In this document: piece after piece, positions 1 to 64,000 of the stretch | Layout: the number at the start of each line of letters is the position of its first letter | Numbering within the stretch: position 1 is the first letter of the stretch | NCBI RefSeq assembly: GCF_002854065.1 | Contig: NZ_CP024147.1 | DNA: 64,000 nucleotides | From: Escherichia coli | Lineage (GTDB): Bacteria > Pseudomonadota > Gammaproteobacteria > Enterobacterales > Enterobacteriaceae | Direction: 5' to 3' (one strand) | Position numbers and translations under genes: made by a program | The notes under the pieces: generated by a model | What the model was told of the DNA's origin: nothing | Seen by the model: the letters and a program-made list of their open reading frames with translations, nothing else | The model's database searches: none

Positions 1-232
1 TGAGGCCAACGCCCATAATGCGGGCAGTTGCCCGGCATCCAACGCCATTCATGGCCATATCAATGATTTTCTGGTGCGTACCGGGTTGAGAAGCGGTGTA
101 AGTGAACTGCAGTTGCCATGTTTTACGGCAGTGAGAGCAGAGATAGCGCTGATGTCCGGCGGTGCTTTTGCCGTTACGCACCACCCCGTCAGTAGCTGAA
201 CAGGAGGGACAGCTGATAGAAACAGAAGCCAC
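1..232 (-). CDS. insA: IS1 InsA, 5' portion (3' end beyond window edge)
   Basis: Position-mapped from the complete copies (insA starts at IS1 position 56). Confidence 0.7.
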
Positions 233-287
233 TGGAGCACCTCAAAAACACCATCATACACTAAATCAGTAAGTTGGCAGCATCACC
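1..287 (-). mobile_element. IS1, partial copy in inverted orientation (IRL end at 287; remainder outside window)
   Basis: Reverse complement of the first 287 bp of the complete IS1 copies at 3932 and 9506; terminal ...GCATCACC at 281-287; sequence variant matches the 9506 copy. Confidence 0.85.
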
Positions 288-327
288 CGTCAGATGAAAG
301 AATTAATCGGTAACGAAGGAGATATTC

Positions 328-498
328 ATGTCACTTGCAACCACAGTGAAGGAGAGCAAGTTACAGAGACGCATGTACACGCAGAAAGCTCTCTGGTATC
401 GCCATAATGGCGACCGCGAAGGAATGCGGGTATGCCTTAATTTGTCCCGAGTCGAAGTATTAAATCAGCGTTATTTCCTTGGGCCGTGTCCATTCTGA
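328..498 (+). CDS. Hypothetical small protein (56 aa), prophage
   Basis: ATG at 328 preceded by AAGGAGA RBS; ends TGA 496-498; below the 60-aa cutoff of the ORF track; no recognisable motif. Confidence 0.3.
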   Translation: MSLATTVKESKLQRRMYTQKALWYRHNGDREGMRVCLNLSRVEVLNQRYFLGPCPF

Positions 499-506
499 GG
501 TGAATT

Positions 507-1214
507 ATGGATTTGAATAAATTCGATGAGCCATTCAGCCCTGAAGATATCGAATGGCGAATACAGCAAAGCGGTAAAACACGCGATGGCAAGGTGTGGG
601 CTATGGTGCTGGCTTATGTAACGAACCGGGCAATCATGAAACGCCTGAACGATGTTTGCGGCAAAGCAGGATGGCGCAATGAATACCGCGATATTCCCAA
701 CAACGGCGGAGTTGAATGCGGCATATCAATCAGGATTGATTCCGAATGGGTAACCAAATGGGATGCTGCTGAAAACACGCAGGTAGAAGCCGTCAAAGGT
801 GGTCGTTCCGGCGCAATGAAGCGCGCTGCCGTTCAATGGGGAATCGGTCGGTATCTGTATAACCTTGAGGAAGGTTTCGCACAAACATCTCTCGATAAAA
901 AGCAGGGGTGGCACAGGGCAAAACTGAAGGATGGAACAGGATTTTACTGGCTCCCTCCATCGCTGCCGGGATGGGCAATACCAGCATCAGATAACAAACC
1001 ATCACCAGAAAATACCAACCAGAAATCTCCATCGGTTGACTGCGAACAAATCCTGAAAGACTTCAGCGATTATGCATCAACAGAAACTGACAAGAAAAAA
1101 CTCATCGAGCGTTATCAGCGTGACTGGCAATTAATGGCTGGCAACGAGGAGGCGCAGGCTAAATGCGTTCAGGTAATGAGCATCAGAGTTAACGAACTAA
1201 AACAGGCGGCATAA
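507..1214 (+). CDS. Phage single-strand annealing protein, Rad52/Sak-like
   Basis: 235 aa with KRAAVQWGIGRYLY-type motif recalled from Rad52/Sak annealases; immediately followed by ssb. Confidence 0.55.
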   Translation: MDLNKFDEPFSPEDIEWRIQQSGKTRDGKVWAMVLAYVTNRAIMKRLNDVCGKAGWRNEYRDIPNNGGVECGISIRIDSEWVTKWDAAENTQVEAVKGGRSGAMKRAAVQWGIGRYLYNLEEGFAQTSLDKKQGWHRAKLKDGTGFYWLPPSLPGWAIPASDNKPSPENTNQKSPSVDCEQILKDFSDYASTETDKKKLIERYQRDWQLMAGNEEAQAKCVQVMSIRVNELKQAA

Positions 1215-1721
1215 ATGGCAAGCAGAGGCGTAAATAAGGTGATTATCCTTGGTCGGGTAGGACAAGACCCGGAAGTTCGATACTCACCATCAGGAACAGC
1301 GTTCGCTAACCTGACAATAGCCACGTCAGAACAATGGCGAGATAAAAATACTGGCGAGCAAAAGGAATTGACTGAATGGCATCGTGTTGCTGTATCCGGG
1401 AAACTGGCTGAGGTCGTGGGGCAGTATGTGAAAAAAGGTGATCAGATTTATTTCGAGGGAATGCTGAGAACCAGAAAGTGGAAAGACCAGTCAGGGCAAG
1501 ACCGTTACACAACCGAGGTTCATGTCGGAATTAATGGCGTGATGCAAATGCTTGGCGGCATTGGCGACAGCAAACAACAAGCAGCCAGCAGGCAATCACA
1601 GAAGCCACAGCAGCAATCATCACCAGCACAACACAACGAACCTCCGATGGATTTTGACGACGATATACCCTTTGCACCAGTAACTCTCCCCTTCCCTCGT
1701 CACGCTATTCACGCAATTTAA
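1215..1721 (+). CDS. ssb: Single-stranded DNA-binding protein, prophage-encoded, with 15-aa extension past the DDDIPF tail
   Basis: [23 protein letters not shown]... OB-fold N-terminus near-identical to enterobacterial SSB; acidic DFDDDIPF motif present but followed by [15 protein letters not shown]. Confidence 0.9.
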
Positions 1722-1734
1722 TCAGGAGAAAATC

Positions 1735-2031
1735 ATGCCAGCGCCTCTGTATGGTGCGGATGACGCGCGCCGCTGTTCCGGCAATTCCGTATCGGAGGTG
1801 CTGGATAAATTCAGGAAAAACTACAACCGGATAATGTCGCTACCGCAGGAAACGAAAGAGGAAAAGGAATTTCGCCACTGTATATGGCTTGCAGAGAAAG
1901 AAGAACGCGAGCGAATTTACCAGACATCAATCCGACCATTCCGCAAAGCCACATATACCCACTTCCCTGAATATATCGACCCGCGCCTGCGTAATTACCG
2001 CTCACGCTATGGCGCTATCAGTAATGACTGA
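1735..2031 (+). CDS. Hypothetical phage protein (98 aa)
   Basis: ORF following ssb with AGGAGA RBS; no recognisable motif. Confidence 0.45.
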
Positions 2032-2041
2032 GGAATTTACC

Positions 2042-2206
2042 ATGAGAGGACTTGCATACAATCCCGGAATTCTTCCGGCAGAAATGATTATTCGCCAACG
2101 CGTAAAGCCAATGCCATCGAGAGAGGAATTGCTTAAGAGAAAGAGTTTCGGTTCTGTTAATGACAACAAATATCTGAATGCGATGTGGCTGAGTGGGAAG
2201 AAATGA
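2042..2206 (+). CDS. Hypothetical small phage protein (54 aa)
   Basis: ATG at 2042 with GAGGA RBS; stop overlaps next start as ATGA (2203-2206). Confidence 0.3.
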
Positions 2207-2685
2207 AACAAATGACACTAATTGAGATGGATGGATTTCTGAAAGGTAAATGCATCCCATGTGATTTAAAGGTTAACGAAACAAACGCTGAATATCTTGT
2301 GCGTAAGTTCGGTGAACTTGAATCAAAACTAGAAACGGCGTTGCGGGAGTGTAGTTCTGCTGGAATCACGATTGATAACCTTGAGGCCAAGTGCGCGAAG
2401 ATGGCTGCTGAAAATACCTCGCTTAAGCAATCTGAGAAGGAATTTAATGACTTTTGTCGTGAGGAGTTTAGCGAATGGGAAGATGATGTTACTGAAACCC
2501 CAGCCACCGATGCTTTCCTGGCTGAAGTACGGGCGCAGGGGGTAGAGATGTACGCAGATAACCTCGACAACGGAGCAGACGACGCAGAACGAGGTGGTTT
2601 TGATTATGCCGCTAAGTTTCTACGCGGTGAGGCGTCTAGTGTACGCTTGTTCGCCGACCAGCTTCGCAAAGGAGGCAACCAGTGA
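2203..2685 (+). CDS. Hypothetical phage protein, possibly Ead/Ea22-like
   Basis: ATGA start/stop overlap with upstream ORF; acidic protein in a run of coupled small phage genes. Confidence 0.45.
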
Positions 2686-3161
2686 GCAAGATTAACTATC
2701 AGGCACTGCGTGAGGCGGCGGAACGTGCAATTCCAGCAATGGAACGCCTGTTAATGTTGCCAGTTGATGATGATTTGTTAAGTGAACAGGAACTTAAAGA
2801 TTACGGTGTGGATATTGATGCGCTCAACGCCTTCAAATTTCTGACCGGACCAGAAACCGTGCTGGCGCTGCTGGATGAGCTGGAAAGAAAACAGCAATAC
2901 ATCAAATCCCGAGACCAGGAGAACGAGGATATTGCGCTAACGGTAGGGAAGCTGCGCGTTGAGCTGGAAGCCGCAGAGAAGCGCATTGCTGAGCTGGAGT
3001 TGCGGGAGGTTGTGCTTCCGCAATGCTATAGCATGTTGCATCGCGTCGATTTTGACGAGCCTTACCACACTGAAATGGTTTACAGGCAGCATCAGGTTCT
3101 TGAGGCACTGCACAACGCTGGAATAAACGTCACCGAAGCAGGTAAAGGAGAGGCATCATGA
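2682..3161 (+). CDS. Ead/Ea22-like phage protein
   Basis: GTG start with AAAGGAGG RBS overlapping previous stop; N-terminal ...YQALREAAERA... resembles Ea22-like proteins as recalled. Confidence 0.45.
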   Translation: MSKINYQALREAAERAIPAMERLLMLPVDDDLLSEQELKDYGVDIDALNAFKFLTGPETVLALLDELERKQQYIKSRDQENEDIALTVGKLRVELEAAEKRIAELELREVVLPQCYSMLHRVDFDEPYHTEMVYRQHQVLEALHNAGINVTEAGKGEAS

Positions 3162-3670
3162 GCACTATCACAAGAGAATGGCTGCAGCAGGCTATCAACG
3201 ATTATGAAAGCGTTCGTGATGAGCTTCCTTTCGGGCTTGATGATTACCAGGGGAATATCCTGGCTGCCCTGCGTATCGCACTGGCATCGCTGGAAGCAGA
3301 GCCGGTGGCGTGGAAGGTAACATTCACGCAAATTGACCGTGAATATAACACGTTCACTGGTATGTATTCTGACAAAGCAGAAGTCGAACGGTGGGTGCGG
3401 CTGCATAAAGCATGTAATTTTCGGGCAGATATAACACCGCTTTATACCGCCAAGCCAGTGCCGGTAACTCCGGATGGTTGGATAAGCTGTAGTGAGCGAA
3501 TGCCAGAGGACGGTCAGCACGTAATTATTTTATGTGATGGCGCATTCGTTCTTTATGCGCAATATCGAGACGGAGAGTTTTTCGATATTGTCCGCAATGG
3601 TGATGAATTTTTCGAAACACAGAGTCGCAATGTAACCGACTGGATGCAACTACCAGAACCTCCCCTTTGA
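3158..3670 (+). CDS. DUF551-domain phage protein
   Basis: C-terminal W-x-SCSERMPEDG ... TDWMQLPEPP motif typical of DUF551. Confidence 0.55.
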   Translation: MSTITREWLQQAINDYESVRDELPFGLDDYQGNILAALRIALASLEAEPVAWKVTFTQIDREYNTFTGMYSDKAEVERWVRLHKACNFRADITPLYTAKPVPVTPDGWISCSERMPEDGQHVIILCDGAFVLYAQYRDGEFFDIVRNGDEFFETQSRNVTDWMQLPEPPL

Positions 3671-3766
3671 TAGCTAAGCTTATACATATCTTTTACATCA
3701 GCAATCTATTGTTAATCTCCAATCAATGTTACGTTGTCATCTCTCTCATGCTTTGGAGGTAGTGAT

Positions 3767-3958
3767 ATGTCTTGTCCAAAATGCGGTTCTGGAAATATTG
3801 CAAAAGAAAAAACAATGCGTGGATGGTCTGATGATTATGTGTGCTGCGATTGCGGATACAACGACTCTAAAGACGCATTTGGAGAGCGTGGTAAAAACGA
3901 GTTTGTCAAAATTAATAAAGAACGCGAAGGCGGTGATGCTGCCAACTTACTGATTTAG
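3767..3958 (+). CDS. Small zinc-ribbon protein (CxxC...CxxC); native last 4 codons displaced by IS1
   Basis: GGAGG RBS, MSCPKCGSGN...CCDCG; reading frame runs into IS1 at 3932; native C-terminus ...EREG-NEKS* reconstructable across the insertion. Confidence 0.5.
   Translation: MSCPKCGSGNIAKEKTMRGWSDDYVCCDCGYNDSKDAFGERGKNEFVKINKEREGGDAANLLI
3923..3931. repeat. 9-bp target site duplication (CGCGAAGGC), left copy
   Basis: Identical 9-mer directly abuts both ends of the IS1 at 3932-4699. Confidence 0.9.
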
Positions 3959-3986
3959 TGTATGATGGTGTTTTTGAGGTGCTCCA

Positions 3987-4262
3987 GTGGCTTCTGTTTC
4001 TATCAGCTGTCCCTCCTGTTCAGCTACTGACGGGGTGGTGCGTAACGGCAAAAGCACTGCCGGACATCAGCGCTATCTCTGCTCTCACTGCCGTAAAACA
4101 TGGCAACTGCAGTTCACTTACACCGCTTCTCAACCCGGTACGCACCAGAAAATCATTGATATGGCCATGAATGGCGTTGGATGCCGGGCAACCGCCCGCA
4201 TTATGGGCGTTGGCCTCAACACGATTTTCCGCCATTTAAAAAACTCAGGCCGCAGTCGGTAA
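3987..4262 (+). CDS. insA: IS1 InsA
   Basis: 91 aa [18 protein letters not shown]... Confidence 0.9.
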
Positions 4263-4684
4263 CCTCGCGCATACAGCCGGGCAGTGACGTCATCGTCTGC
4301 GCGGAAATGGACGAACAGTGGGGATACGTCGGGGCTAAATCGCGCCAGCGCTGGCTGTTTTACGCGTATGACAGGCTCCGGAAGACGGTTGTTGCGCACG
4401 TATTCGGTGAACGCACTATGGCGACGCTGGGGCGTCTTATGAGCCTGCTGTCACCCTTTGACGTGGTGATATGGATGACGGATGGCTGGCCGCTGTATGA
4501 ATCCCGCCTGAAGGGAAAGCTGCACGTAATCAGCAAGCGATATACGCAGCGAATTGAGCGGCATAACCTGAATCTGAGGCAGCACTTGGCACGGCTGGGA
4601 CGGAAGTCGCTGTCGTTCTCAAAATCGGTGGAGCTGCATGACAAAGTCATCGGGCATTATCTGAACATAAAACACTATCAATAA
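4181..4684 (+). CDS. insB: IS1 InsB frame (made as InsAB' by -1 frameshift)
   Basis: 167-aa ORF overlapping insA in -1 frame; A6C slippery motif intact. Confidence 0.85.
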
Positions 4685-4699
4685 GTTGGAGTCATTACC

Positions 4700-4708
4700 C
4701 GCGAAGGC
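4700..4708. repeat. 9-bp target site duplication (CGCGAAGGC), right copy
   Basis: Matches 3923-3931. Confidence 0.9.
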
Positions 4709-4786
4709 AACGAAAAAAGCTAATTTATTTATTCATATATGAAAACAATGTAATAAATATTCGAATTGAAGAATTGAAAGAACACC

Positions 4787-4810
4787 AAGCCGCCTGATGG
4801 CGGTTTTTTA
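4787..4810 (+). terminator. Rho-independent terminator-like hairpin
   Basis: GCCGCC-TGAT-GGCGGT stem-loop followed by TTTTTT. Confidence 0.5.
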
Positions 4811-4823
4811 TTGGAGACAAGAA

Positions 4824-5168
4824 ATGTCAGATTTGGCTATGAAGGTTTTGAAATGGCAATCGACTGGCGATGTCGGCATCAGTAGCGCAACTCTTGCCTC
4901 AATCGCATGTGGCCTGAAAAAGAATATCTATGGTCATCACTTCGGCGCTCCCCATGACGCAGCAGACTTTCGGCGATGCGTTGCACTTGTTGAGCAGATT
5001 CCAGAAATCAGAGATTCATTCGACAAGGTTGCAAAGCGCGTTCCGGCATTCAAAGGAATCCTCAACGAATGGGATTCACTCGTTGCTCTGTTGAAGTCTG
5101 AAATGAAGACGTACGGGAACAAAGCACCAGAGACTTACAGAAGAATCAGCGAGCTACGCAAGGACTAA
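4824..5168 (+). CDS. Hypothetical protein (114 aa), prophage cargo
   Basis: ATG at 4824 with GGAGA RBS directly after the terminator; no recognisable motif. Confidence 0.45.
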   Translation: MSDLAMKVLKWQSTGDVGISSATLASIACGLKKNIYGHHFGAPHDAADFRRCVALVEQIPEIRDSFDKVAKRVPAFKGILNEWDSLVALLKSEMKTYGNKAPETYRRISELRKD

Positions 5169-5245
5169 CGCCTCACACTCGATGAGGCCTGTACATATCT
5201 GATAGATCCGCTATATGGCGGTTTATTTTTGCCTGGAGAATTAAG

Positions 5246-5437
5246 ATGACCGATACCAGCCTGATTCCTGAGAAAGAAGTGATGAACAAGCTCGGTGTTT
5301 CATCACGTCAGACAATCTGGAACTATACCAAACGGCACGGATTTCCGAAGCCAGTCAGAACCCACCCCAAATCATACCTTCGTGAAGCTGTTGAAGGGTG
5401 GATTCTTAACGGTGGCGTTAATCAGAAATGCTCCTGA
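5246..5437 (+). CDS. alpA: AlpA-family phage transcriptional regulator / excisionase-like
   Basis: 63-aa HTH protein resembling AlpA (MTDTSLIPEKEVMNKLGVSSRQTIWNYTKRHGFPKP...); adjacent to integrase. Confidence 0.7.
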   Translation: MTDTSLIPEKEVMNKLGVSSRQTIWNYTKRHGFPKPVRTHPKSYLREAVEGWILNGGVNQKCS

Positions 5438-6596
5438 TGTGCCAGAACAATTTATCAGCGTGAAGCTCATACGCTTTGCGCTGAGCCTCTATCCAGTCGT
5501 GTTTATTGTATACGGACATTATCCCGCCAAGTTCATGACCGAGCATTCGCTCAGTAACATGAGGCTCGACATTCATCTCGGACAGACGTGTAACAAGCGT
5601 TCTTCTGAAATCGTGTGTTCGCCAGTAACCTAGATCCATCCCTCCCCTTATTCTATTTACGAATCGGTTGGCTGCAGCGATGCTGATCGGTTTGTTTATG
5701 TCTTCTCCAGGGAAAAGAACATCATTGTACGTTGTCATGGCCTTTTCGAGGAAAGGCTTAATTTGTTCGAAGATTGGACGGCGGATAACATTACCCATCT
5801 TGCTATGCTCTTTCGGTACGGTCCATACGTTTTCCAGCAGGTCAAATTCTGTCTTTTTTGCCAGCCTAAGCTCTGAGAGCCTCGCCCCCCACAGCATAAG
5901 CATCTGATGAAGTAGCTTATTTGACGTAGACGCACGGCTTCTTTCAATAGCAAGCCAAATCTTAGCCAGTTCGTGATACGACAGTACCCGATCCCCTACC
6001 TCAGCGCGGGAGCCGAAGTCCCTTGGTTGGATGCTCATAATTGCGCAACTATCTATCAACTGACGCCGCATGCACCAACTTATTGCTGATCTTAGTTGAC
6101 TTAGCACCTGCCTTGCTCGGCGTGGATTATCTCTTTCTTCTTCGGTAAGCAGGTCAACCCATTGCTTAACCGTGATAGAAGATGCCGGACGATTAGGAAA
6201 GGCGTCATGCATGCGCTTCATAACCGTTGATCGGTAAAGTGCCTGGGTCTTTTCTCTGAGAGTTGTAGAGACGTAGTTGTCGAACCAGTAGTCGAGACAC
6301 TGGGCGACCGTCATGGAGTTCTCCACCTTCTCTTCAAAATAAGTGCGTGGATCCGTTCCTGAGAAATAGAGCTTTCGCAAGTCAGCAGTGATCTGTCTGG
6401 CATCCTTCAAAGACAGGGATGGGTATCGACCAAGCCCAAGTCGATTAGGCTTGCCATGCCAGCGATAGCGGTACTGGAACTGGATGACCCCCTTCGGTGA
6501 AATTCGTACGCTGAGGCCATCGGCATCAGCCACTTCTTGTGGGCCCGAATATGGTTTACCATAAATACTACGCAGTTTTGTGTCGCTTATAGCCAT
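5418..6596 (-). CDS. int: Tyrosine-type site-specific integrase (P4/CP4-57-like)
   Basis: 392 aa; C-terminal catalytic region with R...HDFRRT...LGH...Y motifs. Confidence 0.9.
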   Translation of the reverse strand: MAISDTKLRSIYGKPYSGPQEVADADGLSVRISPKGVIQFQYRYRWHGKPNRLGLGRYPSLSLKDARQITADLRKLYFSGTDPRTYFEEKVENSMTVAQCLDYWFDNYVSTTLREKTQALYRSTVMKRMHDAFPNRPASSITVKQWVDLLTEEERDNPRRARQVLSQLRSAISWCMRRQLIDSCAIMSIQPRDFGSRAEVGDRVLSYHELAKIWLAIERSRASTSNKLLHQMLMLWGARLSELRLAKKTEFDLLENVWTVPKEHSKMGNVIRRPIFEQIKPFLEKAMTTYNDVLFPGEDINKPISIAAANRFVNRIRGGMDLGYWRTHDFRRTLVTRLSEMNVEPHVTERMLGHELGGIMSVYNKHDWIEAQRKAYELHADKLFWHIRSISD

Positions 6597-6777
6597 AAAT
6601 AATATTTGGTACGCTCAGAAATAATGGTTTGGTACACATCTGGTACACAATATCACATGGACAACAGCGCACAGTAAACAACTATATTTGACGTTCGTAG
6701 ACATACTCAGGTGAAAAAATGGTTGTTTTTCGAGTTATAACAGACAGTTAATTAACTACAGTGGACAATGCTAGACA

Positions 6778-8202
6778 ATGACAGACGCAGATAAACAACC
6801 TACCTTCCTCTTTCACGATTACGAAACCTTTGGCACGCACCCCGCGTTAGATCGCCCTGCACAGTTCGCAGCCATTCGCACCGATAGCGAATTCAATGTC
6901 ATCGGAGAACCCGAAGTCTTTTACTGCAAGCCCGCTGATGACTATTTACCCCAGCCAGGAGCAGTATTAATTACCGGTATTACCCCGCAGGAAGCACGGG
7001 CGAAAGGAGAAAACGAAGCCGCGTTTGCCGCCCGTATTCACTTGCTTTTTACCGTACCGAAGACCTGTATTCTGGGCTACAACAATGTGCGTTTCGACGA
7101 CGAAGTCACACGCAACATTTTTTATCGTAATTTCTACGATCCTTACGCCTGGAGCTGGCAAAACCGCAATTCGCGCTGGGATCTGCTTGACGTGATGCGC
7201 GCCTGCTATGCCCTGCGCCCGGACGGCATCAACTGGCCGGAAAACGACGACGGTCTGCCGAGCTTCCGCCTGGAACATCTCACCAAGGCCAACGGTATTG
7301 AACACAGTAACGCCCATGATGCGATGGCCGACGTTTACGCGACCATCGCCATGGCGAAGCTGGTGAAGGCCCAACAGCCAAAGCTGTTTGATTATCTGTA
7401 TGCCTACCGGGGCAAAAACAAGCTGATGACGCTGATTGACGTCCCGCAGATGAAGCCACTGGTGCATGTCTCGGGAATGTTTGGCGCCTGGCGCGGAAAC
7501 ACCAGCTGGATTGCGCCGCTGGCCTGGCATCCGGATAACCGTAATGCGGTGATCATGGTCGACCTGGCGGGCGACATCGCCCCGCTGCTCGAGCTGGATG
7601 CCGATACGCTGCGCGAGCGCCTGTATACGCCGAAGGCCGAGCTCGGCGACAGTTCGCCGGTGCCGATTAAGCTGGTGCATCTGAATAAGTGCCCGGTGCT
7701 GGCGCAGGCCAATACCCTGCGCCCAGAAGACGCTGACCGTTTAGGCATTAACCGACAGCACTGCCTGGATAACCTGAAACTGCTGCGCGATAACCCGCAG
7801 GTGCGCGAGAAGGTGGTGGCGATTTTTGCTGAAGCCGAGCCGTTTGTCGCATCGGACAACGTCGACGCCCAGCTTTATAACGGTTTCTTTAGCGACGCCG
7901 ACCGCGCGGCGATGAAAATCGTGCTGGAGACCGAGCCGCGCAATCTGCCGGCGCTGGACATTACCTTCGCCGACCCGCGTATTGAGAAGCTGCTGTTTAA
8001 CTTCCGCGCGCGCAACTTCCCCGGCACGCTGGATGAAAACGAGCAACAGCGCTGGCTGGAACACCGTCGGCAGATCTTCACCCCGGAATTTTTACAGGCC
8101 TACGCCCAGCAACTGGAGATGTTGTACGGTCAGTATGAGGGGAATAACGAGAAGCTATCGCTGCTGAAGGCGCTGTATCAGTACGTGCAGGAGATTGTTT
8201 AA
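6778..8202 (+). CDS. sbcB: Exodeoxyribonuclease I
   Basis: 474 aa, near-colinear with E. coli SbcB (FLFHDYETFGTHPALDRPAQFAAIRTD...). Confidence 0.95.
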   Translation: MTDADKQPTFLFHDYETFGTHPALDRPAQFAAIRTDSEFNVIGEPEVFYCKPADDYLPQPGAVLITGITPQEARAKGENEAAFAARIHLLFTVPKTCILGYNNVRFDDEVTRNIFYRNFYDPYAWSWQNRNSRWDLLDVMRACYALRPDGINWPENDDGLPSFRLEHLTKANGIEHSNAHDAMADVYATIAMAKLVKAQQPKLFDYLYAYRGKNKLMTLIDVPQMKPLVHVSGMFGAWRGNTSWIAPLAWHPDNRNAVIMVDLAGDIAPLLELDADTLRERLYTPKAELGDSSPVPIKLVHLNKCPVLAQANTLRPEDADRLGINRQHCLDNLKLLRDNPQVREKVVAIFAEAEPFVASDNVDAQLYNGFFSDADRAAMKIVLETEPRNLPALDITFADPRIEKLLFNFRARNFPGTLDENEQQRWLEHRRQIFTPEFLQAYAQQLEMLYGQYEGNNEKLSLLKALYQYVQEIV

Positions 8203-8211
8203 TTCAACGCA

Positions 8212-8240
8212 GCGACGCCGGAAAATCTTCCCGGCGTCGC
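8212..8240. terminator. GC-rich hairpin between convergent sbcB and yeeD (putative bidirectional terminator)
   Basis: GCGACGCCGG-AAAATCTTC-CCGGCGTCGC perfect 10-bp stem; weak flanking U-tracts. Confidence 0.4.
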
Positions 8241-8255
8241 TTGATGCCTGGGGCA

Positions 8256-8480
8256 TTATTTCTGTACGGTGATGGTCCACGCCGCATCGCCAGACTGCTG
8301 ATAGTCCGTGACCGTAAAGCCCTCTTCCGCCGCCCACTGCGGGATGGCTTCCGTCGCCTGAGTACAGTCGAACTCAATCACCAGCTGGTCGCCGCTGGCC
8401 AGTTCCGCCATCGCCGCCTTCGCTTCAATTAACGGGAACGGGCAAACCTGCGTGACTACGTCCAGTTTCTTCACAACCAT
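8256..8480 (-). CDS. yeeD: TusA-like sulfur carrier protein YeeD
   Basis: 74 aa with CPFP motif; conserved position downstream of yeeE. Confidence 0.85.
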   Translation of the reverse strand: MVVKKLDVVTQVCPFPLIEAKAAMAELASGDQLVIEFDCTQATEAIPQWAAEEGFTVTDYQQSGDAAWTITVQK

Positions 8481-8525
8481 TTTTTCTACTCCTTAAGCCG
8501 TTGCGGTTTTCAGTTTTGCTTTCCG

Positions 8526-9505
8526 CTACGGGCGAACATACAACATCCACGACGCGCACCACACGCCGAGAATCATAAATACCAGGCCAATCCAGCCCTG
8601 CCAGGTCATCATCGCCGTCATCACCAAACCGTTGCCGATCGAGCAGCCGCCGGCAATGCTGGCACCGAAGCCCATCAGTACGCCGCCACCCGCGCTACGC
8701 AGCGTGGTGCTGGCATCGGCAGCGCGGACGCGGAATTCACGGCTGGCTTTCGCGGCAATAAACGAACCGATAAAGATTCCCAGCACCAGGAAGACGCCCC
8801 AGTTGAGGTACTTGCTGTCACCCCCCACCAGGAACTGCAGGATATTGGCGGTCGGCGAGGTAATGCCAAGGCCAAACATACGTCCGGTGGCCTCACTCAG
8901 CGGCCAGGCCAGCAGGGCGATAAGGCCAATCAGCACGGCGGTCACAAACGGATGCCAACGCTTTTCAAACAGCAGATGCGCCAGGCCAGTGCGGCGCGGC
9001 GGCAGAGAAGCTACTTTGAGCTTTGGTTTGCTCAGCTCTTTGCGAACAAACCACAGGGTCACCGCCACCAGCAGAACGATAAGTGGCCAGACGGAGATAT
9101 TCAGGGTTTCGGCAATGCCGTTGTGAGTGGTCGTGTGTTGACCGAGGAATTTGTTAAGCCCAGCCGCGTGCGGTGAACGCATGATCGCGCTCATCACCAT
9201 ATAGGTGACCAGTGCAATCCAGCTGCCAATCAGCCCTTCCCCGGCACGATACCAGGTGCCGGTGGCGCAGCCTCCCGCATAAACGATACCGATACCAAAA
9301 ACAAATCCACCCACCACGGTGCCAAGCCACGGGAACGCGCCTGCATCGTACTGCACCAGGCCAAGCTGGATCAGGGCGAACACGCCGATACTCTGGATAC
9401 AGATAGCAATCAACAGTGCGTAAAACATGCGGTTATTTTTGGTGATATACATATCGCGAAAGCCACCCGTCAGGCAGAAACGACCGCGCTGCATAACGAA
9501 TCCCA
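8526..9505 (-). pseudogene. yeeE: yeeE (tsuA) thiosulfate transporter, 3' portion from codon ~18 onward, separated from its 5' end by IS1
   Basis: Homology to YeeE begins at ...GFVMQRGRFCLTGGFRDMY; codons upstream of 9505 run directly into the IS1 end at 9506. Confidence 0.85.
9497..9505. repeat. 9-bp target site duplication (CGAATCCCA), left copy
   Basis: Identical 9-mer at 10274-10282 abutting the other IS1 end. Confidence 0.9.
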
Positions 9506-9560
9506 GGTGATGCTGCCAACTTACTGATTTAGTGTATGATGGTGTTTTTGAGGTGCTCCA

Positions 9561-9836
9561 GTGGCTTCTGTTTCTATCAGCTGTCCCTCCTGTTCAGCTA
9601 CTGACGGGGTGGTGCGTAACGGCAAAAGCACCGCCGGACATCAGCGCTATCTCTGCTCTCACTGCCGTAAAACATGGCAACTGCAGTTCACTTACACCGC
9701 TTCTCAACCCGGTACGCACCAGAAAATCATTGATATGGCCATGAATGGCGTTGGATGCCGGGCAACTGCCCGCATTATGGGCGTTGGCCTCAACACGATT
9801 TTACGTCACTTAAAAAACTCAGGCCGCAGTCGGTAA
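9561..9836 (+). CDS. insA: IS1 InsA
   Basis: 91 aa. Confidence 0.9.
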
Positions 9837-10258
9837 CCTCGCGCATACAGCCGGGCAGTGACGTCATCGTCTGCGCGGAAATGGACGAACAGTGGGGCTA
9901 TGTCGGGGCTAAATCGCGCCAGCGCTGGCTGTTTTACGCGTATGACAGTCTCCGGAAGACGGTTGTTGCGCACGTATTCGGTGAACGCACTATGGCGACG
10001 CTGGGGCGTCTTATGAGCCTGCTGTCACCCTTTGACGTGGTGATATGGATGACGGATGGCTGGCCGCTGTATGAATCCCGCCTGAAGGGAAAGCTGCACG
10101 TAATCAGCAAGCGATATACGCAGCGAATTGAGCGGCATAACCTGAATCTGAGGCAGCACCTGGCACGGCTGGGACGGAAGTCGCTGTCGTTCTCAAAATC
10201 GGTGGAGCTGCATGACAAAGTCATCGGGCATTATCTGAACATAAAACACTATCAATAA
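9755..10258 (+). CDS. insB: IS1 InsB frame
   Basis: 167 aa; A6C motif intact. Confidence 0.85.
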
Positions 10259-10273
10259 GTTGGAGTCATTACC

Positions 10274-10325
10274 CGAATCCCAGTAAAGCCCCGCAAATCA
10301 TGCCACTTATTATCATGTGCAACAT
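10274..10325 (-). pseudogene. yeeE: yeeE 5' fragment (first 17 codons, MLHMIISGMICGALLGF) including the right-hand TSD copy
   Basis: Reverse-strand translation matches the YeeE N-terminus; rejoining across the IS1 (minus one TSD copy) restores ...ALLGFVMQRGRF. Confidence 0.8.
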
Positions 10326-10460
10326 AAGAATCAATTAACTCAATATTATCAGTCTTAAAATTATTCCTGACCCCGCCGGACGGCTCCAATAACCAAAAGC
10401 TCTATATTATTCCCGACGGTTATTAATATTGATTTTTTAATCACCCCACAAACTTAAGAC

Positions 10461-10492
10461 AAAAAAAACCGGAGGCCCAGACCTCCGGTTTT
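10461..10492. terminator. Bidirectional rho-independent terminator downstream of plaP
   Basis: AAAAAAAA-CCGGAGGCCCAGACCTCCGG-TTTT. Confidence 0.6.
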
Positions 10493-10515
10493 GCAACCAT
10501 CGTTTTTAAATTCAG

Positions 10516-11874
10516 TTATGCAACATCTTCGTACTGCGGAACCGGGTTGCGGAAGCTTTTGGTCACACAGGCCAGGTAGATCAGACCGATACCGGCCCAG
10601 ATCAGGCCCAGAACCATAGAGCTCTCTTCCAGGTTCACCCACAGTGCGCCAACGGTCAGCGCGCCGCAGATTGGCAGGAACAGGTACTGGAAGTGATCTT
10701 TCAGCGTCTTATTACGCTTCTCACGGATCCAGAACTGAGAGATAACGGACAGGTTCACGAAGGTGAACGCCACCAGCGCACCGAAGTTAATCAGCGCCGT
10801 TGCCATCACCAGGTCGAAGTTAATCGCCAGCAGCGCAATCGCGCCAACCAGGATGATGTTCATCGCCGGGGTGCGCCAGGTTGGATGCACGTAGCCGAAG
10901 AAGCTTTTCGGGAACACGCCATCACGGCCCATCACGTACATCAGACGCGCCACACCCGCATGCGCCGCCATACCGGAAGCCAGCACGGTAATGGTGGAGA
11001 AGATCAGCGCGCCAACCTGGAAGGCTTTACCCGCCACGTACAGCATGATTTCAGGCTGTGAGGCGTCCGGATCTTTGAAGCGAGAGATATCCGGGAAGTA
11101 GAGCTGCAGGAAATAGGTGGAGAAGATAAAGATCAGGCCACCAATCAGCGCCGTCAGGAAGATAGCACGCGGAATCACACGCTCAGCGTCTTTGGTTTCT
11201 TCAGACAGGTTGCTGATACCGTCAAAACCGGTAAAGGAGAAGCACAGAATCGTGGCCCCGGTAATCATAGGGATCACGTGCGCATCACCCGACCAGAACG
11301 GACGGTTGCTTGCCAGCGTACCGGCACCTTCGCCGTGCGCCACGCCATAAATCACCATACCTAGGATCACGGCAATCAGTACCACCTGGAACACCACGAT
11401 CACGGTGTTAAAGTTGGCGACAGATTTGATGCTGCGCAGGTTAAAGGCGGTCATAAAGGCAACCAGTGCAATCACGAATACCCATGACGGTATCGACGGC
11501 ACCAGCGCTTCGAAATAGATTTTTGCCAGCAGAATGTTGATCATCGGCGCGAACAGATAATCGAGCAGCGAAGACCAACCCACCATAAAGCCAACGGTCG
11601 GGCTGATGGATTTCTGGGCATAAGTGTAGGCAGAGCCCGCCGAAGGATAACGGCGCACCAGCTTACCGTAGCTCAGCGCGGTGAACAGAATTGCCACCAG
11701 AGCGAAGGCATAAGCTGTTGGCACGTGACCATCGGTCATGCCAGATACGATACCGAACGTATCAAACAGCGTCATCGGCTGCATATAGGCCAGGCCCATC
11801 ATAACAACCGGAATAAGCGTAAGCGTTTTACGTAATTCCACGCGAGAGGTGTTTGGAGTAACGTTATGCGACAC
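10516..11874 (-). CDS. plaP: Putrescine importer PlaP (YeeF), APC-family permease
   Basis: 452 aa, near-colinear with E. coli PlaP ([20 protein letters not shown]...). Confidence 0.9.
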
Positions 11875-12221
11875 GGTCAGTCTCCATTACGGCGATGGCC
11901 GGCGCAAAATTGAAAAATTGCCCCATTTTTTTTCTGTTTCCTCAGCGACAACGACTGTCGTTTTTTAAGTAAGTATCTATCCGGTACGAAGCCCGGCCTC
12001 TTTAATTTGATGGTTGTTTTGATGTAAAAAAAATAACCGACGCGGCAAGCACGTCGGTTAATCTCAATTTTTTACATTCGACATATTTTGCCCCAAACGG
12101 TAGCAAAAAGACAAGCCGCTGAGAGCATAATCAGCACGCCTTCTCGTCTAAACGACTGATAATTCAGCAACTCCCGAATCATAAATCTCATCAATAGCAC
12201 TATTTGCTAAAACAGCGGCGA

Positions 12222-13043
12222 TTATTCCATCGGCATACGTAACGGGTCAGGATACTGATACTCAAAGCCGAGCTCGCGGCAAATGAGATTACCGTCGATG
12301 ATTTTGCCTTTTCCATTACCGCTGTCGCTAAAGCTCGGAACCGCTAACCCCAGCTCACGCGCCATTTGCGGATAGAAAATACCGCGAGCGGGATGCAACG
12401 GCGCACAAATGTTATAAATGTGTCCACCCTTCGGCGCCTGTAATAAAAGCGTAATAGCAGAGACAACATCTTCCAGATGGACGAGATTCACGCCGTGCTG
12501 ACCATCCGGCGCGGATTTACCTGCGAAGAAACGTCCCGGATGCCGATCCGGCCCCACCAGCCCCGCCAGACGCAGAATATCCACCGACGTCCCCGGCAAT
12601 TGATGAAGCCAGTCTTCCAGCTCTTTTAATACTCTGCCGCTAGCGGTAACCGGTTCACGCGGCGTGCTCTCTTTTACCAGCCCTTCTTCTTTACCGTAGA
12701 CCGAAGTGGAGCTGGTAAAGATAATGCGCGGAATCTGGTACGCCAGCGCGGTGTCCACAATCTCCTGCACCGCCTGATGATAGAAATCTTCGCCCGGACC
12801 GCTGCGGCGCGCGGGGAGCGTAATGACCAGCGCGTCAACATTCATTAAAGCATCAAGGTCATCAGCCTCACAGACCAGCTGCGGATCGAGCCGCAACGGA
12901 TAGCTATCAATCCCGCACATCCGTGCGGCTTCCACGCCATCCTCTGTCGTTTTACTGCCCGTTACCTGCCAGCCGCGCGCCATCAACGACAGCGCCAGCG
13001 GCATACCCAGCCACCCTAAACCGACAATTGCCACCTTCTTCAT
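12222..13043 (-). CDS. yeeZ: NAD-dependent epimerase/dehydratase family protein YeeZ
   Basis: Start chosen at MKKVAIVGLGWLG (AGGAGA RBS), matching the 274-aa E. coli YeeZ; the longer ORF 12222-13109 is rejected. Confidence 0.85.
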   Translation of the reverse strand: MKKVAIVGLGWLGMPLALSLMARGWQVTGSKTTEDGVEAARMCGIDSYPLRLDPQLVCEADDLDALMNVDALVITLPARRSGPGEDFYHQAVQEIVDTALAYQIPRIIFTSSTSVYGKEEGLVKESTPREPVTASGRVLKELEDWLHQLPGTSVDILRLAGLVGPDRHPGRFFAGKSAPDGQHGVNLVHLEDVVSAITLLLQAPKGGHIYNICAPLHPARGIFYPQMARELGLAVPSFSDSGNGKGKIIDGNLICRELGFEYQYPDPLRMPME

Positions 13044-13149
13044 TGCGCTATCTCCTGGTTCATCCTGCACTCCTCTCATAAGGCTACGCCACAGCGAGAA
13101 AACTGACAATTTATAGTGGTAACATGAATTGATTTAATGAATGAAAAAA

Positions 13150-13195
13150 GCGCTTGCGCTCAACGACAAAAGTGGTTTAGGTTAAAAGACATCAA
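13150..13195 (+). promoter_or_regulatory. his operon promoter region (approximate)
   Basis: Position relative to hisL and recalled similarity to the E. coli his promoter; -35/-10 hexamers not confidently placed. Confidence 0.35.
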
Positions 13196-13221
13196 GTGAA
13201 TAGTCATTCAACGAGAAATTT

Positions 13222-13272
13222 ATGAGCCGCGTTCAATTTAAACACCACCATCATCACCATCATCCTGACTAG
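13222..13272 (+). CDS. hisL: his operon leader peptide ([16 protein letters not shown])
   Basis: 16-codon ORF with seven consecutive His codons. Confidence 0.9.
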
Positions 13273-13333
13273 TCTTTCAGGCGATGTGTGCTGGGAGACA
13301 TTCAGATCTTCCAGTGGTGCATGAACGCAAGAG

Positions 13334-13370
13334 AGCCCCCGGAAGATCATCTTCCGGGGGCTTTTTTTTG
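13334..13370 (+). terminator. his attenuator terminator
   Basis: AGCCCCCGGAAGATCATCTTCCGGGGGCT hairpin followed by TTTTTTTT, between hisL and hisG. Confidence 0.9.
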
Positions 13371-13404
13371 AACCAAATTCAGCAGGGTAATGAGGAATAC
13401 AGAA

Positions 13405-14303
13405 TGTTAGATAACAGCCGTTTACGCATAGCTATTCAGAAATCAGGCCGCCTGAGCGATGATTCACGCGAATTACTGGCCCGTTGTGGTATCAAAATCA
13501 ATCTCCACACCCAGCGCCTGATCGCGATGGCGGAGAACATGCCGATCGATATCCTGCGCGTTCGCGATGACGATATTCCGGGGTTGATTATGGATGGCGT
13601 GGTCGATCTCGGCATTATCGGTGAAAACGTTCTGGAAGAAGAGCTGCTGAGCCGCCGCGCGCAAGGCGAAGACCCGCGCTACTTTACCCTGCGTCGTCTG
13701 GACTTCGGCGGCTGCCGTCTGTCGCTGGCGACCCCGGCGGATGAAGCCTGGAACGGCCCGGCTGCGCTCGACGGCAAACGTATTGCCACCTCTTACCCAC
13801 ACCTGCTCAAACGTTATCTCGACCAGAAAGGCATCAGCTTTAAATCCTGCCTGCTGAACGGCTCTGTTGAAGTGGCCCCGCGTGCCGGTCTGGCCGACGC
13901 CATCTGCGACCTGGTATCAACCGGCGCGACGCTGGAAGCCAACGGCCTGCGTGAAGTAGAAGTGATGTTCCGCTCTAAAGCCTGCCTGATTCAACGCGAC
14001 GGCGAGATGAGCGACACCAAGCAGCAGTTGATTGACCGTCTGTTAACCCGTATTCAGGGCGTGATTCAGGCGCGCGAATCGAAATACATCATGATGCACG
14101 CGCCAACCGAACGCCTGGAAGAAGTGATTGCCCTGCTGCCGGGTGCCGAGCGCCCAACCATTCTGCCGCTGGCGGGCGACCAGCAGCGCGTGGCGATGCA
14201 CATGGTCAGCAGCGAAACCCTGTTCTGGGAAACCATGGAAAAACTGAAGTCCCTGGGTGCCAGCTCGATTCTGGTACTGCCGATTGAGAAGATGATGGAG
14301 TAA
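13405..14303 (+). CDS. hisG: ATP phosphoribosyltransferase
   Basis: 299 aa starting [17 protein letters not shown]; the ORF-track 5' extension to 13284 spans the attenuator and is rejected. Confidence 0.95.
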
Positions 14304-14308
14304 GCGCC

Positions 14309-19813
<5,505 letters not shown>

Positions 19814-19820
<7 letters not shown>

Positions 19821-20413
19821 CTGAACAACTGGACTGGCAAAAAACCGACGGACTGATGCCCGCCATTATCCAACACGCGGTATCCGGTGAAGTGCTGATG
19901 CTGGGCTATATGAACGAGGAAGCGCTGGCCAAAACGCAGGAAACGGGCAAAGTGACCTTTTTCTCGCGCACCAAACAGCGCCTGTGGACCAAGGGTGAAA
20001 CCTCCGGCCACTTCCTCAATGTGGTAAGCATCGCGCCCGACTGCGACAATGACACTCTGCTGGTGCTGGTTAACCCGATTGGCCCGACCTGCCATAAAGG
20101 CACCTCAAGCTGCTTCGGCGACACCAGCCACCAGTGGCTGTTCCTGTATCAGCTTGAGCAGCTGCTGGCCGAGCGTAAAAACGCTGACCCGGCAAGTTCA
20201 TACACCGCTAAGCTGTACGCCAGCGGCACCAAGCGTATCGCGCAGAAAGTGGGTGAAGAAGGCGTGGAAACCGCGCTGGCCGCCACGGTGCACGATAAGT
20301 TTGAGCTGAAGAATGAGGCGTCGGATTTGATGTATCACCTGCTGGTGCTATTGCAGGATCAGGAGCTGGATTTGACGGCGGTGATTGAGAATTTGCGGGA
20401 ACGGCATAAGTAA
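19814..20413 (+). CDS. hisI: Bifunctional phosphoribosyl-AMP cyclohydrolase / phosphoribosyl-ATP pyrophosphatase
   Basis: 199 aa; last gene of the operon. Confidence 0.95.
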
Positions 20414-20425
20414 CGGATAAATTTG

Positions 20426-20455
20426 AGCCCGGCGATAACACCGGGCTTTATTATT
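20426..20455 (+). terminator. his operon terminator (hairpin shared with convergent ugd)
   Basis: AGCCCGG-CGATAACA-CCGGGCT followed by TTTATTATT. Confidence 0.6.
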
Positions 20456-20469
20456 GCTGCACGAACCTG

Positions 20470-21636
20470 TCAATCATTACCAAACAGATCGCGGGTATAC
20501 ACCTTCTCTTTCACATCAGCCAATTCTTCCGCCATTCGGTTAGAAATGATGACATCCGCTTCTTGCTTAAATGCATCCAAATCGCGTACAACGCGGGAAT
20601 TAAAGAATTCATCTTCTTTCATCGCAGGTTCATACACAATCACTGGAATGCCTTTCGCTTTGATTCGTATCATAATCCCTTGAATCGAAGATGCGCGGAA
20701 ATTGTCGGATCCTGACTTCATGACGAGGCGATATACCCCAACCACTTTCGGCTTGCGGGCCAGGATGGAATCGGCAATAAAATCCTTGCGGGTACGGTTA
20801 GCGTCAACAATCGCACCGACGATGTTATTTGGCACAGACGCATAATTTGCCAGCAGTTGTTTAGTATCTTTCGGGAGGCAATATCCACCATAACCAAAAG
20901 ATGGATTGTTATAGTGATTACCGATGCGCGGGTCCAGGCACACGCCTTCAATAATCTGGCGGGAGTTCAGGCCCAGGCTTTCCGCATAGCTATCCAGCTC
21001 GTTGAAATAAGCCACGCGCATCGCGAGGTAGGTGTTCGCGAATAGCTTGATAGCTTCGGCTTCGGTCGAGTCGGTGAACAGCGTCGGGATATCCTTCTTC
21101 ACTGCCCCTTCCTGCAGCAGCGCGGCAAAACGCTCGGCACGCTCAGAACGTTCGCCGATAACGATACGCGACGGATGCAGGTTGTCGTACAGCGCACGGC
21201 CTTCGCGCAGGAATTCCGGCGAGAAGAAAATATTGTCGATACCCAGTTTTTCTTTAATCGAATTGGTAAAGCCTACCGGAATGGTAGATTTGATAACCAT
21301 CACCGCGTTGGGGTTGATTTCAACGACGTCACGGATAACAGACTCAACGCTGGACGTATTGAAATAGTTCGTTTTGGGGTCGTAATCGGTCGGAGTGGCG
21401 ATGATCACATAGTCTGCATCGCGATAAGCATCGCGCTTATCAGTGGTCGCACGGAAATTCAGCGGTTTGGTCGCCAGATACTCTTCGATCTCTTTGTCGA
21501 CGATCGGCGACTGTTTCTGATTCAGCATGTCGACCTTGGCCTGAACGATATCCAGGGCCACCACTTCGTGGTGCTGGGCGATCAGAATGCCGTTCGACAG
21601 GCCGACGTAACCTGTTCCTGAAATAGTTATCTTCAT
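20470..21636 (-). CDS. ugd: UDP-glucose 6-dehydrogenase
   Basis: 388 aa [16 protein letters not shown]...[10 protein letters not shown]. Confidence 0.95.
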
Positions 21637-21784
21637 TCGCTCTGTAACTTCTTCCGGTTAAACATTTGAGGGTGAATGCATCACCACCGTGGGACCCAAC
21701 GTTGTCGGATCGGCTTGCCGCCAGTATATCGCGAATTACCGCGTCGCCGCCTATCAGACCTGACTGAATGCTGTTTTCAGACAA

Positions 21785-21812
21785 TAAAAAAGCCCGGAGA
21801 TGCGCTCCGGGC
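21785..21812 (-). terminator. gnd terminator
   Basis: On minus strand: GCCCGGAG-CGCAT-CTCCGGGC followed by U-tract. Confidence 0.5.
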
Positions 21813-21839
21813 CTGGCTTTACGGATGAACTAATTCAGA

Positions 21840-23246
21840 TTAATCCAGCCATTCGGTGTGGAACACACCTTCTTTATCAGTGCGTTTATAGGTATGCGCG
21901 CCGAAGTAGTCACGCTGAGCCTGAATCAGGTTCGCCGGCAGTACCGCAGCGCGGTAGCTATCGTAGTACGCCACTGCTGCAGAGAAGGTCGGTACCGGAA
22001 TACCGTTCTGCACAGCATAGGCCACCACGTCACGCAGCGCCTGCTGGTATTCATCAGCGATATTTTTGAAGTACGGTGCCAGCAGCAGGTTGGCGATACT
22101 CGCGTTTTCAGCGTAGGCGTCGGTGATTTTCTGCAGGAACTGTGCACGAATGATGCAGCCCGCGCGGAAGATCTTCGCGATTTCGCCGTAGTTCAGATCC
22201 CAGTTGTACTCGTCAGACGCGGCACGCAGCTGAGAGAAGCCCTGCGCGTAGGAGACGATTTTACCCAGGTACAGTGCGCGACGCACTTTCTCAACGAACT
22301 CTGCTTTATCGCCAGCCAGTTTAGCCTGCGGGCCAGTCAGCACTTTAGATGCCGCCACGCGCTGGTCTTTCAGGGAGGAGATGTAGCGCGCGAAAACAGA
22401 TTCAGTGATCAGCGACAGCGGTTCGCCCAGGTCCAGAGAGCTCTGGCTAGTCCATTTACCGGTGCCTTTGTTCGCCGCTTCGTCGAGGATCACATCAACC
22501 AGGTATTTACCGTCTTCATCTTTTTTGGTGAAGATGTCTTTGGTGATGTCGATCAGGTAGCTGCTCAGCTCGCCTTCATTCCACTCGGTGAAGGTGGTTG
22601 CCAGCTCTTCGTTAGACAGGTTCAGGCCGCCTTTCAGCAGAGAATAGGCTTCAGCAATCAGCTGCATGTCGCCGTATTCGATACCGTTGTGGACCATTTT
22701 CACGTAATGACCCGCACCGTCAGCACCGATGTAGGTTACGCAAGGCTCGCCGTCTTCAGCTACAGCAGCAATCTTGGTCAGGATAGGCGCAACCAACTCA
22801 TACGCTTCTTTCTGGCCGCCAGGCATGATAGATGGGCCCTTCAGCGCGCCCTCTTCGCCGCCGGATACGCCGGTACCGATGAAGTTAAAGCCTTCAGCAG
22901 ACAGCTCACGGTTACGACGAATGGTATCCTGGAAGAAGGTGTTACCACCATCAATGATGATGTCACCTTTATCAAGGTAAGGTTTCAGGGAATCGATGGC
23001 AGCATCGGTGCCCGCGCCTGCTTTCACCATTAACAGGATACGACGTGGGGTCTCAAGAGACTCGACGAACTCCTTGACCGTGTAGTGAGGAACCAGCTTT
23101 TTGCCTGGATTCTCAGCGACAACTTCTTCGGTTTTTTCACGGGAGCGGTTGAAGATAGAGACGGTATAACCACGGCTTTCGATGTTGAGCGCCAGGTTGC
23201 GCCCCATCACAGCCATACCGACTACGCCGATTTGTTGCTTAGACAT
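21840..23246 (-). CDS. gnd: 6-phosphogluconate dehydrogenase (decarboxylating)
   Basis: 468 aa [27 protein letters not shown]... Confidence 0.95.
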
Positions 23247-23417
23247 TACATACTCCTGTCAGGTAGTATCTGTCTATGAACAGACAGAATTTAAGAAATT
23301 ATATATTAGGAGAACGACAAGTTGTATAAAGAAATAGATGTTTGAGTGAAATTAATAACTGTCATAAGTAACTAAAAAAACGCATAGCGACAAGCTCAGA
23401 TAAGTTGTTGCTCAATA

Positions 23418-24563
23418 TTAGAGCACTTCTTGCATTGTGAGTTTATTATAGATTTGAACGGTTTTTCGTATGACAACGGTAGATGAATACTTTTCCTCTA
23501 CTCGCTTTCTGGCATTCTGCCCCATCTTAGTGCGCTCAAGAGGATCGCTAATAAGGATACCAAGCTTCTGAGAAAATAGGTTCACATTTCCTTTAGGCAC
23601 AAGGAAACCGTTATAACCGTCAAGTATTAAACTCCCACAACCACCAGTGTCAAAACTTATAACAGGACGACCGATTGCACCGGCTTCTAAAAGAATTCGA
23701 GGAATACCTTCAGAGTAAACAGATGGCAAAGCGACTATATCCACACTTTCAATTAATTCCTTGATATCGCTACGCTTGCCCAGCCAAATGATATCACCGG
23801 AGTTATGCCACTCTTCTATCTGAGTTATACTTATAGCGTCGCGATCATTGTCAACAAGAATGCCCGCAACTAATATCTCAAATTCGATGCCTTGTAATTT
23901 TAAAATTCTACTAGCATCAATTAACGTGCGTAGCCCTTTACTCCAAAGCATGCGACTTGCAAAAAAAACTTTAACCTTGGTATTATTAGGTGGTGTACTA
24001 TAACAAAAATAGTCTATATTAATACCTGCGCCATCAATAACTTCAGTTTTATTTTTTGGAATATCTAATAGTTCAATTATTTTTTGCTGATCTTTTTTAT
24101 GTTCAAAGAGGATACAACAATCAATATTTAAGAAAAATCTTCTATACATATTAGCAATTAAGAACTTAACCATTTGGTAAATGACCTTATTGCTTTCAAA
24201 AACTCTACCTAACCCAACAAAACTATAGACCATTTTTTTGTTTCGGATTCTGGCCCATAAACAACTAATCACACCAGGTTTAATCGTGACGCTATGCACA
24301 ATATCAGGATTAATTTTATTCAATGTTCTAAATGAGCGAGTTATATCGCAAAAGAAAACAACAGGATTGATATTTTGCTCTTTTATTTTACTATCAATAC
24401 ACTTAAATCCTAAACTAGTAAAGCGATCCAGAATAGACTTGTCAGAATAATTCGCAAAAATATAGACATCATATCCTGCTTCCAGAACTGATAAGGCACG
24501 ATCTAACCAATGTAATTCGAAATACCAAGCGGAGTTCACAAAATAACATATCTTTATTTTCAT
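23418..24563 (-). CDS. Glycosyltransferase, family 1 (GT4-like)
   Basis: 381 aa with C-terminal GT1 motifs (SEGIPRILLEAGAIGRPVIS); AT-rich. Confidence 0.75.
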   Translation of the reverse strand: MKIKICYFVNSAWYFELHWLDRALSVLEAGYDVYIFANYSDKSILDRFTSLGFKCIDSKIKEQNINPVVFFCDITRSFRTLNKINPDIVHSVTIKPGVISCLWARIRNKKMVYSFVGLGRVFESNKVIYQMVKFLIANMYRRFFLNIDCCILFEHKKDQQKIIELLDIPKNKTEVIDGAGINIDYFCYSTPPNNTKVKVFFASRMLWSKGLRTLIDASRILKLQGIEFEILVAGILVDNDRDAISITQIEEWHNSGDIIWLGKRSDIKELIESVDIVALPSVYSEGIPRILLEAGAIGRPVISFDTGGCGSLILDGYNGFLVPKGNVNLFSQKLGILISDPLERTKMGQNARKRVEEKYSSTVVIRKTVQIYNKLTMQEVL

Positions 24564-24718
24564 ATTTAAAACTCACATCTCCTTCCTTAAGCTATTATCC
24601 TGTTAAAATTTAAAACCTCAGCACGTCATCTTATACTTCGAAGAAAATATCAGTTTTAAATAAAGCAAAACAAATCATCCCTGATTTGTTTGTGAATCAA
24701 AATAAAGACTATTACAAA

Positions 24719-26878
24719 TCACCAACACACAAGCATGTATTCATACACCAGATCACGCTCAGGCTGGAGGTGAACAAACTTGAATTGATAACCCATATTG
24801 AGATTTTCAACAAATTTCTTACATTCAAAAATTTGCTCTGGCTGCAACCACAAGTGATAAACAGAAATCAGCAACACGGGCTTGTGTTTTTTGATTGTCT
24901 CGATTGCACCATTAAGGGCATTAATCTCATAGCCTTCAATATCGAATTTAATCAAACCAACACGATCTTCAAACGTCAGACTATCAATAGTGACCGATTG
25001 AACTTTAATGTCAGACTGCTCGTCTTCAACAACACATGAGCCTACTCCATCATCCCCAACTTTCATCATCGAAAGTTCGCCAGATACATTGCTGACAGCA
25101 ACATTTAAGGGTTTAATAGTATCATTTAAATATTGATGATTACGCTCAAGATTCCGAACCATACAGTTATAATTATCAGCTACAGGTTCTAAGGCAAGTA
25201 CTTCTTTAAATCCAAAGCTAGCGAACATGATAGCTGTATCACCAACCCAAGCCCCACAATCTATAGCAACAGAGCCTTTGAATTCTTCAGTGAATCGGCC
25301 TGGAAGATACTTCAAGCCAGCTTTGAAATAGTTGGTTGCTAGAGTAACCGGTAATTCAGATAGATCAAGATGCTGAATTAATTCTTTTTCGTGACGTAAG
25401 ATTGAATCAATATTTGACAATATAACTCTATCTTCATCCGTAAATAATGTTAAAGATAAAGGTAATTCCAACTCAATGCCTTGATGTTCAAAGTATGGCA
25501 GTAATTCATAAAAACCAAATAATTTCCTCTCATTTTGAAGGCTAAATTCATCAAGGCCGCGTTTGAATTCTTCACGTAGTTTAGAGATCCGAGAGGAATT
25601 TACCTTCATGTAATAATAAAACTGGTTAGTAGGCGCTACTTTTATTAGTACAGAACCATTTTTATTCTGTCCTGAAATGACATCGACTTTATCAGTAAGT
25701 TCTTTCGACATCTTCAAAAATGAAGAATCTAACTCCTCCCGAAAATGTTTGGAAAGTAAAGATGAGGAGGAATCCATTTTTGATGAAACAGCATTAATAA
25801 TTGGTTCAATTATTAATTTGTTAGTAATAAAACGTAGTTTGGAAACGACTTTCTTTTTAATCCTGTTTCTTGTCTGAACTGTTTTTATAATCCTGTTACT
25901 CATCAACTCATTATAAATTGGAAGAACATGATTATAATAATAGTCATTTGTATCGGAGGAAAATGAAACATTAGAAGTTACTGGCTGGAAACCTTCTTCT
26001 TTAGCCTGTTCAAAAACAGCAATAGCAGCTTCCTGATATGACTTCAATCCATCGCCTCTCAAACGAGAAGAATGGAAAACTAAATCAAAAAGATGGTGAA
26101 AATAAAAATGATTCAGGTATTTTTGAAACGTTCCAACACTAAGAAGGTGTTTTTTTATAATATCATAATTATTAAAAGATATTAATGCCTTGTCAGCACT
26201 AGCACTGGATGAGCCCACGTTCATGACCCTGTAGTTATAAACAGGCACATTCAAAAGAGTTATCTTTTCTACAGAGGCATAGGTGATGAATTTAAAGGGC
26301 ATATCCTGATATGAAGCCCCAGGACTTTCATAGAAGCGAATATGATTTTCTTCAAGAAAATCTCTTCTATACAAGCCAGTCCAGATTGATGATTCAAGCA
26401 AGAAAAGCTCAACTGAATTTTCTGGTACAATTTCTGCCAAGTTATCATTATCAAATGTACATAAATGCGCAAGGGACTGAGTATTGATTACAACTTCATT
26501 ACTTATTCTATTGAAACTTGCTTTAATGACCGGATTCGGGATTTTATTATAAGCGTCTATTAGACGCTCAAACATATCAAGCTGAACCCAATCGTCTGTT
26601 TCGATGATAGAAATAAAATCGCCGCTTGCAACATCTAGCCCAGAGTTGATTGCAGCTCCGTAACCTGCGTTTTTTTTATGGATAGCAATAATTCTTGTAT
26701 CGCTCGAAGCGTATCGATCAATAATCTGAGGGCAAGCATCAGGGCTACCGTCATTGACTATTATTATTTCCAGATTCTTATATGTTTGAGACAGAACACT
26801 GTCGAGACATTGCTCTAAATAAACTTCGCCGCCGTATACAGGTAAAATAACGGAAATTTTAAAGATATCATCACCCAT
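24719..26878 (-). CDS. Multidomain protein: N-terminal GT2 glycosyltransferase, central linker, C-terminal FkbM-family methyltransferase
   Basis: N-terminus ISVILPVYGGEVYLEQCLDSVLSQTY...ETDDW (GT2, DxD); C-terminus AIDCGAWVGDTAIMFASFG...FDIEGYE (FkbM-like SAM methyltransferase); ~180-aa region between them of unknown fold. Confidence 0.7.
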   Translation of the reverse strand: MGDDIFKISVILPVYGGEVYLEQCLDSVLSQTYKNLEIIIVNDGSPDACPQIIDRYASSDTRIIAIHKKNAGYGAAINSGLDVASGDFISIIETDDWVQLDMFERLIDAYNKIPNPVIKASFNRISNEVVINTQSLAHLCTFDNDNLAEIVPENSVELFLLESSIWTGLYRRDFLEENHIRFYESPGASYQDMPFKFITYASVEKITLLNVPVYNYRVMNVGSSSASADKALISFNNYDIIKKHLLSVGTFQKYLNHFYFHHLFDLVFHSSRLRGDGLKSYQEAAIAVFEQAKEEGFQPVTSNVSFSSDTNDYYYNHVLPIYNELMSNRIIKTVQTRNRIKKKVVSKLRFITNKLIIEPIINAVSSKMDSSSSLLSKHFREELDSSFLKMSKELTDKVDVISGQNKNGSVLIKVAPTNQFYYYMKVNSSRISKLREEFKRGLDEFSLQNERKLFGFYELLPYFEHQGIELELPLSLTLFTDEDRVILSNIDSILRHEKELIQHLDLSELPVTLATNYFKAGLKYLPGRFTEEFKGSVAIDCGAWVGDTAIMFASFGFKEVLALEPVADNYNCMVRNLERNHQYLNDTIKPLNVAVSNVSGELSMMKVGDDGVGSCVVEDEQSDIKVQSVTIDSLTFEDRVGLIKFDIEGYEINALNGAIETIKKHKPVLLISVYHLWLQPEQIFECKKFVENLNMGYQFKFVHLQPERDLVYEYMLVCW

Positions 26879-28199
26879 TGTCTTTCAAAACCTTTCGCAA
26901 AGTGGATTGGAAATTATAGCGCTGATTAAAGTTGGCAAAGACATTTCGACTATGAGTAGCCATGTTAATGAGCTCATCTTTTTTAAGCGATGTAATGAAC
27001 TCAGCACACTTTTGCGCAGATTCGATCTGATGGTACGCTTCTGTCGACTCAATCCCTTCCATAGCAGCTTTAGTTGAAACTAATGGAACACCATAAGAAA
27101 GCGCCTCCAGACATTTAACTTTCAACCCTGAAAGTAATTCATCTGGATTGATAATTACATCGCAGGAATGGTAGAACTTATCAAGGCTCTCACAAAAACC
27201 GAGGATATTAACAAAACCAGGGTACTGTCTACCTTCAAGAGCTCCGCAAATTGTTCCTGAAATATCGAGTCTTACATTATGATCAAGTTTACTTAAGCTA
27301 TCGATAAAATTGTTGATCGCAACGACATTTGGATAGTGCCCAGAGGCCATAAAGCCAACAACGATCTTTTTATTGGATGTTGGGACATAATCAATAAAGT
27401 TTACGTCCAGAATAGGTGGCTGAACAATGACTTGGGAACTAACATTCTCCCTGAAGTAACGGCCTTCTGCTTCTTGAATAGCAAATATATAATTAGCTCT
27501 TGATAACCCAATGGTTTCTTCTTTCTTCGATGTAGAGAAATAGAATTTATCTTGTGAAATACCAATTTTTGCCATTCGAGTGTTCCTCTTAGCAAAAACA
27601 TCGTGAGTATCGATCACTGAGACTGTATTAGGTTTAAGGTATAAACACAATTTTGACAGGAAGACATAATTAACAATTGCAATCTGATAATTATTCATCG
27701 CAGAAAGTGCAGCAACAAATTGACATATTTCATCATCAAGCCAATCGTCAATTTTATTTCCATCAGGAATTATTTGCTGATTGACATCGTGTCTTAGAGT
27801 GCCGAACTTTCCGTTCCGACATTTTATATTATAAGTATAATCCCAATCAACACTATTTGAATCCCAAGGTGAATTATTGAAAACAATAGCGTGAATTGTG
27901 AATCCTAGGGATTTTAATGTCGCAATTTTTGTATCAATATTTTTCCCGACGGCATCATTTCCATAAAAAGGCATAATGACTAGCGCATTTTTATCTGAAC
28001 TTGACTTTAAAATTTTTGGAAAAACAGTAAATTCATTTGCATTTTGTTCAGCATTAACGTTCAACGCTTTAATTAATAACCGCCTTGGGTAATGAGCGTT
28101 AACCATGAGGGCAAATAATTTCCAAAGCTTACGTGCGAGCCTGGTATACCTGAATTTAACAAAAGCTTTCTTCAAAAATCTGGTGATTGTGTTTTTCAT
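26871..28199 (-). CDS. Glycosyltransferase, family 1, with N-terminal domain of unknown function
   Basis: 442 aa; C-terminal GT1 motif (KCLEALSYGVPLVSTK); N-terminal ~200 aa unassigned. Confidence 0.7.
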   Translation of the reverse strand: MKNTITRFLKKAFVKFRYTRLARKLWKLFALMVNAHYPRRLLIKALNVNAEQNANEFTVFPKILKSSSDKNALVIMPFYGNDAVGKNIDTKIATLKSLGFTIHAIVFNNSPWDSNSVDWDYTYNIKCRNGKFGTLRHDVNQQIIPDGNKIDDWLDDEICQFVAALSAMNNYQIAIVNYVFLSKLCLYLKPNTVSVIDTHDVFAKRNTRMAKIGISQDKFYFSTSKKEETIGLSRANYIFAIQEAEGRYFRENVSSQVIVQPPILDVNFIDYVPTSNKKIVVGFMASGHYPNVVAINNFIDSLSKLDHNVRLDISGTICGALEGRQYPGFVNILGFCESLDKFYHSCDVIINPDELLSGLKVKCLEALSYGVPLVSTKAAMEGIESTEAYHQIESAQKCAEFITSLKKDELINMATHSRNVFANFNQRYNFQSTLRKVLKDNG

Positions 28200-28726
28200 A
28201 ATGGAATAGATAACAGATCAGAATAAACTGGATATGTGGCATAACCTACAGCAGGAATCTGATGGCCCGTCTCAACTAAAAAAACTCGGCCCAACCCAAA
28301 CTTTAATCCGGCTTCTACATCACCCAGTTTATCACCAACAATAAAAGATTGTTTTAAGTCAATGGAATAATCACGAGCTGCAGACTCGAACATACCCGTA
28401 TTAGGTTTGCGGCACGAACAATCACATCGATATTCAGGGACAATTCCATCTGGATGATGAGGGCAATAATAGATATCTAATATATCGATACCCTGTGATT
28501 TCAAGATACCCCTATACCACTTTGTCAATTTATCATAATCAGATAAGGTGTAATATCCTTTGGCAATTCCGGCCTGATTTGTCACAATGATTATTTTATA
28601 ACCATGAGCAATAAATCTTTTCATGCCACTGATACAGTTTTTGGTAAATTCAAAATCTTCAATTTTATATAGATAATTGACTTCCTTATTAATTACACCA
28701 TCGCGATCAAGAAATGCCACTTTCAT
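28196..28726 (-). CDS. gmhB: D-glycero-D-manno-heptose 1,7-bisphosphate phosphatase (HAD family)
   Basis: 176 aa, FLDRDGVIN HAD motif I; within heptose gene block. Confidence 0.8.
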   Translation of the reverse strand: MKVAFLDRDGVINKEVNYLYKIEDFEFTKNCISGMKRFIAHGYKIIIVTNQAGIAKGYYTLSDYDKLTKWYRGILKSQGIDILDIYYCPHHPDGIVPEYRCDCSCRKPNTGMFESAARDYSIDLKQSFIVGDKLGDVEAGLKFGLGRVFLVETGHQIPAVGYATYPVYSDLLSIPL

Positions 28727-29400
28727 TTAAATCTCTCACATGCAATGAAATAATCTTCAGGAATTCCTATATCGATAAAATATGAGGAATTAACGTAGGC
28801 CTTAAACTCTCCTTTGAATTTAGGCAAAAAATCAGATTCAAAAGAAAATTTATTCCCAGCAAACTTGCTCATAATTTCCTTTGAGACAATATAAATTCCA
28901 CTGTTAATAATTCCAGGGCCAGTTCTTCCCTTTTCTACCATAGCATTAACATTAGATTTCTCATCTAAATCTAAACTACCATAACGAGCGACATCATTAA
29001 CTTCGACACCAGATATTAGAAGATCTGTTCCCTTCGAAGCTTCTATGAAGTCACTATAATTAAGCTCGCAGTACGTATCACCATTAAGAACAATGAATTT
29101 ATCCGTTCTGACTTTAGAACTGGCATATTTAATTGCGCCACCAGTTCCTAGAGGTTCTTTTTCGACAACAAAGTCAACCTCACAACCAACAGGGTTGTCA
29201 TGGACAACCCTGTCGATGATATAGTCAGCTTTGTAGGATAATGATAGTATAATTCTGGTAGCTCCTTGTTTTTCAAGATACGTCATTAGACGATAAAGAA
29301 ATGGTTGCCCTGAAATATCTACCATTGGCTTAGGAAGCTCGCCACTAACACTCTTCAGACGAGTACCTAGCCCTCCTGCCAAAATAACTACATCATACAT
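28723..29400 (-). CDS. hddC: D-glycero-alpha-D-manno-heptose 1-phosphate guanylyltransferase
   Basis: 225 aa nucleotidyltransferase (VILAGGLGTRL); context with hddA/gmhA/gmhB. Confidence 0.7.
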   Translation of the reverse strand: MYDVVILAGGLGTRLKSVSGELPKPMVDISGQPFLYRLMTYLEKQGATRIILSLSYKADYIIDRVVHDNPVGCEVDFVVEKEPLGTGGAIKYASSKVRTDKFIVLNGDTYCELNYSDFIEASKGTDLLISGVEVNDVARYGSLDLDEKSNVNAMVEKGRTGPGIINSGIYIVSKEIMSKFAGNKFSFESDFLPKFKGEFKAYVNSSYFIDIGIPEDYFIACERFK

Positions 29401-29402
29401 AA

Positions 29403-29993
29403 TTATTTATCTTCTGGTTTGAAAATGGCACGTTCAACAATTGCGCAGATCATATGACCAATGCAAATATGGCATTCTTGAATGTATGGTGTAATTTTAG
29501 AAGGTACATTAATTGAATAGTCTACCAAATCTTTAAGCTTACCTGCTTCACCACATAGCGCCACGCTTGTCACACCCAGTTCTTTTGCCAGTTCCATCGC
29601 GTTAATGATATTAACGGAGTTACCTGAAGTACTGATGCCAATGAAAACATCACCTGGCTTGCTTTGAGCTTGCAGTTGTCTTGCAAATAGTTTATCAAAT
29701 CCGTAGTCATTGCCGATAGCCGTTAGCATCGAGGTATCAGTGGTGATAGCAATGGCTGGTAATCCTGGTCTATCGAAAAAGAAGCGACTGACGAACTCAG
29801 CCGCGATATGCTGAGAATCAGCAGCACTACCACCATTCCCGGCAAGAATTACTTTATTCCCGTTTTTATATGCATTGATAATCAAATCTGCAACTAAAGA
29901 GATTTGGCTCAATACACTGTCAGATTCCTGAAGCAATTTTTTTACTGCAATGCTGTCATCAAGATATGCTTTAATATAATTTACATTGTCCAT
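29403..29993 (-). CDS. gmhA: Sedoheptulose 7-phosphate isomerase (SIS domain)
   Basis: 196 aa; GNGGSAADSQH motif. Confidence 0.8.
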   Translation of the reverse strand: MDNVNYIKAYLDDSIAVKKLLQESDSVLSQISLVADLIINAYKNGNKVILAGNGGSAADSQHIAAEFVSRFFFDRPGLPAIAITTDTSMLTAIGNDYGFDKLFARQLQAQSKPGDVFIGISTSGNSVNIINAMELAKELGVTSVALCGEAGKLKDLVDYSINVPSKITPYIQECHICIGHMICAIVERAIFKPEDK

Positions 29994-31009
29994 GAATATG
30001 CTCCATCCTCGACAAATTGGAATTTATAGACTTCGCCACCAAACTCTTGTAGTTTACGTTCGATCAACTGTTTTCGCTCCGGTTCAACGAATAGCATCAT
30101 AAAACCACCGCCACCGGCACCTGAAACTTTCATTGACTTAACACCGATACTAAACACTTCCTTCTCGATTTTCTCAATCATCGGATTACTGATTGACGAT
30201 GAGGTGTTTTTCTTACTTTCCCATGCATCCAGGAATGTCGCGGCCATAGCATCGATATCAGATTTGAGTAAGTGTTCTTTAATCTGATATGCTGATTCTT
30301 TAACTTTATGCATAGCCATCAGTTTAGACTCTTTGTCACTCTCTAAAGATCTAATCTGGTCATCAATAATTTTCGCAGAGTCTCTCGAAGCCCCTGTAAA
30401 ATAAAGAATCAGGGATGACTCTAACTCATTTATTATATATCTACGAATTCTAAGTGGGTTAACAATAACGCGATTACCTTCATAAAACTCCATGAAATTA
30501 AAACCACCAAATGTTGCAGCATACTGATCTTGTTTACCACCTGATAAACCACAGTCTACTCGCTCAATCTTGAATGCTAACTGGGCCAGATCATATTCTC
30601 CAAGAGGCAGAGAATACATTTGCCGTAGTCCTTCAAGCATTGAAACAACAACCGTCGATGATGACCCCAAACCGCTACCTGCAGGAGCGTCAGAATGAGT
30701 AATGATACGAACCGGTTTTAATTCGCCGTCAAAATAATCATTCATGACTCGAAGGTAAACTGCTCGATGCAGTTTTAGCTTCCCTTCAATCGTTACACCA
30801 TTGGTAAGATCAATCTCTTCTCTGATATTAAGGTCGGTTGCCTCAAAAATAACTTTACTACCTTCAAGCTCATCATCAATGTAAGCATACGCATACATAT
30901 TGATGGTCGCATTCAGTACACACCCACCGAATGTATCGCTATAAGGTGAAACATCTGTCCCACCTCCTGCAATGCCTAAACGTAGAGGCGCTTTGCTTCT
31001 AACTTTCAT
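29981..31009 (-). CDS. hddA: D-glycero-alpha-D-manno-heptose 7-phosphate kinase (GHMP kinase)
   Basis: 342 aa GHMP kinase (PAGSGLGSSS); context. Confidence 0.7.
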   Translation of the reverse strand: MKVRSKAPLRLGIAGGGTDVSPYSDTFGGCVLNATINMYAYAYIDDELEGSKVIFEATDLNIREEIDLTNGVTIEGKLKLHRAVYLRVMNDYFDGELKPVRIITHSDAPAGSGLGSSSTVVVSMLEGLRQMYSLPLGEYDLAQLAFKIERVDCGLSGGKQDQYAATFGGFNFMEFYEGNRVIVNPLRIRRYIINELESSLILYFTGASRDSAKIIDDQIRSLESDKESKLMAMHKVKESAYQIKEHLLKSDIDAMAATFLDAWESKKNTSSSISNPMIEKIEKEVFSIGVKSMKVSGAGGGGFMMLFVEPERKQLIERKLQEFGGEVYKFQFVEDGAYSWTM

Positions 31010-31025
31010 AACAAAAGAATCCCTA

Positions 31026-32054
31026 TTAACGATTCAGAGGAATGCGGCCAGATGCGATTTCTTTTCTCCAGTGCTGGAGTAAATCACGAAACATATCTGT
31101 CGCTTTTATTTCTGGTTTCCAGTCAATGAAATTCCTGATTTTAGTATTATCAAACATTTGGTAATCGGCATCAATTGGACGCAGGCGATCTGTATCTGTA
31201 ACAACTTCAATATCGTCACGAGTGCTAAAGCTCAGTAAAAGGTCTATAACCTCAGGAAGTTTGAATGCTTCTTCACCTGCAATATTAAATGCTTCGCCGA
31301 AAGGAACATTCCCTTTTTCGCTCTCCAGAGCTAATAAATAGTATGCACGCACAGCGTCTCTAGCATCTTGGAAAGTACGTACGCTTGCTAAATTGCCAAC
31401 TTTTAATTTTGGTTCCTGATGTCCAGCTTCGATCAAGGCAATCTGCTTGGCAACAGTACTTTCGAAAAATACATCACTACGGCGTGGGCCTGTATGTGTG
31501 CCCATGCGAGTGATAAATGTACGCAACCCATATGCCTCGCCATAAAAACGCCCTAAATAATCGGTACCAATTTTACTAATGCTGTAAGGGCTAGCGCCAT
31601 GGAACTGCGTATCTTCGTTTAAAGCTTCACCTACTTTTGCTCTACCATAAACTTCACTAGAAGAACAAACATGAACAACAGGATCATAACCATCTTGTTG
31701 TTTTAGTTTTTTAATGCATTCCAACAGATTGGCAGTACCAATAATATTGGTCTGCAAGGTCTCGATCGGAATATCGAATGAGGTGCGGGGAAATGACTGC
31801 GCAGCAAGGTGGAAAATGAATTTTGGACGCTTCGCTTCAATTAAGTTATACATGGAAGTATAGTCATTAAGGTCTGCGTATTGGATGAATACTCTATCCT
31901 TTTTATTAATCCGGTCTGTTAAATGATAGATATTATCCATTGGCTCTTGCCAACGCATCATTCCAATTACTGTGTCGGTTGTATTCTCTAAAATATAATC
32001 TGCTAATTGAGAACCAACTTGTCCAGTGAATCCTGTAATTAATACATTATTCAT
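31026..32054 (-). CDS. dmhA: GDP-sugar 4,6-dehydratase (Gmd family); predicted GDP-D-glycero-D-manno-heptose 4,6-dehydratase
   Basis: 342 aa SDR-extended dehydratase adjacent to GDP-heptose genes; not in the colanic acid gmd/fcl block. Confidence 0.6.
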   Translation of the reverse strand: MNNVLITGFTGQVGSQLADYILENTTDTVIGMMRWQEPMDNIYHLTDRINKKDRVFIQYADLNDYTSMYNLIEAKRPKFIFHLAAQSFPRTSFDIPIETLQTNIIGTANLLECIKKLKQQDGYDPVVHVCSSSEVYGRAKVGEALNEDTQFHGASPYSISKIGTDYLGRFYGEAYGLRTFITRMGTHTGPRRSDVFFESTVAKQIALIEAGHQEPKLKVGNLASVRTFQDARDAVRAYYLLALESEKGNVPFGEAFNIAGEEAFKLPEVIDLLLSFSTRDDIEVVTDTDRLRPIDADYQMFDNTKIRNFIDWKPEIKATDMFRDLLQHWRKEIASGRIPLNR

Positions 32055-32060
32055 ATATGC

Positions 32061-32894
32061 TTACCCCTTAATAACGTTTAAATATGATTCACATGATCTA
32101 TCAAGAATAGATTCGAGAAAACGACTTTTGGTATTAATTTTTTTTGGCCTACCCAGCCAAAATGATTCTGGCGCATCTGTAAATTGATACTGCAGTTCTG
32201 GAAATTTTTCCTGCGCTAGCGCCAAAACAATCTGTTGTCGACTGACAAGATCCGGGCCGGAGAAATTAACGATGCGAGTATCAATTTGGCTCCAATTCAA
32301 TATAATATTTTTGATGCCTAACAATACATCATTAATTGAAACAACACTGCGCTCAAAACCATCAAATACATCTAATAATTTACTATTCAAACTGTGCTCT
32401 TTTACCATTTCAGAGAATTTATCACCTTTCCCTAAAATGTACGAAAATCGTATTACGAAGAACCCAGGGTTATTTGAAAAATGTTCTTCAACTTCACATT
32501 TCATTTGACCATATTTGCCAAATGGTTTTCGTTCTGACATTTCAGTGCACACATCAGATGTACCACCAAATACAACATCACTTGATGAGAAAATCACTCG
32601 CGCATTTTTTTTAAGTAATTCAGATATCAAAGTAATTGTATTTTTCACATTAATCTTATGCGCAACGTCATAGTTTTTCTCACATTGATCAGGCGCAGAG
32701 ACTGCTGAAAGAAAAATGATGGTGTCATCATTGTTTACTTGATCCAGTAAATCATTAAATTCACCAGTTTCCAGATCAAAATGAATATCTGAATTTTTTC
32801 TTCCAACTGTTACCAGCGAAAAAGCATCACTAAGAAATGATTTAAGATGATTACCAACGTAACCAGTAGACCCTAGAATGAATACTTTTCTCAT
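32061..32894 (-). CDS. dmhB: NAD(P)-dependent sugar-nucleotide reductase (RmlD-like); predicted GDP-4-keto-6-deoxyheptose reductase
   Basis: 277 aa SDR with GSTGYVG Rossmann motif; adjacent to dmhA. Confidence 0.55.
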   Translation of the reverse strand: MRKVFILGSTGYVGNHLKSFLSDAFSLVTVGRKNSDIHFDLETGEFNDLLDQVNNDDTIIFLSAVSAPDQCEKNYDVAHKINVKNTITLISELLKKNARVIFSSSDVVFGGTSDVCTEMSERKPFGKYGQMKCEVEEHFSNNPGFFVIRFSYILGKGDKFSEMVKEHSLNSKLLDVFDGFERSVVSINDVLLGIKNIILNWSQIDTRIVNFSGPDLVSRQQIVLALAQEKFPELQYQFTDAPESFWLGRPKKINTKSRFLESILDRSCESYLNVIKG

Positions 32895-32967
32895 ACTCAG
32901 TTACCAAATTATACGAAGTGAAGATGTATGCACATAAAATGCTATGAAGACAATTTTATCTGCCATT

Positions 32968-33942
32968 TTAATAACCGACGGATAGCTCAAATACACCGTC
33001 ATGATCTTTGGTATCTTTAAATTTAATTTTATAAATTTTATTATGATTAAGGCGAAGCCAGAAACTGTTGTCTTTAATGGATACTCTTTCCCAATCACTT
33101 GTTGTGGTTTTAAAACTGACGGAGACCACATCAACATCAATATTAAAATTAACATCTGAATATTCAGCTGTTGGATTTATATCTCCAACCTTAAAAGCTA
33201 CTGTTTCAGTATTTTTGTATTCCAGGAGCTTAAGCCCATAACTTGTCAGTTTCATAATCAAATTATATTTATTGTATACACTGTCACTTGGACCTTCATC
33301 CAGAACAACACCGTTTTCAATGCAAACAAGTCGATCGGAAAGGAGCTTCAACTGGTGTTCGTCATGCGAAACGATGACGACTGTTGTGTCTGACTTTATT
33401 TTTTCACGAATGCTTTTTTGTGCTTTCTCTGCAAAAGTCACGTCACCGACACCCAGTACTTCATCAATTAACAGAACTTCAGGGGTAGTATACATGGCAA
33501 TTGAGAAACCCAAACGTGCTAGCATACCTGATGAATAATTTTTAATTGGTTTTTCGAAGAACTCATTAAGCTCTGAATATACTTTGATGTCTTCAATAAT
33601 TGATTTGATATAAGACAATCTATGACCGAGGACCATTCCACTAAAGATAGTATTCTGACGACCTGATAAGTTGGGATCAAATCCTGCCTGAAGGGCCATT
33701 AGAGAAATACTGTTTGAATGAATAGTTATTTGCCCAGAATCAGGCTTAATAATACCCGCCAGAACTCGTAGTAATGTAGATTTCCCTGCTCCATTACGCC
33801 CAATTATTCCAAGAGTTTCGCCACGATAAACATCGAATGTAATGTTTGTCAAAGCTTCATATTCATCGTAAGTAAAGAGTGTTTTCTTTTCTCTATAAAC
33901 TAAACCTACGTTTTTTAGCTCAATAATCTTTTCATTCTTCAT
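32968..33942 (-). CDS. wzt: O-antigen ABC transporter ATP-binding protein with C-terminal extension
   Basis: Walker A GRNGAGKST, ABC signature SSGM, Walker B LLIDE; ~85 aa beyond the NBD. Confidence 0.85.
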   Translation of the reverse strand: MKNEKIIELKNVGLVYREKKTLFTYDEYEALTNITFDVYRGETLGIIGRNGAGKSTLLRVLAGIIKPDSGQITIHSNSISLMALQAGFDPNLSGRQNTIFSGMVLGHRLSYIKSIIEDIKVYSELNEFFEKPIKNYSSGMLARLGFSIAMYTTPEVLLIDEVLGVGDVTFAEKAQKSIREKIKSDTTVVIVSHDEHQLKLLSDRLVCIENGVVLDEGPSDSVYNKYNLIMKLTSYGLKLLEYKNTETVAFKVGDINPTAEYSDVNFNIDVDVVSVSFKTTTSDWERVSIKDNSFWLRLNHNKIYKIKFKDTKDHDGVFELSVGY

Positions 33943-34712
33943 TTCTGAACAACTCGTGGGAAGATGAATTCTAATCTCTTAAATGCATACAACGAAATAG
34001 AAATCATAATTAAAGAAAGCAGAACTACATATGCGAGCAGCTTAATATTTGGTGCATTATGATACATCAATACATCACGGTACGAACTAAGAATTACTGC
34101 CATCGGGTTAATGAAGAAAATCTTCGATTCCATCGCCGGTATACTTTTGTAATTGAAAAATATACCTGAGCAAAACATCATAATTTGAAGGCCGGTTTCA
34201 ATTACAAATGAAAAATCTCTGACAAAGGGAACAATGATTGACACTATCAAAGAAAATGCAACTATTAATAATAGCTGAACAAAAATGACTGGAATAATCC
34301 AAAGCAAGCCAAGAGTATAATCATAGCCGTACAAGACTAAAAAAATAAATAGCAGAATAAATACAAGTATCTGCTTTAACGCATCCTGCAATATAAATGT
34401 CAAAGGGAAGAATATCTTAGAAATATGTACCTGATTCATTAGGTACTTTCCTTGAATGATACTCCCTTGCGCATGACTAACGCTGCGACCAAACCATATC
34501 CAGGGGATCAGTCCAGTTAACAGGAATGGGACGTAATCATGACCACCTTGCTTAAGAAGATATGCAAAAACCAAATAGTAAATTGCCATTTGAAGGACTG
34601 GTTCGATAATCCACCAAGCATAACTTAAATAGTTTATTGATGCTTCTGATTTTAGATTAAGCTTTGCTTTAACCCAAACCAATTCAAGGGTTTTTAACGA
34701 CATGATACTCAT
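33939..34712 (-). CDS. wzm: O-antigen ABC transporter permease
   Basis: 257-aa ABC-2 type membrane protein; coupled to wzt. Confidence 0.85.
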   Translation of the reverse strand: MSIMSLKTLELVWVKAKLNLKSEASINYLSYAWWIIEPVLQMAIYYLVFAYLLKQGGHDYVPFLLTGLIPWIWFGRSVSHAQGSIIQGKYLMNQVHISKIFFPLTFILQDALKQILVFILLFIFLVLYGYDYTLGLLWIIPVIFVQLLLIVAFSLIVSIIVPFVRDFSFVIETGLQIMMFCSGIFFNYKSIPAMESKIFFINPMAVILSSYRDVLMYHNAPNIKLLAYVVLLSLIMISISLYAFKRLEFIFPRVVQK

Positions 34713-34713
34713 G

Positions 34714-37650
<2,937 letters not shown>

Positions 37651-37654
<4 letters not shown>

Positions 37655-38520
37655 TCACCTTTTGCACGTGCTATAATGTATTGACCATAATCATTTTTCT
37701 TCATAGGTAGTGCATTTTTTATTGCTTCTTCTTTGCTTAACCAACCATTTCTTAATGCAATCTCTTCAAGACATGCAACCTTGAGGCCCTGAACATTCTG
37801 GATGGTTTGCACGAAGGATGACGCTTCATGCAAACTTTCGTGGGTCCCTGTATCCAACCAAGCAAAACCACGCCCCAGTAGCTCTACGTTAAGAGTACCT
37901 TCTTTGAGATACATGTCATTAAGATCAGTAATCTCCAGCTCCCCTCTCACTGAAGGTTTAACTTTTTTAGCGAAATCGATAACGCGATTATCATAGAAGT
38001 AAAGTCCAGTGACTGCATAATTTGATTTTGGTTTTGACGGTTTTTCTTCAATAGATACAGCCCGCATCTCGCTATCAAATTCAACTACACCGAAGCGTTC
38101 AGGGTCTTTCACTTGATAACCAAATACTGTTGCACCGTATTCTCTTGCAACAGCATTCTGCAGGATTTTGATAAATGATTGGCCATAAAAAATATTATCA
38201 CCCAGCACCAAACAAACTTTATCGTTTCCTATAAATTTCTCACCAATGAGGAATGCCTGCGCTAATCCATCAGGGCTGGGTTGCACGGCATAATTAAGCC
38301 GAATACCAAAATTACTGCCATCACCGAGTAACCGCTGGAAACTCGCATTATCTTCTTCAGTGGTTATTATTAATATATCTTGAATACCCGCTAGCATAAG
38401 TGTGGAAAGCGGGTAATAAATCATTGGTTTATCATAGATTGGTAATAGTTGTTTTGATACACCACGAGTTATTGGATACAATCTAGTGCCAGAGCCGCCT
38501 GCTAAAATAATACCTTTCAT
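37651..38520 (-). CDS. rmlA: Glucose-1-phosphate thymidylyltransferase
   Basis: 289 aa [18 protein letters not shown]... Confidence 0.95.
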
Positions 38521-38532
38521 CTTTTATCCTTA

Positions 38533-39621
38533 CTACTCTACGAGCCCTAAGCGTTCACCAGCGTACGAACCATCCATCACACGCTGCCACCATTCTTTAT
38601 TATTTAAATACCAGTGAATGGTTTTAGTGATACCCGTTTCAAACGTTTCTTGCGGCACCCAACCTAAATCTTGTTTAATTTTACTGGCGTCAATGGCATA
38701 TCTAAGGTCATGCCCTGGACGATCGCTAACATACCGAATCAACTGTTCAAAATTTTCAATGCCATCTGGTTTATCTGCAATCAATTCATCGAGAATGCGA
38801 CAAATAGTTTTCACTACATCGATATTTTTACGTTCGTTATGACCACCAATATTATATGTTTCTCCCGGCACACCCTTTGTGACGACTTCATAAAGTGCCC
38901 GGGCATGATCTTCAACATATAACCAATCTCGAATTTGCTCACCGTTCCCATAAACAGGTAAAAGTTTACCCGCAATTGCATTCAGAATAATTAACGGAAT
39001 GAGTTTTTCAGGGAAATGGTACGGCCCATAATTATTAGAACAATTTGTCACTATGGTGGGTAATCCATATGTACGCCGCCATGCACGAACTAAGTGATCA
39101 CTGGATGCCTTAGAGGCGGAATATGGACTGCTAGGGGAATATGAAGTTTGTTCTGTAAACAATGGCAATATTGTATCTGACGATACTTCATCCGGATGAG
39201 GAAGGTCACCATAAACCTCATCCGTAGAAATATGGTGGAAGCGAAATGCACCTTTGCGATCTTCACTAAGTGCTAGCCAATACTTACGAGCTTCTTCTAG
39301 TAAGATATATGTTCCAACAATATTGGTTTCAATAAAGTCTGCAGGGCCTGTGATTGAACGATCAACGTGGCTTTCGGCTGCCAAATGCATTATTGCATCT
39401 GGTTGGTGATGTGCAAAAATATTGGCTATTGCAACGCTGTCGCAAATATCCGCATGCTCAAATTTATACCGCTCGTTATTCTCAATCTCTGTCAGAGATT
39501 CCAAATTACCTGCATAGGTAAGTTTATCAACATTGATGACAGAGTCTTGCGTATTATTAATTATATGACGAACAACTGCAGACCCAATAAAACCTGCACC
39601 ACCTGTAACCAGTATTTTCAC
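38533..39621 (-). CDS. rmlB: dTDP-glucose 4,6-dehydratase
   Basis: 362 aa [21 protein letters not shown]... Confidence 0.95.
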
Positions 39622-39715
39622 TTTGAATTTCCGCTATGACTTATAACTTATGGCTTGATAATATGAATGTTTGTTAAGAACAATCTGAATATTAAAAAAG
39701 ACACTTATGATTAGA

Positions 39716-39754
39716 CACGCTACCGCCCCTGGCTCTCCAGCTACCAGCGCACTG
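39716..39754 (-). promoter_or_regulatory. JUMPstart element with ops site (GGCGGTAGCGT at 39717-39727), RfaH-dependent antitermination
   Basis: Minus-strand sequence CAGTGCGCTGGTAGCTGGAGAGCCAGGGGCGGTAGCGTG matches the 39-bp JUMPstart consensus; ~95 bp upstream of rmlB. Confidence 0.75.
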
Positions 39755-40044
39755 CACCTTCAATGATAAAAATCATTTATGTCAAGGTAAAAATCCGCAA
39801 CGACTCCCACCTGCAAACCCAAAAAATTTCGGCAACTATTTTCGTCTTAAATGCATTTGAACTCAAGGAAAAATCTTATAAACGATATGCAACGCCTACA
39901 TTTCTAACCTATTGTTATTTTTTACTTTGTTTTATGAAATAAAAAGGCAGTGAAGCTAGTAGTAGGTTACCCTACATACTTATGCCCATCTGCCGTTCTA
40001 AAACGCCGTTCTTAAATTTGCTTTATCGTTTACTGAGAAACGAC

Positions 40045-40935
40045 TTAAGATAACAACTTTTCAATACTTTTCCTGATCTTAGCCCCTTCCTTCAGGTTGC
40101 GCAACCCATACTGCACAAACGCCTGCATATACCCCATCTTCTTCCCGCAGTCGTAGCTCTCACCCGTCATCAGCATCGCGTCAACAGACTGCTTATTCGC
40201 CAGTTCGGCGATCGCATCCGTCAGTTGAATTCGGCCCCACGCCCCCGGCACGGTCTTCGCCAGTTCAGGCCAGATATCAGCGGAAAGTACATAGCGGCCT
40301 ACGGCCATCAGATCGGATTCCAGCGTCTGCGGCTGGTCAGGTTTTTCGATAAAATCAACGATACGGCTAACTTTACCTTCGACATCCAGCGGCTCTTTCG
40401 TTTTGATGACGGAGTATTCAGACAGGTCGCCCGGCATACGTTTCGCCAGCACCTGGCTACGCCCGGTTTCGTTGAAACGCGCCACCATGGCGGCAAGGTT
40501 GTAGCGCAGCGGGTCGGCGCTTGCGTTGTCCAGCACGATATCCGGCAACACAACCACAAACGGGTTATCGCCGACAATCGGATGTGCGCACAGGATAGAG
40601 TGTCCCAGGCCCAACGGCTGCGCCTGGCGAACGTTCATGATGGTCACGCCAGGAGGACAGATAGATTGAACTTCAGCCAGCAGCTGACGCTTCACGCGCT
40701 GCTCAAGCAGTGCTTCCAGTTCATACGAGGTATCGAAGTGGTTTTCCACCGAGTTTTTCGATGCGTGTGTGACCAGAACGATTTCTTTGATCCCTGCAGC
40801 AACCACTTCGTCGACGATGTACTGAATCATCGGCTTGTCAACGATCGGCAGCATCTCTTTAGGGATGGCCTTCGTGGCAGGTAGCATGTTCATACCCAAT
40901 CCCGCTACCGGAATGACTGCTTTCAAATTAACCAT
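40045..40935 (-). CDS. galF: UTP-glucose-1-phosphate uridylyltransferase subunit GalF
   Basis: Start chosen at [14 protein letters not shown] (AGGTGG RBS), matching E. coli GalF; the ORF-track GTG at 40947 is rejected. Confidence 0.9.
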
Positions 40936-41069
40936 TATCTTGTCCACCTATATATCGGTTGATGAATTATAGCGATTAAACATGTTTAATCCACTCTGTT
41001 TTGTCATAGTACTGATTTGAGTCAGGATGATCCCTGGATGTAATCCGATAATTCAGTGGATTGCCGTGC

Positions 41070-42467
41070 TCAGCGGCGCGGCAGCGCAAAATTGAGGCGT
41101 TCTGTGTTGACAACATGCTGATCGACCCGATCAATATCCACCGCCGCCTGCCCTTTCTCATTCACCGCCCTCACGTTCGCCAGCGACAGCAGCGTATCCT
41201 GCTTCGCCATAAACTTCCCACGCACATCCTTGCGTAAATCGAAGTTCAGCTTCAGCGCAGGCCCACGAAAGGAGAGCTGCATCACGTTGATGTTCCTCAA
41301 AAAAATGTGTTGCGGTTTGTTATGAATCTCCAGCGAAGCGTGCTTCATGGACAGGTTGGTGATAGAGACAAACGAGGGGTTGTTACCCGAGGAAATTTGA
41401 ATACCGCGGACCGTATAGGCCAAAGCACTGTTGTCCATCTGTATATTATTCAGGCGGAAGTTTTGCGGTATCGACAAATAATTACCTTTGATAACACCGT
41501 AGCCAATCAGCATTCCCGCGCTATTAACCATATCGACACCATCAATAACGAAATTATCACAGCCGTAGATCGCCACCGTGGCGTTATCTATTCCCGCCTG
41601 CTTGCTGAATTCCGGCGTGATATTGCTGGCTTTCACATTACGTATAATAAAGTGTTTGCCGTTTTCCACGTGCACCAGCTGGCGGCAGTTGCTGCCGGTG
41701 ATGTTGGCGACGACAAAGTTTTTCACCGCCTGCTCTTCCGGGTAGCCATTATCGTAGGTGCTGCCGGCCAGGCCGATCCCGATGCCCCAGTTGACCTTAC
41801 CGTTGGTGCAGTCGATATGGTCGATGACGTGGTCGGAGATAAGGATATTGCGGTCGTTAATCGCCACGTTCCACTCAATGGCGTCGCCCTGCAGATAGCT
41901 GAAGTGGCAGTGGGTGATGTTCACATCAAGCCACTGATTATGGTAGCCCTGACGCAGAATACCGTAATTGGCTTTGGTGATGGTCAGGCGGGTAATGGTC
42001 AGGTTACGCAGCGTACGCTTGTCTTTCCCGCCGATGAAAATCTGCACCACTGGGCCGTAGCCGCTCATCGTCAATCCGGCAATCGTACAATCACTACCAC
42101 GGACGTCCAGCGTAATGTTGTAGAGGCTGGCTTCACCGCTGCCGATCACCTGGCAGCCCTTTTGCAGGATAAAGCGCCCGCGCCCGTTGCCTTTCAGGGC
42201 ACCGGCAACCGCCAGCGTTTTCCCCGGCGGCAGCGTAATCGCCGTATTGATATTGTCGCAAACCACACTCGCTGGCACGTTGACGGTGTCGGCCTGCGCG
42301 AAGGCCTCATTGAACGCGCGGATCCAGTCGCCATTGTGCACGTAGTCACGTATGTCCACTGCCGAGCGCTTCTCAGCAGCACGCGCGGCGGTTGCTGAAA
42401 GTACCGGTAAGGCCGCGGCAAGCGTTGCCCCGGCGATAAGGAAGTAACGTCGGGTTAAGGTGTGCAT
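41070..42467 (-). CDS. wcaM: Colanic acid biosynthesis protein WcaM
   Basis: 465 aa; Tat-like signal [16 protein letters not shown]; conserved position next to galF. Confidence 0.85.
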
Positions 42468-42476
42468 AGCGCCTCC

Positions 42477-43700
42477 TTAGCAAAGCGTCTGCAGCAGGCT
42501 GGCAAGCTGCCGGTTAATCACCTGCTGATTAAAATCGGTTTCGACTTTCTCACGTGCGCGCGCCAGCACCGGCTGCAGGCTGTGCGCATCCATCCGGCCA
42601 AGTGATTGCAGTTTGTCTGCCAGCGCCGTGGCGTCGTACTCCTCCACCAGCCAGCCGGAATGACCGGAGTCAATCAGTTCCGGGATGCCGCTGTGGACCG
42701 TCGACAGCACCGGGATCCCCACCGCCATCGCCTCCATGAGCGCCACCGGAATACCTTCCATATCGCCATCGGCCCCCGTTACCGAGGGCAGCAGGAAGAC
42801 GTCAGCTTCATCAAGCAGCATTTTCACTTCATGGCTGGGCTTAAAACCCGGCATTTCTACGTGATCTTCCAGCTGATACTGTTCAATCAGGGTGCGCAGA
42901 CGGCGCTCCCACGGCCCGATGCCGAGGATGCGATAGCGAAAGTTGACGCCACGCTCTTTCAGCTGGCGGCAGGCTTCAATCGCCACATGCAGCCCCTTTT
43001 TCTCGGTCAGACGCGCAACGGAGAGTATCTGCAAGCAGCCATCGGGCGCTTTTAGCGGGCGCAGCGAGAAGCGGTCCATGTTTACGCCCATTCTTGATAC
43101 GGTAATTTTATCCGTCGGGCAGCCCATCGCCTGCAGCCGGTCTGCCCACAGTTGGCTGATGGGCAACATCATGTCGCCGCGGCGGAACAGCTGCTGATAT
43201 TCGCTGGTGTAGTGGTTCAACACTCCGCGGCTTGAGATATCAATACCGTGAAAGACGGTGGCTATCTTCCCGTCGATCACCCCCAGTTCGCGCAGCTTGG
43301 CGGCGGTCACTCCTGCCGGGCCAAAGTGGGCGATGTAAACATCGGCGACAATCGGCGCGGGAGTGCGGCTACAGATAGAAGAGAGGATCAGATTGCGCGC
43401 CTCCTGCCCGTAGCGCCGCGCGTTTAACGCCCGCCAGACGGCGGGACGGTGTAAACCGCGCAACGTGCTGAACGCGCGATAGCGTAGCTTCTCCAGCGCC
43501 GTTGACGGCTCATCCTGTAACCAGCGAACTTTGTCCGCCAGTTGATACTGGGTATAAGCCGCATGAGTATTGGTCAGGTCGCCCTTTTGTAGGGCGACAA
43601 TCTCCACCTCATAACCCATCTCGATGAACGCCACGATCTGGTTTAAGACAAACGTCTCAGACGATAAAGGAAATTTCAGCAGGAAGAAGCTGACTTTCAT
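42477..43700 (-). CDS. wcaL: Colanic acid glycosyltransferase WcaL
   Basis: 407 aa GT1; synteny. Confidence 0.85.
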   Translation of the reverse strand: MKVSFFLLKFPLSSETFVLNQIVAFIEMGYEVEIVALQKGDLTNTHAAYTQYQLADKVRWLQDEPSTALEKLRYRAFSTLRGLHRPAVWRALNARRYGQEARNLILSSICSRTPAPIVADVYIAHFGPAGVTAAKLRELGVIDGKIATVFHGIDISSRGVLNHYTSEYQQLFRRGDMMLPISQLWADRLQAMGCPTDKITVSRMGVNMDRFSLRPLKAPDGCLQILSVARLTEKKGLHVAIEACRQLKERGVNFRYRILGIGPWERRLRTLIEQYQLEDHVEMPGFKPSHEVKMLLDEADVFLLPSVTGADGDMEGIPVALMEAMAVGIPVLSTVHSGIPELIDSGHSGWLVEEYDATALADKLQSLGRMDAHSLQPVLARAREKVETDFNQQVINRQLASLLQTLC

Positions 43701-44977
43701 CGGCCCTCCCGGATGCGGTTCAGCACCGATTCAATCATGGTGAAGCCCTTCTGGCGTTCCCCCTCCACCGCCGCGGCGACTTTCTCGCCCAGCGCCGGAA
43801 GCTGGTTGAGAATATCGCCCACCACGCCTTGCATCGAGCCGTCGAGCAGGTGACGAATGTCGATGGCCATCTCAGGCATACCCAGCTGCTGCATAATGCC
43901 CGCTGATTTGTGCTCGTAGTTAATGGCAATCGCCGGCGTGCCGAAGTTCATCGAGATGATCGCCGAGTGCAGGCGGGTACCAATGGTCAGTTCGCAGGAG
44001 GCAAGAATTTTGCCAATCTCCACGTCATTAAGTTCGTCCATGGCGATGTGGAAATGCTCGCGGTTTTTGACGTACTGCGCCATGCGCAGCGCGACCATGC
44101 GGTCATCGCGGTTGTAGCGGTCGATACTGGTGCAAGTAGAAAGCGCCAGCACCTGATAACCGTCGTCAATCATACGGTTCACCACCTCGGCAAACGCTTT
44201 TTCATAGGCCTGCTGGGTTGTACCCAGACGCTTATCAAACGGCTCCAGCTCGCGCAGAGTAATCGCCACGGTTTTACGCTGTGCGGTCAGGTTCAGCCAG
44301 TGCTGTACCGCGTAGCTCGGTTCGAAACTGTCGTTACGATGCTCAACCAGCCAGGCGGTGTCCACGCCCTGCTCCACCTTACCGGTGTCGATATTCGCCT
44401 TCGCCATCAGCTCACGGCTGACGGTTTCACGCAGAATCAACGCGTTAGTGCGGCCAAAGACGTAGTTCGCCAGCTCGTTGAAGTCCGGGTTCTGGAACGG
44501 GCCAACGCTGTGGCCAATCATGTAGATAGGCTTGTTGGCCATAAAGGCGCACAGCGGGTACTCAAAGTGAGTCAAGCCGTAGAGATCGACGTAGTTCGAC
44601 CCACCTACCTGAATAATCGCGTCATAGTTGCCAAGGAAGCGCACAAACTCATGAAACTCTGGCGCAATTTCAAAGTTGCGCAGTTTGCCTTCGCCGGTCA
44701 CCTTGGCCAGCAGGATCTTGTGCTGGAAGCGGCGACGCAGCACTTTCTTCACGCGCCCGCTCACCCCTGCAGCCGCCTGCTGTTTCTGGCTCAGCTGATA
44801 CAGCGGATCGGCAATAATCTCACGCCCCTGCAACCAGGAGGAACTGATCGGGAAACGGCTCATTACGTCCATTTCAACGTCCGGCTGCTGGCGAAGAATC
44901 GCATCGAGCAGGCCGCGCATAATCGCGCTGTCGCCGCGGTTGCCGCAGGTGTGGTTTCCCAAAATTAGTAATTTCAT
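43697..44977 (-). CDS. wcaK: Colanic acid pyruvyl transferase WcaK
   Basis: Start at MKLLILGNHTCGNRGDSAI; synteny. Confidence 0.85.
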   Translation of the reverse strand: MKLLILGNHTCGNRGDSAIMRGLLDAILRQQPDVEMDVMSRFPISSSWLQGREIIADPLYQLSQKQQAAAGVSGRVKKVLRRRFQHKILLAKVTGEGKLRNFEIAPEFHEFVRFLGNYDAIIQVGGSNYVDLYGLTHFEYPLCAFMANKPIYMIGHSVGPFQNPDFNELANYVFGRTNALILRETVSRELMAKANIDTGKVEQGVDTAWLVEHRNDSFEPSYAVQHWLNLTAQRKTVAITLRELEPFDKRLGTTQQAYEKAFAEVVNRMIDDGYQVLALSTCTSIDRYNRDDRMVALRMAQYVKNREHFHIAMDELNDVEIGKILASCELTIGTRLHSAIISMNFGTPAIAINYEHKSAGIMQQLGMPEMAIDIRHLLDGSMQGVVGDILNQLPALGEKVAAAVEGERQKGFTMIESVLNRIREGR

Positions 44978-45008
44978 CATGGCCTCATCAAAAAGGGGTT
45001 CAAGCAAA

Positions 45009-46490
45009 TCAATCAGGAACGCGTAATAACGTTTTCAGTTTTCCGCTCCGACAGAGCGGTTTTTTTAGTTCAAGCAACAGGCTGTGGCGTGACAGCATGA
45101 TCACCAGCGCAAAGCTGACTACCCCCGCCAGCACCTGCATCGCCAGCAGCGCCGAGAGCGAAACGCTGCCTTCCAGCAGTCGCCCCACCGCGTAGCTTGA
45201 AATCAACGTCGGCAGAGAGAGACGGAACGGCAGCCACAGGCTCAGCAGGTAATCGCGGTAGCCCGGCCCCAGCACCGGTTTGATCATCACGAAATAGCTG
45301 AGGATGGTGTTGATGATTTGCACCAGCAGGAAGCCCAGCGTGACGCCAATCGCGCCGCCGAGCTGCCCGCCGATAATCACCGCAGGAATAAACAGGAAGG
45401 TCTTAAAGACGTTGAATTTAAAGCTGATATCCACTCGCGCTTTAGCCATCAGCAGCGAACCGATTGGGTTGCCCACCGAGCGCAGCAGCCCCACCACGCA
45501 CAGCAACTGGAGGATTGGCACGATGTGCAGCCATTTGTCGCCGAACACCAGCGGCACAAAGTTATTGCTCACCACCATCAGCCCCAACAGCGCCGGGAAA
45601 TTGATGATCCCCACCACCGACAGCAGCTTGTAGAAGTTCACTCGCAGCTTGTCGGTGTCGTCCTGAATCTTGGCGAACGCCGGGAACAGCACGCGGGTGA
45701 TGATTGGGTTAAGCTTCATCGGCGGCACCACCGCCACGTTGTAGGCGAGGTTATAGCCCCCGGCCACGCTGGCGCCGAGGATGCGCGCGAGCGTCAGCGT
45801 CGACAGGTTAGTGTTGATGTAGTTAACAATACTGTCCGCCGTCAGCCACGCGCCGAAGCGCAGGTTCGGCATGACCGTGGTCAGCGAAAAATGCAGACCT
45901 GGACGGTAAATCTTGCGGCCAAAATAGCCGAACAGCAGCGTACGCACGGCGCTGTTGACCAGATAACCCAAAATTGCGGTCATCGCCAGCGGCCAGAAGC
46001 AGGCGCTAATCACCGTAAAGGTAAAGCCCGACAGCACCGCTGCGGTCTCAATGGAGCCGATTTTGTTAAACTCCAGCTCTTTTTGCATCAGCGCACGAAA
46101 TTGCTGGCCGTGGGGGATCACCACGAAGGCCAGCGACAGCGTTTTGATCAACGGCGCGAGATCCGGGTTGTGCAGCAACCGCGCAATGGTATCGCTCAGC
46201 AGATACACCGCGGCAAACACCGCAATCCCCAGCCCGACGTTCAGCCAGTAGAGCGTGGTCAGCTCAATCTGGCTGATGGCTTTACGCTGAATAATCGAGT
46301 TGGCGATACCAAAATCCGACAGCGTGTCCGCCAGCGCGATAATCACCAGCGACACGGTGAGCAGACCAAACTGATGGCCGTCAAACAGCCGCGCCAGCAC
46401 GGTCATCTGCGCCAGCCCCAGGCCAATAATCACCACCGTCGCCATCGCCGACCATTTCGCGCCATTGATGGTTTTTTCTCTCAGGCCCAT
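45009..46490 (-). CDS. wzxC: Colanic acid repeat-unit flippase
   Basis: 493-aa polytopic membrane protein colinear with E. coli WzxC. Confidence 0.9.
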   Translation of the reverse strand: MGLREKTINGAKWSAMATVVIIGLGLAQMTVLARLFDGHQFGLLTVSLVIIALADTLSDFGIANSIIQRKAISQIELTTLYWLNVGLGIAVFAAVYLLSDTIARLLHNPDLAPLIKTLSLAFVVIPHGQQFRALMQKELEFNKIGSIETAAVLSGFTFTVISACFWPLAMTAILGYLVNSAVRTLLFGYFGRKIYRPGLHFSLTTVMPNLRFGAWLTADSIVNYINTNLSTLTLARILGASVAGGYNLAYNVAVVPPMKLNPIITRVLFPAFAKIQDDTDKLRVNFYKLLSVVGIINFPALLGLMVVSNNFVPLVFGDKWLHIVPILQLLCVVGLLRSVGNPIGSLLMAKARVDISFKFNVFKTFLFIPAVIIGGQLGGAIGVTLGFLLVQIINTILSYFVMIKPVLGPGYRDYLLSLWLPFRLSLPTLISSYAVGRLLEGSVSLSALLAMQVLAGVVSFALVIMLSRHSLLLELKKPLCRSGKLKTLLRVPD

Positions 46491-46499
46491 GTCACTTCC

Positions 46500-47894
46500 T
46501 CAGTAGGCTGCTTTGTTGACAAAGCCTTTGAATACCGTCAGGAAGACGATCTTGATATCGAGCCACAGGCTCCACTCGCGGATGTATTCGAGATCGAACT
46601 CCACCCGTTTTTCCATCTTCTCGAGGGTATCGGTTTCACCGCGCCAGCCGTTGATCTGCGCCCAGCCGGTAATACCAGGCTTCACTTTGTGGCGCAGCAT
46701 GTAGCCTTCAATCAGTTGACGGTACTGTTCGTTGTGCGCCACCGCGTGCGGACGCGGGCCGACGATAGACATGCCGCCGGTGAGCACGTTGATAAACTGC
46801 GGCAATTCATCCAGCGAGGTGCGGCGCAGGAAGTTGCCGACACGGGTCACACGCGGGTCGTTTTGCGTCGCCTGTTTCACCACCTTGTCGTTCTCCATGA
46901 CCTTCATCGAGCGGAATTTCCACACTTTGATCGGCTTACCATCCATACCGTAGCGGGTCTGGCGGAAGATGATGGGGCCCGGCGAACTCAGCTTCACCGC
47001 CAGCGCGATACAGCACAGCGCAGGCGAAATCAGCAGCAGAATGCCCAGCGCCAACACGATATCCTCCAGCCGTTTGATAATACGATTCACCCCGGAGAGC
47101 GGCGTGTCGTACAGCGGCACCAGCGGAATACCGTTCACCACCTCTACGCGTGAATGCAGGATGTTGAAGGTGAAAACATCCGGGATCAGCAGCACCGAGC
47201 AGGTGGTGTCGGCGAGAGAACGGACCACCTCTTTAATCTGGCTCTCTTCCTGCATCGCCATCGAGATGTAGACGTTGTGGATTTTGCCGCTGCGGGCATC
47301 GTCGAGTAGTTGTTCAAGATTGCCCATCCAGTCGGCGTTAACGCCGCCTGGTTTAGCATCGTAATAGCTGCCGACCACTTCATAGCCCAGCCACGGCTGG
47401 TTGCGGAAGCTTTCGAGCAGCGCCTGCCCTTCCGGCATGTCCCCGGCGACGGCCACATAGCGGGTGTTATAGCCGCGATGGCGCAGCATGCCAGCGCCGT
47501 AGCGAATGAACGCGCGGCTCGCCAGCATGCCGATGGTGCTAATCAGATACCACGCCAGCCACATGGTAAAGTTGGTATTAAAATCATCGTTAAACGCCAG
47601 CAGTCCGGCGGCAAACACCAGGCTCAGCGTCCAGTTCTGCAACAGCAGCAGCAATTCGGTGGTGATACGCACGCCGCGCCAGGAGCGGTAGAAATCGGTA
47701 ATCCCGCCAATCATCTGGAAAACGACCAGCGTCACCAGCGCCATCAACAGATGGAGATATAAAAACGGCAACGCAACCGCCTGACACACCAGCCACAATC
47801 CCCCCAACATGATGGTGATGTCGGAAAAACGCTGCACCATGGAGATTAACGATGCATTCGTTTTAGCTCGTTCGCGCTTTTTTAGAGTCGTCAT
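46500..47894 (-). CDS. wcaJ: Undecaprenyl-phosphate glucose phosphotransferase WcaJ
   Basis: Start at MTTLKKRERAKTN (464 aa); the 43-codon 5' extension in the ORF track is read-through of an intergenic repeat. Confidence 0.9.
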   Translation of the reverse strand: MTTLKKRERAKTNASLISMVQRFSDITIMLGGLWLVCQAVALPFLYLHLLMALVTLVVFQMIGGITDFYRSWRGVRITTELLLLLQNWTLSLVFAAGLLAFNDDFNTNFTMWLAWYLISTIGMLASRAFIRYGAGMLRHRGYNTRYVAVAGDMPEGQALLESFRNQPWLGYEVVGSYYDAKPGGVNADWMGNLEQLLDDARSGKIHNVYISMAMQEESQIKEVVRSLADTTCSVLLIPDVFTFNILHSRVEVVNGIPLVPLYDTPLSGVNRIIKRLEDIVLALGILLLISPALCCIALAVKLSSPGPIIFRQTRYGMDGKPIKVWKFRSMKVMENDKVVKQATQNDPRVTRVGNFLRRTSLDELPQFINVLTGGMSIVGPRPHAVAHNEQYRQLIEGYMLRHKVKPGITGWAQINGWRGETDTLEKMEKRVEFDLEYIREWSLWLDIKIVFLTVFKGFVNKAAY

Positions 47895-47916
47895 CGTTGG
47901 TCCTATTCGTCGTTTC

Positions 47917-48020
47917 CCTTCACCCCGCCTCTCTCCCCAAAGGGGCGAGGGAGAAAAACCAATCCGCAGCCTGCACGTTCGGTTCCCTCTCCTCTCTGGG
48001 GAGAGGGTTAGGGTGAGGGG
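47917..48020. repeat. Intergenic GGGGAGAGGG-type palindromic repeat (REP-like), copy A
   Basis: CACCCCGCCTCTCTCCCCAAAGGGGCGAGGGAG...CCCTCTCCTCTCTGGGGAGAGGGTTAGGGTGAGGGG; inverted near-copy at 59855-59946. Confidence 0.7.
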
Positions 48021-48026
48021 CAATAA

Positions 48027-49397
48027 TTACTGATTAAGCAACGCCAGAATGTCCTGCGTTCGCGCCTGCATCAGCGGCGTATTTCCGCGAGACTCCACGT
48101 TTAAGCGCACCACCGGTTCGGTATTGGAAGAACGCAGGTTGAAGCGCCAGTCGGCAAACGCCAGGCTGATGCCGTCAGTACGGTCGATCTCCAGCGCGCT
48201 GCCGGCAAAGTGTGCTTCCACGCGGGCAATCGCTTCTGACGGTGCCGCCAGATGACTGTTGATTTCACCGCTCGCCGGGAACGCCGCCATGCGGTCGCGC
48301 ACCAGTTCACCCAACGTTTTGCCCTTCAGGCACAGCAGTTCGCTGACCAGCAGCCAGGGGATCATGCCGCTGTCGCAGTAGGCAAAATCACGGAAGTAGT
48401 GGTGAGCGCTCATTTCACCGCCGTAAACCGCGTCGTCCTGACGCATGCGCTCTTTAATAAAGGCATGACCAGTTTTCGACATCACTGGCGTGCCGCCCGC
48501 CGCCGTGACGACGTCCACGGTGTTCCACGACAGACGCGGGTCGTGAATGATGCGCGCGCCGGGGTTCTTTTCGAGGAAGGCTTCCGCCAGCAGGCCGACG
48601 ATGTAGTAGCCCTCGATAAACTGCCCTTTCTCGTCGAACAGGAAGCAGCGGTCGAAGTCGCCATCAAAAGCGATACCCATATCGGCACCGTATTTGATGA
48701 CCGCATCGCGGGTATCCGCGCGGCACTCCGGCAGCAGCGGGTTAGGAATACCGTGCGGGAAGGTTCCGTCCGGGGTGTTGTGCACTTTGATCAGGTTCAC
48801 CGGCACATTCAGCGCTTTGAAGCGGGCTTCCAGCGCGTCAATCACCGGGCCTGCCGCGCCGTTACCGGAGTTCACCACCAACTTCAGCGGCGTCAGGTTT
48901 TGCACGTTGATGTAGCCCAGCAGGTGGTCGATATAGGCGTCACGCAGGTTGATTTTCTGGTAGCTACCGCGCGCGGCCTCATTGACCGGCGGGAAGTCGT
49001 TGGCTTCCGCCAGGCGCTGTACGTCGCGCAGGCCGGTATCGCCGCTGATGGGGCGTGCGCCTTCCCGCACCAGCTTCATGCCGTTGTAATCCATCGGGTT
49101 ATGGCTGGCGGTCACTTCGATACCGCCATCAACGCCGAGATGGAAGGTGGCGAAGTAAATCTCTTCGGTGCCGGAAAGCCCGATATCGAGCACGTCAACG
49201 CCCGCGTCGCGCAGGCCATTGGCTAACGCCAGTTTCAGCGCCTCGCTGGTCAAGCGCACATCGCCGCCCAGCACGATAATTTTCGGCTTCAGATATTCAC
49301 CGTAAGCGCGGCCAATGCGCCACGCGATGTCTTCATTCAGCTCTTCACCGAGCTTGCCGCGGATGTCGTAGGCTTTAAAACAGGTTAATTTCGTCAT
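48027..49397 (-). CDS. cpsG: Phosphomannomutase
   Basis: Start at [14 protein letters not shown]; TASHNP active-site motif. Confidence 0.9.
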
Positions 49398-49500
49398 GTT
49401 TTTACCTTTCTTCAGGCAACAGTTCGCCCTGACCGTTATGGCCATCAATTTTGGTGTCGTGATTTGCCGGATGCGCCGCGCTTATCCGGCCAGCCGGGCG

Positions 49501-50937
49501 CTACACGCGCCCGTAACGATCCTGGAAACGCACCACGTCGTCCTCTTCCAGATAGGCGCCAGATCGCACCTCAATCAGGTCGAGCGGGATTTTCCCCGGG
49601 TTTTCCAGGCAGTGGGTGACGCCAAGGGGGATATAGATAGATTCGTTCTCACCCAGCAGCGTAATTTGGTCATTGAGAGTGACTTTGGCGGTGCCCGCCA
49701 CCACGATCCAGTGTTCCGCCCGGTGGTGATGCATCTGCAGCGACAGCCCTTCCCCCGGCTTCACGGTGATGCGCTTAACCTGATAGCGATCGCCGGAATC
49801 AATCGAGTCATACTTGCCCCACGGGCGGTAGACTTCCCGGTGGATGTGGTGTTCGTGGCGGCCGTCGGCCTTAATCTTCTCGACCACCTTTTTCACGTCC
49901 TGCACCGCGTTGCGATCGGCGATAAGCACCGCGTCTTTGGTTTGCACCACCACCAGGTCCTTTACCCCGACGGTCGTCACCAGGCCAGACTCTGCATAGA
50001 CATAGCTGTTTTCGGTTTTATGGCTGATGACATCGCCATGGTGCACGTTGCCTTCCGGCGTATGGTTGCTTATCTCCCACAGCGATGACCAGGAGCCGAC
50101 ATCGCTCCAGCCCGCGTCCATCGGCACCACTACCGCATCCGCGGTCTGCTCCATCACCGCATAATCGATGGATTCGTCCGGGCAGCTCAGGAACGCCGCT
50201 TCATCGACGCGGATAAAGTCGAGATCCGGGTCGGTGACGTCCATCGCTTTTTCGCAGGCGCGAAGAATATCCGGGCGATATTTGCCCAGCTCTTCCAGAT
50301 AGCGCCCGGCGCGGAACAGGAACATGCCGCTGTTCCAGTAATATTCACCGCTGGCGACATAGGCCTGTGCGGTATCGAGATTGGGTTTTTCGACAAACTG
50401 CGCGACGTCGAAGGCCAGCGTGTCGTCGGTACCCGGCGTGACATCACCACGGCGAATATAGCCGTAGCCGGTTTCCGGCACGTTCGGCACGATACCGAAG
50501 GTCACCAGCTTGCCATTTTCAGCATACGGCGTGGCATGACGAACCGCCGCGCGGAAGGCCTCTTCGTCCTGAATCACATGGTCCGCCGCCAGCACCAGCA
50601 TCAGCGGGTCGCAGTCCGGTTCGCGACGCTTAGCCGCCAGCGCCGCCAGGGCGATGGCTGGCGCCGTGTTGCGCCCTGCCGGTTCCAGAATAATGTTTTC
50701 GGTCAGCTTGTTGAGTTGACGCAGCTGTTCCGCCACGATAAAGCGGTGTTGCTCATTGCAGATCACCACCGGGCTGGCGCACTTCACGCCGTCCAGCCGG
50801 TTCACCGTGGCCTGCAGCATGGTCATGTCCCCTTTCAGGCACAGGAACTGTTTGGGGTACAGCACTCTGGACAGCGGCCACAGTCGGCTACCCGAGCCAC
50901 CGGCCATCACGACCGGGAAAAGCGTAGTTTGACTCAT
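49501..50937 (-). CDS. cpsB: Mannose-1-phosphate guanylyltransferase
   Basis: 478 aa [24 protein letters not shown]... Confidence 0.9.
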
Positions 50938-50940
50938 CGT

Positions 50941-52164
50941 TTAACCCCGAATATCAGCAATAAATTGGTTGAGAACGTGTTCTTTATCGAGCGAACGTTC
51001 GGCCCAGGCGCGGGCGACCGCATTTCGCTTCGGCATCTTCAGCGCCTGCTCAATCCCTTCCACCAGCGACGGAACCGATTCAGGCGTCACGCACACCGCA
51101 ATGCCCGGATTGTCCAGACATAGCTGGCCCAGCTCGGTCTGCAGTTCAGCGGTAATCACCGCGTTGCCGCCCACCGCCAGAATATTGGTCAGCTTGGAAG
51201 GCAACACCGCATCCGCGGCGCCACGCTTCTGAATCACCAGATGGCAGTCGCCAATCGCCAGCAGCGCGGGTAAATCTTCGTACGACTGCAGCGGCAGGAA
51301 CTTGACGTTATCCAGCCCGCGTTCGGCGACCATTTTTTCCAGCCGCGCTTTACCGCCGCCCTGACCGACAATGGCAAACAGCCACGGCTGTTCACGTAGC
51401 TGTTCGGCGGCAGTAATCACGCTCTCCAGCCCCTGTTTCTCACCGATATTGCCGGAGTAGAGAATAATTTTGCGTTCATCCGGCAGGCCAAGACGCTGAC
51501 GCAGCGCCATCACCAGCGTTTCCGGCACCTCGCGAAAACGGGAAACTTCCGACCAGTTGGGGAAGAAAATCACCTTCTCCGGCGCAACGCCCTTCTCGCA
51601 GGCTTTGTTCATCATTGAGCGCGAGATGGTCGATACGTTGTCAACGTTGTGCAGCCCGCTACGCTCAAAGGCGCTGGCAAGTTTTGCCACCTTGCCGGCG
51701 CGACCGTTGCCTGCCATGCCCAACCCCAGCATGGCGTCGACTTCATAATCCTGAATATGCAGCAGCGTCCGCGCGCCGGAGAGCTTCGCCAGCAGGCGCA
51801 TACCGGGGGTGCAGAACAGCGTCGGCACTACGCCGATAATGCGATCCGGCTTCCAGCGGCGTTGGGCCATCAGCGGGAAGAAACTGCTGAGCGCAAAGCT
51901 GCCGAGATGGATCAAACGCTTCAGCGTCGACAGCTGCTTTGGCACATACAGCGGGCAGCGCCAGACGGTGGCATCGCCGTTTTCCCGGCGGTAACGCCAG
52001 CTTGAGTATTTCGCGCCAACCTGCCATTCCGGATAGTACGGCGGCGCGGTAATCACTCGCACCTCGTGACCCTGCTGCACCATCCACTCGACCATTTCGC
52101 CGGTGTATTTGCCGATGCCGGTGAGTTCAGGCGAATAGTTGATGCCATACACCAGAATCTTCAT
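50941..52164 (-). CDS. wcaI: Colanic acid glycosyltransferase WcaI
   Basis: 407 aa GT1; synteny. Confidence 0.85.
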
Positions 52165-52640
52165 AGGCCCTGCACCTCGGCCAATTTGTCGACCCGGAAA
52201 TAGGCGCGGCTGTTTTCATGAACGTTGTCCGACGCCAGTAACGCAGGCGGTGTCAGCCAACGGTACTCATTATGCTGATCGTCCGGCAGCGTTAAGGTCC
52301 CGGCGTCCACCTGCAGGCGGAAACCAAGCACAATGTAATGGGTCGAAAAATCCGTACCGCAGAAATTCTCGTCATAGAAATGCTGCCAGACTCCGTAAAA
52401 GCGGCCTGCCGTCATCGGCAGGCTCAGCCCCAGTTCGGCCTCGGTCAGGCGGGCAAACGCCTGTTCCAGCGTTTCATCTTTCTGTACCCGCCCGCCCGGC
52501 ACAAACCAGTACCCCTGCGCCGGACGATTGTTGCGCTTACCCAGCAAAAACTCGCCCTGCGCGTTCTCGACGATCAAATCGATGGAGATCAGCGGCGTAG
52601 ACTGCACCACGGTGGCAAACGCTTCCTGGCTCAGAAACAT
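52161..52640 (-). CDS. gmm: GDP-mannose mannosyl hydrolase (Nudix)
   Basis: 159 aa Nudix protein; synteny between wcaI and fcl. Confidence 0.85.
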
Positions 52641-52643
52641 GCG

Positions 52644-53609
52644 TTACCCCCGGAAGCGGTGCTGGCTTTCCAGAAACCACTGGTAAGTGCTGGCAAGACC
52701 AGCCTCCAGCGAGATTTCGTGGTACCAGCCCAGTTGATGCAGGCGAGAAACATCGAGCAGCTTGCGCGGCGTGCCGTCGGGTTTGGTGGCATCAAACACC
52801 ACCCGCCCTTTAAAGCCCACCACTTTCACCATCGTCTGCGCCAGTTCACGAATGGTGCAGTCAACGCCGGTGCCAACGTTAATATGCGACAGCATAGGCT
52901 GCGTGTTTTCGAGCCAGACGCCGCGATCCAGCTCCATCACATGGATACTGGCAGCCGCCATATCGTCCACATGCAGGAACTCGCGCATCGGCGTGCCGCT
53001 CCCCCACACCACCACGTCCGCGGCGTTTTGCTGTACCGCTTCATGGAAGCGGCGCATCAGCGCCGGAATAACGTGCGAATTGCTCGGGTGGAAGTTATCG
53101 TTCGGCCCGTACAGGTTGGTCGGCATCACCGAGCGATAGTCGCGATTATGCTGGCGGTTGTAGGACTCGCACAGCTTGATACCGGCAATTTTCGCAATCG
53201 CGTACGGTTCGTTAGTCGCTTCCAGCGTGCCCTGCAGCAGCTCGCTTTCGTGCATTGGCTGGTTAGCCATTTTCGGATAGATGCACGATGAACCGAGAAA
53301 CAGCAGCTTATTCACGTTGTGCGTATGCGCCGCGTGAATAATGTTGCTTTCAATCATCATGTTCTCGTAGATGAAATCCGCCGGGAAGGTGTTGTTGGCC
53401 ACAATGCCGCCCACCTTTGCCGCCGCCAGATACACCTGATCAATATTTTCAGCGGCGAAGAAGTCGTTCACTTCGCGGCTATCCAGCAGGTTGAGCTCAT
53501 CGCGGCCGCGAACCACCAGATCCACGTCGCCGCGTTGTGCAAGCTGTCGGACGATGGCCGAGCCCACCATTCCCCGGTGGCCCGCCACAAAAATACGTTG
53601 TCTGGTCAT
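52644..53609 (-). CDS. fcl: GDP-L-fucose synthase
   Basis: 321 aa [23 protein letters not shown]... Confidence 0.9.
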
Positions 53610-53611
53610 AC

Positions 53612-54733
53612 TTAAGACTCCAGCGCGATCGCCACTTCATAACCGTGGGATTTCAGCAGGGAATGTTTCTTCGCTGCTTCCAGGTCTTTGGCGACCATTT
53701 CAGATACCATCTCCTGCAGGGTGGTTTCCGGTTTCCAGCCGAGTTTTTCATGCGCTTTGGTCGGGTCGCCGAGCAGGGTTTCAACTTCTGCCGGACGGAA
53801 GTAGCGCGGATCCACGGCCACCATCACATCGCCCGGTTTCACGCCCGGCGCATCGTGACCGGTGACGGAAACGACAATCCCTTTTTCTTCCACGCCTTTA
53901 CCTTCAAAGCGCAGTTTAATACCCAGCTGTGCCGCCGCCATTTCGACGAACTGGCGAACCGAATACTGCACGCCGGTGGCGATAACGAAATCTTCCGGAT
54001 GGTCCTGTTGCAGCATCATCCACTGCATTTTCACGTAGTCTTTGGCGTGGCCCCAGTCGCGCAGAGAATCCATGTTGCCGAGGTACAGGCACTTCTCCAG
54101 GCCCTGAGCGATGTTAGCGATCGCACGGGTGATTTTACGCGTCACAAAGGTTTCGCCGCGGCGCGGAGACTCGTGGTTGAACAGGATGCCGTTACAGGCG
54201 TACATGTCGTAAGATTCACGGTAGTTGACGGTGATCCAGTAGGCATACAGTTTGGCGACCGCATACGGCGAGCGCGGATAGAACGGAGTGGTCTCTTTTT
54301 GTGGAATTTCCTGCACCAGGCCGTACAGTTCCGAAGTGGAAGCCTGATAGAAACGCGTTTTCTTCTCCAGCCCTAGGAAGCGGATGGCTTCCAGCAGACG
54401 CAGCGTGCCCATCGCATCCACGTCGGCGGTATATTCCGGCGACTCAAACGACACGGCAACGTGGCTCATTGCGCCGAGGTTATACACTTCATCCGGCTGC
54501 ACTTCCTGCAGAATGCGCGTCAGGTTGGAGCTGTCGGTCAAATCACCGTAGTGCAGGTGAAATTTCGGGTTGCTGCTGTGCGGATCCTGATAGATGTGAT
54601 CGACACGTTCGGTGTTAAAGGAAGAAGCACGGCGTTTAATCCCGTGAACTTCATAGCCTTTTTCCAGCAGCAGTTCTGCCAGATAAGAACCGTCCTGCCC
54701 CGTTACGCCGGTAATAAGTGCGACTTTTGACAT
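53612..54733 (-). CDS. gmd: GDP-mannose 4,6-dehydratase
   Basis: 373 aa [31 protein letters not shown]... Confidence 0.95.
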
Positions 54734-54757
54734 TCTATTTTCCTCAAATTGTCCCGT

Positions 54758-55312
54758 TTAGGGAGTCACTTTCTCTACGCGCTCACGCGTAACCACTGCG
54801 GGATTGCCACGGCAAATCATATTTGCCGGTAGCGATTTAAAAACGCTGCTGCGGGCACCGACGATTGTGCCCTCGCCAATCGTGACGCCGGGGGCAACAA
54901 AAACATCTGTCGCCAGCCAGCATTTCTCACCAACCACAATCGGCGCAGCGTTAATATCGAAATGCGCGCTCTGATAATCGTGGCTGCCGGTGCACAAATA
55001 GCATTTCTGCGAAACCACCGAATTTGCCCCAAGGGTTATTTCACCCAAGGTATATAACACTGCCTCATCGCCCACCCAGGCATAATCTCCAATGGTTAAT
55101 TTCCATGGGTAAGTGATTTTTACCGACGGGCGAATGACTACGTTTTTTCCTATTTTTGCGCCAAACAGACGTAATAAAAATGCGCGCCAGCGATACAATA
55201 TCTGTGGAGACCAGGCAAATAATGTGGCCTGAACCGCCCACCATATTTGTACTTTTATGCCCCCGGCGCCGCGAAAACCTTTTGGTACCGAAAAGCCCGA
55301 TAATTCCTGCAT
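54758..55312 (-). CDS. wcaF: Colanic acid acetyltransferase WcaF
   Basis: 184-aa hexapeptide-repeat acetyltransferase; synteny. Confidence 0.85.
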   Translation of the reverse strand: MQELSGFSVPKGFRGAGGIKVQIWWAVQATLFAWSPQILYRWRAFLLRLFGAKIGKNVVIRPSVKITYPWKLTIGDYAWVGDEAVLYTLGEITLGANSVVSQKCYLCTGSHDYQSAHFDINAAPIVVGEKCWLATDVFVAPGVTIGEGTIVGARSSVFKSLPANMICRGNPAVVTRERVEKVTP

Positions 55313-55321
55313 TTGGTATCC

Positions 55322-56068
55322 TTATGCTTTGTGATATAAGGCTTTTGCTTTCCCCGTTGTGCGCAGACGTAATAAATAAGATAATTCTGCAAGCAGGCCC
55401 GGCATACGTAATATTTCACGCTGCACTTTTTTTGCATCCTGGCACAACTGTAGATTATTTGTGGTGGACACGCCGCCCATCGAAAATTCCGACACCAAGC
55501 CTTTAATACGTTTAAAGGCATATCCCGACTTATACATCCGCGCCGCCAGCGCATAATCAGAAGAGACACGATACTGCACATCATAAGGATGATTTTTCAG
55601 CCCACGCAGCGGGAAGAAAATAGCCTGATGGCTAGCCGGTAGGCTGTGATAAATATACCAACCCTGCTTAGCGCTACGGCGAATCTGGGTGCCGTCGCCA
55701 AAGTCCAGCATCGCATCGCCAAGGTACATGGCATCATCGCTTTTACCGCGCAGCTGACGGACGAACTGCGACACATCCGGATGAAAGCTGTCGCCGGAAT
55801 TCAGAAACAGCACAAACTTGCCCTGCGCCATGCGGATGCCTTTGTTCATCGCATCGTAAAGCCCTTTATCCGGTTCGCTGACGTAGCGTAAGTGGTACTG
55901 GCCGTTACGTTTTTCGAGGAACTCTGCGGTGCCATCGTTAGAACCGCCATCCACCACAATCCACTCGAAAGTGAGGCTGGGATCGTTTGCCAGATGGGCC
56001 AGAGAACGCCAGGTTTTCACCACGCCATCAACGTTACGAAACGCGACGGTAACCACGCTTAACAACAT
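55322..56068 (-). CDS. wcaE: Colanic acid glycosyltransferase WcaE
   Basis: 248-aa GT2; synteny. Confidence 0.85.
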
Positions 56069-56076
56069 GCTTCACC

Positions 56077-57300
56077 TCATCTGCTGTCAGCAATATTCAG
56101 CGCTTTACGCAGAATAAAAGGACAAACAATTAAAAATGCATATTCCGGACTAAATATCGAACCGGTAAAAAATAATGATATCGGCGTGAAAAGATACAGC
56201 TGCACGGCGAAATTACGATTATTCCCAAAAGCGTTAATGAACATTTTAAATACGTAGTACAGATACCCAGCCGTTAATATCACAGCGAACCACGAAAAAT
56301 AAATCATTAACAGATACAGACCATTGTCTATGGTTTTACCGACATCCGCACCGTTAAATATTCCGAATGATGCAACATATTCGTAAAGAGAACCAAAACG
56401 CACGACCCCATCAATGCTGGTTAATGAATAACCGACCATCACCAATGGACCAATTATACGGTAATACGATGACGATCCTTCCGTTCCTAAATCACCAATA
56501 CGCTCGGCAATATAGGGGAATGCAAACACCAGACCGATAAAAAATGCGCCTAATGAGATAATCGCCAACGGTAACTTTTTCTTGATCGCTTCTTTGTTCA
56601 GGTACTGGAAAGCCCACTCCAGCAGATAGAACAGGATAAATGTCATAACCCCAGAAAACGATCCAGAAAGAATTATCCCTGCCAGAATCATAGCATCAGA
56701 CTTCGGGGTTTTGATACCAAACTGTTTGATGCAAAGCCAAATTGAGATTAATGCCAGAGCAAAAAATGCCGGTTCGAAATATAACGCAGTGGTGCGCTTT
56801 CCACCGAATTTGATAAAATTCAGCACATAGCTATTACTGTAAATAAGATATTTCGAAATCGTCGCTATCAAACTGCTGCCGCCGGTGAGAATAATCTGCG
56901 CCATCTCCAGCGCCGCCAGCGCCACCACCAGGGTAATCACCACATAGAAAAAACGCAGGATCTTACGGTGGTTATGCGGTGAAATGGTTTTGAAGCGAAT
57001 GCTCCAGACCATGCCGATAATGATCACGATATAGACAAACAGCATCGTCGAGGTGACATATTTGCTGGGGTCCAGCGATTGTCCAAACAGATAGTTGAAC
57101 AACGTCAATCCTACGCCCAGTCCGAGGGCAATCATCAGTTTTTTCAGATTAATGCGTTCAACAAACAACAGCAGCAACAGCGGAAGGAACGTCACAATGG
57201 TAATGGGGAAGCTCTCCCCCAGCTGCGCCAGCTTCACGTTAACCAACAGGTAGATTAACGGCAGCAGCAGATAGCTACAGACTCTGATAGAACGAGACAT
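56077..57300 (-). CDS. wcaD: Colanic acid polymerase WcaD
   Basis: Start at MSRSIRVCSYLL (~407 aa polytopic membrane protein); the 69-codon 5' extension in the ORF track overlaps wcaC and is rejected. Confidence 0.85.
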   Translation of the reverse strand: MSRSIRVCSYLLLPLIYLLVNVKLAQLGESFPITIVTFLPLLLLLFVERINLKKLMIALGLGVGLTLFNYLFGQSLDPSKYVTSTMLFVYIVIIIGMVWSIRFKTISPHNHRKILRFFYVVITLVVALAALEMAQIILTGGSSLIATISKYLIYSNSYVLNFIKFGGKRTTALYFEPAFFALALISIWLCIKQFGIKTPKSDAMILAGIILSGSFSGVMTFILFYLLEWAFQYLNKEAIKKKLPLAIISLGAFFIGLVFAFPYIAERIGDLGTEGSSSYYRIIGPLVMVGYSLTSIDGVVRFGSLYEYVASFGIFNGADVGKTIDNGLYLLMIYFSWFAVILTAGYLYYVFKMFINAFGNNRNFAVQLYLFTPISLFFTGSIFSPEYAFLIVCPFILRKALNIADSR

Positions 57301-58492
57301 ATTCCTCCAGCATCTGTTGTCCGCTGTAAGCTTTGCGGCTACGCGCGCTAAAGTTCTCCAGCGTGGTGCCAAAAATCTGCTCGGCGATCTCCGCTTTCGG
57401 TTGCTGTACCAGGGTGAGCACCTCGGCCTCATCCACCGTATGGCCGCCGGATTTTGCCAGCACCTCTTTTGCCGCCTCGCTATGGGTAGCAATGACCGGC
57501 ACGCCAATCGATAACGCTTCGCACAGAATCAGCGGGTAATTATCTACCCGCGAGCTGAACAGCAGAGCGTCCAACGGGTTCAGTTCGCTCATCAGTTGGC
57601 GTTTATCGGTCAGAAAACCGTGGTTCACCACGTTGCTGCCCTCAAACGGCGAGAACTTACCAAAGGTATGGACCTCGACCTTATCGCCCAGCGCGATAAT
57701 ATCGCGCACCAGCTGCTGGTTGGTTTTGCCGTCATAGCGCAGGTCGTGAGCCACCACGGCGATTTTAGGCCGCGAGGAGAAGCGTTTTACCGGCGTCAGC
57801 TCGGCAAGAATCGCTTCGGTGGCGACGTCGATCCCGTTATTGATAATCTGGCAGCGCCCTGCGCCGTAGAGGCTGTTAAAGGCCTCGGCAACATGCTGAC
57901 TGGGTGAAATAAAACGGCAGCCCAGCGCCAGCATCTGGCGGAAAAGTTGACGTTTTTCATCGACCAGCGCATGTGCGCGATCGACCTTCACCGGCGGGTA
58001 GTTACTCAACGTTGGGCACTTCTGACAGCCGCTTTTCCAGCCTTCGCAGCCGTCAAGAAAGGCACAGCGCCCGGTCACGCTCCAGTGATCGTGCAGCGTC
58101 CAGATAAAAGTCGCATCGCTTTTATGCGCCTTCACCCGCTCGCAGAAGTTCACCACATCCGCCAGATTCAGCCAGTAGCTGTGCATGACGTGAAAATGCA
58201 GTACCACCGGGCCGTCAGTACGGGTGACCTGGCGATACAGGTTATTGAGGTTGCCAAACACATCGCGGTTAAACAGGCGGAACAGCGCCAGGTTCGCCAT
58301 TGAGGTTAACCGTCCGGTCTGCTTCACCACCTGCGGATAACGGTCATGGCTGACGCTCTTCTTACCGCCTTTGCCATAGCCGTAGACAAATTTTGACGAC
58401 AGCCCCTGACGGAGTGCGCGCTGATGCAGATCCAGCGCCACGCCCGCCGCGCCGCCTTCGGCCAGACGGACGTTAAATTGCAGAATATTCAT
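57275..58492 (-). CDS. wcaC: Colanic acid glycosyltransferase WcaC
   Basis: 405 aa GT1; synteny. Confidence 0.85.
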   Translation of the reverse strand: MNILQFNVRLAEGGAAGVALDLHQRALRQGLSSKFVYGYGKGGKKSVSHDRYPQVVKQTGRLTSMANLALFRLFNRDVFGNLNNLYRQVTRTDGPVVLHFHVMHSYWLNLADVVNFCERVKAHKSDATFIWTLHDHWSVTGRCAFLDGCEGWKSGCQKCPTLSNYPPVKVDRAHALVDEKRQLFRQMLALGCRFISPSQHVAEAFNSLYGAGRCQIINNGIDVATEAILAELTPVKRFSSRPKIAVVAHDLRYDGKTNQQLVRDIIALGDKVEVHTFGKFSPFEGSNVVNHGFLTDKRQLMSELNPLDALLFSSRVDNYPLILCEALSIGVPVIATHSEAAKEVLAKSGGHTVDEAEVLTLVQQPKAEIAEQIFGTTLENFSARSRKAYSGQQMLEEYVSFYQSL

Positions 58493-58983
58493 TTGATTAC
58501 CTTCACTCGCGCTTTTTCGCCCACCACCAGCGCATGGTCCGGAACGTCGTCCAGCACCACGCTGCCCGCGCCAATGGTCACGTGGTTACCGATGGTAATA
58601 CCGCCGATAATCATCACGTTGGCCCCCAGCTCAACGCCATCACCAATCCTTGGGCACGCCAGACTCTCCGGGCCGCGATTGCCGATAGTGATGCCGTGAC
58701 GAATCGTGAAATCGTCTCCCGCCACCACGTTTTTATTGATCACCACGGCATAACCGTGGTGGATGGTGAAACGTCGGCCAATGGTCGCCGCCGCCTGGAT
58801 TTCATAGCCGAAGAAACATTCGGTGATAATGCGGTACAGCACCAGCACCGGCGCCGCCCACAGGTTGTTCAGCACATTTTTCTTGCGCCACACCGAGCAA
58901 AAATGAGCCACACGGTAGGCGATCACCATGCAGCAAGGGCGCAGGCTCCAGCTGTTGGCATGTAAATCTTCCAGTAGCATCAT
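58489..58983 (-). CDS. wcaB: Colanic acid acetyltransferase WcaB
   Basis: 164-aa hexapeptide-repeat acetyltransferase; ATGA overlap with wcaA stop. Confidence 0.85.
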   Translation of the reverse strand: MMLLEDLHANSWSLRPCCMVIAYRVAHFCSVWRKKNVLNNLWAAPVLVLYRIITECFFGYEIQAAATIGRRFTIHHGYAVVINKNVVAGDDFTIRHGITIGNRGPESLACPRIGDGVELGANVMIIGGITIGNHVTIGAGSVVLDDVPDHALVVGEKARVKVIK

Positions 58984-59822
58984 TTACTCCGCAGTCCGTC
59001 GACCCAGCGTTTGCCGTTGCGCACCGACAGCAGCGTCAGAAACGTCTTCCAGGTCATGCGCTTATTACGAATTTGATAGAGCGTGAACAGCTGATACTTC
59101 TTACTCGCCCGATCAAACTTCTCTTTGTGCTTGCGGTAGAAGCTGAAGTAGCCGGAAAACTTTTTGGGTGACGAGGTGATCTGCATTTCACCGTGGTTGA
59201 TGTGCAGAATCTGCGTAGCGGCTTCAATCTTCCACGGCTCGCCGTAGGCCACCACCATGCGCAGGAAAATATCGTAGTCCTGCGCCGCCTTCAGTTCGGT
59301 ATCAAACAGGCTTTCTTTAAAACGCCAAGCCCAGCTAAACACCTGATTGCCAATGATGTTGCGCTTATAGAACAACTGACGGGAGAACGGCGATTTCGGG
59401 TACAACGGCAGGCTGGCAGGCTGCGAGTACACCTCCCCTTCGCAGACGTAGTCATCGGCGTACAAAAAGGCGTGATCCATCAATTGCTGTTTATGTTCGA
59501 GAAACAGCGAAAGGCGGTTGGATGTCCACTCATCGTCATCATCAATACCGGTGATAAACTGCCCTTTGGCCTGCAGAATGGCCTGATTGCGTACCGCGCA
59601 TGCTCCGGAGTTAAAATCGTTGCGCGTGTACTGTACGCGGCGATCGTTGAGTTCGATGACAAACTGCTGAAGCTGCTCATAGCTGCTGGAGCAGTCATCG
59701 ACGATAATCATTTCCCAGTGAGGATAGTCCTGACGCAGTACCGATTTGATGGCGCGAATGGCCAGCTGCTGTCGGTTCCAGGTCGGCATATAAATGGAGA
59801 TCAACGGGTTGTCTGTTGTCAT
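58980..59822 (-). CDS. wcaA: Colanic acid glycosyltransferase WcaA
   Basis: Start at MTTDNPLISIYMPTWNRQ (GT2). Confidence 0.85.
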   Translation of the reverse strand: MTTDNPLISIYMPTWNRQQLAIRAIKSVLRQDYPHWEMIIVDDCSSSYEQLQQFVIELNDRRVQYTRNDFNSGACAVRNQAILQAKGQFITGIDDDDEWTSNRLSLFLEHKQQLMDHAFLYADDYVCEGEVYSQPASLPLYPKSPFSRQLFYKRNIIGNQVFSWAWRFKESLFDTELKAAQDYDIFLRMVVAYGEPWKIEAATQILHINHGEMQITSSPKKFSGYFSFYRKHKEKFDRASKKYQLFTLYQIRNKRMTWKTFLTLLSVRNGKRWVDGLRSK

Positions 59823-59854
59823 GGTATATCCCCGAATAAGCGTTTGAGCGGTTG

Positions 59855-59946
59855 TTCCCCTCACCCTAACCCTCTCCCCAGAGGGGAGAGGGGACCGTTC
59901 GGTTTTCTCCCTCGCCCCTTTGGGGAGAGGGCCGGGGTGAGGGGGA
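59855..59946. repeat. Intergenic GGGGAGAGGG-type palindromic repeat (REP-like), copy B, inverted relative to copy A
   Basis: CCCCTCACCCTAACCCTCTCCCCAGAGGGGAGAGGGGACCG...CTCCCTCGCCCCTTTGGGGAGAGGGCCGGGGTGAGGGGG; reverse complement aligns with 47917-48020 apart from an ~18-bp segment. Confidence 0.7.
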
Positions 59947-59951
59947 TGTTA

Positions 59952-62114
59952 TTATTTCGAATCCGACTGATACTCGTACTCGTAGTACCCGTAATCCTGG
60001 TATCCCGTCGCGCGGCGGAAGATCGAGTTGAGGATAACCCCTTTCACCGCAATGCCATTCTGCTCAAAGCGGCTCAGGCTGGTTTCTACTTCCTTCAGGG
60101 TGTTAACCGCATAGCGCGTGACCATCAAGGTGGTGCCCGCGTGGCGACCAACGATAGCGGCATCGGTAACCGCGAGAATCGGCGGCGTATCGATCAGCAC
60201 CAGGTCATAGTTCGCTGAACCCCACTTCAGCAGCTCGCTAAAGCGCTCGGCCATCAACAGCTCCGACGGATTTGGCGGGATCTGCCCGCGCGGGATCAGG
60301 TCAAAGTTGGCAACCGACGTCCGTTTCGCGCTGCTTTCAAACGCCGCTTTCCCCACCAGCACCTCGGACAGGCCGTTATCATTGGTGGTGCCGAGCAGTT
60401 CGTGGGAATAGCCTTTACGCATATCGCAGTCGATCATCAGTACGCGCTTATGGGTCTGGCTGATCACCGCCGCCAGGTTGGCGCAGACGAAGGTTTTACC
60501 GATAGACGGGCTGACCCCGGTCATCATCAGCACGTTGTTCGGCGCCTGCATCATGGCGAAGTGCAGGCTGGTGCGCAGGCTGCGAATGGCTTCGATCGCC
60601 AGGTCGGTCGGGTTACCCACCGCCAGTAGCTGGCTCTGCTTATAGCGCTTCACACCGTTGACGCTCTTCACGCTATCGCGCGATTTTTGCCACTCGGAGA
60701 GCGGAATGCTGGCATAAACATTGATGCCATGCTCTTCGAGCACCTGTGGGCTTTCGATACCGCGGTTAAACAGCGAGCGCAGCAGCACGCCGACGATCGA
60801 CAACATCAGGCCGAGAATAATGCTGCCCAGCACGATCAACGCTTTCTTCGGCTTCACCACCCCCGGCTGAGTAATTGCCGGGTCGACAATCCGCACATCG
60901 CCGACGGTACTCGCCCGGGTGATTTTCAGCTCCTGCTGTTTATTCAGCAGTTGCATATAAACCTGTTGACCAGACTCCACGTCACGGGTCAGGCGTACAA
61001 TCTCCTGCTGGGTTTTCGGCATCGCCGTCACGCGTTTGCTCAGCTTGGCCTTCTCTTCTTCCAGCGCCCGGCGTTTTTCCAGCAACGTGCGATAGGCCGG
61101 GTGGATGCGGGTATACAGCTTGGAGATTTCCGCTTCGCGGAACGTCAGCTCGTTCAGCTGCGCGTCGATGTTCACCATCGAATCGAGCACCGATTTCGCT
61201 TCCAGCGGCAGGTCTACGGAGTCTTGCTGCTGACGGTAGGTATTCAGTTTGTTTTCCGCCACGTCCAACTGGCTGCGCACCTGTGGCAGCTGCACTTCGA
61301 GGAACTCGAGGCTTTTCGCGGCTTCTTCCGATTTGCGCGCCACGTTCTGCGCCACGTAGTTGTTGGCGATACTGTTGAGGATGTCGCGGATCTGATCTTT
61401 GTCTTCACCCACCATCGTGAGCGTCAGCACACCGGACTCTTTACCATCCTCGGTGACGCTCAGGCTATTTTGCAGGTTATTGATCATCCCCAATGTTGAA
61501 TATTTGGTGACGGTAAAACTCGCGCCATCGTGGGCGGCGATCCCGGTAACCAGCAGCGAAACGCCGCCTTTATTCAGCGTCTCCCCGACCTTCCCTTCTG
61601 CGCTAAAACCGTCGTCGTTGCTCAGGCGATAGCGCGTTGGGTTGATAACCTCCAGCGTAAAGGTGCTGTCGGCCATCGAGGCCGGGCGATTAAAGGCGCT
61701 GACCTTCACCGTCTCATTCTGGCGGCCCATCAGCCGTTCCCAGCCCGCCCCCAGAATCGGAAAGGTGTTTTTGCTCACGGCAATATCCAGCCCCAGATCC
61801 TCAACGGTTTTCCCGAGCACCATACGCGAGGTGATCATCTGGATTTCCGCCTCGGAGGCCGGCGGCTTGCTGGTGAGCGCGTTGCTGATATCCTGCACCA
61901 GCGCGCTGCCCTGATTTTGCTCAATGCGCACCAGTGCGTCGGCGCTGTAAATCGGCGTGGCGAACAGCGCGTAGACAATCGCCAGCGCGGCAAACAGGGC
62001 GGTAATGCCGATGACCCACCATTTGGCTTCCACCACGGTGCCCACAAGGCGACCAATGTCGATCTCATCGTTGCCCGAGACCGATGGGCTTATCTGTTTT
62101 ACTTTATCTGTCAT
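59952..62114 (-). CDS. wzc: Tyrosine autokinase / polysaccharide co-polymerase Wzc
   Basis: Start at MTDKVKQ; Walker A SPSIGKT; C-terminal tyrosine-rich tail YGYYEYEY. Confidence 0.95.
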   Translation of the reverse strand: MTDKVKQISPSVSGNDEIDIGRLVGTVVEAKWWVIGITALFAALAIVYALFATPIYSADALVRIEQNQGSALVQDISNALTSKPPASEAEIQMITSRMVLGKTVEDLGLDIAVSKNTFPILGAGWERLMGRQNETVKVSAFNRPASMADSTFTLEVINPTRYRLSNDDGFSAEGKVGETLNKGGVSLLVTGIAAHDGASFTVTKYSTLGMINNLQNSLSVTEDGKESGVLTLTMVGEDKDQIRDILNSIANNYVAQNVARKSEEAAKSLEFLEVQLPQVRSQLDVAENKLNTYRQQQDSVDLPLEAKSVLDSMVNIDAQLNELTFREAEISKLYTRIHPAYRTLLEKRRALEEEKAKLSKRVTAMPKTQQEIVRLTRDVESGQQVYMQLLNKQQELKITRASTVGDVRIVDPAITQPGVVKPKKALIVLGSIILGLMLSIVGVLLRSLFNRGIESPQVLEEHGINVYASIPLSEWQKSRDSVKSVNGVKRYKQSQLLAVGNPTDLAIEAIRSLRTSLHFAMMQAPNNVLMMTGVSPSIGKTFVCANLAAVISQTHKRVLMIDCDMRKGYSHELLGTTNDNGLSEVLVGKAAFESSAKRTSVANFDLIPRGQIPPNPSELLMAERFSELLKWGSANYDLVLIDTPPILAVTDAAIVGRHAGTTLMVTRYAVNTLKEVETSLSRFEQNGIAVKGVILNSIFRRATGYQDYGYYEYEYQSDSK

Positions 62115-62116
62115 GG

Positions 62117-62560
62117 TTATCCCTGCTGTGCTTTCAGTGCCTGCGCCCACTGGCTGGCAGACCTGTCGAGTAACTGGTACACCGCTTCAAATGCCTCCCG
62201 GCTTTTGCGATACGGATCGGGAATCTCGCGTTCGTTATCCCAATGACCAAACAGCATGACCTTGCCGCGCATCTCCGGCGCCATTTCATGCAGGGTGGCG
62301 ACATGACGTTTTTCCATCGCCAGAATCAGATCGTACTCACGACACATACGGCCAGAGATCTGTCGCGCGCAGTGCCCTTCCAGCGAAATCGCGTGCTCGG
62401 CGGCAACGCTCGCGGCGCGTTCATCCGCCGCTTTACCCACTAATGCTCCCAGCCCCGCCGATTCGACGGTCAATGACGGCAGATGGCTGCGTAGCAGCCG
62501 TTCCGCCGTGGGGGAACGACAGATGTTCCCCACGCAAACCACAAGAATTTTGCTAAACAT
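62117..62560 (-). CDS. wzb: Low-molecular-weight protein-tyrosine phosphatase Wzb
   Basis: 147 aa with CVGNICRSP P-loop. Confidence 0.95.
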   Translation of the reverse strand: MFSKILVVCVGNICRSPTAERLLRSHLPSLTVESAGLGALVGKAADERAASVAAEHAISLEGHCARQISGRMCREYDLILAMEKRHVATLHEMAPEMRGKVMLFGHWDNEREIPDPYRKSREAFEAVYQLLDRSASQWAQALKAQQG

Positions 62561-62565
62561 GACGG

Positions 62566-63699
62566 TTACCAGGTATGAATGTCTTTCGCCGAATCGGTCA
62601 TGTAGCGAACGCCACTGATGGTCGGCAACAGTTGGTTGATCAGACGGTTCCAGCGAGCAACCGGTGCGGTGGTGACGTAAACCACGTCATACGGCTGGAG
62701 AATAAAGTTGGTTGCCATGACCAGTGAGGTCGCATCAGACATATCCAACTGATAGATGTTGGCCATCTTGCCGTTGTTGCCCGCTTTGGTTGGACGAATC
62801 ACGAAGATACCGCTGGCATTGGAGGTCGTCAGGTCGATGCCTTCCGCCTGGCCGAGCGCTTCGGTCAGCGTCATGCCGCTGAAGTCCATTTTGAGCGTGC
62901 TCTGTTTTTTCACTTCGCCCATCACGAAGACCTTGAGATCATCGTTACGCGGTACGAAGAGGATATCACCCGGATAGAGCAAGCGGTTCTGGCTCAGATC
63001 GCCGTTTTGCATCAACGCCTGCACTGAAATGCGCTGTTCTTTGCCATCGTGAGTCAGTACCACGTTGCGCCAGTCGGCCAGTTCGCTCAGACCACCCGCC
63101 GCGTTGATCGCGTCCAGTACCGTCAGCGGTACGTTGGTGATAGCCTGCTGGCCGGATTTGTTCACCTGCCCGGAGACATACACTTTTTGCGAACGGAAGG
63201 CGGCAACGTTCACGTCAACCTGCGGGTCGGTGATGTAGGCGGCGAGACGCTGGGTAATGGTCTGGCGAATTTCCGCCAGCGTGCGCCCTTTCACCTGCAC
63301 TTTGCCAATATAGGGATAGAAAATGGTGCCGTCCGGCTGGACCCAGTTACCGGTATCGCTGGAGCTACGGTACTGCCCCGCCGGGGTGGTCAACTCCGGG
63401 TGATCCCACACCGTGACGTTCAGCACGTCGCCTGAACCGACGCGATACTGGTAATTGCTTAACTCCTGATCCAGCGACATGTTCGGTTGCGCGACGTTGG
63501 GACGTGGGCGTAATTGTTCAATCAGTCGCGGGGTCAGCGGATAAACATTCACCATCCGGCCAATGTCATAATCAGCATCCTGCTGCTTAATCACATCTTT
63601 TCCATAGGTAGACATATTGCTGCCTGGAAGTATGGTGCAACCACTCATCAAGCTTACCGACACCAATAATGGCATCAATTTTAGTTTGGATTTCATCAT
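62566..63699 (-). CDS. wza: Outer-membrane polysaccharide export lipoprotein Wza
   Basis: 377 aa with lipobox LMSGC; colinear with E. coli Wza. Confidence 0.95.
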
Positions 63700-63885
63700 T
63701 GATTATTTATCACTTTGGCAGAAAATTATCCTGTGCGAATTATATTAATCCGTACGATTTGATTACCTGTAAACTCACCATGCATTTATTTGCCGATGAA
63801 TATAACTGGCATATATCCTAAAAAAGTTGGGATTCATCCGCAGGCTATTGACAGAATAATTCAGGCTTTACGTCACGCCTTCAGG

Positions 63886-63921
63886 CATGCTACTGCCCTT
63901 GGCTTTCAGCTACCAATTCAC
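63886..63921 (-). promoter_or_regulatory. Degenerate JUMPstart-like element upstream of wza (ops-like GGCAGTAGCAT)
   Basis: Minus-strand GTGAATTGGTAGCTGAAAGCCAAGGGCAGTAGCATG resembles the JUMPstart consensus with several mismatches, including two in ops. Confidence 0.4.
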
Positions 63922-63968
63922 CTAAAAATCATGTTGTTATAGGAAACCCACCCATTCATAAAAAGAAT

Positions 63969-63982
63969 AGAGAATATTCCTG
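63969..63982 (-). promoter_or_regulatory. Candidate RcsAB box in the cps promoter region
   Basis: AGAGAATATTCCTG partially matches the recalled RcsAB-box consensus TaAGaatatTCctA; ~270 bp upstream of wza. Confidence 0.3.
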
Positions 63983-64000
63983 GATATATAATTGCAGGGA

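Follow-up and report, generated by a model that had tools for sequence, protein, structure and literature searches.

Insertions of IS1 typically duplicate 9 bp of target DNA, sometimes 8 bp, and when they fall in operons, as in gal and lac, they are classically polar in both orientations. The target considered here is the thiosulfate transporter gene tsuA (yeeE), which forms one operon with tsuB (yeeD); a strain deleted for cysPUWA needs both genes to grow on thiosulfate (PMC11073785). Two further properties of IS1 bear on the fate of an interrupted operon, namely its ability to create fusion promoters (Prentki et al. 1986, as cited in PMC9330008) and its ability to generate adjacent deletions, the mechanism of which has been reviewed (PMC9330008). 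A tsuA::IS1 allele is also on record in enteroaggregative E. coli 042, where RefSeq marks tsuA as a pseudogene without an N-terminus.

The locus described in this report lies in a 64,000-nucleotide stretch of E. coli DNA (referred to here as the window), and its resemblance to the 042 allele is close: in each case the 5′ end of tsuA is inactivated by an IS1A of identical sequence and orientation. The insertion in the window differs from the 042 allele in being independent, clean and duplication-flanked, and in residing in a ~78%-identical tsuA allele. On the account that we consider highly probable, an active-looking IS1A moved by simple insertion into the tsuA gene of an E. coli with an O52-type O antigen, duplicating 9 bp in the process. 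The insertion cuts tsuA, leaving a stub of 18 residues and a 3′ portion that has neither a promoter nor the first transmembrane segment, so that TsuA is very probably inactive; the element also separates tsuB from the native promoter region, and tsuB expression is probably reduced. As TsuA and TsuB are both needed, the TsuAB thiosulfate pathway would be lost, although CysPUWA, the sulfate/thiosulfate transporter whose locus falls outside the window, should mask any phenotype unless it were absent or limiting. The insertion is lineage-specific and recent, and would most simply represent neutral gene decay. In short, IS1 has very probably knocked out tsuA, a transporter gene that is non-essential and redundant, and the result is an ordinary insertional pseudogene of a kind already known.

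With respect to the element itself, direct reading and a script place a complete IS1 of 768 bp on the + strand at 9506-10273. Over its whole 768 bp it shows 100% identity to the IS1 copies of E. coli 042 and AH04, which RefSeq labels 'IS1-like element IS1A family transposase, programmed frameshift', and it is assigned to the IS1A type on the strength of this identity. The left terminal inverted repeat (IRL, 9506-9528, + strand) begins the element with GGTGATGCTGCCAACTTACTGAT and overlaps an inward insA promoter-like site at 9513-9540. The right terminal inverted repeat (IRR, 10251-10273, - strand) is the reverse complement of ...ATCAATAAGTTGGAGTCATTACC, which reads GGTAATGACTCCAACTTATTGAT, and comparison of the two ends by script gave agreement at 18 of 23 positions.

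The coding capacity of the element is likewise intact. From the open reading frame list, insA (9561-9836, + strand) has 91 codons and a GTG start, and its product matches the N-terminal part of transpos_IS1 as well as the IS1/IS1595 zinc-binding domain (NCBIfam). The insB′ frame (9755-10258, + strand), which corresponds to the catalytic part of the transposase, matches positions 75-199 of 199 of NCBIfam transpos_IS1 with 143.7 bits, so that both transposase halves are covered by the same profile (NF033558). Passage from insA to insB′ is provided for by an AAAAAAC (A6C) programmed -1 frameshift site at 9812-9818 (+ strand), where a -1 slip (at 9812) leads into an open frame and yields a 232-residue InsAB′ with no stop. 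A length of ~768 bp, imperfect inverted repeats of ~23 bp, a frameshift gene pair, a 9-bp duplication and near-identity to known isoforms are all features of the IS1 family. Compared with IS1A of E. coli K-12 and 042, the element is no different in its length, its ends, its insA/insB′ pair with the A6C -1 frameshift or its 9-bp duplication, and the insertion site alone is new among 5,426 complete genomes. We regard it as a complete and apparently functional element; transposition activity is suggested by the intact coding capacity together with the absence of two insertions from a near-identical relative, described below.

The element is bounded by two copies of the nonamer CGAATCCCA, at 9497-9505 and 10274-10282, found by direct reading and confirmed by script. 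This repeat has no leftward extension and a single ambiguous base of extension rightward, and the chance of a specified 9-mer recurring at a fixed offset is 4^-9, or ~3.8e-6. It corresponds to nucleotides 44-52 of the tsuA open reading frame, starting at the second base of codon L15 and ending with the first of V18. An earlier note on this DNA had described a complete IS1 on the strand opposite yeeE, with a perfect 9-bp duplication, inserted between codons 17 and 18. The anatomy and coordinates given above bear out the element, its strand and its duplication, and the placement near codons 17/18 also holds, but the insertion point is not exactly between these codons, as the element actually follows the first base of codon 18 (nucleotide 52).

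The same note had proposed that removal of the element and one repeat copy restores the gene, as expected of a clean simple insertion, and this proves to be correct. Excision in silico returns a 340-codon open reading frame beginning MLHMIISGMICGALLGFVMQRGRFC, and the predicted empty site (66 + 63 bp) occurs exactly, with a single copy of the nonamer in each case, in seven uninterrupted public loci, which comprise six Logan assemblies and the complete genome of E. coli 100416. Particularly informative is the uninterrupted locus L001 (SRR23696841), which matches window positions 4700-9506 at 100% identity and shows only 2 differences in the 3,998 bases of 10274-14271. L001 is without the IS1 in tsuA and also without a second complete IS1 copy found at 3932-4699 of the window, and both positions are precise empty sites. 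Given that these sites are empty in so close a relative, both complete IS1 insertions are recent.

The interrupted gene lies on the - strand, with its ATG start at 10325-10323. The restored 340-residue protein scores 673.2 bits against the NCBIfam TsuA profile NF041049 (cut-off 645), and the uninterrupted allele carries the name tsuA in RefSeq. The restored protein also aligns over its full length with YeeE of Spirochaeta thermophila (StYeeE; PDB 6LEO, and 8J4C and 8K1R with YeeD), with residue 1 of StYeeE falling opposite residue 4. All three conserved cysteines are present, namely C25 (in RGRFC), C94 (in AGGCATG) and C302 (in AGGCSIG), aligned to C22, C91 and C293 of StYeeE, respectively; the roles of these three TsuA cysteines have been described (PMC11073785).

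In the window, this gene is divided into two parts. The 5′ fragment (10269-10325, - strand) consists of 17 native codons, a Gly codon made at the junction and a TAA within IRR, and it reads MLHMIISGMICGALLGFG up to the stop. The 3′ portion, from codon 18 onward, occupies 8526-9505 on the - strand (open reading frame list and script). The longest open reading frame left in it begins at the internal methionine M19 (ATG at 9494-9492), which is present as the earlier note had stated, and continues for 322 codons to a TAG at 8526.

That TAG represents a second lesion, a point absent from the first reading. Relative to the RefSeq form, a C-to-T change at 8528 converts CAG to a premature TAG (8526-8528, - strand), and the resulting Q341* removes the last 11 codons of the 351-residue form, which is found in four complete genomes with this allele. 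Since the same TAG at codon 341 is present in uninterrupted relatives (L001-L003, L005 and L006), it arose independently of the insertion, and it is probably the earlier of the two lesions. The alignment to the solved structure does not extend into the tail that is lost, so that the truncation is probably tolerated.

In terms of distribution, this exact insertion was found in 0 of 5,426 complete E. coli genomes, its right junction gave 0 matches in JGI metagenomes, and its only other sighting is in one contig from ENA. A literature search for IS1 in yeeE returned no relevant report. The surrounding sequence has nonetheless received IS1 more than once, as three other independent insertions lie within the same ~250 bp and all four share one orientation. 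The insertion in strain D53-1 is at nucleotides 27-34 of the tsuA open reading frame and has an 8-bp duplication. That in SW07091 is 111 bp upstream of the ATG and involves a variant that is only 93% identical, and that of the AH04 group, a RefSeq IS1A copy, falls within the plaP terminator, 133 bp ahead of the ATG. The 042-group allele (~48 complete genomes) has the AH04 right junction with no duplication, and both the promoter region and ~35 codons are gone; it looks like a later IS1-mediated adjacent deletion derived from an AH04-type insertion.

These observations bear on the strongest alternative to neutral decay, in which the insertion was selected, loss or rewiring of TsuAB being of advantage in certain niches, or in which the plaP-tsuA 5′ region genuinely acts as a hot spot for IS1; this would account for the repeated hits. 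Consistent with this idea are the clustering of four independent insertions in the same orientation within about 250 bp of AT-rich sequence (0.28-0.48 GC) and the additional deletion, reaching codon ~35 from the AH04 right junction, that is seen in the 042 group. We nevertheless consider it unlikely, as a single orientation in four of four cases would be expected by chance about 1 time in 8, most carriers trace to a single clonal event, tsuA stays intact in two of the four cases, and the existence of an uninterrupted and near-identical relative, L001, gives no sign of a sweep. The more specific proposal that the short sequence between the plaP terminator and tsuA codon 18 is a recurrent IS1 target, with the deletion derivative of the 042 lineage now fixed, is doubtful to a similar degree. 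If it were true, it would point either to an IS1 target hot spot or to repeated selection to silence or rewire TsuAB uptake in gut strains, and the recurrence of IS1 at this site is a small lead for the study of IS1 target choice or of sulfur-uptake gene decay in E. coli.

A second alternative would have M19 (ATG at 9494) as the real start of TsuA and the element in a 5′ leader, in which case regulation would be rewired and the transporter still made. Gene prediction leans in this direction: the gene caller of the public collection predicts a 322-residue protein starting at M19 in L001-L003 although these loci are uninterrupted, PGAP gives the name TsuA to a 334-residue protein starting at M19 in strain D53-1, and a weak GGGA Shine-Dalgarno-like motif precedes M19, with none before M1 or M4. 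The sequence upstream of M19, however, has the character of a translated region. In a comparison of the window with the K-12-type allele, to which the DNA of the tsuA region is ~78% identical, 6 of codons 4-18 are identical, 7 differ synonymously and 2 carry conservative replacements, the same pattern as in codons 19-120 (41 identical, 47 synonymous and 14 replacement). The segment encoded by codons 4-18 is also strongly hydrophobic (mean Kyte-Doolittle value 2.28), and residues 4-18 match residues 1-15 of crystallised StYeeE (PDB 6LEO) one for one; the NCBIfam TsuA profile likewise matches from position 1.

The substitution pattern indicates that codons 4-18 are under purifying selection. Together with the hydrophobicity and the structure alignment, this argues that these codons are translated and form the start of the first membrane helix, and, with translation of this segment, that IS1 truly disrupts tsuA. 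A start at M19 is thereby made very unlikely, also because no outward promoter was found ahead of it, and the evidence gives good support to the suggestion in the earlier note that YeeE is abolished. Given that M19 starts are called both in intact loci and in D53-1, annotation alone cannot settle TsuA function. Automatic annotation can in fact conceal 5′ lesions of tsuA, as gene callers and PGAP take the remnant starting at M19 as an intact 'TsuA'.

Disruption of tsuA would also remove the 3′ portion from its source of transcription. The AT-rich plaP-tsuA intergenic region (10326-10464, - strand), which is presumed to hold the native tsuAB promoter, has a GC content of 0.28-0.48 as compared with 0.50 for the window, and a plaP terminator-like hairpin is found at 10492-10465. 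This presumed promoter region is now 777 bp further upstream of the tsuA 3′ portion and stands ahead of the 18-residue stub only. A sigma-70-like scan of 8200-10520 did not locate the native tsuAB promoter; its single site was CTGCCA-16-TATGAT on the + strand, the inward insA promoter-like site mentioned above, and it returned no promoter facing out of the element toward tsuA.

The likeness to described IS1 fusion promoters is that the end of the element in the window carries an outward -35-like TTGGCA (9519-9514, - strand). A lenient scan yielded one poor fusion candidate in which this hexamer is followed by an 18-nt spacer and TATGCA. In contrast to the described cases, TATGCA is all that the flank provides; it has 3 of 6 matches, is without the final T, and gives a predicted start near 9483. 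As this start is downstream of the M19 ATG, the candidate could not express the truncated open reading frame, and an outward or fusion promoter for that frame was rejected. The earlier note had allowed that the internal Met might rescue a 5′-truncated product, a possibility that finds little room here: the scans gave no usable promoter, and the product would lack the first transmembrane segment. Antisense-strand transcription entering from inside IS1 is conceivable.

The downstream gene of the operon, tsuB/yeeD (8256-8480, - strand), is intact. It encodes a TusA-like protein of 74 codons that scores 160.5 bits against NCBIfam NF041048 (cut-off 147.5), and it has a strong ribosome-binding site of its own, AAGGAG. 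As in the classical polar IS1 insertions of gal and lac, the promoter-proximal gene has been hit and a drop in the distal gene is expected; the case differs from these in the separate ribosome-binding site of tsuB and in that polarity is here a prediction. Lowered tsuB expression can reasonably be inferred from the operon structure, and tsuB could still be made by read-through or from an internal promoter, given its own ribosome-binding site. For strain annotation, the locus is best recorded as tsuA::IS1, a pseudogene, with the strain probably TsuAB-deficient, and thiosulfate assimilation would be affected only when the CysPUWA route is unavailable.

The weakest alternative, that the structure is an assembly artefact or reflects recombination between IS1 copies rather than a genuine insertion at this site, is scarcely credible: three IS1 copies do lie within 10 kb, repeats like IS1 often produce mis-joins, and the junction is missing from all complete genomes and JGI metagenomes searched, but both flanks are parts of the same gene and the 9-bp duplication is perfect, an outcome not expected of a chimeric join or of recombination between IS copies, the second copy has a matching duplication of its own, the outer flanks of the two complete copies do not match, which rules out their insertion as a composite unit, the backbone of the window is colinear with L001, where both sites are empty, and the left junction recurs in an independent contig from ENA (L004), which ends 139 bp inside the element. 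On this evidence, the IS1 reached tsuA by a simple transposition in the recent past and is not the product of faulty assembly.

A composite transposon made up of the second IS1 copy, an integrase gene, sbcB, tsuB, the tsuA 3′ portion and the IS1 in tsuA was also considered and rejected on account of the separate duplications, the unlike outer flanks and the empty sites in L001. The second copy is complete (3932-4699, + strand), is 98.8% identical to that in tsuA, and is flanked by CGCGAAGGC at 3923-3931 and 4700-4708. The third copy (1-287, - strand) is 100% identical and is cut by the start of the window. With direct and inverted IS1 copies nearby, the sbcB-tsuBA segment is prone to deletion or inversion.

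The sbcB-tsuBA-plaP segment is 99.8-100% identical to five complete E. coli genomes, and the O52-type O-antigen block at 28200-41000 of the window is ~100% identical to four of those five. Relative to common E. coli alleles, the sbcB-plaP segment is ~78-87% identical, and its proteins are ~85% identical to those of K-12. This protein divergence and the density of IS1 had suggested Shigella or another host outside E. coli, a reading that was rejected in view of the complete E. coli genomes that match at 99.8-100%. In the regions tested between ~6700 and 41000 of the window, matches at ~100% are confined to four or five genomes among the 5,426 complete ones. If the divergence is continuous between the tested regions, this would point to one large imported segment beside the O-antigen locus. 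On the other side of sbcB, a prophage-like remnant (288-6596) extends from the third IS1 copy and contains a Rad52-like recombinase (507-1214) and an SSB-like protein (1215-1721), both recognized by reading the translations, as well as a tyrosine integrase (5418-6596). In some relatives, such as L003, dacD directly adjoins sbcB.

Follow-up and report, generated by a model that had tools for sequence, protein, structure and literature searches.

The gene cluster for the O52 O antigen of Escherichia coli within a putative ~67-kb block of Kluyvera-type DNA

Introduction

The O-antigen gene cluster of E. coli O52 was reportedly described by Feng et al. in 2004 (J Bacteriol 186:4510) and by Wang et al. 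in 2008 (Mol Microbiol 70:1358). O52 is the only E. coli O antigen to contain D-fucofuranose (D-Fucf) and 6-deoxy-D-manno-heptose and is made by the ABC-transporter route, according to a review that also covers the dmhAB/hddAC/gmhAB gene set of this serogroup (PMC7685785). PMC10888714 cites Wang et al. 2008 for the biochemical demonstration of the dTDP-fucopyranose mutase activity of Fcf2, and further cites kinetics of Fcf1 and Fcf2. At a broader scale, Holt et al. (2020, PMC7305143) recorded 218 between-genus cases in their survey of surface-polysaccharide locus exchange in the Enterobacteriales.

Here we analysed a 64,000-nucleotide stretch of an E. coli chromosome (hereafter the window), of which the AT-rich segment 23418-39754 had been proposed in a first-pass annotation to be a horizontally acquired, O52-like locus. 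We consider it about 95% probable that this locus represents the O-antigen (rfb) cluster of E. coli O52 and that it reached E. coli within a Kluyvera-type block of ~67 kb. The O52 cluster is already published and partly characterised biochemically, and its identification is in itself an ordinary finding; its Kluyvera origin is a less expected and moderately interesting addition.

Composition and identity of the locus

Windowed GC computation bore out the contrast between an AT-rich locus and GC-richer flanks: segment 23418-39754 averages 36.5% GC against ~55.6% in the flanks (55.7% from sbcB to gnd, 55.5% from galF to wza), and the earlier estimate by eye of 30-35% was right in direction, if slightly low. 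In 1-kb windows GC content stays at 32-42% over 23.5-39.5 kb and at 50-63% on either side. By gene, rmlB, rmlA, dmhA, hddA and gmhA reach 39-41% and the remaining cluster genes 33-37%. Positions 23418-39621 are filled by 16 contiguous open reading frames, all on the minus strand with intergenic gaps of at most 156 bp, in the order rmlB, rmlA, fcf1, fcf2, wbrV, wzm, wzt, dmhB, dmhA, hddA, gmhA, hddC, gmhB, wbrW, wbrX and a GT4 glycosyltransferase gene whose stop codon forms the 23418 end of the segment. The boundary genes, as named by RefSeq and likewise on the minus strand, are galF upstream (40045-40947) and gnd (21840-23246) and ugd (20470-21636, adjoined by hisI) downstream, all three being Kluyvera-type alleles.

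The opposite end of the segment, 39754, coincides exactly with the 5' end of a JUMPstart element (39716-39754, minus strand; Rfam RF01707, 56 bits for a gathering score of 35). Motif search and reading of the sequence located the ops sequence GGCGGTAG inside it at 39720-39727, and rmlB starts ~95 nt downstream. This JUMPstart/ops element is the RfaH-dependent antitermination signal of the O52 operon, and all 16 genes between galF and gnd would be transcribed as a single RfaH-dependent operon.

Genes were assigned through NCBIfam, Pfam and PDB matches together with RefSeq names and exact-sequence lookup. Five of the 10 products looked up by exact sequence (Fcf2, WbrV, Wzm, DmhB and DmhA) equal UniProt O52 entries, and WbrW (A388E) and WbrX (S270Y) are each one residue away from theirs. 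RefSeq names fcf1 and calls the wzm and wzt products the permease and ATP-binding subunits of an "O52 family O-antigen export ABC transporter". Of 5426 complete E. coli genomes, 4 carry the cluster DNA at ~100% identity (rounded) over all 16.5 kb. The O52-type resemblance noted at first sight thus proved to be identity with the O52 cluster itself, and the sequence holds nothing that contradicts this assignment.

Genes for D-fucofuranose and 6-deoxyheptose

The first-pass annotation had read a dTDP-D-Fucf pathway from rmlB and rmlA without rmlC or rmlD, followed by a short-chain dehydrogenase/reductase (SDR) and a Glf-like mutase, and this reading holds throughout. NCBIfam and RefSeq agree on the first two genes, and neither family profiles nor RefSeq annotation place rmlC, rmlD, wzx, wzy or wzz within the 16-gene block. 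RmlB (rfbB in RefSeq, dTDP-glucose 4,6-dehydratase; 38533-39621, minus strand) and RmlA (rfbA, glucose-1-phosphate thymidylyltransferase; 37651-38520, minus strand) both exceed curated family cut-offs, with 689 bits for NF007490 (cut-off 649) and 504 for TIGR01181 (365) in the former and 514 bits for TIGR01207 (361) in the latter. The next gene, fcf1 (36701-37654, minus strand), encodes the dTDP-4-dehydro-6-deoxyglucose C4-reductase, an SDR-fold protein; its open reading frame corresponds to the 316-residue protein named dTDP-4-dehydro-6-deoxyglucose reductase plus one extra N-terminal Met. Fcf2 (35565-36698, minus strand), the Glf-family dTDP-fucopyranose mutase, matches UniProt FCF2_ECOLX exactly. 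As established by others with these same sequences, RmlA and RmlB turn glucose-1-phosphate into dTDP-6-deoxy-D-xylo-hex-4-ulose, from which Fcf1 forms dTDP-D-fucopyranose by reduction at C4 and Fcf2 then dTDP-D-fucofuranose by ring contraction.

The heptose genes, too, are those foreseen, namely gmhA, hddA, gmhB and hddC with a Gmd-like dehydratase and a reductase, all on the minus strand. GmhA (sedoheptulose 7-phosphate isomerase in RefSeq; 29403-29993) scores 191 bits for TIGR00441 (cut-off 209) and 189 for NF010546, HddA (D-glycero-D-manno-heptose 7-phosphate kinase; 29981-31009) 384 bits over its full length for its best NCBIfam match NF049969 (600), and HddC (D-glycero-D-manno-heptose 1-phosphate guanylyltransferase; 28723-29400) 188 bits, also full length, for its best match NF049965 (300); all three thus score under the NCBIfam equivalog cut-offs. 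The cluster-borne gmhA is a second copy. GmhB (28196-28726) reaches 170 bits for TIGR00213 (cut-off 150), and its RefSeq product is D-glycero-alpha-D-manno-heptose-1,7-bisphosphate 7-phosphatase. The Gmd-like DmhA (31026-32054), a predicted GDP-D-glycero-D-manno-heptose 4,6-dehydratase, equals Q6E7E6 and is 78% identical (265/341, E=3e-181) to PDB 7US5, an enzyme of that activity. DmhB (32061-32894) equals Q6E7E7 and is a predicted RmlD-like C4 reductase; its RmlD-family matches are weak and it has no close relative with a solved structure. Judging from homology, GmhA, HddA, GmhB and HddC would together provide GDP-D-glycero-alpha-D-manno-heptose, from which DmhA and DmhB may form GDP-6-deoxy-D-manno-heptose.

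Assembly, export and chain termination

Export by Wzm/Wzt with neither wzx nor wzy, as anticipated, is what the block encodes; the sole wzx-type and polymerase genes in the 64-kb window, wzxC and wcaD, lie outside it, in the colanic acid cluster. Wzm (33939-34712, minus strand), the ABC-2 permease, equals Q6E7E9, and PF01061 is found on its orthologues. The ATPase Wzt (32968-33942, minus strand) aligns with O-antigen and teichoic-acid exporter ATPases in PDB over residues 25-231 only and has no Pfam match past residue 162; an AF2 model shows 9 strands in residues 227-324 (pLDDT 78). Wzt would then comprise a nucleotide-binding domain (~25-231) and a modelled C-terminal beta-sandwich domain of ~95 residues.

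Four glycosyltransferase genes, all on the minus strand, complete the cluster. WbrV (34714-35568) is a GT2 protein with weak family matches and equals Q6E7F0. The 442-residue WbrW (26871-28199) is GT4-like by a weak match and otherwise identical to Q6E7E1, and WbrX (24719-26878), otherwise Q6E7E0, fuses an N-terminal GT2 (PF00535, residues 9-137) to a C-terminal FkbM-type methyltransferase (PF05050, residues 540-679). Polymerisation and chain termination are both proposed for WbrX, in line with the review cited above, where the methyltransferase is proposed as chain terminator and WbrX as bifunctional (PMC7685785). The last gene (23418-24563), a "glycosyltransferase family 4 protein" in RefSeq with GT4 family matches, encodes 381 residues by open reading frame and 373 in RefSeq. 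Its exact product sequence occurs on 236 contigs, and the gene probably corresponds to wbrY in the published cluster.

From the pathway type, chains would be assembled at the cytoplasmic face on a lipid-linked primer, presumably Und-PP-GlcNAc made via WecA, encoded elsewhere. Among the four predicted building modules (WbrV, WbrW, the WbrX N-terminus and the terminal GT4), some would lay down an adaptor and others polymerise the Fucf/6d-manHep disaccharide, until the FkbM domain stops the chain with a methyl cap. The finished chain would be exported by Wzm/Wzt and ligated onto lipid A-core by WaaL, with no involvement of Wzx, Wzy or Wzz. The O52 polymer is partly O-acetylated, and no acetyltransferase gene occurs among the 16 genes of the cluster.

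The surrounding Kluyvera-type block

The genes flanking the cluster, taken initially for native E. coli core genes, are not so. A Kluyvera-like recombinant block extends from 7161 to the window end at 64000 and ~3.5 kb beyond. It spans ~67 kb from inside sbcB (window position 7161) to inside mdtA and holds the 3' part of sbcB, tsuBA, plaP, yeeZ, the his operon, ugd, gnd, the O52 cluster, galF and the wca genes through wza. In this strain tsuBA is interrupted by IS1. Identity to K-12 is 65-87% inside the block and 97-99.8% in the chromosome outside it. In 1-kb windows (62 kb comparable) most of the block shares 96-99.8% identity with Kluyvera genomosp. 3 YDC799, with 97.8% over window positions 32761-52485 and 97.3% over 10274-27753, and lower values at the sbcB end (~90%). 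The galF gene is 80% identical to K-12, gnd 86% and ugd 73%, against 98-99% to YDC799 for all three. For WcaM, identity stands at 99% with Kluyvera genomosp. 3 and ranges over 84-95% with other Kluyvera species. The left crossover was mapped to the interval 7140-7161 and the right one to mdtA, at CUWW06 positions 2967476-2967482.

RefSeq annotation shows no wzzB between ugd and hisI, where K-12 carries it; YDC799 has the same gene order, likewise without wzzB. Such a Kluyvera-type block, exchanged from sbcB to mdtA by homologous recombination, would have taken the place of the native region for his, O antigen and colanic acid, which would explain both the missing wzzB and GC-rich flanks that are unlike those of E. 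coli. Two Kluyvera genomes carry a variant of the cluster without dmhB and dmhA. In YDC799, where these two genes are missing, the central O-cluster genes from the wzt 3' end to wbrX are just 86-94% identical, and by sequence this strain is not the exact donor. Enterobacter roggenkampii has the same cluster at ~99.5% identity. Taken together, the sequence comparisons indicate that the cluster and ~67 kb around it, including the his operon, gnd, ugd and all of the colanic acid cluster, consist of Kluyvera-type DNA that entered the E. coli chromosome by recombination. Since the flanks belong to the same imported block, "horizontally acquired" was right, and it is the acquired unit, ~67 kb by identity profile and crossovers instead of a 16-kb island, that has to be revised. 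We found no mention of Kluyvera-type flanks in those O52 papers that we read, nor any description of a 67-kb Kluyvera-to-E. coli O52 replacement.

Alternative explanations

HddA and HddC lead to the GDP-D-glycero-alpha-D-manno-heptose series, while the LPS core uses ADP-L-glycero-beta-D-manno-heptose. That difference, together with the closeness of DmhA to a GDP-heptose 4,6-dehydratase, argues against heptose genes that feed the core, and hence against one half of the proposal that the locus makes no Fucf/6-deoxyheptose polymer and that its mutase and reductase serve UDP-galactofuranose or another hexose. Family-level matches do favour the other half: Fcf2 passes the UDP-galactopyranose mutase model TIGR00031 (324 bits, cut-off 304), RefSeq labels its gene glf, and its PDB matches are UDP-Galp mutases (Klebsiella-type UGM chains, E ~1e-160). 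A best-match test, as the first-pass annotation suggested, would nevertheless mislead here, because the exact sequence is that of a biochemically shown dTDP-fucopyranose mutase with published kinetics, as cited in PMC10888714. Moreover, fcf2 directly follows rmlB, rmlA and fcf1, and the type strain was already reported to have an Fcf2 converting dTDP-D-Fucp to dTDP-D-Fucf and an O-polysaccharide of Fucf and 6d-manHep. We therefore regard this proposal as extremely unlikely.

The extent and direction of the transfer could also be read differently. The change in GC content falls at the boundaries of the cluster, a classic O-antigen island signature that would suit acquisition of the 16-kb AT-rich island alone between native core genes; however, the divergence of the flanks from K-12, their closeness to Kluyvera genomosp. 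3 and crossovers ~67 kb apart make this very unlikely, as does the wca flank, for which the same four O52 genomes alone reach 99% identity or more and most other E. coli stay at 80% or less. That the block moved from E. coli to Kluyvera, or that the sequenced "E. coli" is really a Kluyvera, draws some support from YDC799 being one genome whose assembly is full of frameshifts. Yet the wca genes of the block are 84-95% identical to those of at least five other Kluyvera species and ~78% to those of more than 4000 E. coli genomes; a second Kluyvera-type contig, whose O locus differs, shows 98.6% identity across his, ugd and gnd; and an independent Kluyvera-type scaffold remains collinear through yegD-mdtA, where it is only 79% identical to K-12. 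The host chromosome outside the block is K-12-like, and either possibility appears scarcely credible beside the import of a Kluyvera-type block into E. coli.

Comparison with described systems

With the published O52 cluster (UniProt Q6E7E0-Q6E7F0, FCF2_ECOLX) the locus shares its galF-gnd site, its 16 genes and their order, and proteins that are identical or one residue off; the WbrW and WbrX substitutions are the only differences, with nothing of substance among them. Like the polymannose systems of E. coli O8/O9a and Klebsiella O3/O5 (WbdA/WbdD/Wzm/Wzt), it follows an ABC-transporter route without Wzx, Wzy or Wzz, ends its chains with a methyl (or phosphomethyl) cap, has an additional C-terminal domain on Wzt, and is an E. 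coli serogroup locus also found in another genus. Unlike them, it yields no mannan but a heteropolymer built from two rare sugars, its methyltransferase forms an FkbM domain joined to a GT2 in place of a separate WbdD, and its ~95-residue Wzt C-terminal domain has no Pfam Wzt_C match. The succession of GmhA, HddA, GmhB and HddC, then a 4,6-dehydratase and a C4 reductase, is shared with Yersinia pseudotuberculosis O:2a (DmhA/DmhB) and the Campylobacter jejuni capsule, but in O52 the product enters a Wzm/Wzt-exported O antigen, DmhB is RmlD-like without a close solved relative, and the roles are predicted. Finally, as in the inter-genus exchanges of PMC7305143, a galF-gnd (cps/O) locus appears to have been swapped recently from one genus to another through recombination in conserved flanking sequence, whereas the O52 case is well delimited: it covers 67 kb, its crossovers lie in sbcB and mdtA, and Kluyvera is the donor.

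The gene cluster for the O52 O antigen and its boundaries

The 16.5-kb block under study (window 23418-39754) was found over its full length, at ~100% identity (rounded), in 4 of 5426 complete E. coli genomes, in all of which RefSeq annotates fcf1 together with wzm and wzt of the 'O52 family'. Exact-sequence look-up retrieved all 10 products tried from the public collection, and 5 of these 10 are identical to UniProt O52 entries, namely the dTDP-fucopyranose mutase FCF2_ECOLX, WbrV (Q6E7F0), Wzm (Q6E7E9), DmhB (Q6E7E7) and DmhA (Q6E7E6). The ORF start is the sole difference between Fcf1 and its UniProt entry, and a single residue separates WbrW, and likewise WbrX, from its O52 entry. Several hundred contigs carry these proteins. 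The O52 typing targets are wzm and wzt (PMC4732683), and the O52-specific alleles of both are present, given the identity of Wzm with Q6E7E9 and the RefSeq naming of the pair. The O52 gene list set out in a review on the O antigens of E. coli (PMC7685785) is complete within a single operon comprising rmlBA, fcf1, fcf2, dmhAB, hddAC, gmhAB, wbrV/W/X and one more glycosyltransferase gene. The first-pass annotation had noted an O52-type likeness; with these exact or one-residue UniProt matches and the RefSeq family names, the locus can be named as the O52 cluster itself.

The cluster occupies the galF-gnd position: its genes (23418-39621) form a single operon between galF (40045-40947), its upstream boundary, and gnd (21840-23246), its downstream boundary. 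A JUMPstart RNA element, scoring 56 bits where the gathering score is 35, lies in the promoter region at 39716-39754 and includes the ops sequence GGCGGTAG. The block is filled by 16 ORFs on the minus strand that are never more than 156 bp apart, and its coordinates had been accurately placed: JUMPstart has its 5' end at 39754, and the last gene has its stop codon at 23418. The composition profile reveals a sharp trough, with 32-42% GC per 1-kb window at ~23.5-39.5 kb versus 50-63% on either side. Mean GC is 36.5% over 23418-39754, 55.7% from sbcB to gnd and 55.5% from galF to wza. The AT-rich character noticed by eye was thus borne out, while the accompanying estimate of 30-35% GC was slightly low.

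Four other RNA elements reached the Rfam gathering score in the window: a second JUMPstart upstream of wza (63886-63923, minus strand), a His leader (13248-13369, plus strand), the sRNA STnc240 (12025-12101, minus strand) and an algC RNA motif upstream of cpsG (49402-49451, minus strand). Three IS1 copies were also located, at 1-287 (cut by the window start), 3931-4704 and 9506-10273, the third of which disrupts tsuA (yeeE) and is missing from CUWW06 (NZ_CP182139.1), the O52-cluster genome that we used to read beyond the window.

Nucleotide-sugar pathways

O52 is the sole E. coli serogroup with either D-Fucf or 6-deoxy-D-manno-heptose (PMC7685785). For the former, the dTDP-D-fucofuranose set RmlA, RmlB, Fcf1 and Fcf2 is complete in the cluster. 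RmlB and RmlA exceed curated cut-offs of their family models, fcf1 codes for an SDR protein and fcf2 for a Glf-family mutase, while neither rmlC nor rmlD was found among the 16 ORFs by family models or annotation. The best hits of the mutase, in family models and in the PDB, are UDP-Galp mutases, yet its exact sequence is that of the characterised dTDP-fucopyranose mutase FCF2_ECOLX. The fucofuranose logic proposed from gene content holds, although the best-hit comparison suggested as its check, once run, pointed partly the other way; judged naively by best hits, it would have been refuted in error. For this enzyme the correct reading is given solely by the identity of its sequence with the characterised protein. 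The kinetics of Fcf1 and Fcf2 were determined by Wang et al. 2008 (cited in PMC10888714), and the dTDP-D-Fucf branch has been shown in the literature for these same sequences.

The GDP-6-deoxy-D-manno-heptose set is likewise complete, consisting of GmhA, HddA, GmhB and HddC together with a 4,6-dehydratase for GDP-heptose and a reductase acting at C4. HddA, GmhA, HddC and GmhB are the best family matches of four cluster products, with HddA, HddC and GmhA scoring under the equivalog cut-offs; dmhA codes for a Gmd-like dehydratase and dmhB for an RmlD-like reductase. DmhA shares 78% identity (265/341) with the solved GDP-D-glycero-D-manno-heptose 4,6-dehydratase 7US5, which backs the GDP-6-deoxyheptose branch as a probable one, whereas the assignment of DmhB comes solely from its UniProt name and RmlD-like fold. 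In O52, dmhAB, hddAC and gmhAB are assigned to the GDP-heptose pathway, with predicted activities for DmhA and DmhB (PMC7685785). The 6-deoxyheptose logic of the first-pass annotation is supported, as a predicted function. Automated annotation, with names such as glf for the mutase gene, 'GDP-mannose 4,6-dehydratase' and, for hddA, 'hypothetical protein', masks the real chemistry of the cluster.

Proposed assembly, capping and export

Both exporter components, the Wzm permease and the Wzt ATPase, are encoded by the cluster. The wzt product is an ABC ATPase of the O-antigen/teichoic-acid exporter type according to family models; the 257-aa Wzm has no NCBIfam match, and its orthologues carry PF01061. 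All 16 ORFs were assigned and none codes for a multi-pass flippase or polymerase, so that the cluster has no wzx or wzy, as anticipated along with Wzm/Wzt export. The sole flippase and polymerase genes of the window, wzxC and wcaD, are part of the colanic acid cluster. For O52, a heterodisaccharide repeat made by the ABC-transporter route has been described (PMC7685785).

Family models identify the wbrV product as a GT2 glycosyltransferase, that of wbrW as GT4-like and that of the last gene as a GT4 glycosyltransferase. WbrX (719 aa), predicted to be bifunctional (PMC7685785), combines a GT2 domain at residues 9-137 with an FkbM methyltransferase domain at 540-679. The O52 cluster has one glycosyltransferase above the expected number, and chain termination by a methyltransferase has been proposed (PMC7685785). 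Wzt ends in an extra C-terminal domain of ~95 residues, modelled as a nine-strand beta sandwich (pLDDT 78), and a word-index search with the 101-residue C-terminal domain gave zero matches. Its fold yields generic Ig/FN3/CBM56-like matches only and no Pfam family, Wzt_C included, matches it; the domain might plausibly read the chain cap. We infer the assembly, capping and export steps from the type of pathway.

The O52 cluster contains no acetyltransferase gene. The O52 polymer is reported to be partly O-acetylated and to include a minor 3-O-methyl-6-deoxyhexose. In CUWW06, outside the window, a prophage gene for an 'acyltransferase family protein' (NZ_CP182139.1, 2862126-2863196) adjoins dacD, at the opposite end of the prophage that is inserted in sbcB, and its product is a candidate for this O-acetylation.

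A probable Kluyvera-type chromosomal replacement

The divergence of the locus from typical E. coli extends far beyond the O-antigen genes. Over window 40000-48000, the wca flank reaches 99% identity or more in none but the same four O52 genomes and is ~78% identical in typical E. coli, and from sbcB to the window end identity with K-12 is 67-86%. The flanking core genes had been described as GC-richer, which is correct (means of 55.7% and 55.5%), but their alleles are of Kluyvera type. WcaM is 99% identical to that of Kluyvera genomosp. 3 YDC799 (CP022114.1), 84-95% in at least five other Kluyvera species and 68-79% in Citrobacter and Trabulsiella. From sbcB through udk, 1-kb windows of O52-strain DNA are 65-87% identical to K-12 and mostly 96-99.8% identical to YDC799, with drops to ~90% at the sbcB end and to 86-94% in the central O-cluster genes.

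Informative sites place the left crossover inside sbcB (window 7140-7161) and the right crossover inside mdtA (CUWW06 2967476-2967482), ~3.5 kb past the window end. The block thus delimited is ~67.2 kb long (window 7161-64000 and onward, equivalent to 2900275-2967476 of NZ_CP182139.1) and contains sbcB'-his-ugd-gnd-rfb-galF-wca-yegH-asmA-dcd-udk-dgcE-alkA-yegD-'mdtA. Beyond its two ends, identity between the chromosome and K-12 is 97-99.8%, and two further O52 strains share the right-hand pattern. The comparison with YDC799 ends at dgcE; apart from one other scaffold, the Udk look-up gave nothing but E. coli O52 strains. The last ~5 kb (dgcE-alkA-yegD-mdtA') is called Kluyvera-like because of its divergence from K-12, the informative sites against a Kluyvera-type scaffold (L035) and the 94% identity of that scaffold to CUWW06. 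Around this end, CUWW06 carries two RefSeq pseudogenes in its part right of the window (L003): a split and truncated dgcE (14945-17074) inside the imported block and an mdtD with an internal stop (27242-28657) just past it.

We consider it probable, at roughly 0.85, that a single ~67-kb recombination with a Kluyvera chromosome made E. coli O52, that the O locus also moved recently to Enterobacter roggenkampii, and that the natural dmhAB-less variant of Kluyvera should have D-glycero-D-manno-heptose where O52 has 6-deoxyheptose. Such an event would have exchanged, besides the O antigen, the colanic-acid and histidine operons in their entirety, with the loss of wzzB, yeeY, yefM-yoeB and yegI-yegL. 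At this locus wzzB, which K-12 has between hisI and ugd, is absent, only a 56-bp gap (window 20414-20469) being found there; other K-12 genes that the block does not have are yeeY, yefM-yoeB and, past the window end, yegI-yegL. The gene order is shared by YDC799, where ugd likewise adjoins hisI and wzzB is absent, so the absences reflect the donor gene order rather than separate deletions.

A lambdoid (P22-like) prophage, represented by its early-left end with Erf, SSB and Abc2 (window 288-6700) and a tyrosine integrase (5418-6596), sits in the first ~40 nt (first codons) of sbcB, with the core TTTCACGATTACG at both ends, and gives sbcB a substitute N-terminus. Window 1-5169 is unlike CUWW06, whose counterpart holds bet/exo/gam. 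Had the imported block begun on its left side with this prophage, lateral transduction would be suggested; this was rejected because the next ~340 nt of sbcB are E. coli-like, up to the crossover at 7140-7161. YDC799 in turn is a close relative of the donor rather than the donor itself, since between the Wzt C-terminal domain and wbrX it is only 86-94% identical to O52 versus 98-99.8% for the rest; in YDC799 Wzt (gene frameshifted) the C-terminal domain is ~20% diverged and the nucleotide-binding domain 100% identical where readable. The fragmented O-cluster genes of YDC799 might be read as pseudogenes, but nearly every gene over ~60 kb, his, gnd, ugd and wca included, is frameshift-split likewise. 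Indel errors of long-read sequencing that were left uncorrected are the most likely cause of the frameshifts, and pseudogene calls in this genome are therefore not trustworthy.

Relatives of the cluster in other genera

The same 16 genes, 99.2-99.7% identical (equivalent to window 23938-41000), were found in E. roggenkampii (GCA_053118655.1). Outward from a point inside wcaM, identity drops to 74-78%, so this is a second, independent and recent inter-genus transfer. A K. cryocrescens-type contig carries a cluster 86-92% identical without dmhB and dmhA, and YDC799 is without the same 1.5 kb (window 31233-32760), the corresponding sites being 11745-12159 of the contig (L039) and 5458-6570 of a YDC799 piece (L029). 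Since the independent contig shares it, the deletion in YDC799 is real. In the dmhAB-less variant, D-glycero-D-manno-heptose is predicted to replace 6-deoxyheptose in the polymer, and dmhAB-plus and dmhAB-less variants form a natural pair for the effect of heptose 6-deoxygenation. A Cedecea-type contig bears the complete cluster at 67-80% identity.

Comparison with known systems

The locus is already known, because of the exact or one-residue O52 UniProt matches, the review of O52 and the published Fcf1/Fcf2 kinetics: O52 is a catalogued serogroup whose gene cluster, polymer and Fucf pathway have been published. The region studied here would represent a clean, precisely bounded inter-genus replacement, from a Kluyvera donor lineage, of the whole region of his, O-antigen and colanic-acid genes. 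This bears on how serotypes evolve and on the use of O antigens with rare sugars as phage or vaccine targets. Inter-genus exchange of this locus region has been documented: Holt et al. 2020 (PMC7305143) counted 218 cases between genera. Since such exchange is documented in general and our literature search found no publication on an O52-Kluyvera link, the origin and exact extent of the block constitute a modest new detail rather than a new kind of thing.

What the first reader, a model, noticed from the sequence alone, without database searches (positions are those of the whole stretch)
31026..32894. Dedicated Gmd-like dehydratase + reductase pair next to GDP-heptose genes (predicted DmhA/DmhB)
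The window holds two distinct Gmd-family dehydratases: the colanic-acid gmd (53612-54733, GC-rich) and this AT-rich copy beside hddA/gmhA/hddC/gmhB with an RmlD-like reductase. This arrangement fits GDP-D-glycero-D-manno-heptose 4,6-dehydration and 4-reduction to a 6-deoxyheptose. The alternative is a second GDP-mannose-derived 6-deoxyhexose such as GDP-D-rhamnose.
Basis: inference. Interest (0 to 1): 0.45.

Follow-up and report, generated by a model that had tools for sequence, protein, structure and literature searches.

The report
E. coli O52 dmhA/dmhB deoxyheptose genes

Summary
Two minus-strand ORFs sit exactly at 31026-32054 (342 aa) and 32061-32894 (277 aa), directly upstream of hddA-gmhA-hddC-gmhB. 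The window is the E. coli O52 O-antigen locus. Identical proteins are already named DmhA and DmhB in UniRef. A 2019 review states that 6-deoxy-D-manno-heptose occurs in O52 and that dmhAB, hddAC and gmhAB make its GDP derivative.

The dehydratase is 92% identical to Yersinia pseudotuberculosis DmhA. [quoted passage not shown] It is only 27% identical to the colanic-acid Gmd in the same window, and it fails the NCBIfam Gmd cut-off (153 against 415 bits). The reductase is 64% identical over its full length to Y. pseudotuberculosis DmhB. All six genes are collinear with the Yersinia module.

Novelty: already known, although the E. coli enzymes themselves have not been assayed.

Two side observations are more interesting. 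The O52 locus lies in a roughly 67-kb block about 80% identical to other E. coli and 97-98% identical to Kluyvera. Two Kluyvera-type loci carry the same cluster with a clean 1.5-kb dmhB-dmhA deletion.

The parts
31026..32054 (-). [quoted passage not shown]
   Evidence: ORF. 100% identical to UniRef 'DmhA' P0042. 7US5 at 605 bits and about 80% identity, against Gmd 1DB3 at 103 bits. 91.5% identical to Y. pseudotuberculosis DmhA. TIGR01472 gmd 153.5 bits, below the 415 cut-off. Motifs: G8xxG11xxG14, S131-S132-S133-E134, Y157xxxK161.
32061..32894 (-). dmhB: GDP-6-deoxy-4-keto-D-lyxo-heptose C4 reductase (277 aa, RmlD-type SDR)
   Evidence: ORF. 100% identical to UniRef DmhB Q6E7E7_ECOLX (P0028). 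63.8% identical over 276 of 277 aa to Y. pseudotuberculosis DmhB. Pfam PF04321 and PF01370 precomputed for the identical P0001. rmlD TIGR01214 only 64 bits, below the 224 cut-off, covering residues 3-178. AlphaFold model pLDDT 94; fold matches RmlD and MAT2B at TM about 0.8. Invariant G8/G11/G14, S104-S105-D106, Y128xxxK132.
29981..31009 (-). hddA: D-glycero-D-manno-heptose 7-phosphate kinase
   Evidence: NCBIfam NF049969 HddA 384.5 bits, the best-scoring family but below the 600 equivalog cut-off. 85.7% identical to the Y. pseudotuberculosis counterpart.
29403..29993 (-). gmhA: sedoheptulose 7-phosphate isomerase
   Evidence: TIGR00441 191 bits. 85% identical to the Y. pseudotuberculosis counterpart.
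28723..29400 (-). hddC: D-glycero-D-manno-heptose 1-phosphate guanylyltransferase
   Evidence: NF049965 HddC 188 bits, the best-scoring family. 71.6% identical to the Y. pseudotuberculosis counterpart.
28196..28726 (-). gmhB: heptose 1,7-bisphosphate 7-phosphatase
   Evidence: TIGR00213 169.8 bits, above the 149.6 cut-off. 62.5% identical to the Y. pseudotuberculosis counterpart.
32968..34712 (-). wzt (32968-33942) and wzm (33939-34712): ABC exporter of the O52 polymer, directly upstream of dmhB
   Evidence: RefSeq annotation 'O52 family O-antigen export ABC transporter' on a 100% identical record.
34714..39621 (-). rmlB, rmlA, fcf1, fcf2 (glf-like) and a GT2 glycosyltransferase: the dTDP-D-fucofuranose branch and the first part of the same operon
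   Evidence: Annotation. Gaps of -4 to 12 bp between the genes. The review cites the O52 dTDP-D-Fucf pathway.
39720..39727 (-). ops element GGCGGTAG (JUMPstart) in the galF-rmlB spacer, 99 nt upstream of rmlB
   Evidence: The position fits an RfaH-dependent operon leader. The count in the whole window (2 against 1.3 expected) is not significant by itself.
23418..28199 (-). three downstream transferase genes: GT (26871-28199), GT2 plus FkbM-type methyltransferase (24719-26878), GT4 (23418-24563). These are the presumed users of GDP-6d-manHep and the chain terminator.
   Evidence: Annotation. The review proposes the methyltransferase as chain terminator.
53612..54733 (-). gmd of the colanic acid cluster. 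It is the comparator paralogue and not part of the heptose pathway.
   Evidence: TIGR01472 594.5 bits. 27% identical to DmhA. Annotated gmd between fcl and wcaF.

Best explanation
The pair is dmhB-dmhA of the E. coli O52 O-antigen operon. [quoted passage not shown] DmhA is an extended SDR with tightly bound NAD+. It oxidises C4, eliminates water across C5/C6 and returns the hydride to C6, giving GDP-6-deoxy-4-keto-D-lyxo-heptose. [quoted passage not shown] The cluster's glycosyltransferases polymerise this sugar with D-fucofuranose, and Wzm/Wzt export the polymer.

Shown here: gene identity, family placement, conserved catalytic motifs and conserved six-gene synteny. Taken from the literature: the sugar composition of O52 and the biochemistry of the orthologues. 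Inferred: that the E. coli enzymes have the same activities.
For: (1) Locus identity. The window matches four complete E. coli genomes at 100%, and their wzm/wzt are annotated 'O52 family'.

(2) Names. Identical proteins are named DmhA and DmhB in UniRef.

(3) Sugar and genes. PMC7685785 states that 6d-D-manHep occurs only in O52 and that dmhAB, hddAC and gmhAB make GDP-6d-D-manHep.

(4) Dehydratase family. [quoted passage not shown] Rmd scores 135 bits and E. coli Gmd 103 bits. The Gmd equivalog model scores 153.5 bits against a cut-off of 415, while the colanic Gmd scores 594.5.

(5) Synteny. The Y. pseudotuberculosis module dmhB-dmhA-hddA-gmhA-hddC-gmhB has the same order, the same six protein lengths (277/342/342/196/225/176 aa) and nearly the same spacings. 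Identities are 64/92/86/85/72/63%. The Yersinia pair was characterised as a C4,C6 dehydratase and a C4 reductase acting on GDP-manno-heptose (Butty 2009, as summarised in PMC7949155, and PMC4691232).

(6) Catalytic residues. They are invariant in both families.

(7) Reductase fold. DmhB models confidently as a complete RmlD-type SDR.

(8) Natural deletion. It removes exactly dmhB and dmhA in two Kluyvera-type loci. In the cleanly assembled one (L011), every other cluster gene held in the locus is intact, so the two genes behave as one separable tailoring unit.
Against: No enzyme assay exists for the E. coli proteins; the review says their function 'has not been confirmed biochemically'. DmhB is only 64% identical to the characterised orthologue, and no DmhB-type structure is solved (the nearest PDB folds are 17-23% identical). 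Its stereochemistry of reduction is therefore inferred from the reported sugar, not from sequence. I could not read Feng et al. 2004 or Butty et al. 2009 directly.
Confidence: 0.95

Rival explanations
1. The pair is a second Gmd/Rmd-type pathway that makes a GDP-mannose-derived 6-deoxyhexose such as GDP-D-rhamnose.
For: RefSeq PGAP labels the dehydratase 'GDP-mannose 4,6-dehydratase'. Pfam PF16363 GDP_Man_Dehyd hits it. Rmd structures are its second-best PDB matches (135 and 117 bits). GDP-mannose is available in the cell from cpsB/cpsG in the colanic acid cluster.
Against: The protein scores 153.5 bits against the 415-bit Gmd cut-off and is 27% identical to the real Gmd. It is 80-92% identical to two heptose-specific dehydratases. 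The reductase has no sequence match to Rmd structures at E <= 0.001. The O52 sugars cited are D-Fucf and 6d-D-manHep, with no D-Rha. The genes are embedded in a GDP-heptose module.
Confidence: 0.02
2. The enzymes are DmhA/DmhB-like but relaxed in specificity. Besides GDP-6d-manHep, they would also process some GDP-mannose and supply a minor 6-deoxyhexose, for example a methylated chain-terminating residue.
For: Inference only. The cluster has an FkbM-type methyltransferase proposed as chain terminator, although the O unit itself contains no methyl group. From my own recollection, not verified here: Feng 2004 reported a minor 6-deoxy-3-O-methylhexose, and Yersinia DmhA shows some activity on GDP-mannose.
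Against: The dTDP-D-fucose branch in the same cluster can already supply a 6-deoxyhexose for capping.
Confidence: 0.03

Closest known systems
Yersinia pseudotuberculosis O:2a DmhA/DmhB (Pacinelli 2002; Butty et al. 2009, Biochemistry 48:7764)
   Same: Same six-gene module, order, protein lengths and overlaps. DmhA is 91.5% and DmhB 63.8% identical. Same product sugar, 6-deoxy-D-manno-heptose, in the O antigen.
   Different: The Yersinia cluster is Wzx/Wzy-type with a wzz gene next to it, whereas O52 uses a Wzm/Wzt ABC exporter. DmhB and GmhB are the most diverged members (about 63%). The E. coli enzymes have not been assayed.
[quoted passage not shown]
   Same: About 80% identical over the full length, with the same catalytic residues. 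Same reaction, GDP-heptose to GDP-6-deoxy-4-keto-D-lyxo-heptose (PMC10680097).
   Different: From my own knowledge of these enzymes, Campylobacter pairs the dehydratase with GDP-fucose-synthase-like C4 reductases. It often adds C3/C5 epimerases and so makes several stereoisomers. O52 and Yersinia use an RmlD-type reductase and no epimerase.
E. coli Gmd (colanic acid; PDB 1DB3; TIGR01472)
   Same: Same extended-SDR 4,6-dehydratase chemistry on a GDP-sugar. The S/T-x-E and YxxxK residues align.
   Different: Only 27% identical. DmhA lacks the roughly 30-residue insertions of Gmd, fails the equivalog cut-off, and uses a C7 rather than a C6 sugar substrate.
RmlD, dTDP-6-deoxy-L-lyxo-4-hexulose reductase (PF04321; PDB 1KBZ, 1VL0)
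   Same: Same fold (TM about 0.8). Same GxxGxxG, S/T and YxxxK residues. Both are C4 keto-reductases of a 6-deoxy-4-keto nucleotide sugar.
   Different: Only about 20% identical. The rmlD model scores 64 bits against a cut-off of 224 and covers only the N-terminal 178 residues. The nucleotide is GDP rather than dTDP, and the sugar is a D-heptose rather than an L-hexose.

Membership tests
[quoted passage not shown] | High full-length similarity to biochemically or structurally characterised members | tested here: met
   7US5: 605 bits over residues 3-342. Y. pseudotuberculosis DmhA: 91.5% over 342 aa.
[quoted passage not shown] | Extended-SDR cofactor and catalytic motifs (GxxGxxG; Ser/Thr-x-Glu; YxxxK) | tested here: met
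   G8/G11/G14, S131-S133, E134, Y157 and K161 are invariant in alignment A1.
[quoted passage not shown] | Encoded next to the GDP-heptose genes gmhA, hddA, gmhB and hddC | tested here: met
   The same arrangement is found in Yersinia and in the Kluyvera-type locus L009.
[quoted passage not shown] | Kinetic preference for GDP-heptose over GDP-mannose | not testable with these tools
   This needs an enzyme assay. The review notes that it has not been done for E. coli.
DmhB / GDP-6-deoxy-4-keto-D-lyxo-heptose 4-reductase | Full-length homology to characterised Y. pseudotuberculosis DmhB | tested here: met
   63.8% identity over 276 of 277 aa, E = 1e-132. The family is small: 22 clusters at E <= 1e-5.
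DmhB / GDP-6-deoxy-4-keto-D-lyxo-heptose 4-reductase | RmlD-type SDR fold with a Rossmann motif and the S...YxxxK triad | tested here: met
   Model pLDDT 94 and pTM 0.92. RmlD and MAT2B are the top folds. G8/G11/G14, S104/S105 and Y128/K132 are invariant.
DmhB / GDP-6-deoxy-4-keto-D-lyxo-heptose 4-reductase | Product has the manno configuration at C4 | not testable with these tools
   Inferred from the reported 6d-D-manHep in O52. NMR of the enzymatic product is needed.
Gmd (GDP-mannose 4,6-dehydratase, TIGR01472 equivalog) | Score above the curated equivalog cut-off (415 bits) | tested here: not met
   153.5 bits. The colanic Gmd in the same window scores 594.5.
Rmd (GDP-4-keto-6-deoxy-D-mannose reductase), as partner for a D-rhamnose pathway | Reductase homologous to Rmd (2PK3, 6X3B) | tested here: not met
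   phmmer of the 277-aa protein against the PDB lists RmlD and MAT2B but no Rmd at E <= 0.001. Rmd appears only as a generic SDR fold match at 17% identity.
RmlD (dTDP-4-dehydrorhamnose reductase, TIGR01214 equivalog) | Score above the curated cut-off (224 bits) | tested here: not met
   64.4 bits, residues 3-178 only. The protein works like an RmlD but is not one.

The most novel reading that the evidence does not exclude
The dmhB-dmhA pair is a dispensable tailoring cassette whose presence or absence creates two antigenic versions of one polymer. Kluyvera genomosp. 3 (CP022114.1) and a second sample (SRR33827193) carry the O52-type cluster with a precise 1528-bp dmhB'-'dmhA deletion. In SRR33827193 the other cluster genes covered by the locus (rmlB to gmhA) are intact. 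These strains would therefore build the same backbone with D-glycero-D-manno-heptose instead of the 6-deoxy sugar. In addition, E. coli O52 did not assemble this locus itself. It received it inside a roughly 67-kb Kluyvera chromosomal segment (sbcB to mdtA) that also replaced its his operon and colanic acid cluster and removed wzzB.
Probability: 0.4. Interest if true: 0.4.

Novelty: already known. Interest (0 to 1): 0.14.

Why it matters
For the finding itself, little changes. It re-derives from raw sequence an assignment made in 2004 and supported by later biochemistry on orthologues. One practical point follows: RefSeq still labels these genes 'GDP-mannose 4,6-dehydratase' and 'sugar nucleotide-binding protein', so automated annotation would mislead anyone predicting the O52 sugar. 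The side observations could matter more. A roughly 67-kb inter-genus replacement that carries an O-antigen locus, the his operon and the colanic acid cluster would be an unusually large, clean example of O-antigen acquisition by homologous recombination. The natural dmhBA deletion offers a ready-made test of whether the O52 glycosyltransferases accept the non-deoxygenated heptose.

Tried and rejected
- Papers: I tried to read Feng et al. 2004 (PMC438562), Xiang et al. 2022 (PMC9623766 and its DOI) and McCallum et al. 2012 (PMC3436146). None is held. The O52 structure and the orthologues' biochemistry are therefore cited second-hand from PMC7685785, PMC7949155, PMC10680097 and PMC4691232.
- Dehydratase review: the nucleotide-sugar dehydratase review PMC8987622 does not mention heptose dehydratases.
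- Supplements: the E. coli O-antigen review has no supplementary files held as text.
- Phylogeny: I did not build a formal tree of Gmd against DmhA/WcbK. The 120 homologues listed (of 7974 at E <= 1e-20) are all DmhA-type at 77% identity or more, and I had no set of external Gmd or Rmd sequences. I relied on curated HMM cut-offs and PDB bit scores, which separate the two families by about 450-500 bits.
- Promoter and terminator scan: the counts inside the cluster were no different from shuffled sequence, so I make no internal-promoter claim.
- Whole-genome divergence: I considered that the four 'E. coli' genomes might be a different species. I rejected this because the sequence beyond both junctions is 97-100% identical to K-12.
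- Kluyvera deletion as cluster decay: I considered that the deletion might be part of general decay of the cluster. The many frameshifts in CP022114.1 (L010) may be assembly errors. The independent assembly L011 has every other covered gene intact.

Full report
**Observation.** The two ORFs exist exactly where stated: 31026-32054 (342 aa) and 32061-32894 (277 aa), both on the minus strand and 6 bp apart. Four genes follow directly downstream on the same strand. Their best NCBIfam matches are HddA, GmhA, HddC and GmhB, and their spacings are 16, -13, 2 and -4 bp. A second dehydratase at 53612-54733 is a genuine Gmd (TIGR01472 594.5 bits, cut-off 415) inside the colanic acid cluster. The composition contrast is real: 0.40 and 0.34 G+C for the pair against 0.55 for gmd.

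**What the locus is.** Window 28000-35000 is 100% identical to four of 5426 complete E. coli genomes. In those genomes wzm and wzt are annotated 'O52 family'. The region between galF (40045-40947) and gnd (21840-23246) reads, on the minus strand: rmlB, rmlA, fcf1, fcf2 (glf-like), GT, wzm, wzt, the pair, hddA, gmhA, hddC, gmhB, GT, GT-methyltransferase, GT. An ops element (GGCGGTAG) lies 99 nt upstream of rmlB. Gene gaps are tiny throughout, which is consistent with a single operon; that reading is an inference.

**Identity of the pair.** The 342-aa protein is identical to a UniRef entry named DmhA (P0042, 295 contigs). The 277-aa protein is identical to DmhB Q6E7E7_ECOLX (P0028). The review PMC7685785 states that 6d-D-manHep occurs only in the O52 antigen. 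[quoted passage not shown] 2004.

**Dehydratase: heptose type, not Gmd.**
[quoted passage not shown] Next come Rmd (135 and 117 bits) and Gmd enzymes (about 97-115 bits; E. coli 1DB3 at 103).
- The curated Gmd equivalog model gives 153.5 bits against a cut-off of 415.
- Identity to the window's own Gmd is 27%.
- Alignment A1 shows invariant G8/G11/G14, S131-S133, E134 and Y157/K161, which align with the Gmd catalytic residues.
- The family is very conserved, at 77% identity or more from Enterobacteriaceae to Campylobacter, Helicobacter and Sulfurimonas.

**Reductase.**
- Only 22 database clusters match at E <= 1e-5. They include Y. pseudotuberculosis 'putative 6-deoxy-D-mannoheptose pathway protein' at 63% identity and Vibrio, Cedecea and Izhakiella proteins.
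- The protein is RmlD-like. It carries Pfam PF04321, and rmlD TIGR01214 scores 64 bits on residues 3-178, far below the cut-off. No Rmd structure matches by sequence.
- An AlphaFold model built from alignment A2 is confident (pLDDT 94). It superposes on RmlD, MAT2B and other extended SDRs at TM about 0.8 and 17-23% identity. No DmhB-type structure has been solved.
- G8/G11/G14, S104-S105-D106 and Y128xxxK132 are invariant.

**Synteny with the characterised system.** In Y. pseudotuberculosis (L002), dmhB-dmhA-hddA-gmhA-hddC-gmhB has the same order and the same six protein lengths. The spacings are nearly the same. Identities are 64, 92, 86, 85, 72 and 63%. [quoted passage not shown] 2009). PMC4691232 notes that the complete enzymatic synthesis from sedoheptulose 7-phosphate has been reported. 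PMC10680097 gives the dehydratase mechanism: NAD+-dependent C4 oxidation, C5/C6 water elimination, then hydride addition.

[quoted passage not shown] DmhA converts it to GDP-6-deoxy-4-keto-D-lyxo-heptose. [quoted passage not shown] Family placement, motifs and synteny were shown here. The sugar composition and the orthologue biochemistry come from the literature. The activities of the E. coli enzymes are inferred. This is already known, so interest is low.

**Side observation 1: a Kluyvera block.**
- From about 7200 to its end, the window is only 68-86% identical to K-12.
- The his operon segment is about 81% identical to 4679 E. coli genomes and at least 99% identical only to the four O52 genomes. 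The colanic acid genes behave the same way.
- The left junction lies inside sbcB at about 7000-7200. The right junction lies outside the window, inside mdtA of strain 100416. Beyond both junctions, identity to K-12 returns to 97-100%. The block is therefore about 67 kb.
- Its WcaM, WcaL and YeeZ-like proteins fall in 90%-identity clusters whose named members are Kluyvera species and E. coli, apart from one Klebsiella-labelled entry. Its PlaP is identical to that of Kluyvera genomosp. 3.
- CP022114.1 is 97.8% identical over window 32761-52485. Two other genomes are 98.4-98.6% identical over the his region.
- wzzB is absent, with 56 bp between hisIE and ugd, as in the Kluyvera-like loci.
- The held library has no paper that links Kluyvera and O52.

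**Side observation 2: a natural deletion of the pair.** CP022114.1 (L010) and an independent assembly (L011) have the O52-type cluster minus window 31233-32760. What remains is a 104-aa dmhB'-'dmhA fusion remnant. In L011 every other cluster gene that the locus covers, from rmlB to gmhA, is intact at 95-100% amino-acid identity. A metagenome contig (L009) has the complete cluster at 88% nucleotide identity. This fits the view of dmhBA as a separable tailoring unit.

Noticed in passing
window ~7200-64000 (continues beyond the window to mdtA in NZ_CM128593.1, about 1,825,900): The whole region (3' part of sbcB, tsuBA, plaP, the his operon, ugd, gnd, the O52 cluster, galF and the colanic acid cluster) is only about 68-86% identical to E. 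coli K-12 and about 80% identical to thousands of other E. coli. It is 97-98.6% identical to Kluyvera genomes, with G+C 0.54-0.64. This looks like a roughly 67-kb inter-genus replacement, with junctions inside sbcB and mdtA. No paper in the held library links Kluyvera and O52.
   Followed up: partly
window 31233-32760; L010 ~19683-19686 and L011 ~19692-19695: Kluyvera genomosp. 3 CP022114.1 and the Logan assembly SRR33827193 carry the O52-type cluster with a 1528-bp deletion. It removes most of dmhB and dmhA and leaves a decayed 104-aa fusion ORF. In L011 the other covered cluster genes are intact. The predicted polymer is a D-glycero-D-manno-heptose variant.
   Followed up: partly
window 20414-20469: There is no wzzB between hisIE and ugd, only 56 bp, whereas K-12 has wzzB there. 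The same junction occurs in the Kluyvera-like loci L013 and L014. This is consistent with an ABC-transporter O antigen that needs no Wzz.
   Followed up: partly
window 9507-10273; also 3931-4701 and 1-287: There are IS1 copies here. The one at 9507-10273 interrupts tsuA (yeeE) near its 5' end, with a target duplication of about 9-10 bp. It is absent from the otherwise 99.96% identical strain 100416.
   Followed up: partly
window ~288-6800: A lambdoid prophage end lies directly upstream of sbcB (integrase, Rad52-like, Ead/Ea22, ssb). It is 95-98% identical to prophages in many E. coli. None of the four complete O52 genomes covers 80% or more of it, so the window comes from a further O52 strain; the NCTC-style assembly UGEQ01000001.1 (L015) is similar.
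   Followed up: no
window 12219-13222 compared with K-12 L005 14483-17144: Between plaP and hisL the window has only a yeeZ-like SDR gene. K-12's yoeI, yeeY and the yefM-yoeB toxin-antitoxin pair are absent, as expected if the segment is Kluyvera-derived.
   Followed up: no
window 31026-32894 (RefSeq annotation of identical records): PGAP labels DmhA 'GDP-mannose 4,6-dehydratase' and DmhB 'sugar nucleotide-binding protein'. Many database homologues of DmhA carry the same Gmd label or 'GDP-4-dehydro-6-deoxy-D-mannose reductase'. This looks like systematic mis-naming of the heptose dehydratase family.
   Followed up: yes
L003 10837-11864 (Y. pseudotuberculosis AP031363.1): In this Yersinia genome dmhA is called as two fragments (104 and 216 aa). 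This is a possible frameshifted pseudogene or an assembly error.
   Followed up: no

Follow-up and report, generated by a model that had tools for sequence, protein, structure and literature searches.

A compact C-terminal beta-sandwich of the Escherichia coli O52 Wzt protein as a candidate glycan-terminus recognition module outside the Wzt_C family

Recognition of a chain-terminating cap by the C-terminal module of Wzt is a quality-control step of ABC-transporter-dependent O-antigen export. The canonical module, Wzt_C, forms a dimer that is stabilised by exchange of the C-terminal strand. In all characterised terminated systems, the Wzt C-terminal module reads the cap and is needed for export (PMC11231755, PMC9445017), and Wzt proteins lacking an extension generally export uncapped glycans (PMC3989065), the rule of the field being that Wzt C-terminal extensions accompany chain-terminating caps (PMC11231755, PMC3989065, PMC9445017). 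In the O9a, O12 and Aquifex systems, recognition of the terminus by the Wzt carbohydrate-binding domain (CBD) precedes export, which is the model for the mechanism proposed below (PMC11231755, PMC9445017). In the Aquifex CBD, Trp362 stacks on the 3-O-methyl group while Asn and His hydrogen-bond the ring (PMC9445017). For O9a, a module provided in trans restores export, and a failure of export shows in O9a, O12, O4 and O7 as missing ligated O antigen together with a build-up of Und-PP-linked polymer inside the cell. Bioinformatic surveys of capped glycans lean on the signature of this module, PF14524.

The locus described here lies in a window of 64,000 nucleotides, the whole stretch of DNA that was analysed. 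Over 1101 nt, the wzt region matches four complete E. coli genomes at 100% identity. RefSeq labels the product there 'O52 family O-antigen export ABC transporter ATP-binding subunit' (WP_001575905.1), and on the strength of this identity to RefSeq-named O52 family genes the window carries the published E. coli O52 O-antigen cluster and the wzt gene itself is already known. The cluster, ~24–40 kb of the window (24000–40000), is a low-GC island (0.33–0.40 against 0.48–0.61 in the flanks) bounded by galF/wcaM on one side and gnd on the other. It contains rmlB, rmlA, fcf1, a glf-like mutase gene, a GT2 gene, wzm and wzt, as well as the GDP-6-deoxy-D-manno-heptose genes, two more glycosyltransferase genes and a gene for a GT2-FkbM fusion. 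The permease partner of Wzt, an ABC-2 protein, is encoded by wzm (33939..34712, minus strand; an open reading frame with the RefSeq name 'O52 family ... permease subunit'), whose reading frame overlaps wzt by 4 nt and whose product is 81–97% identical across orthologous clusters. An ops-type octamer, GGCGGTAG, is found at 39720–39727 (minus strand) in the galF–rmlB gap, ~100 bp upstream of rmlB, the expected place for a JUMPstart/RfaH element; its count alone, 2 in the window against 1.3 expected, does not exceed chance.

By gene content, the O52 locus resembles the polymerase-terminator systems of E. coli O8/O9a (WbdD) and K. pneumoniae O12 (WbbB), O4 and O7: wzm-wzt is accompanied by a terminator-type enzyme, here a predicted FkbM methyltransferase domain, Wzt carries an extra C-terminal domain, and, as in the WbdD and WbbB systems, a glycosyltransferase module is joined to the terminator-type enzyme via a long, here predicted, helical spacer. 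It differs from the WbdD/WbbB systems in that the putative terminator is an FkbM-family methyltransferase located C-terminal to GT2, the Wzt module comes from another family, and the cap is putative. The enzyme is a GT2-linker-FkbM fusion of 719 aa, a putative polymerase/terminator (24719..26878, minus strand), in which domain scans place GT2 at residues 5–228 and FkbM (TIGR01444, E 1.8e-26) at residues 538–673. The O52 repeat unit contains no methyl group, and the methyltransferase has been proposed as chain terminator (PMC7685785). The GT2 part (1–320) and the FkbM part (~416–719) are conserved across orthologues, and the linker between them (residues ~321–415; window 25634–25918) is poorly so, with a variable length that includes 19 additional residues in Cedecea and other indels in Vibrio. 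Terminator proteins typically contain an extended coiled coil that acts as a molecular ruler. The O52 linker is predicted as long helices (308–367 and 374–402) in a poor AlphaFold model (pLDDT 47.8); a crude scoring of heptads places it no higher than the shuffle threshold, and the invariant Pro359 interrupts the segment.

The wzt gene (32968..33942, minus strand), assigned from its open reading frame, RefSeq identity and the Pfam ABC_tran match, encodes the 324-aa ATP-binding subunit of the O52 O-antigen ABC transporter. ABC_tran spans residues 31–162, and the Walker A (48–56), Q-loop (84–87), signature (YSSGM, 136–140), Walker B (157–161) and H-loop (191–194) motifs are all located within the first 200 residues, in agreement with an earlier note on this DNA that had placed complete Walker A, signature and Walker B motifs inside ~240 aa. 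Motifs and alignment to the Aquifex Wzt delimit the nucleotide-binding domain (NBD) proper to residues 1–230 (33253..33942, minus strand): residues 25–231 align to Aquifex Wzt (8dku/6oih, E 1e-46), similarity to the solved NBDs of Wzt, TagH and mycobacterial RfbE ceases at residue 227–231, and close Wzt homologues without a C-terminal domain (228–266 aa) end a few residues past Tyr226. The end of NBD homology and the end of these short homologues therefore define a C-terminal extension of ~95 aa (~230–324). The same note had described an extension of ~85 aa at 32968–33250, an interval that corresponds to residues 231–324 plus the stop codon; its existence as a real, folded and coding segment stands, and its length is slightly greater than proposed. 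A predicted hinge helix (residues 222–236, VYNKYNLIMKLTSYG; 33235..33279, minus strand) joins the NBD to the C-terminal domain. It corresponds to a helix at model residues 2–13 (Wzt 223–234), and nearly all of its positions are invariant across 14 O52-type sequences. Within it, Tyr226 aligns with Aquifex Tyr233; we rejected this residue as a marker of glycan binding because it is also kept in Wzt proteins devoid of any C-terminal domain.

Beyond the hinge, AlphaFold2 predicts an eight-stranded beta-sandwich at residues 238–324 (32971..33231, minus strand; stop codon at 32968–32970). With an alignment of 14 non-identical O52-type tails (33–85% identical to E. coli) as input, the tail is modelled as one helix (223–234) followed by eight strands (~238–323) with a pLDDT of 92.4 and a pTM of 0.82, and the AFDB entry for this protein (Q6E7E8), an independent model, agrees with it at a TM of 0.90. 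Predicted disorder of residues ~240–324 would have spoken against a binding module; instead, these models confirm the tail as a well-folded Ig/FN3-like beta-sandwich of ~90 residues. A Foldseek search with the tail model ranked BhCBM56 at the top (E 8e-4, TM ~0.5), followed by FN3 and CBM31, and the AFDB50 structure search returned nothing significant except the protein itself. The fold likeness is generic Ig/FN3: the small Ig-like carbohydrate-binding modules CBM56 (5T7A, 6A6C) and CBM31 (2COV) resemble the tail weakly, reaching just TM ~0.5, and no family-level match to either was found. A TOBE or MalK-type regulatory domain gave no Pfam match and was not among the structural matches listed. 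The tail is genuine coding sequence and not read-through, since it is conserved in orthologues of seven genera and its dN/dS against the two closest orthologues is 0.21–0.29 in the sandwich, compared with 0.02–0.03 in the NBD and 0 in the hinge. These values place it under purifying selection about ten times looser than that on the NBD, that is, constrained yet fast-evolving.

The position of this domain is that of the canonical CBDs. Like those of E. coli O9a (2R5O), Raoultella terrigena (5HNO/5HNP) and Aquifex aeolicus (6O14/8DKY/7K2T/8DKU), it is a C-terminal fusion to the Wzt NBD that begins right behind the hinge helix, the Aquifex alignment ending at residue 231, inside that helix. Both the tail and Wzt_C are all-beta sandwiches that evolve faster than their NBD, and for both the wzm-wzt locus includes a gene for a putative chain-terminating methyltransferase. 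They differ in size, the O52 tail having ~87 aa and eight strands and Wzt_C ~150 aa; the suggestion that the extension is shorter than the canonical module holds, the K. pneumoniae O12 Wzt measuring 443 aa with Wzt_C at 294–405. They differ as well in detectable ancestry. Pfam scans of the full-length O52 Wzt, in which ABC_tran was the sole match, and of 14 O52-type domains taken singly contained no Wzt_C match even at E<=10; an NCBIfam scan gave no match, and the 14-sequence tail profile found no PDB chain at E<=10. An hhalign comparison of the O52-type tail alignment with an alignment of nine canonical CBDs (O12, 5HNO, 2R5O, Aquifex and five metagenomic PF14524 domains) gave a probability of 0.1%, and no Wzt CBD was present among the structural matches listed, nor did the tail superpose on the ~150-aa jelly-roll of the Wzt CBD. 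The controls behaved as expected of a family: the K. pneumoniae O12 wzt, taken from a PLSDB record, yielded Wzt_C at 7.6e-13, and its CBD alone detected 5HNO (7e-63), E. coli O9a 2R5O (9e-6) and the Aquifex CBDs (2e-3). Canonical Wzt_C domains of different specificity thus detect each other, whereas the O52 tail detects none. As a claim about descent, the idea of a divergent Wzt_C is mistaken, as each homology test failed (Pfam, PDB hmmsearch and phmmer, hhalign against PF14524, 2R5O, 5HNO and 6O14) while the controls worked. The tail is unrelated to Wzt_C at any detectable level and about half its size, and it is a folded, selected module missing from current domain libraries. A full-text literature search on the O52 Wzt C-terminal domain gave no match, the primary O52 paper being beyond its reach.

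Where this domain occurs was established with the full-length Wzt as query. The tail alone gave no match in a word-indexed search, and phmmer against 1.84 billion cluster representatives returned only the query itself and a 3288-aa acidic low-complexity tandem-repeat protein, apparently eukaryotic (P0002). The latter aligned in 19 pieces at 25% identity and was discarded as a compositional artefact; it is a caution on summed multi-domain scores obtained with short queries. The full-length query showed the tail to be common to proteins of 323–331 aa (66–100% identity overall) from Escherichia/Shigella, Kluyvera, Cedecea, Kosakonia, Izhakiella, Yersinia frederiksenii, V. cholerae and other Vibrio, and the tail was found only in O52-type clusters. 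The O52 gene order, GT2-linker-FkbM fusion included, is kept in five orthologous loci (L002, L004, L007, L011 and L012), each of which, like the window, has an FkbM-family domain (TIGR01444 or Pfam Methyltransf_21); the fusion is therefore present in 6/6 O52-type loci with enough flank, two further contigs that end too soon to show the methyltransferase being left out of this count. Co-variation of the tail with the methyltransferase, which the earlier note had proposed to look for, is borne out as co-occurrence but not as independent pairing, because all genes of the cluster are passed on together and the six loci represent one co-inherited cluster. The near-identical gene order in Enterobacterales and Vibrio is consistent with horizontal spread of the O52-type cluster.

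Across these clusters the sandwich domain diverges quickly, its identity being 26–32% when E. coli is compared with Yersinia or Vibrio. Between E. coli and Vibrio, the tail (34–38%) and the GT2-FkbM linker (35–36%) are the two most diverged segments, the others compared ranging from 51 to 86%, and over five orthologous clusters the identities of tail and linker run in parallel (81/79, 73/66, 50/40, 38/35 and 34/36%). One of these loci is distinct in its gene content. L011 (10975–11389), whose Wzt protein P0011 has the NCBI name Kluyvera cryocrescens, is without dmhB and dmhA, the two post-wzt genes, which encode a heptose 4,6-dehydratase and reductase for 6-deoxygenation, and has an IS1 between galF and rmlB. 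Because dmhB and dmhA are missing, this cluster should make D-glycero-D-manno-heptose instead of the 6-deoxy sugar. In divergence its Wzt tail does not exceed the tail of L012, a locus that retains the 6-deoxygenation genes.

Seven residues of the sandwich, N244, N256, Y261, D263, W295, R297 and Y304, are invariant in the 14 sequences, which are otherwise 33–85% identical. The 14-sequence alignment and strand periodicity together delimit a span with invariant, predicted solvent-facing residues (33052..33162, minus strand) from Y261 (33160–33162) and D263 (33154–33156) to W295 (33058–33060) and R297 (33052–33054), and N256 and Y304 flank or fall within it. V264/F266/I268 and F294/L296/L298 occupy hydrophobic core positions, and Y261/D263 and W295/R297 are presumably solvent-facing because they alternate with these core positions on their strands. 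The four residues presumably lie on the non-core faces of two strands and make up a candidate binding surface, exposure being predicted here from strand periodicity. An exposed Trp/Arg/Tyr/Asp set fits a sugar-binding face and would equally suit a protein interface.

A model based on these data and on the characterised systems is that the Ig-like sandwich (238–324), tethered to the NBD by the hinge helix, would act as a substrate-recognition module. Its ligand would be the non-reducing end of the completed Fucf/6-deoxy-heptose polymer on undecaprenyl-PP, an end that presumably carries an O-methyl group added by FkbM in the GT2-FkbM protein, and binding of this end would bring only finished chains to Wzm-Wzt, with ATP-driven export to follow. 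W295/R297 and Y261/D263 would then form the binding face, an aromatic residue stacking on the methyl group or sugar and the polar residues contacting hydroxyls. By analogy with other terminator systems we infer that a cap exists, that the tail binds it and that binding gates export, and it is the association of Wzt extensions with caps in these systems that makes recognition of a capped terminus the likeliest role of the tail. On the side of this role are a folded, selected tail in the canonical CBD position right behind the Aquifex-aligned hinge helix, an invariant aromatic/charged set despite the low domain identity to Yersinia and Vibrio, and a GT2-FkbM fusion in every O52-type locus with enough flank. 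Counting against it are the lack of Wzt_C homology, a generic Ig/FN3 fold with weak CBM matches, a co-occurrence with FkbM that comes from one cluster, the absence of a chemically reported methyl cap for O52, a linker heptad score not above shuffles and the L011 tail that is not specially diverged. Weighing these points, we give about an even chance to the tail being a minimal module for recognising the glycan terminus, an analogue of Wzt_C that shares no ancestry with it. A stronger proposal would make the tail the first member of another family of cap readers on O-antigen ABC transporters, one that has no structural relationship to Wzt_C and recognises a methylated terminus; this proposal is tentative, and we consider it somewhat doubtful.

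Fast divergence of tail and linker is also what a structural or docking element under loose constraint would show, and three other explanations deserve consideration. The tail could be an NBD appendage with no glycan specificity that serves structure, dimerisation or regulation; it would hold both Wzt subunits together or modulate ATPase activity, as the C-terminal domains of other ABC ATPases do. A contact between subunits is plausible because canonical Wzt CBDs are obligate dimers (PMC9445017), and a generic Ig/FN3 fold without a specific CBM relationship, fast evolution with just a handful of invariant residues, and conserved exposed residues that could be a protein interface just as well all suit such an appendage. 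However, the NBD has no generic need for a tail, since close Wzt homologues function without one, neither a TOBE or MalK-type fold nor a Pfam match was found, and the confinement of the tail to one glycan-specific cluster type favours a substrate-linked role; we regard this explanation as unlikely. In the second alternative, the tail would dock the transporter onto the biosynthetic complex and so couple the two, for example through the GT2-FkbM linker. Coupling of synthesis and export is known in K. pneumoniae O2a (PMC11231755), the linker varies in length and is helical by prediction, and it and the tail are the two fastest-evolving segments, diverging in parallel over five clusters. Parallel divergence is nevertheless also expected of any two weakly constrained segments, and known terminator systems recognise a glycan cap, not a protein contact, so docking appears to us improbable.

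In the third alternative, the tail would bind the repeat unit (the Fucf/6-deoxy-heptose backbone) or the lipid-linked primer and not a methylated terminus, FkbM just setting chain length or decorating the chain. No O52 cap is documented (PMC7685785), the terminal pyruvate of K. pneumoniae O1 is dispensable for export (PMC11231755), and the tail is not specially diverged in L011, the locus without 6-deoxygenation genes. Every characterised Wzt-attached module, on the other hand, reads a terminal cap, and a protein that bound the backbone could not tell finished from growing chains; we hold this to be more improbable still. Recognition of a capped terminus by the tail is, by analogy, the best available functional reading; it is unproven, and we hold it with moderate confidence as an experimentally tractable lead. 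If a second family of cap readers does exist, terminus-gated export evolved at least twice on the Wzt scaffold, PF14524-keyed surveys undercount capped systems, and the checkpoint is more widespread and more varied. The tail would also provide a minimal (~90 aa) model of methyl-sugar recognition and a role for the methyltransferase that is so far an orphan in the O52 cluster. Should the tail prove to be a dimerisation or docking element instead, O52 would break the rule by which a Wzt extension signals a cap reader.

The nearest NBD relatives after the O52-type group (51–67% identity) are Wzt proteins of 343–372 aa from Vibrionaceae/Marinomonas, here called group B, with tails of ~120 aa (Vibrio, Photobacterium, Psychromonas, Marinomonas). 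Group B shares with the O52-type Wzt the hinge motif (E/K)YN(L/I)N..FS.(F/Y)GL, followed by a beta-rich domain, and is set apart from O52-type tails by a conserved basic segment, GPTxTPGYKxRYP....A..ARYHxG. Homology between the two kinds of tail was rejected because the hhalign signal sits in the shared hinge helix, the probability falling from 87% to 0.4% once this helix is trimmed. Group B tails would thus be a separate class, with beta domains not demonstrably homologous to those of the O52 type as judged by these alignments. A contig profile search with a narrower group B alignment found one locus. Six group B loci were examined, with wzt at L005 10001–11047, L006 10001–11053, L014 1370–2404, L015 987–2042, L008 10001–11050 and L009 10001–11035. 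FkbM was seen in none of the six; sulfotransferase genes occur in four, including L005 and L006, which have PAPS-synthesis genes directly upstream of wzm, and a fifth encodes NeuB, a CMP-transferase and a polysialyltransferase-like protein, these associations being counted in tail-bearing loci only. The group B tail may recognise anionic chain ends, sulfated or ulosonic.

A further difference between clusters lies directly downstream of wzt. The E. coli O52 cluster has no acyltransferase gene of this kind, although the heptose in the published O52 structure is 2-O-acetylated. In two Vibrio-type O52-like clusters, an acyltransferase gene directly follows wzt, of the Acyl_transf_3 type in L007 (11001–12050) and of the MBOAT type in L013 (5454–6932).

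Follow-up and report, generated by a model that had tools for sequence, protein, structure and literature searches.

The JUMPstart is the 39-bp element of Hobbs and Reeves, which is found upstream of O-antigen clusters and has been described since 1994, and the mechanism of JUMPstart/ops control has been solved at atomic detail. The wb* leader of O7 is reportedly the JUMPstart/ops leader treated by Marolda and Valvano in 1998. The ops sequence is a strong pause signal, and its central non-template bases are read by RfaH as a small hairpin from which T6 is flipped out (PMC5995543). Each ops substitution but G2C lowered the RfaH effect in a reporter assay, and G4C, G5A, A7T and G8C abolished RfaH recruitment in vitro (PMC5995543). 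The leaders of the waaQ (rfaQ), hlyCABD, kps and F tra operons contain an ops with the same 8-nt core GGCGGTAG and the TG pause dinucleotide after it. These operons are long and were in many cases acquired horizontally, and their operon and leader contexts differ from the one analyzed here. The waaQ and rfb operons need RfaH at GGCGGTAG (PMC8745692).

In Escherichia coli CFT073, the O-antigen (wzx) and wza-wcaM operons each have a single ops on the non-template strand of the leader, are AT-rich and H-NS-bound, and have their transcription start sites (TSSs) upstream of ops (Hustmyer et al., 2022, PMC9765446). An RfaH ChIP signal is found over the O-antigen operon, starting from the single leader ops, while sigma-70 ChIP peaks and predicted TSSs are located upstream of it. 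H-NS/StpA coats this operon, and in an rfaH deletion the occupancy by RNA polymerase collapses towards the operon end (PMC9765446). In the K-12 (O16) rfb leader, as in the locus analyzed here, the JUMPstart is located between galF and rmlB, contains the identical 12-nt ops, and is preceded by a homologous promoter (-35, 17 bp, -10) and a terminator-like hairpin after galF. Unlike K-12, the leader described below has insertions of ~20 nt flanking the JUMPstart, three unpaired or loop substitutions within it, and an intergenic remainder that is only 44% identical.

The JUMPstart/ops element upstream of rmlB

The 64,000-nt stretch of E. coli DNA analyzed here (contig NZ_CP024147.1; the window) was scanned against all Rfam families. 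The JUMPstart RNA model RF01707 (Weinberg et al., 2010, PMC2864571) matched positions 39716-39754 on the minus strand with 56.0 bits (E = 3.9e-10), compared with a gathering cut-off of 35 bits, and all model positions (1-38 of 38) were covered. The 39-nt element, which reads CAGTGCGCTGGTAGCTGGAGAGCCAGGGGCGGTAGCGTG in the 5' to 3' direction from 39754 to 39716, has one extra loop base relative to the model and forms its 5-bp stem (CUGGU/GCCAG). According to the Rfam consensus structure, the stem-loop spans 39729-39747 on the minus strand, with CTGGT at 39747-39743, a 9-nt loop and GCCAG at 39733-39729. The perfect 12-nt ops GGCGGTAGCGTG, the RfaH recruitment and pause signal of the non-template strand, is located at the 3' end of the element (39716-39727, minus strand) and, read from 39727 to 39716, agrees with the ops-regulon consensus GGCGGTAGnnTG on the minus (coding, non-template) strand. 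Within the 64 kb, the 11-mer GGCGGTAGCGT has a single exact match, at 39717-39727 on the minus strand; the remaining two matches contain one mismatch each and are both found within genes.

A sequence-only reading of this DNA had proposed a 39-bp JUMPstart with an exact ops motif on the coding strand, ~95 bp upstream of rmlB. The full-length Rfam match with exactly these ends and the intact 12-mer confirm this identification. The distance from ops to the GTG start codon of rmlB is 94 nt, and the strand, which the reading had not named, is the minus strand, the same as that of rmlB. The element thus immediately precedes a polysaccharide cluster and is on the same strand as its first gene. It is a canonical member of a well-known family. 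Because the mechanism is textbook knowledge, both the element and its mode of action are already known, and the significance of the element itself is small: it adds one further confirmed instance with a perfect ops.

The conservation of the element was assessed at several distances. Compared with K-12, 36/39 positions of the JUMPstart are identical (92%), and the three differences are all found at unpaired or loop positions, whereas identity over the remainder of the 423-bp intergenic region is 44%. This difference from the surroundings, together with the perfect 12-mer, argues for ongoing selection. In 2202 of the 5426 complete E. coli genomes only ~41-47 bp around the element are in common with the window, and the full intergenic region is common to only four of the 5426. 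Using the GalF protein of the window as the query and one genome per species, we obtained 80 Enterobacteriaceae loci. In 73 of these, the core GGCGGTAG was present at most 1.5 kb downstream of galF, usually 270-320 nt past the galF stop codon, and 60 of the 73 ops-bearing loci contained the exact 12-mer GGCGGTAGCGTG. In an alignment of 49 distinct JUMPstart sequences, 98.4% of the cells of the 5-bp stem were paired, while pairing dropped to 20-61% of cells in controls with slid partner columns. Two of the five stem pairs showed compensatory changes (C-G to U-A and U-A to A-U). In this alignment, the covariation lends modest but genuine support to the predicted JUMPstart stem.

The O52 operon and its control region

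Downstream of the element, 16 genes on the minus strand form an O52-type O-antigen operon (23418-39621), as judged from the open reading frames and from the annotation of a RefSeq locus that is 99.96% identical across 40.5 kb. From 39621 to 23418 the operon spans 16,204 bp, and its GC content is 0.365, compared with 0.57 in the his-ugd-gnd flank and 0.557 in the galF-wca flank, in good agreement with the AT-rich operon of ~16 kb that had been read from the sequence. The first gene, rmlB (38533-39621, minus strand), has a GTG start, encodes 362 aa and is annotated in the RefSeq locus as rfbB, dTDP-glucose 4,6-dehydratase. According to the same annotation, the operon contains rfbB/rmlB, rfbA/rmlA, fcf1, glf, a glycosyltransferase gene and 'O52 family' wzm and wzt, as well as a 6-deoxy-heptose pathway set including gmhA/gmhB-type genes, a GHMP kinase gene, two more glycosyltransferase genes and a gene for a 719-aa FkbM-type methyltransferase fusion. 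The published E. coli O52 cluster relies on the ABC-transporter pathway and synthesizes D-fucofuranose and 6-deoxy-D-manno-heptose (PMC7685785). The gene set between galF and gnd agrees with that study, since it comprises O52-type wzm/wzt, the dTDP-D-fucofuranose genes (fcf1 and a glf-like gene) and the GDP-6-deoxy-D-manno-heptose genes.

Further along the window, hisIE (19814-20413, plus strand) and ugd (20470-21636, minus strand) are only 56 bp apart (20414-20469), and the chain-length regulator gene wzzB, which occupies the hisIE-ugd position in K-12, is absent from the window. This absence fits an O antigen of the ABC-transporter type that does not need Wzz.

The gene junctions of the operon are mostly overlaps or gaps of a few bases, with two larger gaps of 73 bp (32895-32967) and 155 bp (24564-24718). 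Downstream of the latter is the last glycosyltransferase gene (23418-24563), equipped with a good AGGAG ribosome-binding site, and an internal promoter in the 155-bp gap is possible. Internal promoters in the two gaps could leave the last genes partly RfaH-independent. A scan across the operon returned 68 promoter-like sites compared with a shuffled expectation of 65 ± 7.7, that is, no excess, and the count of a terminator scan was likewise at the shuffled expectation. Therefore, no internal promoter or terminator signals can be claimed.

Upstream of the operon, galF ends at 40045. Just past its stop codon, a terminator-like hairpin with a U-tract is located at 39937-40000 on the minus strand, with a predicted RNA fold of -24.7 kcal/mol (z = -4.64; 0 of 200 shuffled sequences folded as well). 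Given this strong terminator-like hairpin, the operon should need its own promoter. The intergenic region was aligned between the window, K-12 and eight further E. coli loci that differ in O type. Conserved islands in this diverged alignment were few, mainly the GGCAG/CTGCC arms of the galF hairpin, the JUMPstart, an TTTTCCTTG block, and an A-AAT block located 17 bp downstream of the TTTTCCTTG block. The putative operon promoter is located at 39838-39866 on the minus strand and consists of the -35 hexamer TTGAGT (39866-39861), a 17-bp spacer and the -10 hexamer GAAAAT (39843-39838); its aligned counterpart at K-12 rfb is TTGTTT, 17 bp, GACAAT. Among the 73 ops-bearing species loci, a CCTTG-17 bp-NANAAT layout was found 100-143 nt upstream of ops in 31, with a spacer that varies in sequence and is constant in length at 17 bp. 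In these comparisons, the sole conserved sigma-70-type promoter candidate is the one upstream of ops at 39866-39838, homologous to the K-12 rfb promoter. An IS26 transposase gene replaces galF, ~260 bp upstream of the JUMPstart, in a group of E. coli genomes (for example, AHM9C61I, NZ_CP125883.1, positions 1-600 of the extracted locus). In this group the JUMPstart has the GGAGA loop variant, as in the window, and a CCTTG-17-GAGAAT promoter block is retained.

Transcription is predicted to begin near 39832, some 110 nt before ops; the leader would then be ~211 nt long, and ops would occupy approximately +106 to +117. In CFT073 the TSSs are experimentally mapped, whereas the O52 start is predicted from sequence. 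The O7 leader of Marolda and Valvano (1998) is said to be 173 nt long. In K-12, a point 173 nt upstream of rfbB is 6 nt past GACAAT, where a start site is expected; using this figure reported for O7, the K-12 leader would measure 173 nt compared with ~211 nt predicted for O52.

A promoter downstream of the element was named in the sequence-only reading as the finding that would speak against it. In the sequence, the candidate promoters are all located upstream, and a consensus scan of the coding strand between ops and rmlB returned no promoter-like site. A second, weaker promoter-like site (TTTACC-17-TATCAT, 9/12 consensus matches) was found at 39763-39791 on the minus strand, within a lineage-specific insertion just upstream of the JUMPstart that is absent in typical E. 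coli. Its status as a promoter is uncertain, and a start from it would fall on the first JUMPstart base. As both candidates are upstream, the promoter would precede ops either way. A perfect TTGACA at 39785-39780 was rejected as a -35 hexamer, since its spacer to TATCAT is only 11 nt. Likewise, the palindrome AATGAT-TTTT-ATCATT (39764-39779) was considered as a Fur box and dropped, because the spacing of the half-sites is 3 nt too long.

The part of the predicted leader between ops and rmlB (39622-39715, minus strand) has only a weak, Shine-Dalgarno-like GGA triplet before the GTG start codon of rmlB. Neither the predicted 211-nt leader (z = -0.15) nor the 111 nt around the JUMPstart (z = +0.18) folded better than shuffled sequence, and therefore only the 5-bp stem is claimed as structure. 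Compared with typical E. coli, the O52/Kluyvera leader carries the ~20-nt insertions on either side of the JUMPstart, and these are partly complementary. Together they form a 13-nt inverted repeat around the JUMPstart (39700-39712 and 39771-39783; 77% complementary), and the -35 motif TTTT(T/A)CCTTGA occurs twice as an 11-nt direct repeat, at 39782-39792 and 39863-39873, 81 nt apart. The repeats flanking the JUMPstart may be due to chance, as they give no energy signal (z = 0.18). A terminator-like clamp and the ends of a small mobile element were considered for them and rejected, since the arms are short and imperfect, an energy signal is lacking, and two-copy repeats of this size often arise by chance.

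Predicted control of the O52 operon by RfaH

Based on these results, the element very probably works as a JUMPstart/ops site within the 5' leader of the O52 operon. The features expected in cis are all present, namely a perfect ops on the right strand, a position in the predicted leader, an AT-rich operon of 16 kb, and a first gene with a GTG start and a weak ribosome-binding site. The regulator is near-universal in the species: rfaH was found in 5425 of the 5426 complete E. coli genomes with at least 90% identity, and the carriers of the O52 locus are E. coli outside the locus. We infer the recruitment of RfaH and its effect on the O52 operon from homologous operons. By this analogy, transcription of galF would be ended by the terminator, and the O52 operon would then be initiated at the sigma-70 promoter upstream of ops. 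RNA polymerase transcribing ops would pause at U11 and expose the non-template GGCGGTAGCGTG as a small hairpin on its surface, which would be bound by RfaH. The C-terminal domain of RfaH would then refold, and the protein would remain on the polymerase over the entire 16-kb operon. There, RfaH would suppress pausing, exclude NusG and so reduce Rho-dependent termination, help the polymerase to pass across AT-rich DNA coated with H-NS/StpA, and recruit ribosomes to genes whose ribosome-binding sites are weak. The expected outcome is that the distal genes of the operon are expressed.

The covarying stem (98.4% of cells paired, two of five pairs with compensatory changes) could also suggest that the conserved part acts mainly as a structure of the leader RNA, for instance a hairpin that binds a protein or a ligand, or one that gives rise to a small regulatory RNA like RirA, with ops as non-template DNA playing a secondary part. 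In line with such a role, the element is represented in Rfam as a stem-containing RNA (PMC2864571), and RirA, a small RNA from the waaQ 5' UTR, interacts with RfaH (PMC8745692). However, the invariant part is the unpaired ops, which on structural and genetic grounds acts as non-template DNA (PMC5995543). Moreover, single-stranded DNA in the transcription bubble could form the stem just as well, and folding of the leader is at chance level. We consider an RNA structure in place of ops unlikely; it would at most constitute an added layer and not a replacement for the ops model.

The element could also be a conserved relic, with transcription driven from promoters located after ops or within the operon, and with RfaH having only a small effect in this strain. 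Many promoter-like hexamer pairs do occur in the AT-rich operon, and the gaps of 73 and 155 bp offer room for internal promoters. Their number, however, is that expected from shuffled sequence (68 compared with 65 ± 7.7), and the interval between ops and rmlB is free of promoter-like sites. In addition, the perfect 12-mer and the 92% identity within a region of 44% identity argue for ongoing selection, and homologous operons are RfaH-dependent. A relic is accordingly very improbable, and a functional ops acting through RfaH is the reading that we prefer for the O52 operon.

The Kluyvera-like segment and the JUMPstart of wza

From ~5.8 kb (position 5768) to its end at 64000, the window shares only 68-86% identity with E. 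coli K-12. The divergent genes include sbcB, plaP, yeeZ, the his operon, ugd, gnd, the O52 cluster, galF and the colanic acid cluster up to wza. Strain 100416 contains the DNA of the window at 99.96% identity and is 98-99% identical to K-12 outside the segment; a mislabelling of the carrier genomes as E. coli was thus considered and rejected. In strain 100416 the identity to K-12 breaks inside mdtA, near record position 1,825,900, and again near 1,893,500, where the sequence is K-12-like from dacD after sbcB. These breaks delimit a divergent segment of ~67 kb (mdtA/yegD-wza-wca-galF-O52-gnd-ugd-his-sbcB) that is 66-86% identical to K-12. Positions 1-5768 hold prophage or integrase remnants that adjoin sbcB, where the divergent segment has its left edge. 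Two IS1 copies were found in the window, at 3931-4701 and 9506-10277, and a comparison with strain 100416 shows that the latter disrupts the tsuA (yeeE) region.

Among the species representatives, the best GalF match was that of Kluyvera genomosp. 3 YDC799 (CP022114.1), followed by other Kluyvera species. YDC799 is 98.5% identical to the window over the 8.86 kb compared, which cover wcaL/M, galF, the intergenic region with the JUMPstart, rmlB, rmlA, fcf1 and glf. The JUMPstart of YDC799 has one G fewer before ops and scores 48.6 bits. Other public assemblies are 98.4-98.9% identical to the window across tsuA-his and have different O-antigen loci, and such varied O loci on a near-identical background are the pattern expected of a native host species. 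From these identities, the ~67-kb segment looks like an inter-genus chromosomal replacement that brought the O52 locus. The promoter, the leader and the JUMPstart were probably imported together with this segment and would then be non-native, with the O52 antigen of E. coli expressed from a Kluyvera control region. Exchange of such loci between genera is documented in general (PMC7305143), and a search of the searchable library for literature linking Kluyvera with O52 found none.

This Kluyvera-like replacement is of more interest than the element itself, as it bears on the movement of O-antigen types between genera. If it is true, the near-invariant ops and promoter hexamers would allow the RfaH of a recipient to express O-antigen replacements from another genus at once. 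The comparison also provides a natural footprint: between two genera with non-coding DNA at 44% identity, the promoter hexamers, the galF terminator arms and the JUMPstart alone survive, which points out the functional elements of the control region without experimental work.

A second, weaker JUMPstart is located upstream of wza, the colanic acid operon, at 63886-63923 on the minus strand. Its Rfam score of 41.4 bits is below the 56.0 bits of the first copy and above the cut-off of 35. The sequence-only reading had described this element as much more degenerate, which agrees with the lower score, and had placed it at 63886-63921; its end is in fact at 63923, two bases further. The wza operon of CFT073 also carries an ops (PMC9765446); set beside the CFT073 operons, the wza ops of the window (63886-63897, minus strand), which reads GGCAGTAGCATG, carries G4A and G10A. 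A typical E. coli wza JUMPstart contains the exact ops GGCGGTAGCGTG and scores 57.3 bits, whereas in the lineage of the window the wza ops is GGCGGTAGCATG, the first stem pair is a compensated U-A and the 5' end has diverged. The G-to-A change at position 4, resulting in GGCAGTAGCATG, was found in the window, in the CUWW06 assembly, which is 100% identical to the window over the wza region, and in UGBN01000001.1. Seven of eight relatives at 99.9% identity, including strain 100416, have kept the G (GGCGGTAGCATG). Judged from these relatives, part of the weakness of the wza element is a strain-specific G4-to-A change in ops. Since G4C abolishes RfaH recruitment in vitro, G4A may weaken the RfaH control of the colanic acid genes, and it represents a natural allele for ops position 4 in vivo.

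Further Rfam families were matched in the window. The algC RNA motif (RF02929) was found at 49402-49451 on the minus strand with 55.8 bits (cut-off 33.8), in the gap between cpsB and cpsG and directly upstream of the phosphomannomutase gene cpsG. The small RNA STnc240 (12025-12101, minus strand, 60 bits) and the histidine operon leader (13248-13369, plus strand, 123 bits) are usual for this chromosomal neighborhood.

Follow-up and report, generated by a model that had tools for sequence, protein, structure and literature searches.

Two BoxC (PIT/TM_ECO) repeat pairs in the colanic acid operon of an Escherichia coli genome

Results

Two gaps of the cps operon hold inverted repeats

The window analysed here is a stretch of 64,000 nucleotides of the Escherichia coli contig NZ_CP024147.1 (assembly GCF_002854065.1) that carries the colanic acid (cps) cluster. 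An earlier note on this DNA had drawn attention to two inverted copies of a palindromic repeat, here called A and B, on either side of the manB...wcaA block. The features concerned are the following:

46500–47894, minus strand: wcaJ, which follows copy A on the transcript (464 aa in RefSeq, start at 47894)
47913–48023, minus strand: copy A, a BoxC pair that fills the gap between cpsG and wcaJ (47895–48026), sequence read directly
47916–47951, minus strand: copy A unit 1, reading CCCTCGCCCCTTTGGGGAGAGAGGCGGGGTGAAGGG, a degenerate type-B unit (against Table 1 of PMC4666352)
47952–47984, no strand: copy A central spacer, 33 nt, predicted to fold into a small hairpin at the apex
47985–48020, plus strand: copy A unit 2, CCCTCTCCTCTCTGGGGAGAGGGTTAGGGTGAGGGG, a type-A unit with TTA loop (Table 1, PMC4666352)
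48027–49397, minus strand: cpsG (manB), stop codon 48027–48029
58980–59822, minus strand: wcaA, downstream of copy B on the transcript
59855–59946, plus strand: copy B, a BoxC pair in the wzc–wcaA intergenic gap (59823–59951)
59857–59892, minus strand: copy B unit 1, reading CCCTCTCCCCTCTGGGGAGAGGGTTAGGGTGAGGGG, a perfect type-A unit
59893–59908, no strand: copy B central spacer, 16 nt, GACCGTTCGGTTTTCT
59909–59944, plus strand: copy B unit 2, CCCTCGCCCCTTTGGGGAGAGGGCCGGGGTGAGGGG, a type 'B mm' unit (Table 1, PMC4666352)
59952–62114, minus strand: wzc, tandem stops TAA TAA (59954–59949)
63886–63923, minus strand: JUMPstart element upstream of wza (RF01707, 41.4 bits)

The JUMPstart element identifies cps as an operon with a long transcript, antiterminated in the RfaH manner, that runs through both repeats, in agreement with the earlier placement of both copies within the cps transcript. 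Both sit between annotated coding sequences of RefSeq, the hairpin of copy A starting 6 nt downstream of the cpsG stop codon on the mRNA and the C-run of copy B 6 nt past the first wzc stop. The note had also blamed the repeat for a spurious 43-codon extension of wcaJ. This holds for the longest mechanical open reading frame (46500–48023, 507 aa versus 464 aa in RefSeq), but RefSeq itself was not misled. The mechanical frame of wcaA is likewise extended, 14 codons into copy B, and annotators should be aware that longest-frame calls for either gene run into the repeats.

In a repeat search, A and B matched best as near reverse complements, as had been noticed, with arms of 47 nt at 89% (47916–47962 and 59898–59944) and of 41 nt at 95% (47980–48020 and 59857–59897). 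In direct orientation the match is weaker (82–84%), and still looks good because each copy is itself an imperfect palindrome (A, 40 nt at 78%; B, 36 nt at 86%), bearing out the internal palindromes described before. The segment peculiar to A is real, although it measures 17 rather than about 18 bases; it lies in the spacer (47963–47979, TCCGCAGCCTGCACGTT) and is missing from B. The core CCCTCTCCCC-NNN-GGGGAGAGGG occurs four times in the window, twice per copy, where 100 shuffles gave an expectation of 0.00, and a looser regular expression for the whole 36-nt unit found none outside the two copies in the 64 kb, just as the note had seen no others. One objection, which the note had raised against itself, is a chance likeness of low-complexity G/C runs, and the sequence is indeed compositionally simple, with runs of C and G. 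Four cores against 0.00 expected, arms of 41–47 nt at 89–95% and a 36-nt unit found tens of thousands of times in E. coli leave this explanation no weight, and it was rejected.

Both copies fit the BoxC family

A and B, first presented without a family name as a "GGGGAGAGGG-type palindromic repeat", are no new element. They almost certainly belong to the BoxC / PIT / TM_ECO repeats of enterobacteria, long known and catalogued since the 1990s (Bergler 1992; Bachellier 1990s; Hoyne & Maher 2000, 2002; Holder et al. 2015, PMC4666352), in which PIT stands for potential intrastrand triplex (PMC4666352). The BoxC unit, of 34–37 nt, is given as CCCTC(T/G)CCC(C), a loop of 3–5 nt, (G)GGGAGAGGG, a 3-nt loop and GGGTGAGGG(G) (PMC4666352), and may be read as three blocks, the first of pyrimidines, the second of purines and the third rich in G. 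This pattern is fitted by 47985–48020 (plus), 59857–59892 (minus) and 59909–59944 (plus), the last being, letter for letter, TM_ECO no. 3 of MG1655 (Table 1, PMC4666352). Unit 47916–47951 (minus) fits it except for one indel, which affects purine block and loop, and a single mismatch in its third block. Genome-wide, too, the units align with the BoxC/TM_ECO consensus. A second loop of TTA defines type A and one of CCG type B, and pairs always join one of each in inverted order, as do all five pairs of MG1655 (Holder et al., PMC4666352). Both pairs in the window follow this rule: copy B combines a type-A unit (59857–59892, minus) with a type 'B mm' unit (59909–59944, plus), and copy A a type-A unit (47985–48020, plus) with a degenerate B-like one (47916–47951, minus). 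In its canonical orientation, the composite in copy A reads [type-A unit']-GGGAACCG...GGTTTTTCT-[type-B-like unit] on the minus strand, which is the mRNA sense strand; that of copy B lies on the plus strand, antisense to the mRNA, and is thus inverted relative to A.

The family and the two copies share the three-block unit of 34–37 nt, the TTA and CCG loops, the inverted pairing of A with B, the strictly intergenic location and the dispersed, multi-copy occurrence; nothing essential differs. K-12 lacks both cps insertions, none of the 23 MG1655 units of Holder et al. lying near the cps cluster, and whereas four of the five MG1655 pairs are 'tail-in' (Table 1 coordinates, PMC4666352), both of ours are 'tail-out', with the third blocks outermost. 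A similar tail-out pair is found in K-12, starting 10 nt past the lldD stop codon. In three of the four units of the window, the third block GGGTGAGGGG (3'-GGGGAGTGGG-5'), laid antiparallel to the purine block 5'-GGGGAGAGGG-3', makes only G.G, A.A and T.A contacts; in this family the third block is able to form purine-motif triplets there (G.G-C, A.A-T and T.A-T). As read from its sequence, the degenerate left unit of copy A disrupts these contacts once. Isolated G-rich strands of identical or near-identical units form an intrastrand DNA triplex in vitro by CD and NMR, but neither the duplex nor in vivo work gave any sign of one (Holder et al., PMC4666352).

Two other classes of repeat invite comparison. 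REP (PU, BIME) elements sit in this very wzc–wcaA gap in most E. coli, K-12 and O157 included. They too are palindromic and intergenic and are transcribed as part of operons, and their documented stabilisation of mRNA 3' ends provides the best functional analogy. However, the REP sequence (GCCGGATGCGGCG...) is unrelated to that of BoxC (CCCTCTCCCC...), REP hairpins are much shorter and weaker, and the REP consensus GCC(G/T)GATGCG(G/A)CG... (a 35–40-nt imperfect palindrome) is absent from both gaps of the window. With MITEs (ERIC/IRU, Correia/NEMIS, RUP) the copies share a size of about 90–110 bp, terminal inverted repeats (CCCCTCACCC...GGGTGAGGGG), a long RNA hairpin and an intergenic location in either orientation. 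No target-site duplication or flanking direct repeat was seen at either copy; comparison of filled with empty sites is blurred by the hairpins or REPs at the 'empty' ones. REPs have a mobilising transposase family, RAYT, whereas neither a cognate transposase nor, unlike for MITEs, a parent element is known for BoxC. The family has been tied to no mobile elements (Holder et al., PMC4666352).

The two sites are filled independently

The genome-wide family search that the note had suggested places the repeat in almost every complete E. coli genome. A 101-nt query from copy B matched 5425 of 5426 complete genomes, at a median of 20 places per genome, with 105,995 places on chromosomes and 48 on plasmids; among the matches listed for this query, all lay in unannotated DNA. 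Of the two cps sites, A is filled by BoxC in 17 and B in 5 of the 5426 genomes. Strain L37 has a BoxC pair at site A and a REP at site B, where K-12 and O157 also carry one REP and other strains a REP pair; site A of K-12 holds a short hairpin. The difference in fillings, together with L37, which is filled at A only, shows that the two sites are occupied independently, and the 'bracketing' of manB...wcaA by copies facing opposite ways looks coincidental. We favour the view, with a probability of roughly 0.78, that A and B belong to the dispersed BoxC family independently of each other and flank this block by coincidence. They lie at these spots because BoxC, as REP does, settles in those few gaps between genes where an operon tolerates it.

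It is also conceivable that the inverted copies, 11.9 kb apart and with potential intrastrand triplexes, delimit an invertible or exchangeable manB...wcaA module or form recombination hot spots. Sequence variability is higher around TM_ECO loci than at control intergenic sites (Holder et al., PMC4666352), cps/rfb is known as a hot spot of recombination, and the window itself is a foreign block, the whole region being a Kluyvera-like import. Nevertheless, all 24 loci compared keep the genes between the sites in collinear order, the divergence from K-12 (about 78%) stays uniform on passing either site, and the natural mosaic junction of L37 (from 97–99% to 75–82% identity) falls in wcaF/gmd rather than at a repeat; the collinear order and the L37 junction also tell against reading the repeats as a bracket. 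With arms of just 41–47 nt at 89–95%, an inversion that would break the operon, and no triplex detected by published in vivo footprinting (PMC4666352), we consider a role in recombination very improbable.

Relatives carry hairpins in the same gaps

Comparison with the same intergenic sites in relatives, likewise suggested earlier, revealed that some ten further genera of enterobacteria have BoxC pairs, in either orientation, in the two gaps; among them are Kluyvera, Pseudocitrobacter, Superficieibacter, Pluralibacter and Enterobacter. Of 46 unit detections across 21 loci, 38 belonged to these gaps and the remaining ones to two further gaps of the operon; BoxC is also found in the wcaF–gmd and cpsB–cpsG gaps in some genera. 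Most orthologous units start about 6–27 nt past a stop codon. At site A a hairpin is present in 22 of 22 loci examined: 10 of the 19 from outside E. coli have full BoxC units, and the rest have polypyrimidine/polypurine stems of 10–11 bp in the same place. The constancy of this BoxC-flavoured 10-bp hairpin upstream of wcaJ in all 22 loci, along with some compensatory changes (double-sided at 4 of 9 consensus pairs), hints at selection. Site B holds BoxC in 10 of 21 loci outside E. coli, REP in E. coli, Citrobacter and Cedecea, and essentially nothing (16–28 nt) in P. vulneris, Escherichia sp. ESNIH1, Enterobacter Ag1 and Citrobacter FP75.

This distribution raises the question of whether the repeats act as selected RNA 'punctuation', with a stable hairpin required at the wzc–wcaA and cpsG–wcaJ junctions throughout the Enterobacteriaceae, which a BoxC pair, a REP or a solo hairpin could supply equally well. 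Such a hairpin would set the expression of the export genes relative to the sugar-nucleotide and glycosyltransferase block and to wcaJ onward, either through segmental mRNA stability or through ribosome stalling at a stop codon less than 15 nt from the hairpin. REPs within 15 nt of a stop codon reportedly stall ribosomes, as described by Liang, Rudd and Deutscher in Molecular Cell in 2015. The occupancy of both sites, the compensatory changes at site A, the distance of 6 nt from the stops in the window (about 6–27 nt in most orthologues) and a wcaJ upstream region (ACAGGAACAACG) that is left free are all compatible with this idea. Yet site B can be nearly empty, the composite element occurs there in both orientations, and BoxC is also lodged in the wcaF–gmd and cpsB–cpsG gaps, as expected of opportunistic spread; moreover, the short hairpins may be what deletion has left of former pairs, by the 'palindrome effect' (Holder et al., PMC4666352). 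We regard selected punctuation as doubtful.

The predicted hairpins are stable but lack terminator features

Folding supported the stable hairpins proposed for the transcript strand, with predicted minimum free energies of −64.8 kcal/mol for copy A (z −4.8) and −76.8 kcal/mol for copy B (z −6.6), compared to −30.5 kcal/mol for the REP-containing wzc–wcaA gap of K-12. Over 42 orthologous gaps, however, the sense strand was more stable in 18 and the antisense strand in 22 (Wilcoxon p 0.93). Since the antisense strand folds equally well, an RNA-specific (G.U) signature is absent, and this lack of a sense-strand advantage, like the modest z of the short orthologous hairpins (−0.7 to −3.6), counts against punctuation as well. 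At the gathering score, no Rfam covariance model overlaps A or B; five matches in the window lie elsewhere.

The note had further proposed partial terminators. In such a scheme the hairpins would be attenuators read through only by RfaH-modified polymerase, like the stem-loop that follows wzc in the group 1 capsule clusters of E. coli K30 and Klebsiella. Copy B, too, comes immediately after the wzc gene of a polysaccharide operon under RfaH/JUMPstart control, and so matches in position the attenuator stem-loop predicted in Klebsiella cps clusters (PMC3438125), both hairpins are very stable, and a JUMPstart element lies upstream. Stem-loops of that kind, however, are described as resembling Rho-independent attenuators, with about −8 kcal/mol (PMC3438125), while the BoxC pairs are about ten times more stable and have no U-tract: what comes after the hairpin on the transcript strand is AACAACCGCUCAAACGC for B and AAACGACGAAUAGG for A. 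A GC-rich hairpin with a U-run was found at neither copy on the minus strand (tails AACAACCGCUC... and AAACGACGAAU...), and a terminator scan called neither. Published assays found neither promoter nor terminator activity for the family, at least as Hoyne & Maher 2002 is summarised in PMC4666352, and may have used single units rather than pairs. Given these negative results and the JUMPstart/ops of the operon, termination or attenuation at the repeats is improbable.

Discussion

If A and B are independent BoxC pairs at sites that the operon tolerates, their likeliest effect, judging from the predicted folds and positions, would be that of an incidental barrier to mRNA 3'-exonucleases, much like REP. 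In the malE-malF case of Newbury, Higgins and colleagues (1987), a REP within an operon reportedly stabilises the upstream mRNA against 3'→5' exonucleases. By analogy, each repeat, presumably transcribed within the long RfaH/JUMPstart-type cps mRNA, would form a stem-loop of −65 to −77 kcal/mol, 6 nt past the upstream stop and 24–32 nt before the next start. By blocking 3'→5' exonucleases it could protect the mRNA segment upstream and thus modestly skew the relative expression of wza-wzb-wzc, wcaA...cpsG and wcaJ...wcaM, with transcription not being terminated at the hairpins. A measurable effect of A and B on segment stability seems to us a little short of an even chance, and that selection for such an effect has kept them is rather unlikely. 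A general role of the family in regulation was found neither by Holder et al. (PMC4666352) nor by Hoyne & Maher.

The outcome mainly removes a false lead, as the repeat is BoxC and present in nearly every E. coli genome. Somewhat less likely again than a selected hairpin as such is the wider proposal that hairpin repeats after wzc and after cpsG are kept by selection across Enterobacteriaceae, BoxC, REP and solo hairpins being interchangeable, and set the stoichiometry of export to precursor-glycosyltransferase to WcaJ functions; if true, it would be the first concrete role for BoxC, a family without known function after 30 years. With its two gaps holding BoxC pairs in a wide range of genera, a REP in the majority of E. 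coli and short BoxC-like hairpins elsewhere, the colanic acid operon offers a convenient natural experiment on whether such repeats affect polycistronic mRNAs.

Results

Two inverted repeat copies in the colanic acid operon

The window matches E. coli strain CUWW06 (NZ_CP182139) at 100% identity. Gene positions were taken from the RefSeq annotation and converted to window coordinates.

Features around the two repeat copies
39716-39754, minus strand: second JUMPstart element (RF01707), upstream of the O-antigen genes
46500-47894, minus strand: wcaJ (RefSeq)
48027-49397, minus strand: cpsG (RefSeq)
58980-59822, minus strand: wcaA (RefSeq)
59952-62114, minus strand: wzc (RefSeq)
63886-63923, minus strand: JUMPstart element (RF01707), upstream of wza (Rfam scan)

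Copy A (47913-48023) almost fills the 132-nt gap between cpsG and wcaJ (site A), and copy B (59855-59946) is contained in the 129-nt gap between wzc and wcaA (site B). As a JUMPstart element lies upstream of wza, both repeats are located inside the long cps transcript. The sequence at both places reads as the earlier note, made from the sequence alone, had described it. A repeat search resolved two inverted arm pairs, 47916-47962 with 59898-59944 (47 nt, 89%) and 47980-48020 with 59857-59897 (41 nt, 95%); in direct orientation the copies match at only 82-84%, below the inverted match. In a MAFFT alignment, copy A and the reverse complement of copy B are collinear but for 17 bases present in A only (47963-47979). 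Each copy on its own is an imperfect palindrome, of 40 nt at 78% in A (I3) and of 36 nt at 86% in B (I4). The core CCCTCTCCCC-NNN-GGGGAGAGGG has four matches in the 64 kb, two in each copy, where shuffles give an expectation of 0.00, and a fuzzy whole-unit search of the 64-kb window returned no copy beyond A and B, as first reading had suggested.

The repeats also mislead mechanical gene calling: the longest wcaJ reading frame extends to 48023, giving 507 aa instead of the annotated 464 and thereby the 43 additional codons reported earlier, and that of wcaA is likewise extended, by 14 codons. At the end of wzc, two tandem in-frame stops (TAA TAA, 59949-59954, minus strand) directly precede the hairpin of copy B. 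An algC RNA motif (RF02929, 55.8 bits) lies at 49402-49451 (minus strand), in the cpsB-cpsG gap just upstream of cpsG.

The copies are BoxC unit pairs

Searching the full text of the literature for GGGGAGAGGG pointed to Holder et al. 2015 (PMC4666352), whose Table 1 lists 23 MG1655 units of the BoxC family, also called PIT or TM_ECO. Unit no. 3 in that table, of type "B mm", has exactly the sequence of window unit 59909-59944 (CCCTCGCCCCTTTGGGGAGAGGGCCGGGGTGAGGGG). Units 59857-59892 (minus strand) and 47985-48020 (plus strand) are of type A, with a TTA loop, and unit 47916-47951 (minus strand) is degenerate and B-like, so that each copy pairs one type-A with one type-B unit. The elements are members of this well-known family, which is also among the E. 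coli stem-loop families in Petrillo et al. 2008, and are of a kind already known; the earlier interpretation had missed this identity. A 101-nt query with copy B matched 5425 of 5426 complete E. coli genomes at a median of 20 places per genome; 48 of the 106,043 places are on plasmids, and all places among the matches listed are unannotated DNA.

Comparison of many pairs showed that the composite has a polarity, [type-A unit, reverse complement]-GGGRACYG-spacer-GGTTTTCT-[type-B unit], which runs on the plus strand in copy B and on the minus strand in copy A. Hence their inversion is real, and they are alike in more than both being palindromes.

An Rfam scan of the whole window gave no match at either copy, Rfam having no BoxC model, and a loose regular expression for REP, an unrelated palindromic repeat family, returned scattered near-matches in the window, nearly all in coding sequence, which we judged uninformative. 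No target-site duplication was seen at either site, by eye or by comparing filled with 'empty' sites, the latter not being truly empty. A G-quadruplex was considered for GGGGAGAGGGTTAGGGTGAGGGG, which fits G3N3 x4, but was excluded by NMR for the DNA oligonucleotide (Holder et al., PMC4666352). Purine-motif triplexes are impossible in RNA, and in published work triplex went undetected in duplex DNA and in vivo.

In K-12, a 'tail-out' BoxC pair (TM_ECO 17+18) starts 10 nt past the lldD stop codon (1201-1329 in L088, the lldD-trmL locus of the K-12-type strain 1FA). It lies between two co-directional genes, the same placement as in the cps operon of the window.

The surrounding region is foreign to E. 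coli

The cps cluster of the window is uniformly about 78% identical to that of K-12, and its his operon about 82.5% identical to those of 5419 E. coli genomes, indicating that the region is foreign. In a WcaE scan of 100,044 species genomes, the nearest cluster was that of Kluyvera genomosp. 1, with Wzc, WcaA, CpsG and WcaJ at 93-96% amino acid identity and the DNA at 85.6% over 18.7 kb. Nearly all E. coli match the sbcB-his-O antigen-colanic acid stretch, from about 6800 to 64000, at only 78-83%, and just 4-6 of 5426 genomes share it at an identity of at least 99%. Strains with this block include CUWW06, 100416, EC24, MEI4BO-21 and SY3626. The stretch reaches up to about 10 kb past the right end of the window (comparison locus L089); mdtAB, 12-16 kb to the right, are at a normal 95-97%. 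These identities suggest that 57 kb or more of DNA surrounding an O52-type (wzm/wzt) O-antigen locus was replaced from another species.

The his operon leader (RF00514; 13248-13369, plus strand) and the sRNA STnc240 (RF02074; 12025-12101, minus strand) are expected beside the his operon. At the left end, positions 1-5000 carry prophage-type genes (Rad52-family, ssb, anti-RecBCD, as annotated in matching records). One copy of IS1 lies there too (about 3932-4699), and another fragment of IS1 at about 9500-10000, beside a tyrosine recombinase gene near sbcB/tsuAB.

The two sites are filled separately

By a junction-spanning query, just 5 of 5426 E. coli genomes have site B filled. Site A is filled in 17, namely the same five and twelve with a 77%-identical copy of the type found in strain L37, which has a BoxC pair at site A and a K-12-like REP at site B. 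Copy B resembles BoxC pairs at other positions in other E. coli genomes (90-93% identity) as closely as it does copy A. Copies A and B are not one unit, and to see them as bracketing the manB...wcaA block was an over-reading: the sites are filled separately, L37 has A only, and gene order is collinear. We also reject a recombination module, in which the repeats would mark recombination junctions: divergence from K-12 is even across both sites, gene order is collinear in all 24 loci compared, and the mosaic junction of L37 falls in wcaF/gmd, away from the repeats.

In K-12 and O157, the wzc-wcaA gap (409-500 in the comparison loci L002 and L005) holds one classical REP, GCCGGATGCGGCGTGAACGCCTTATCCGGCCTAC. 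Most E. coli have such a single REP and some strains (L003, L004) a REP pair, with gaps of 92, 128 or 177 nt; two unrelated repeat families have colonised this gap, lineage by lineage. The 54-nt cpsG-wcaJ gap of K-12 contains a 10-bp hairpin, CCCTTACCCC/GGGGTAAGGG.

The same gaps in related genera

Both gaps were taken from 21 non-E. coli loci, with site A scored in 19. BoxC units occur at site B in 10 of the 21 and at site A in 10 of the 19, in genera that include Kluyvera, Pseudocitrobacter, Superficieibacter, Pluralibacter and several Enterobacter. The site-B composite has one orientation in Kluyvera, Pseudocitrobacter and Enterobacter, and the opposite one in the window, RIT691 and Pluralibacter. 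Sites A and B account for 38 of the 46 unit detections in these loci; the other eight include the wcaF-gmd and cpsB-cpsG gaps. The former carries units in three genera (L010:11304-11560, L011:11347-11384 and L012:11348-11385), the latter in Superficieibacter (L010:16958-17065).

Site B of Superficieibacter electus (L010:5895-6250) is a 350-nt gap in which one outer BoxC arm pair encloses three to four tandem modules of inner hairpin and spacer, each about 70 nt; two inner modules are present in Enterobacter ENT03 (site B) and Enterobacter Ag1 (site A). The interior of a BoxC pair is apparently able to amplify.

Where BoxC units are absent, site B is occupied by a REP (Citrobacter, Cedecea) or a degenerate hairpin, or is empty (gaps of 16-28 nt), and site A has a short polypyrimidine/polypurine hairpin, for example GCCCTCTCTTCGGAGAGGGC in P. 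vulneris and CCTCTCCCCGATGTCGGGGAGGGG in Bisph1. Every colanic acid locus without a full BoxC pair keeps such a hairpin at site A; in L006, L014, L018-L020 and L028-L030, its stem of about 8-11 bp lies 20-30 nt upstream of wcaJ and shows some compensatory changes. Aligned together, eight of these hairpins give a consensus stem of nine pairs, four of which show double-sided changes, and singly their z-scores are modest (-0.7 to -3.6). The short hairpin could be what is left of an ancient pair, or it could be under selection.

Predicted folding on the transcript strand

On the transcript strand, gap A (-64.8 kcal/mol, z -4.8) and gap B (-76.8 kcal/mol, z -6.6) are each predicted to form one long hairpin, with two local hairpins of -10.6 to -20.4 kcal/mol each inside either pair. 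The predicted stems begin 6 nt past the cpsG and wzc stop codons. Neither is followed by a U-run, and a scan for terminator and promoter consensus called neither copy. From the earlier interpretation, the transcript hairpins and the spurious reading-frame extension are retained, and the idea of partial termination is judged unlikely.

Discussion

A stem-loop after wzc has been predicted in Klebsiella cps clusters (PMC3438125), raising the question of whether copy B acts as an attenuator; the U-tract that defines such elements, however, is absent at the copies in the window. Selection acting specifically on the structure of the transcript finds no support either, as sense and antisense folding across 42 orthologous gaps scored 18 versus 22 (p 0.93), showing no asymmetry in what is a weak test. 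That hairpins are kept at operon junctions as a selected form of punctuation is given some room by the universal hairpin at site A, yet we consider it rather improbable.

We favour the view that the elements are opportunistic palindromic DNA repeats. REP sequences are documented barriers to 3'-exonucleases that stabilise upstream mRNA, and the analogy is a natural one, because a REP fills the same wzc-wcaA gap in K-12. By this analogy, if the BoxC pairs affect the cps mRNA at all, they would do so as highly stable internal hairpins, which may block 3'-exonucleases and so stabilise the upstream segment of the transcript.
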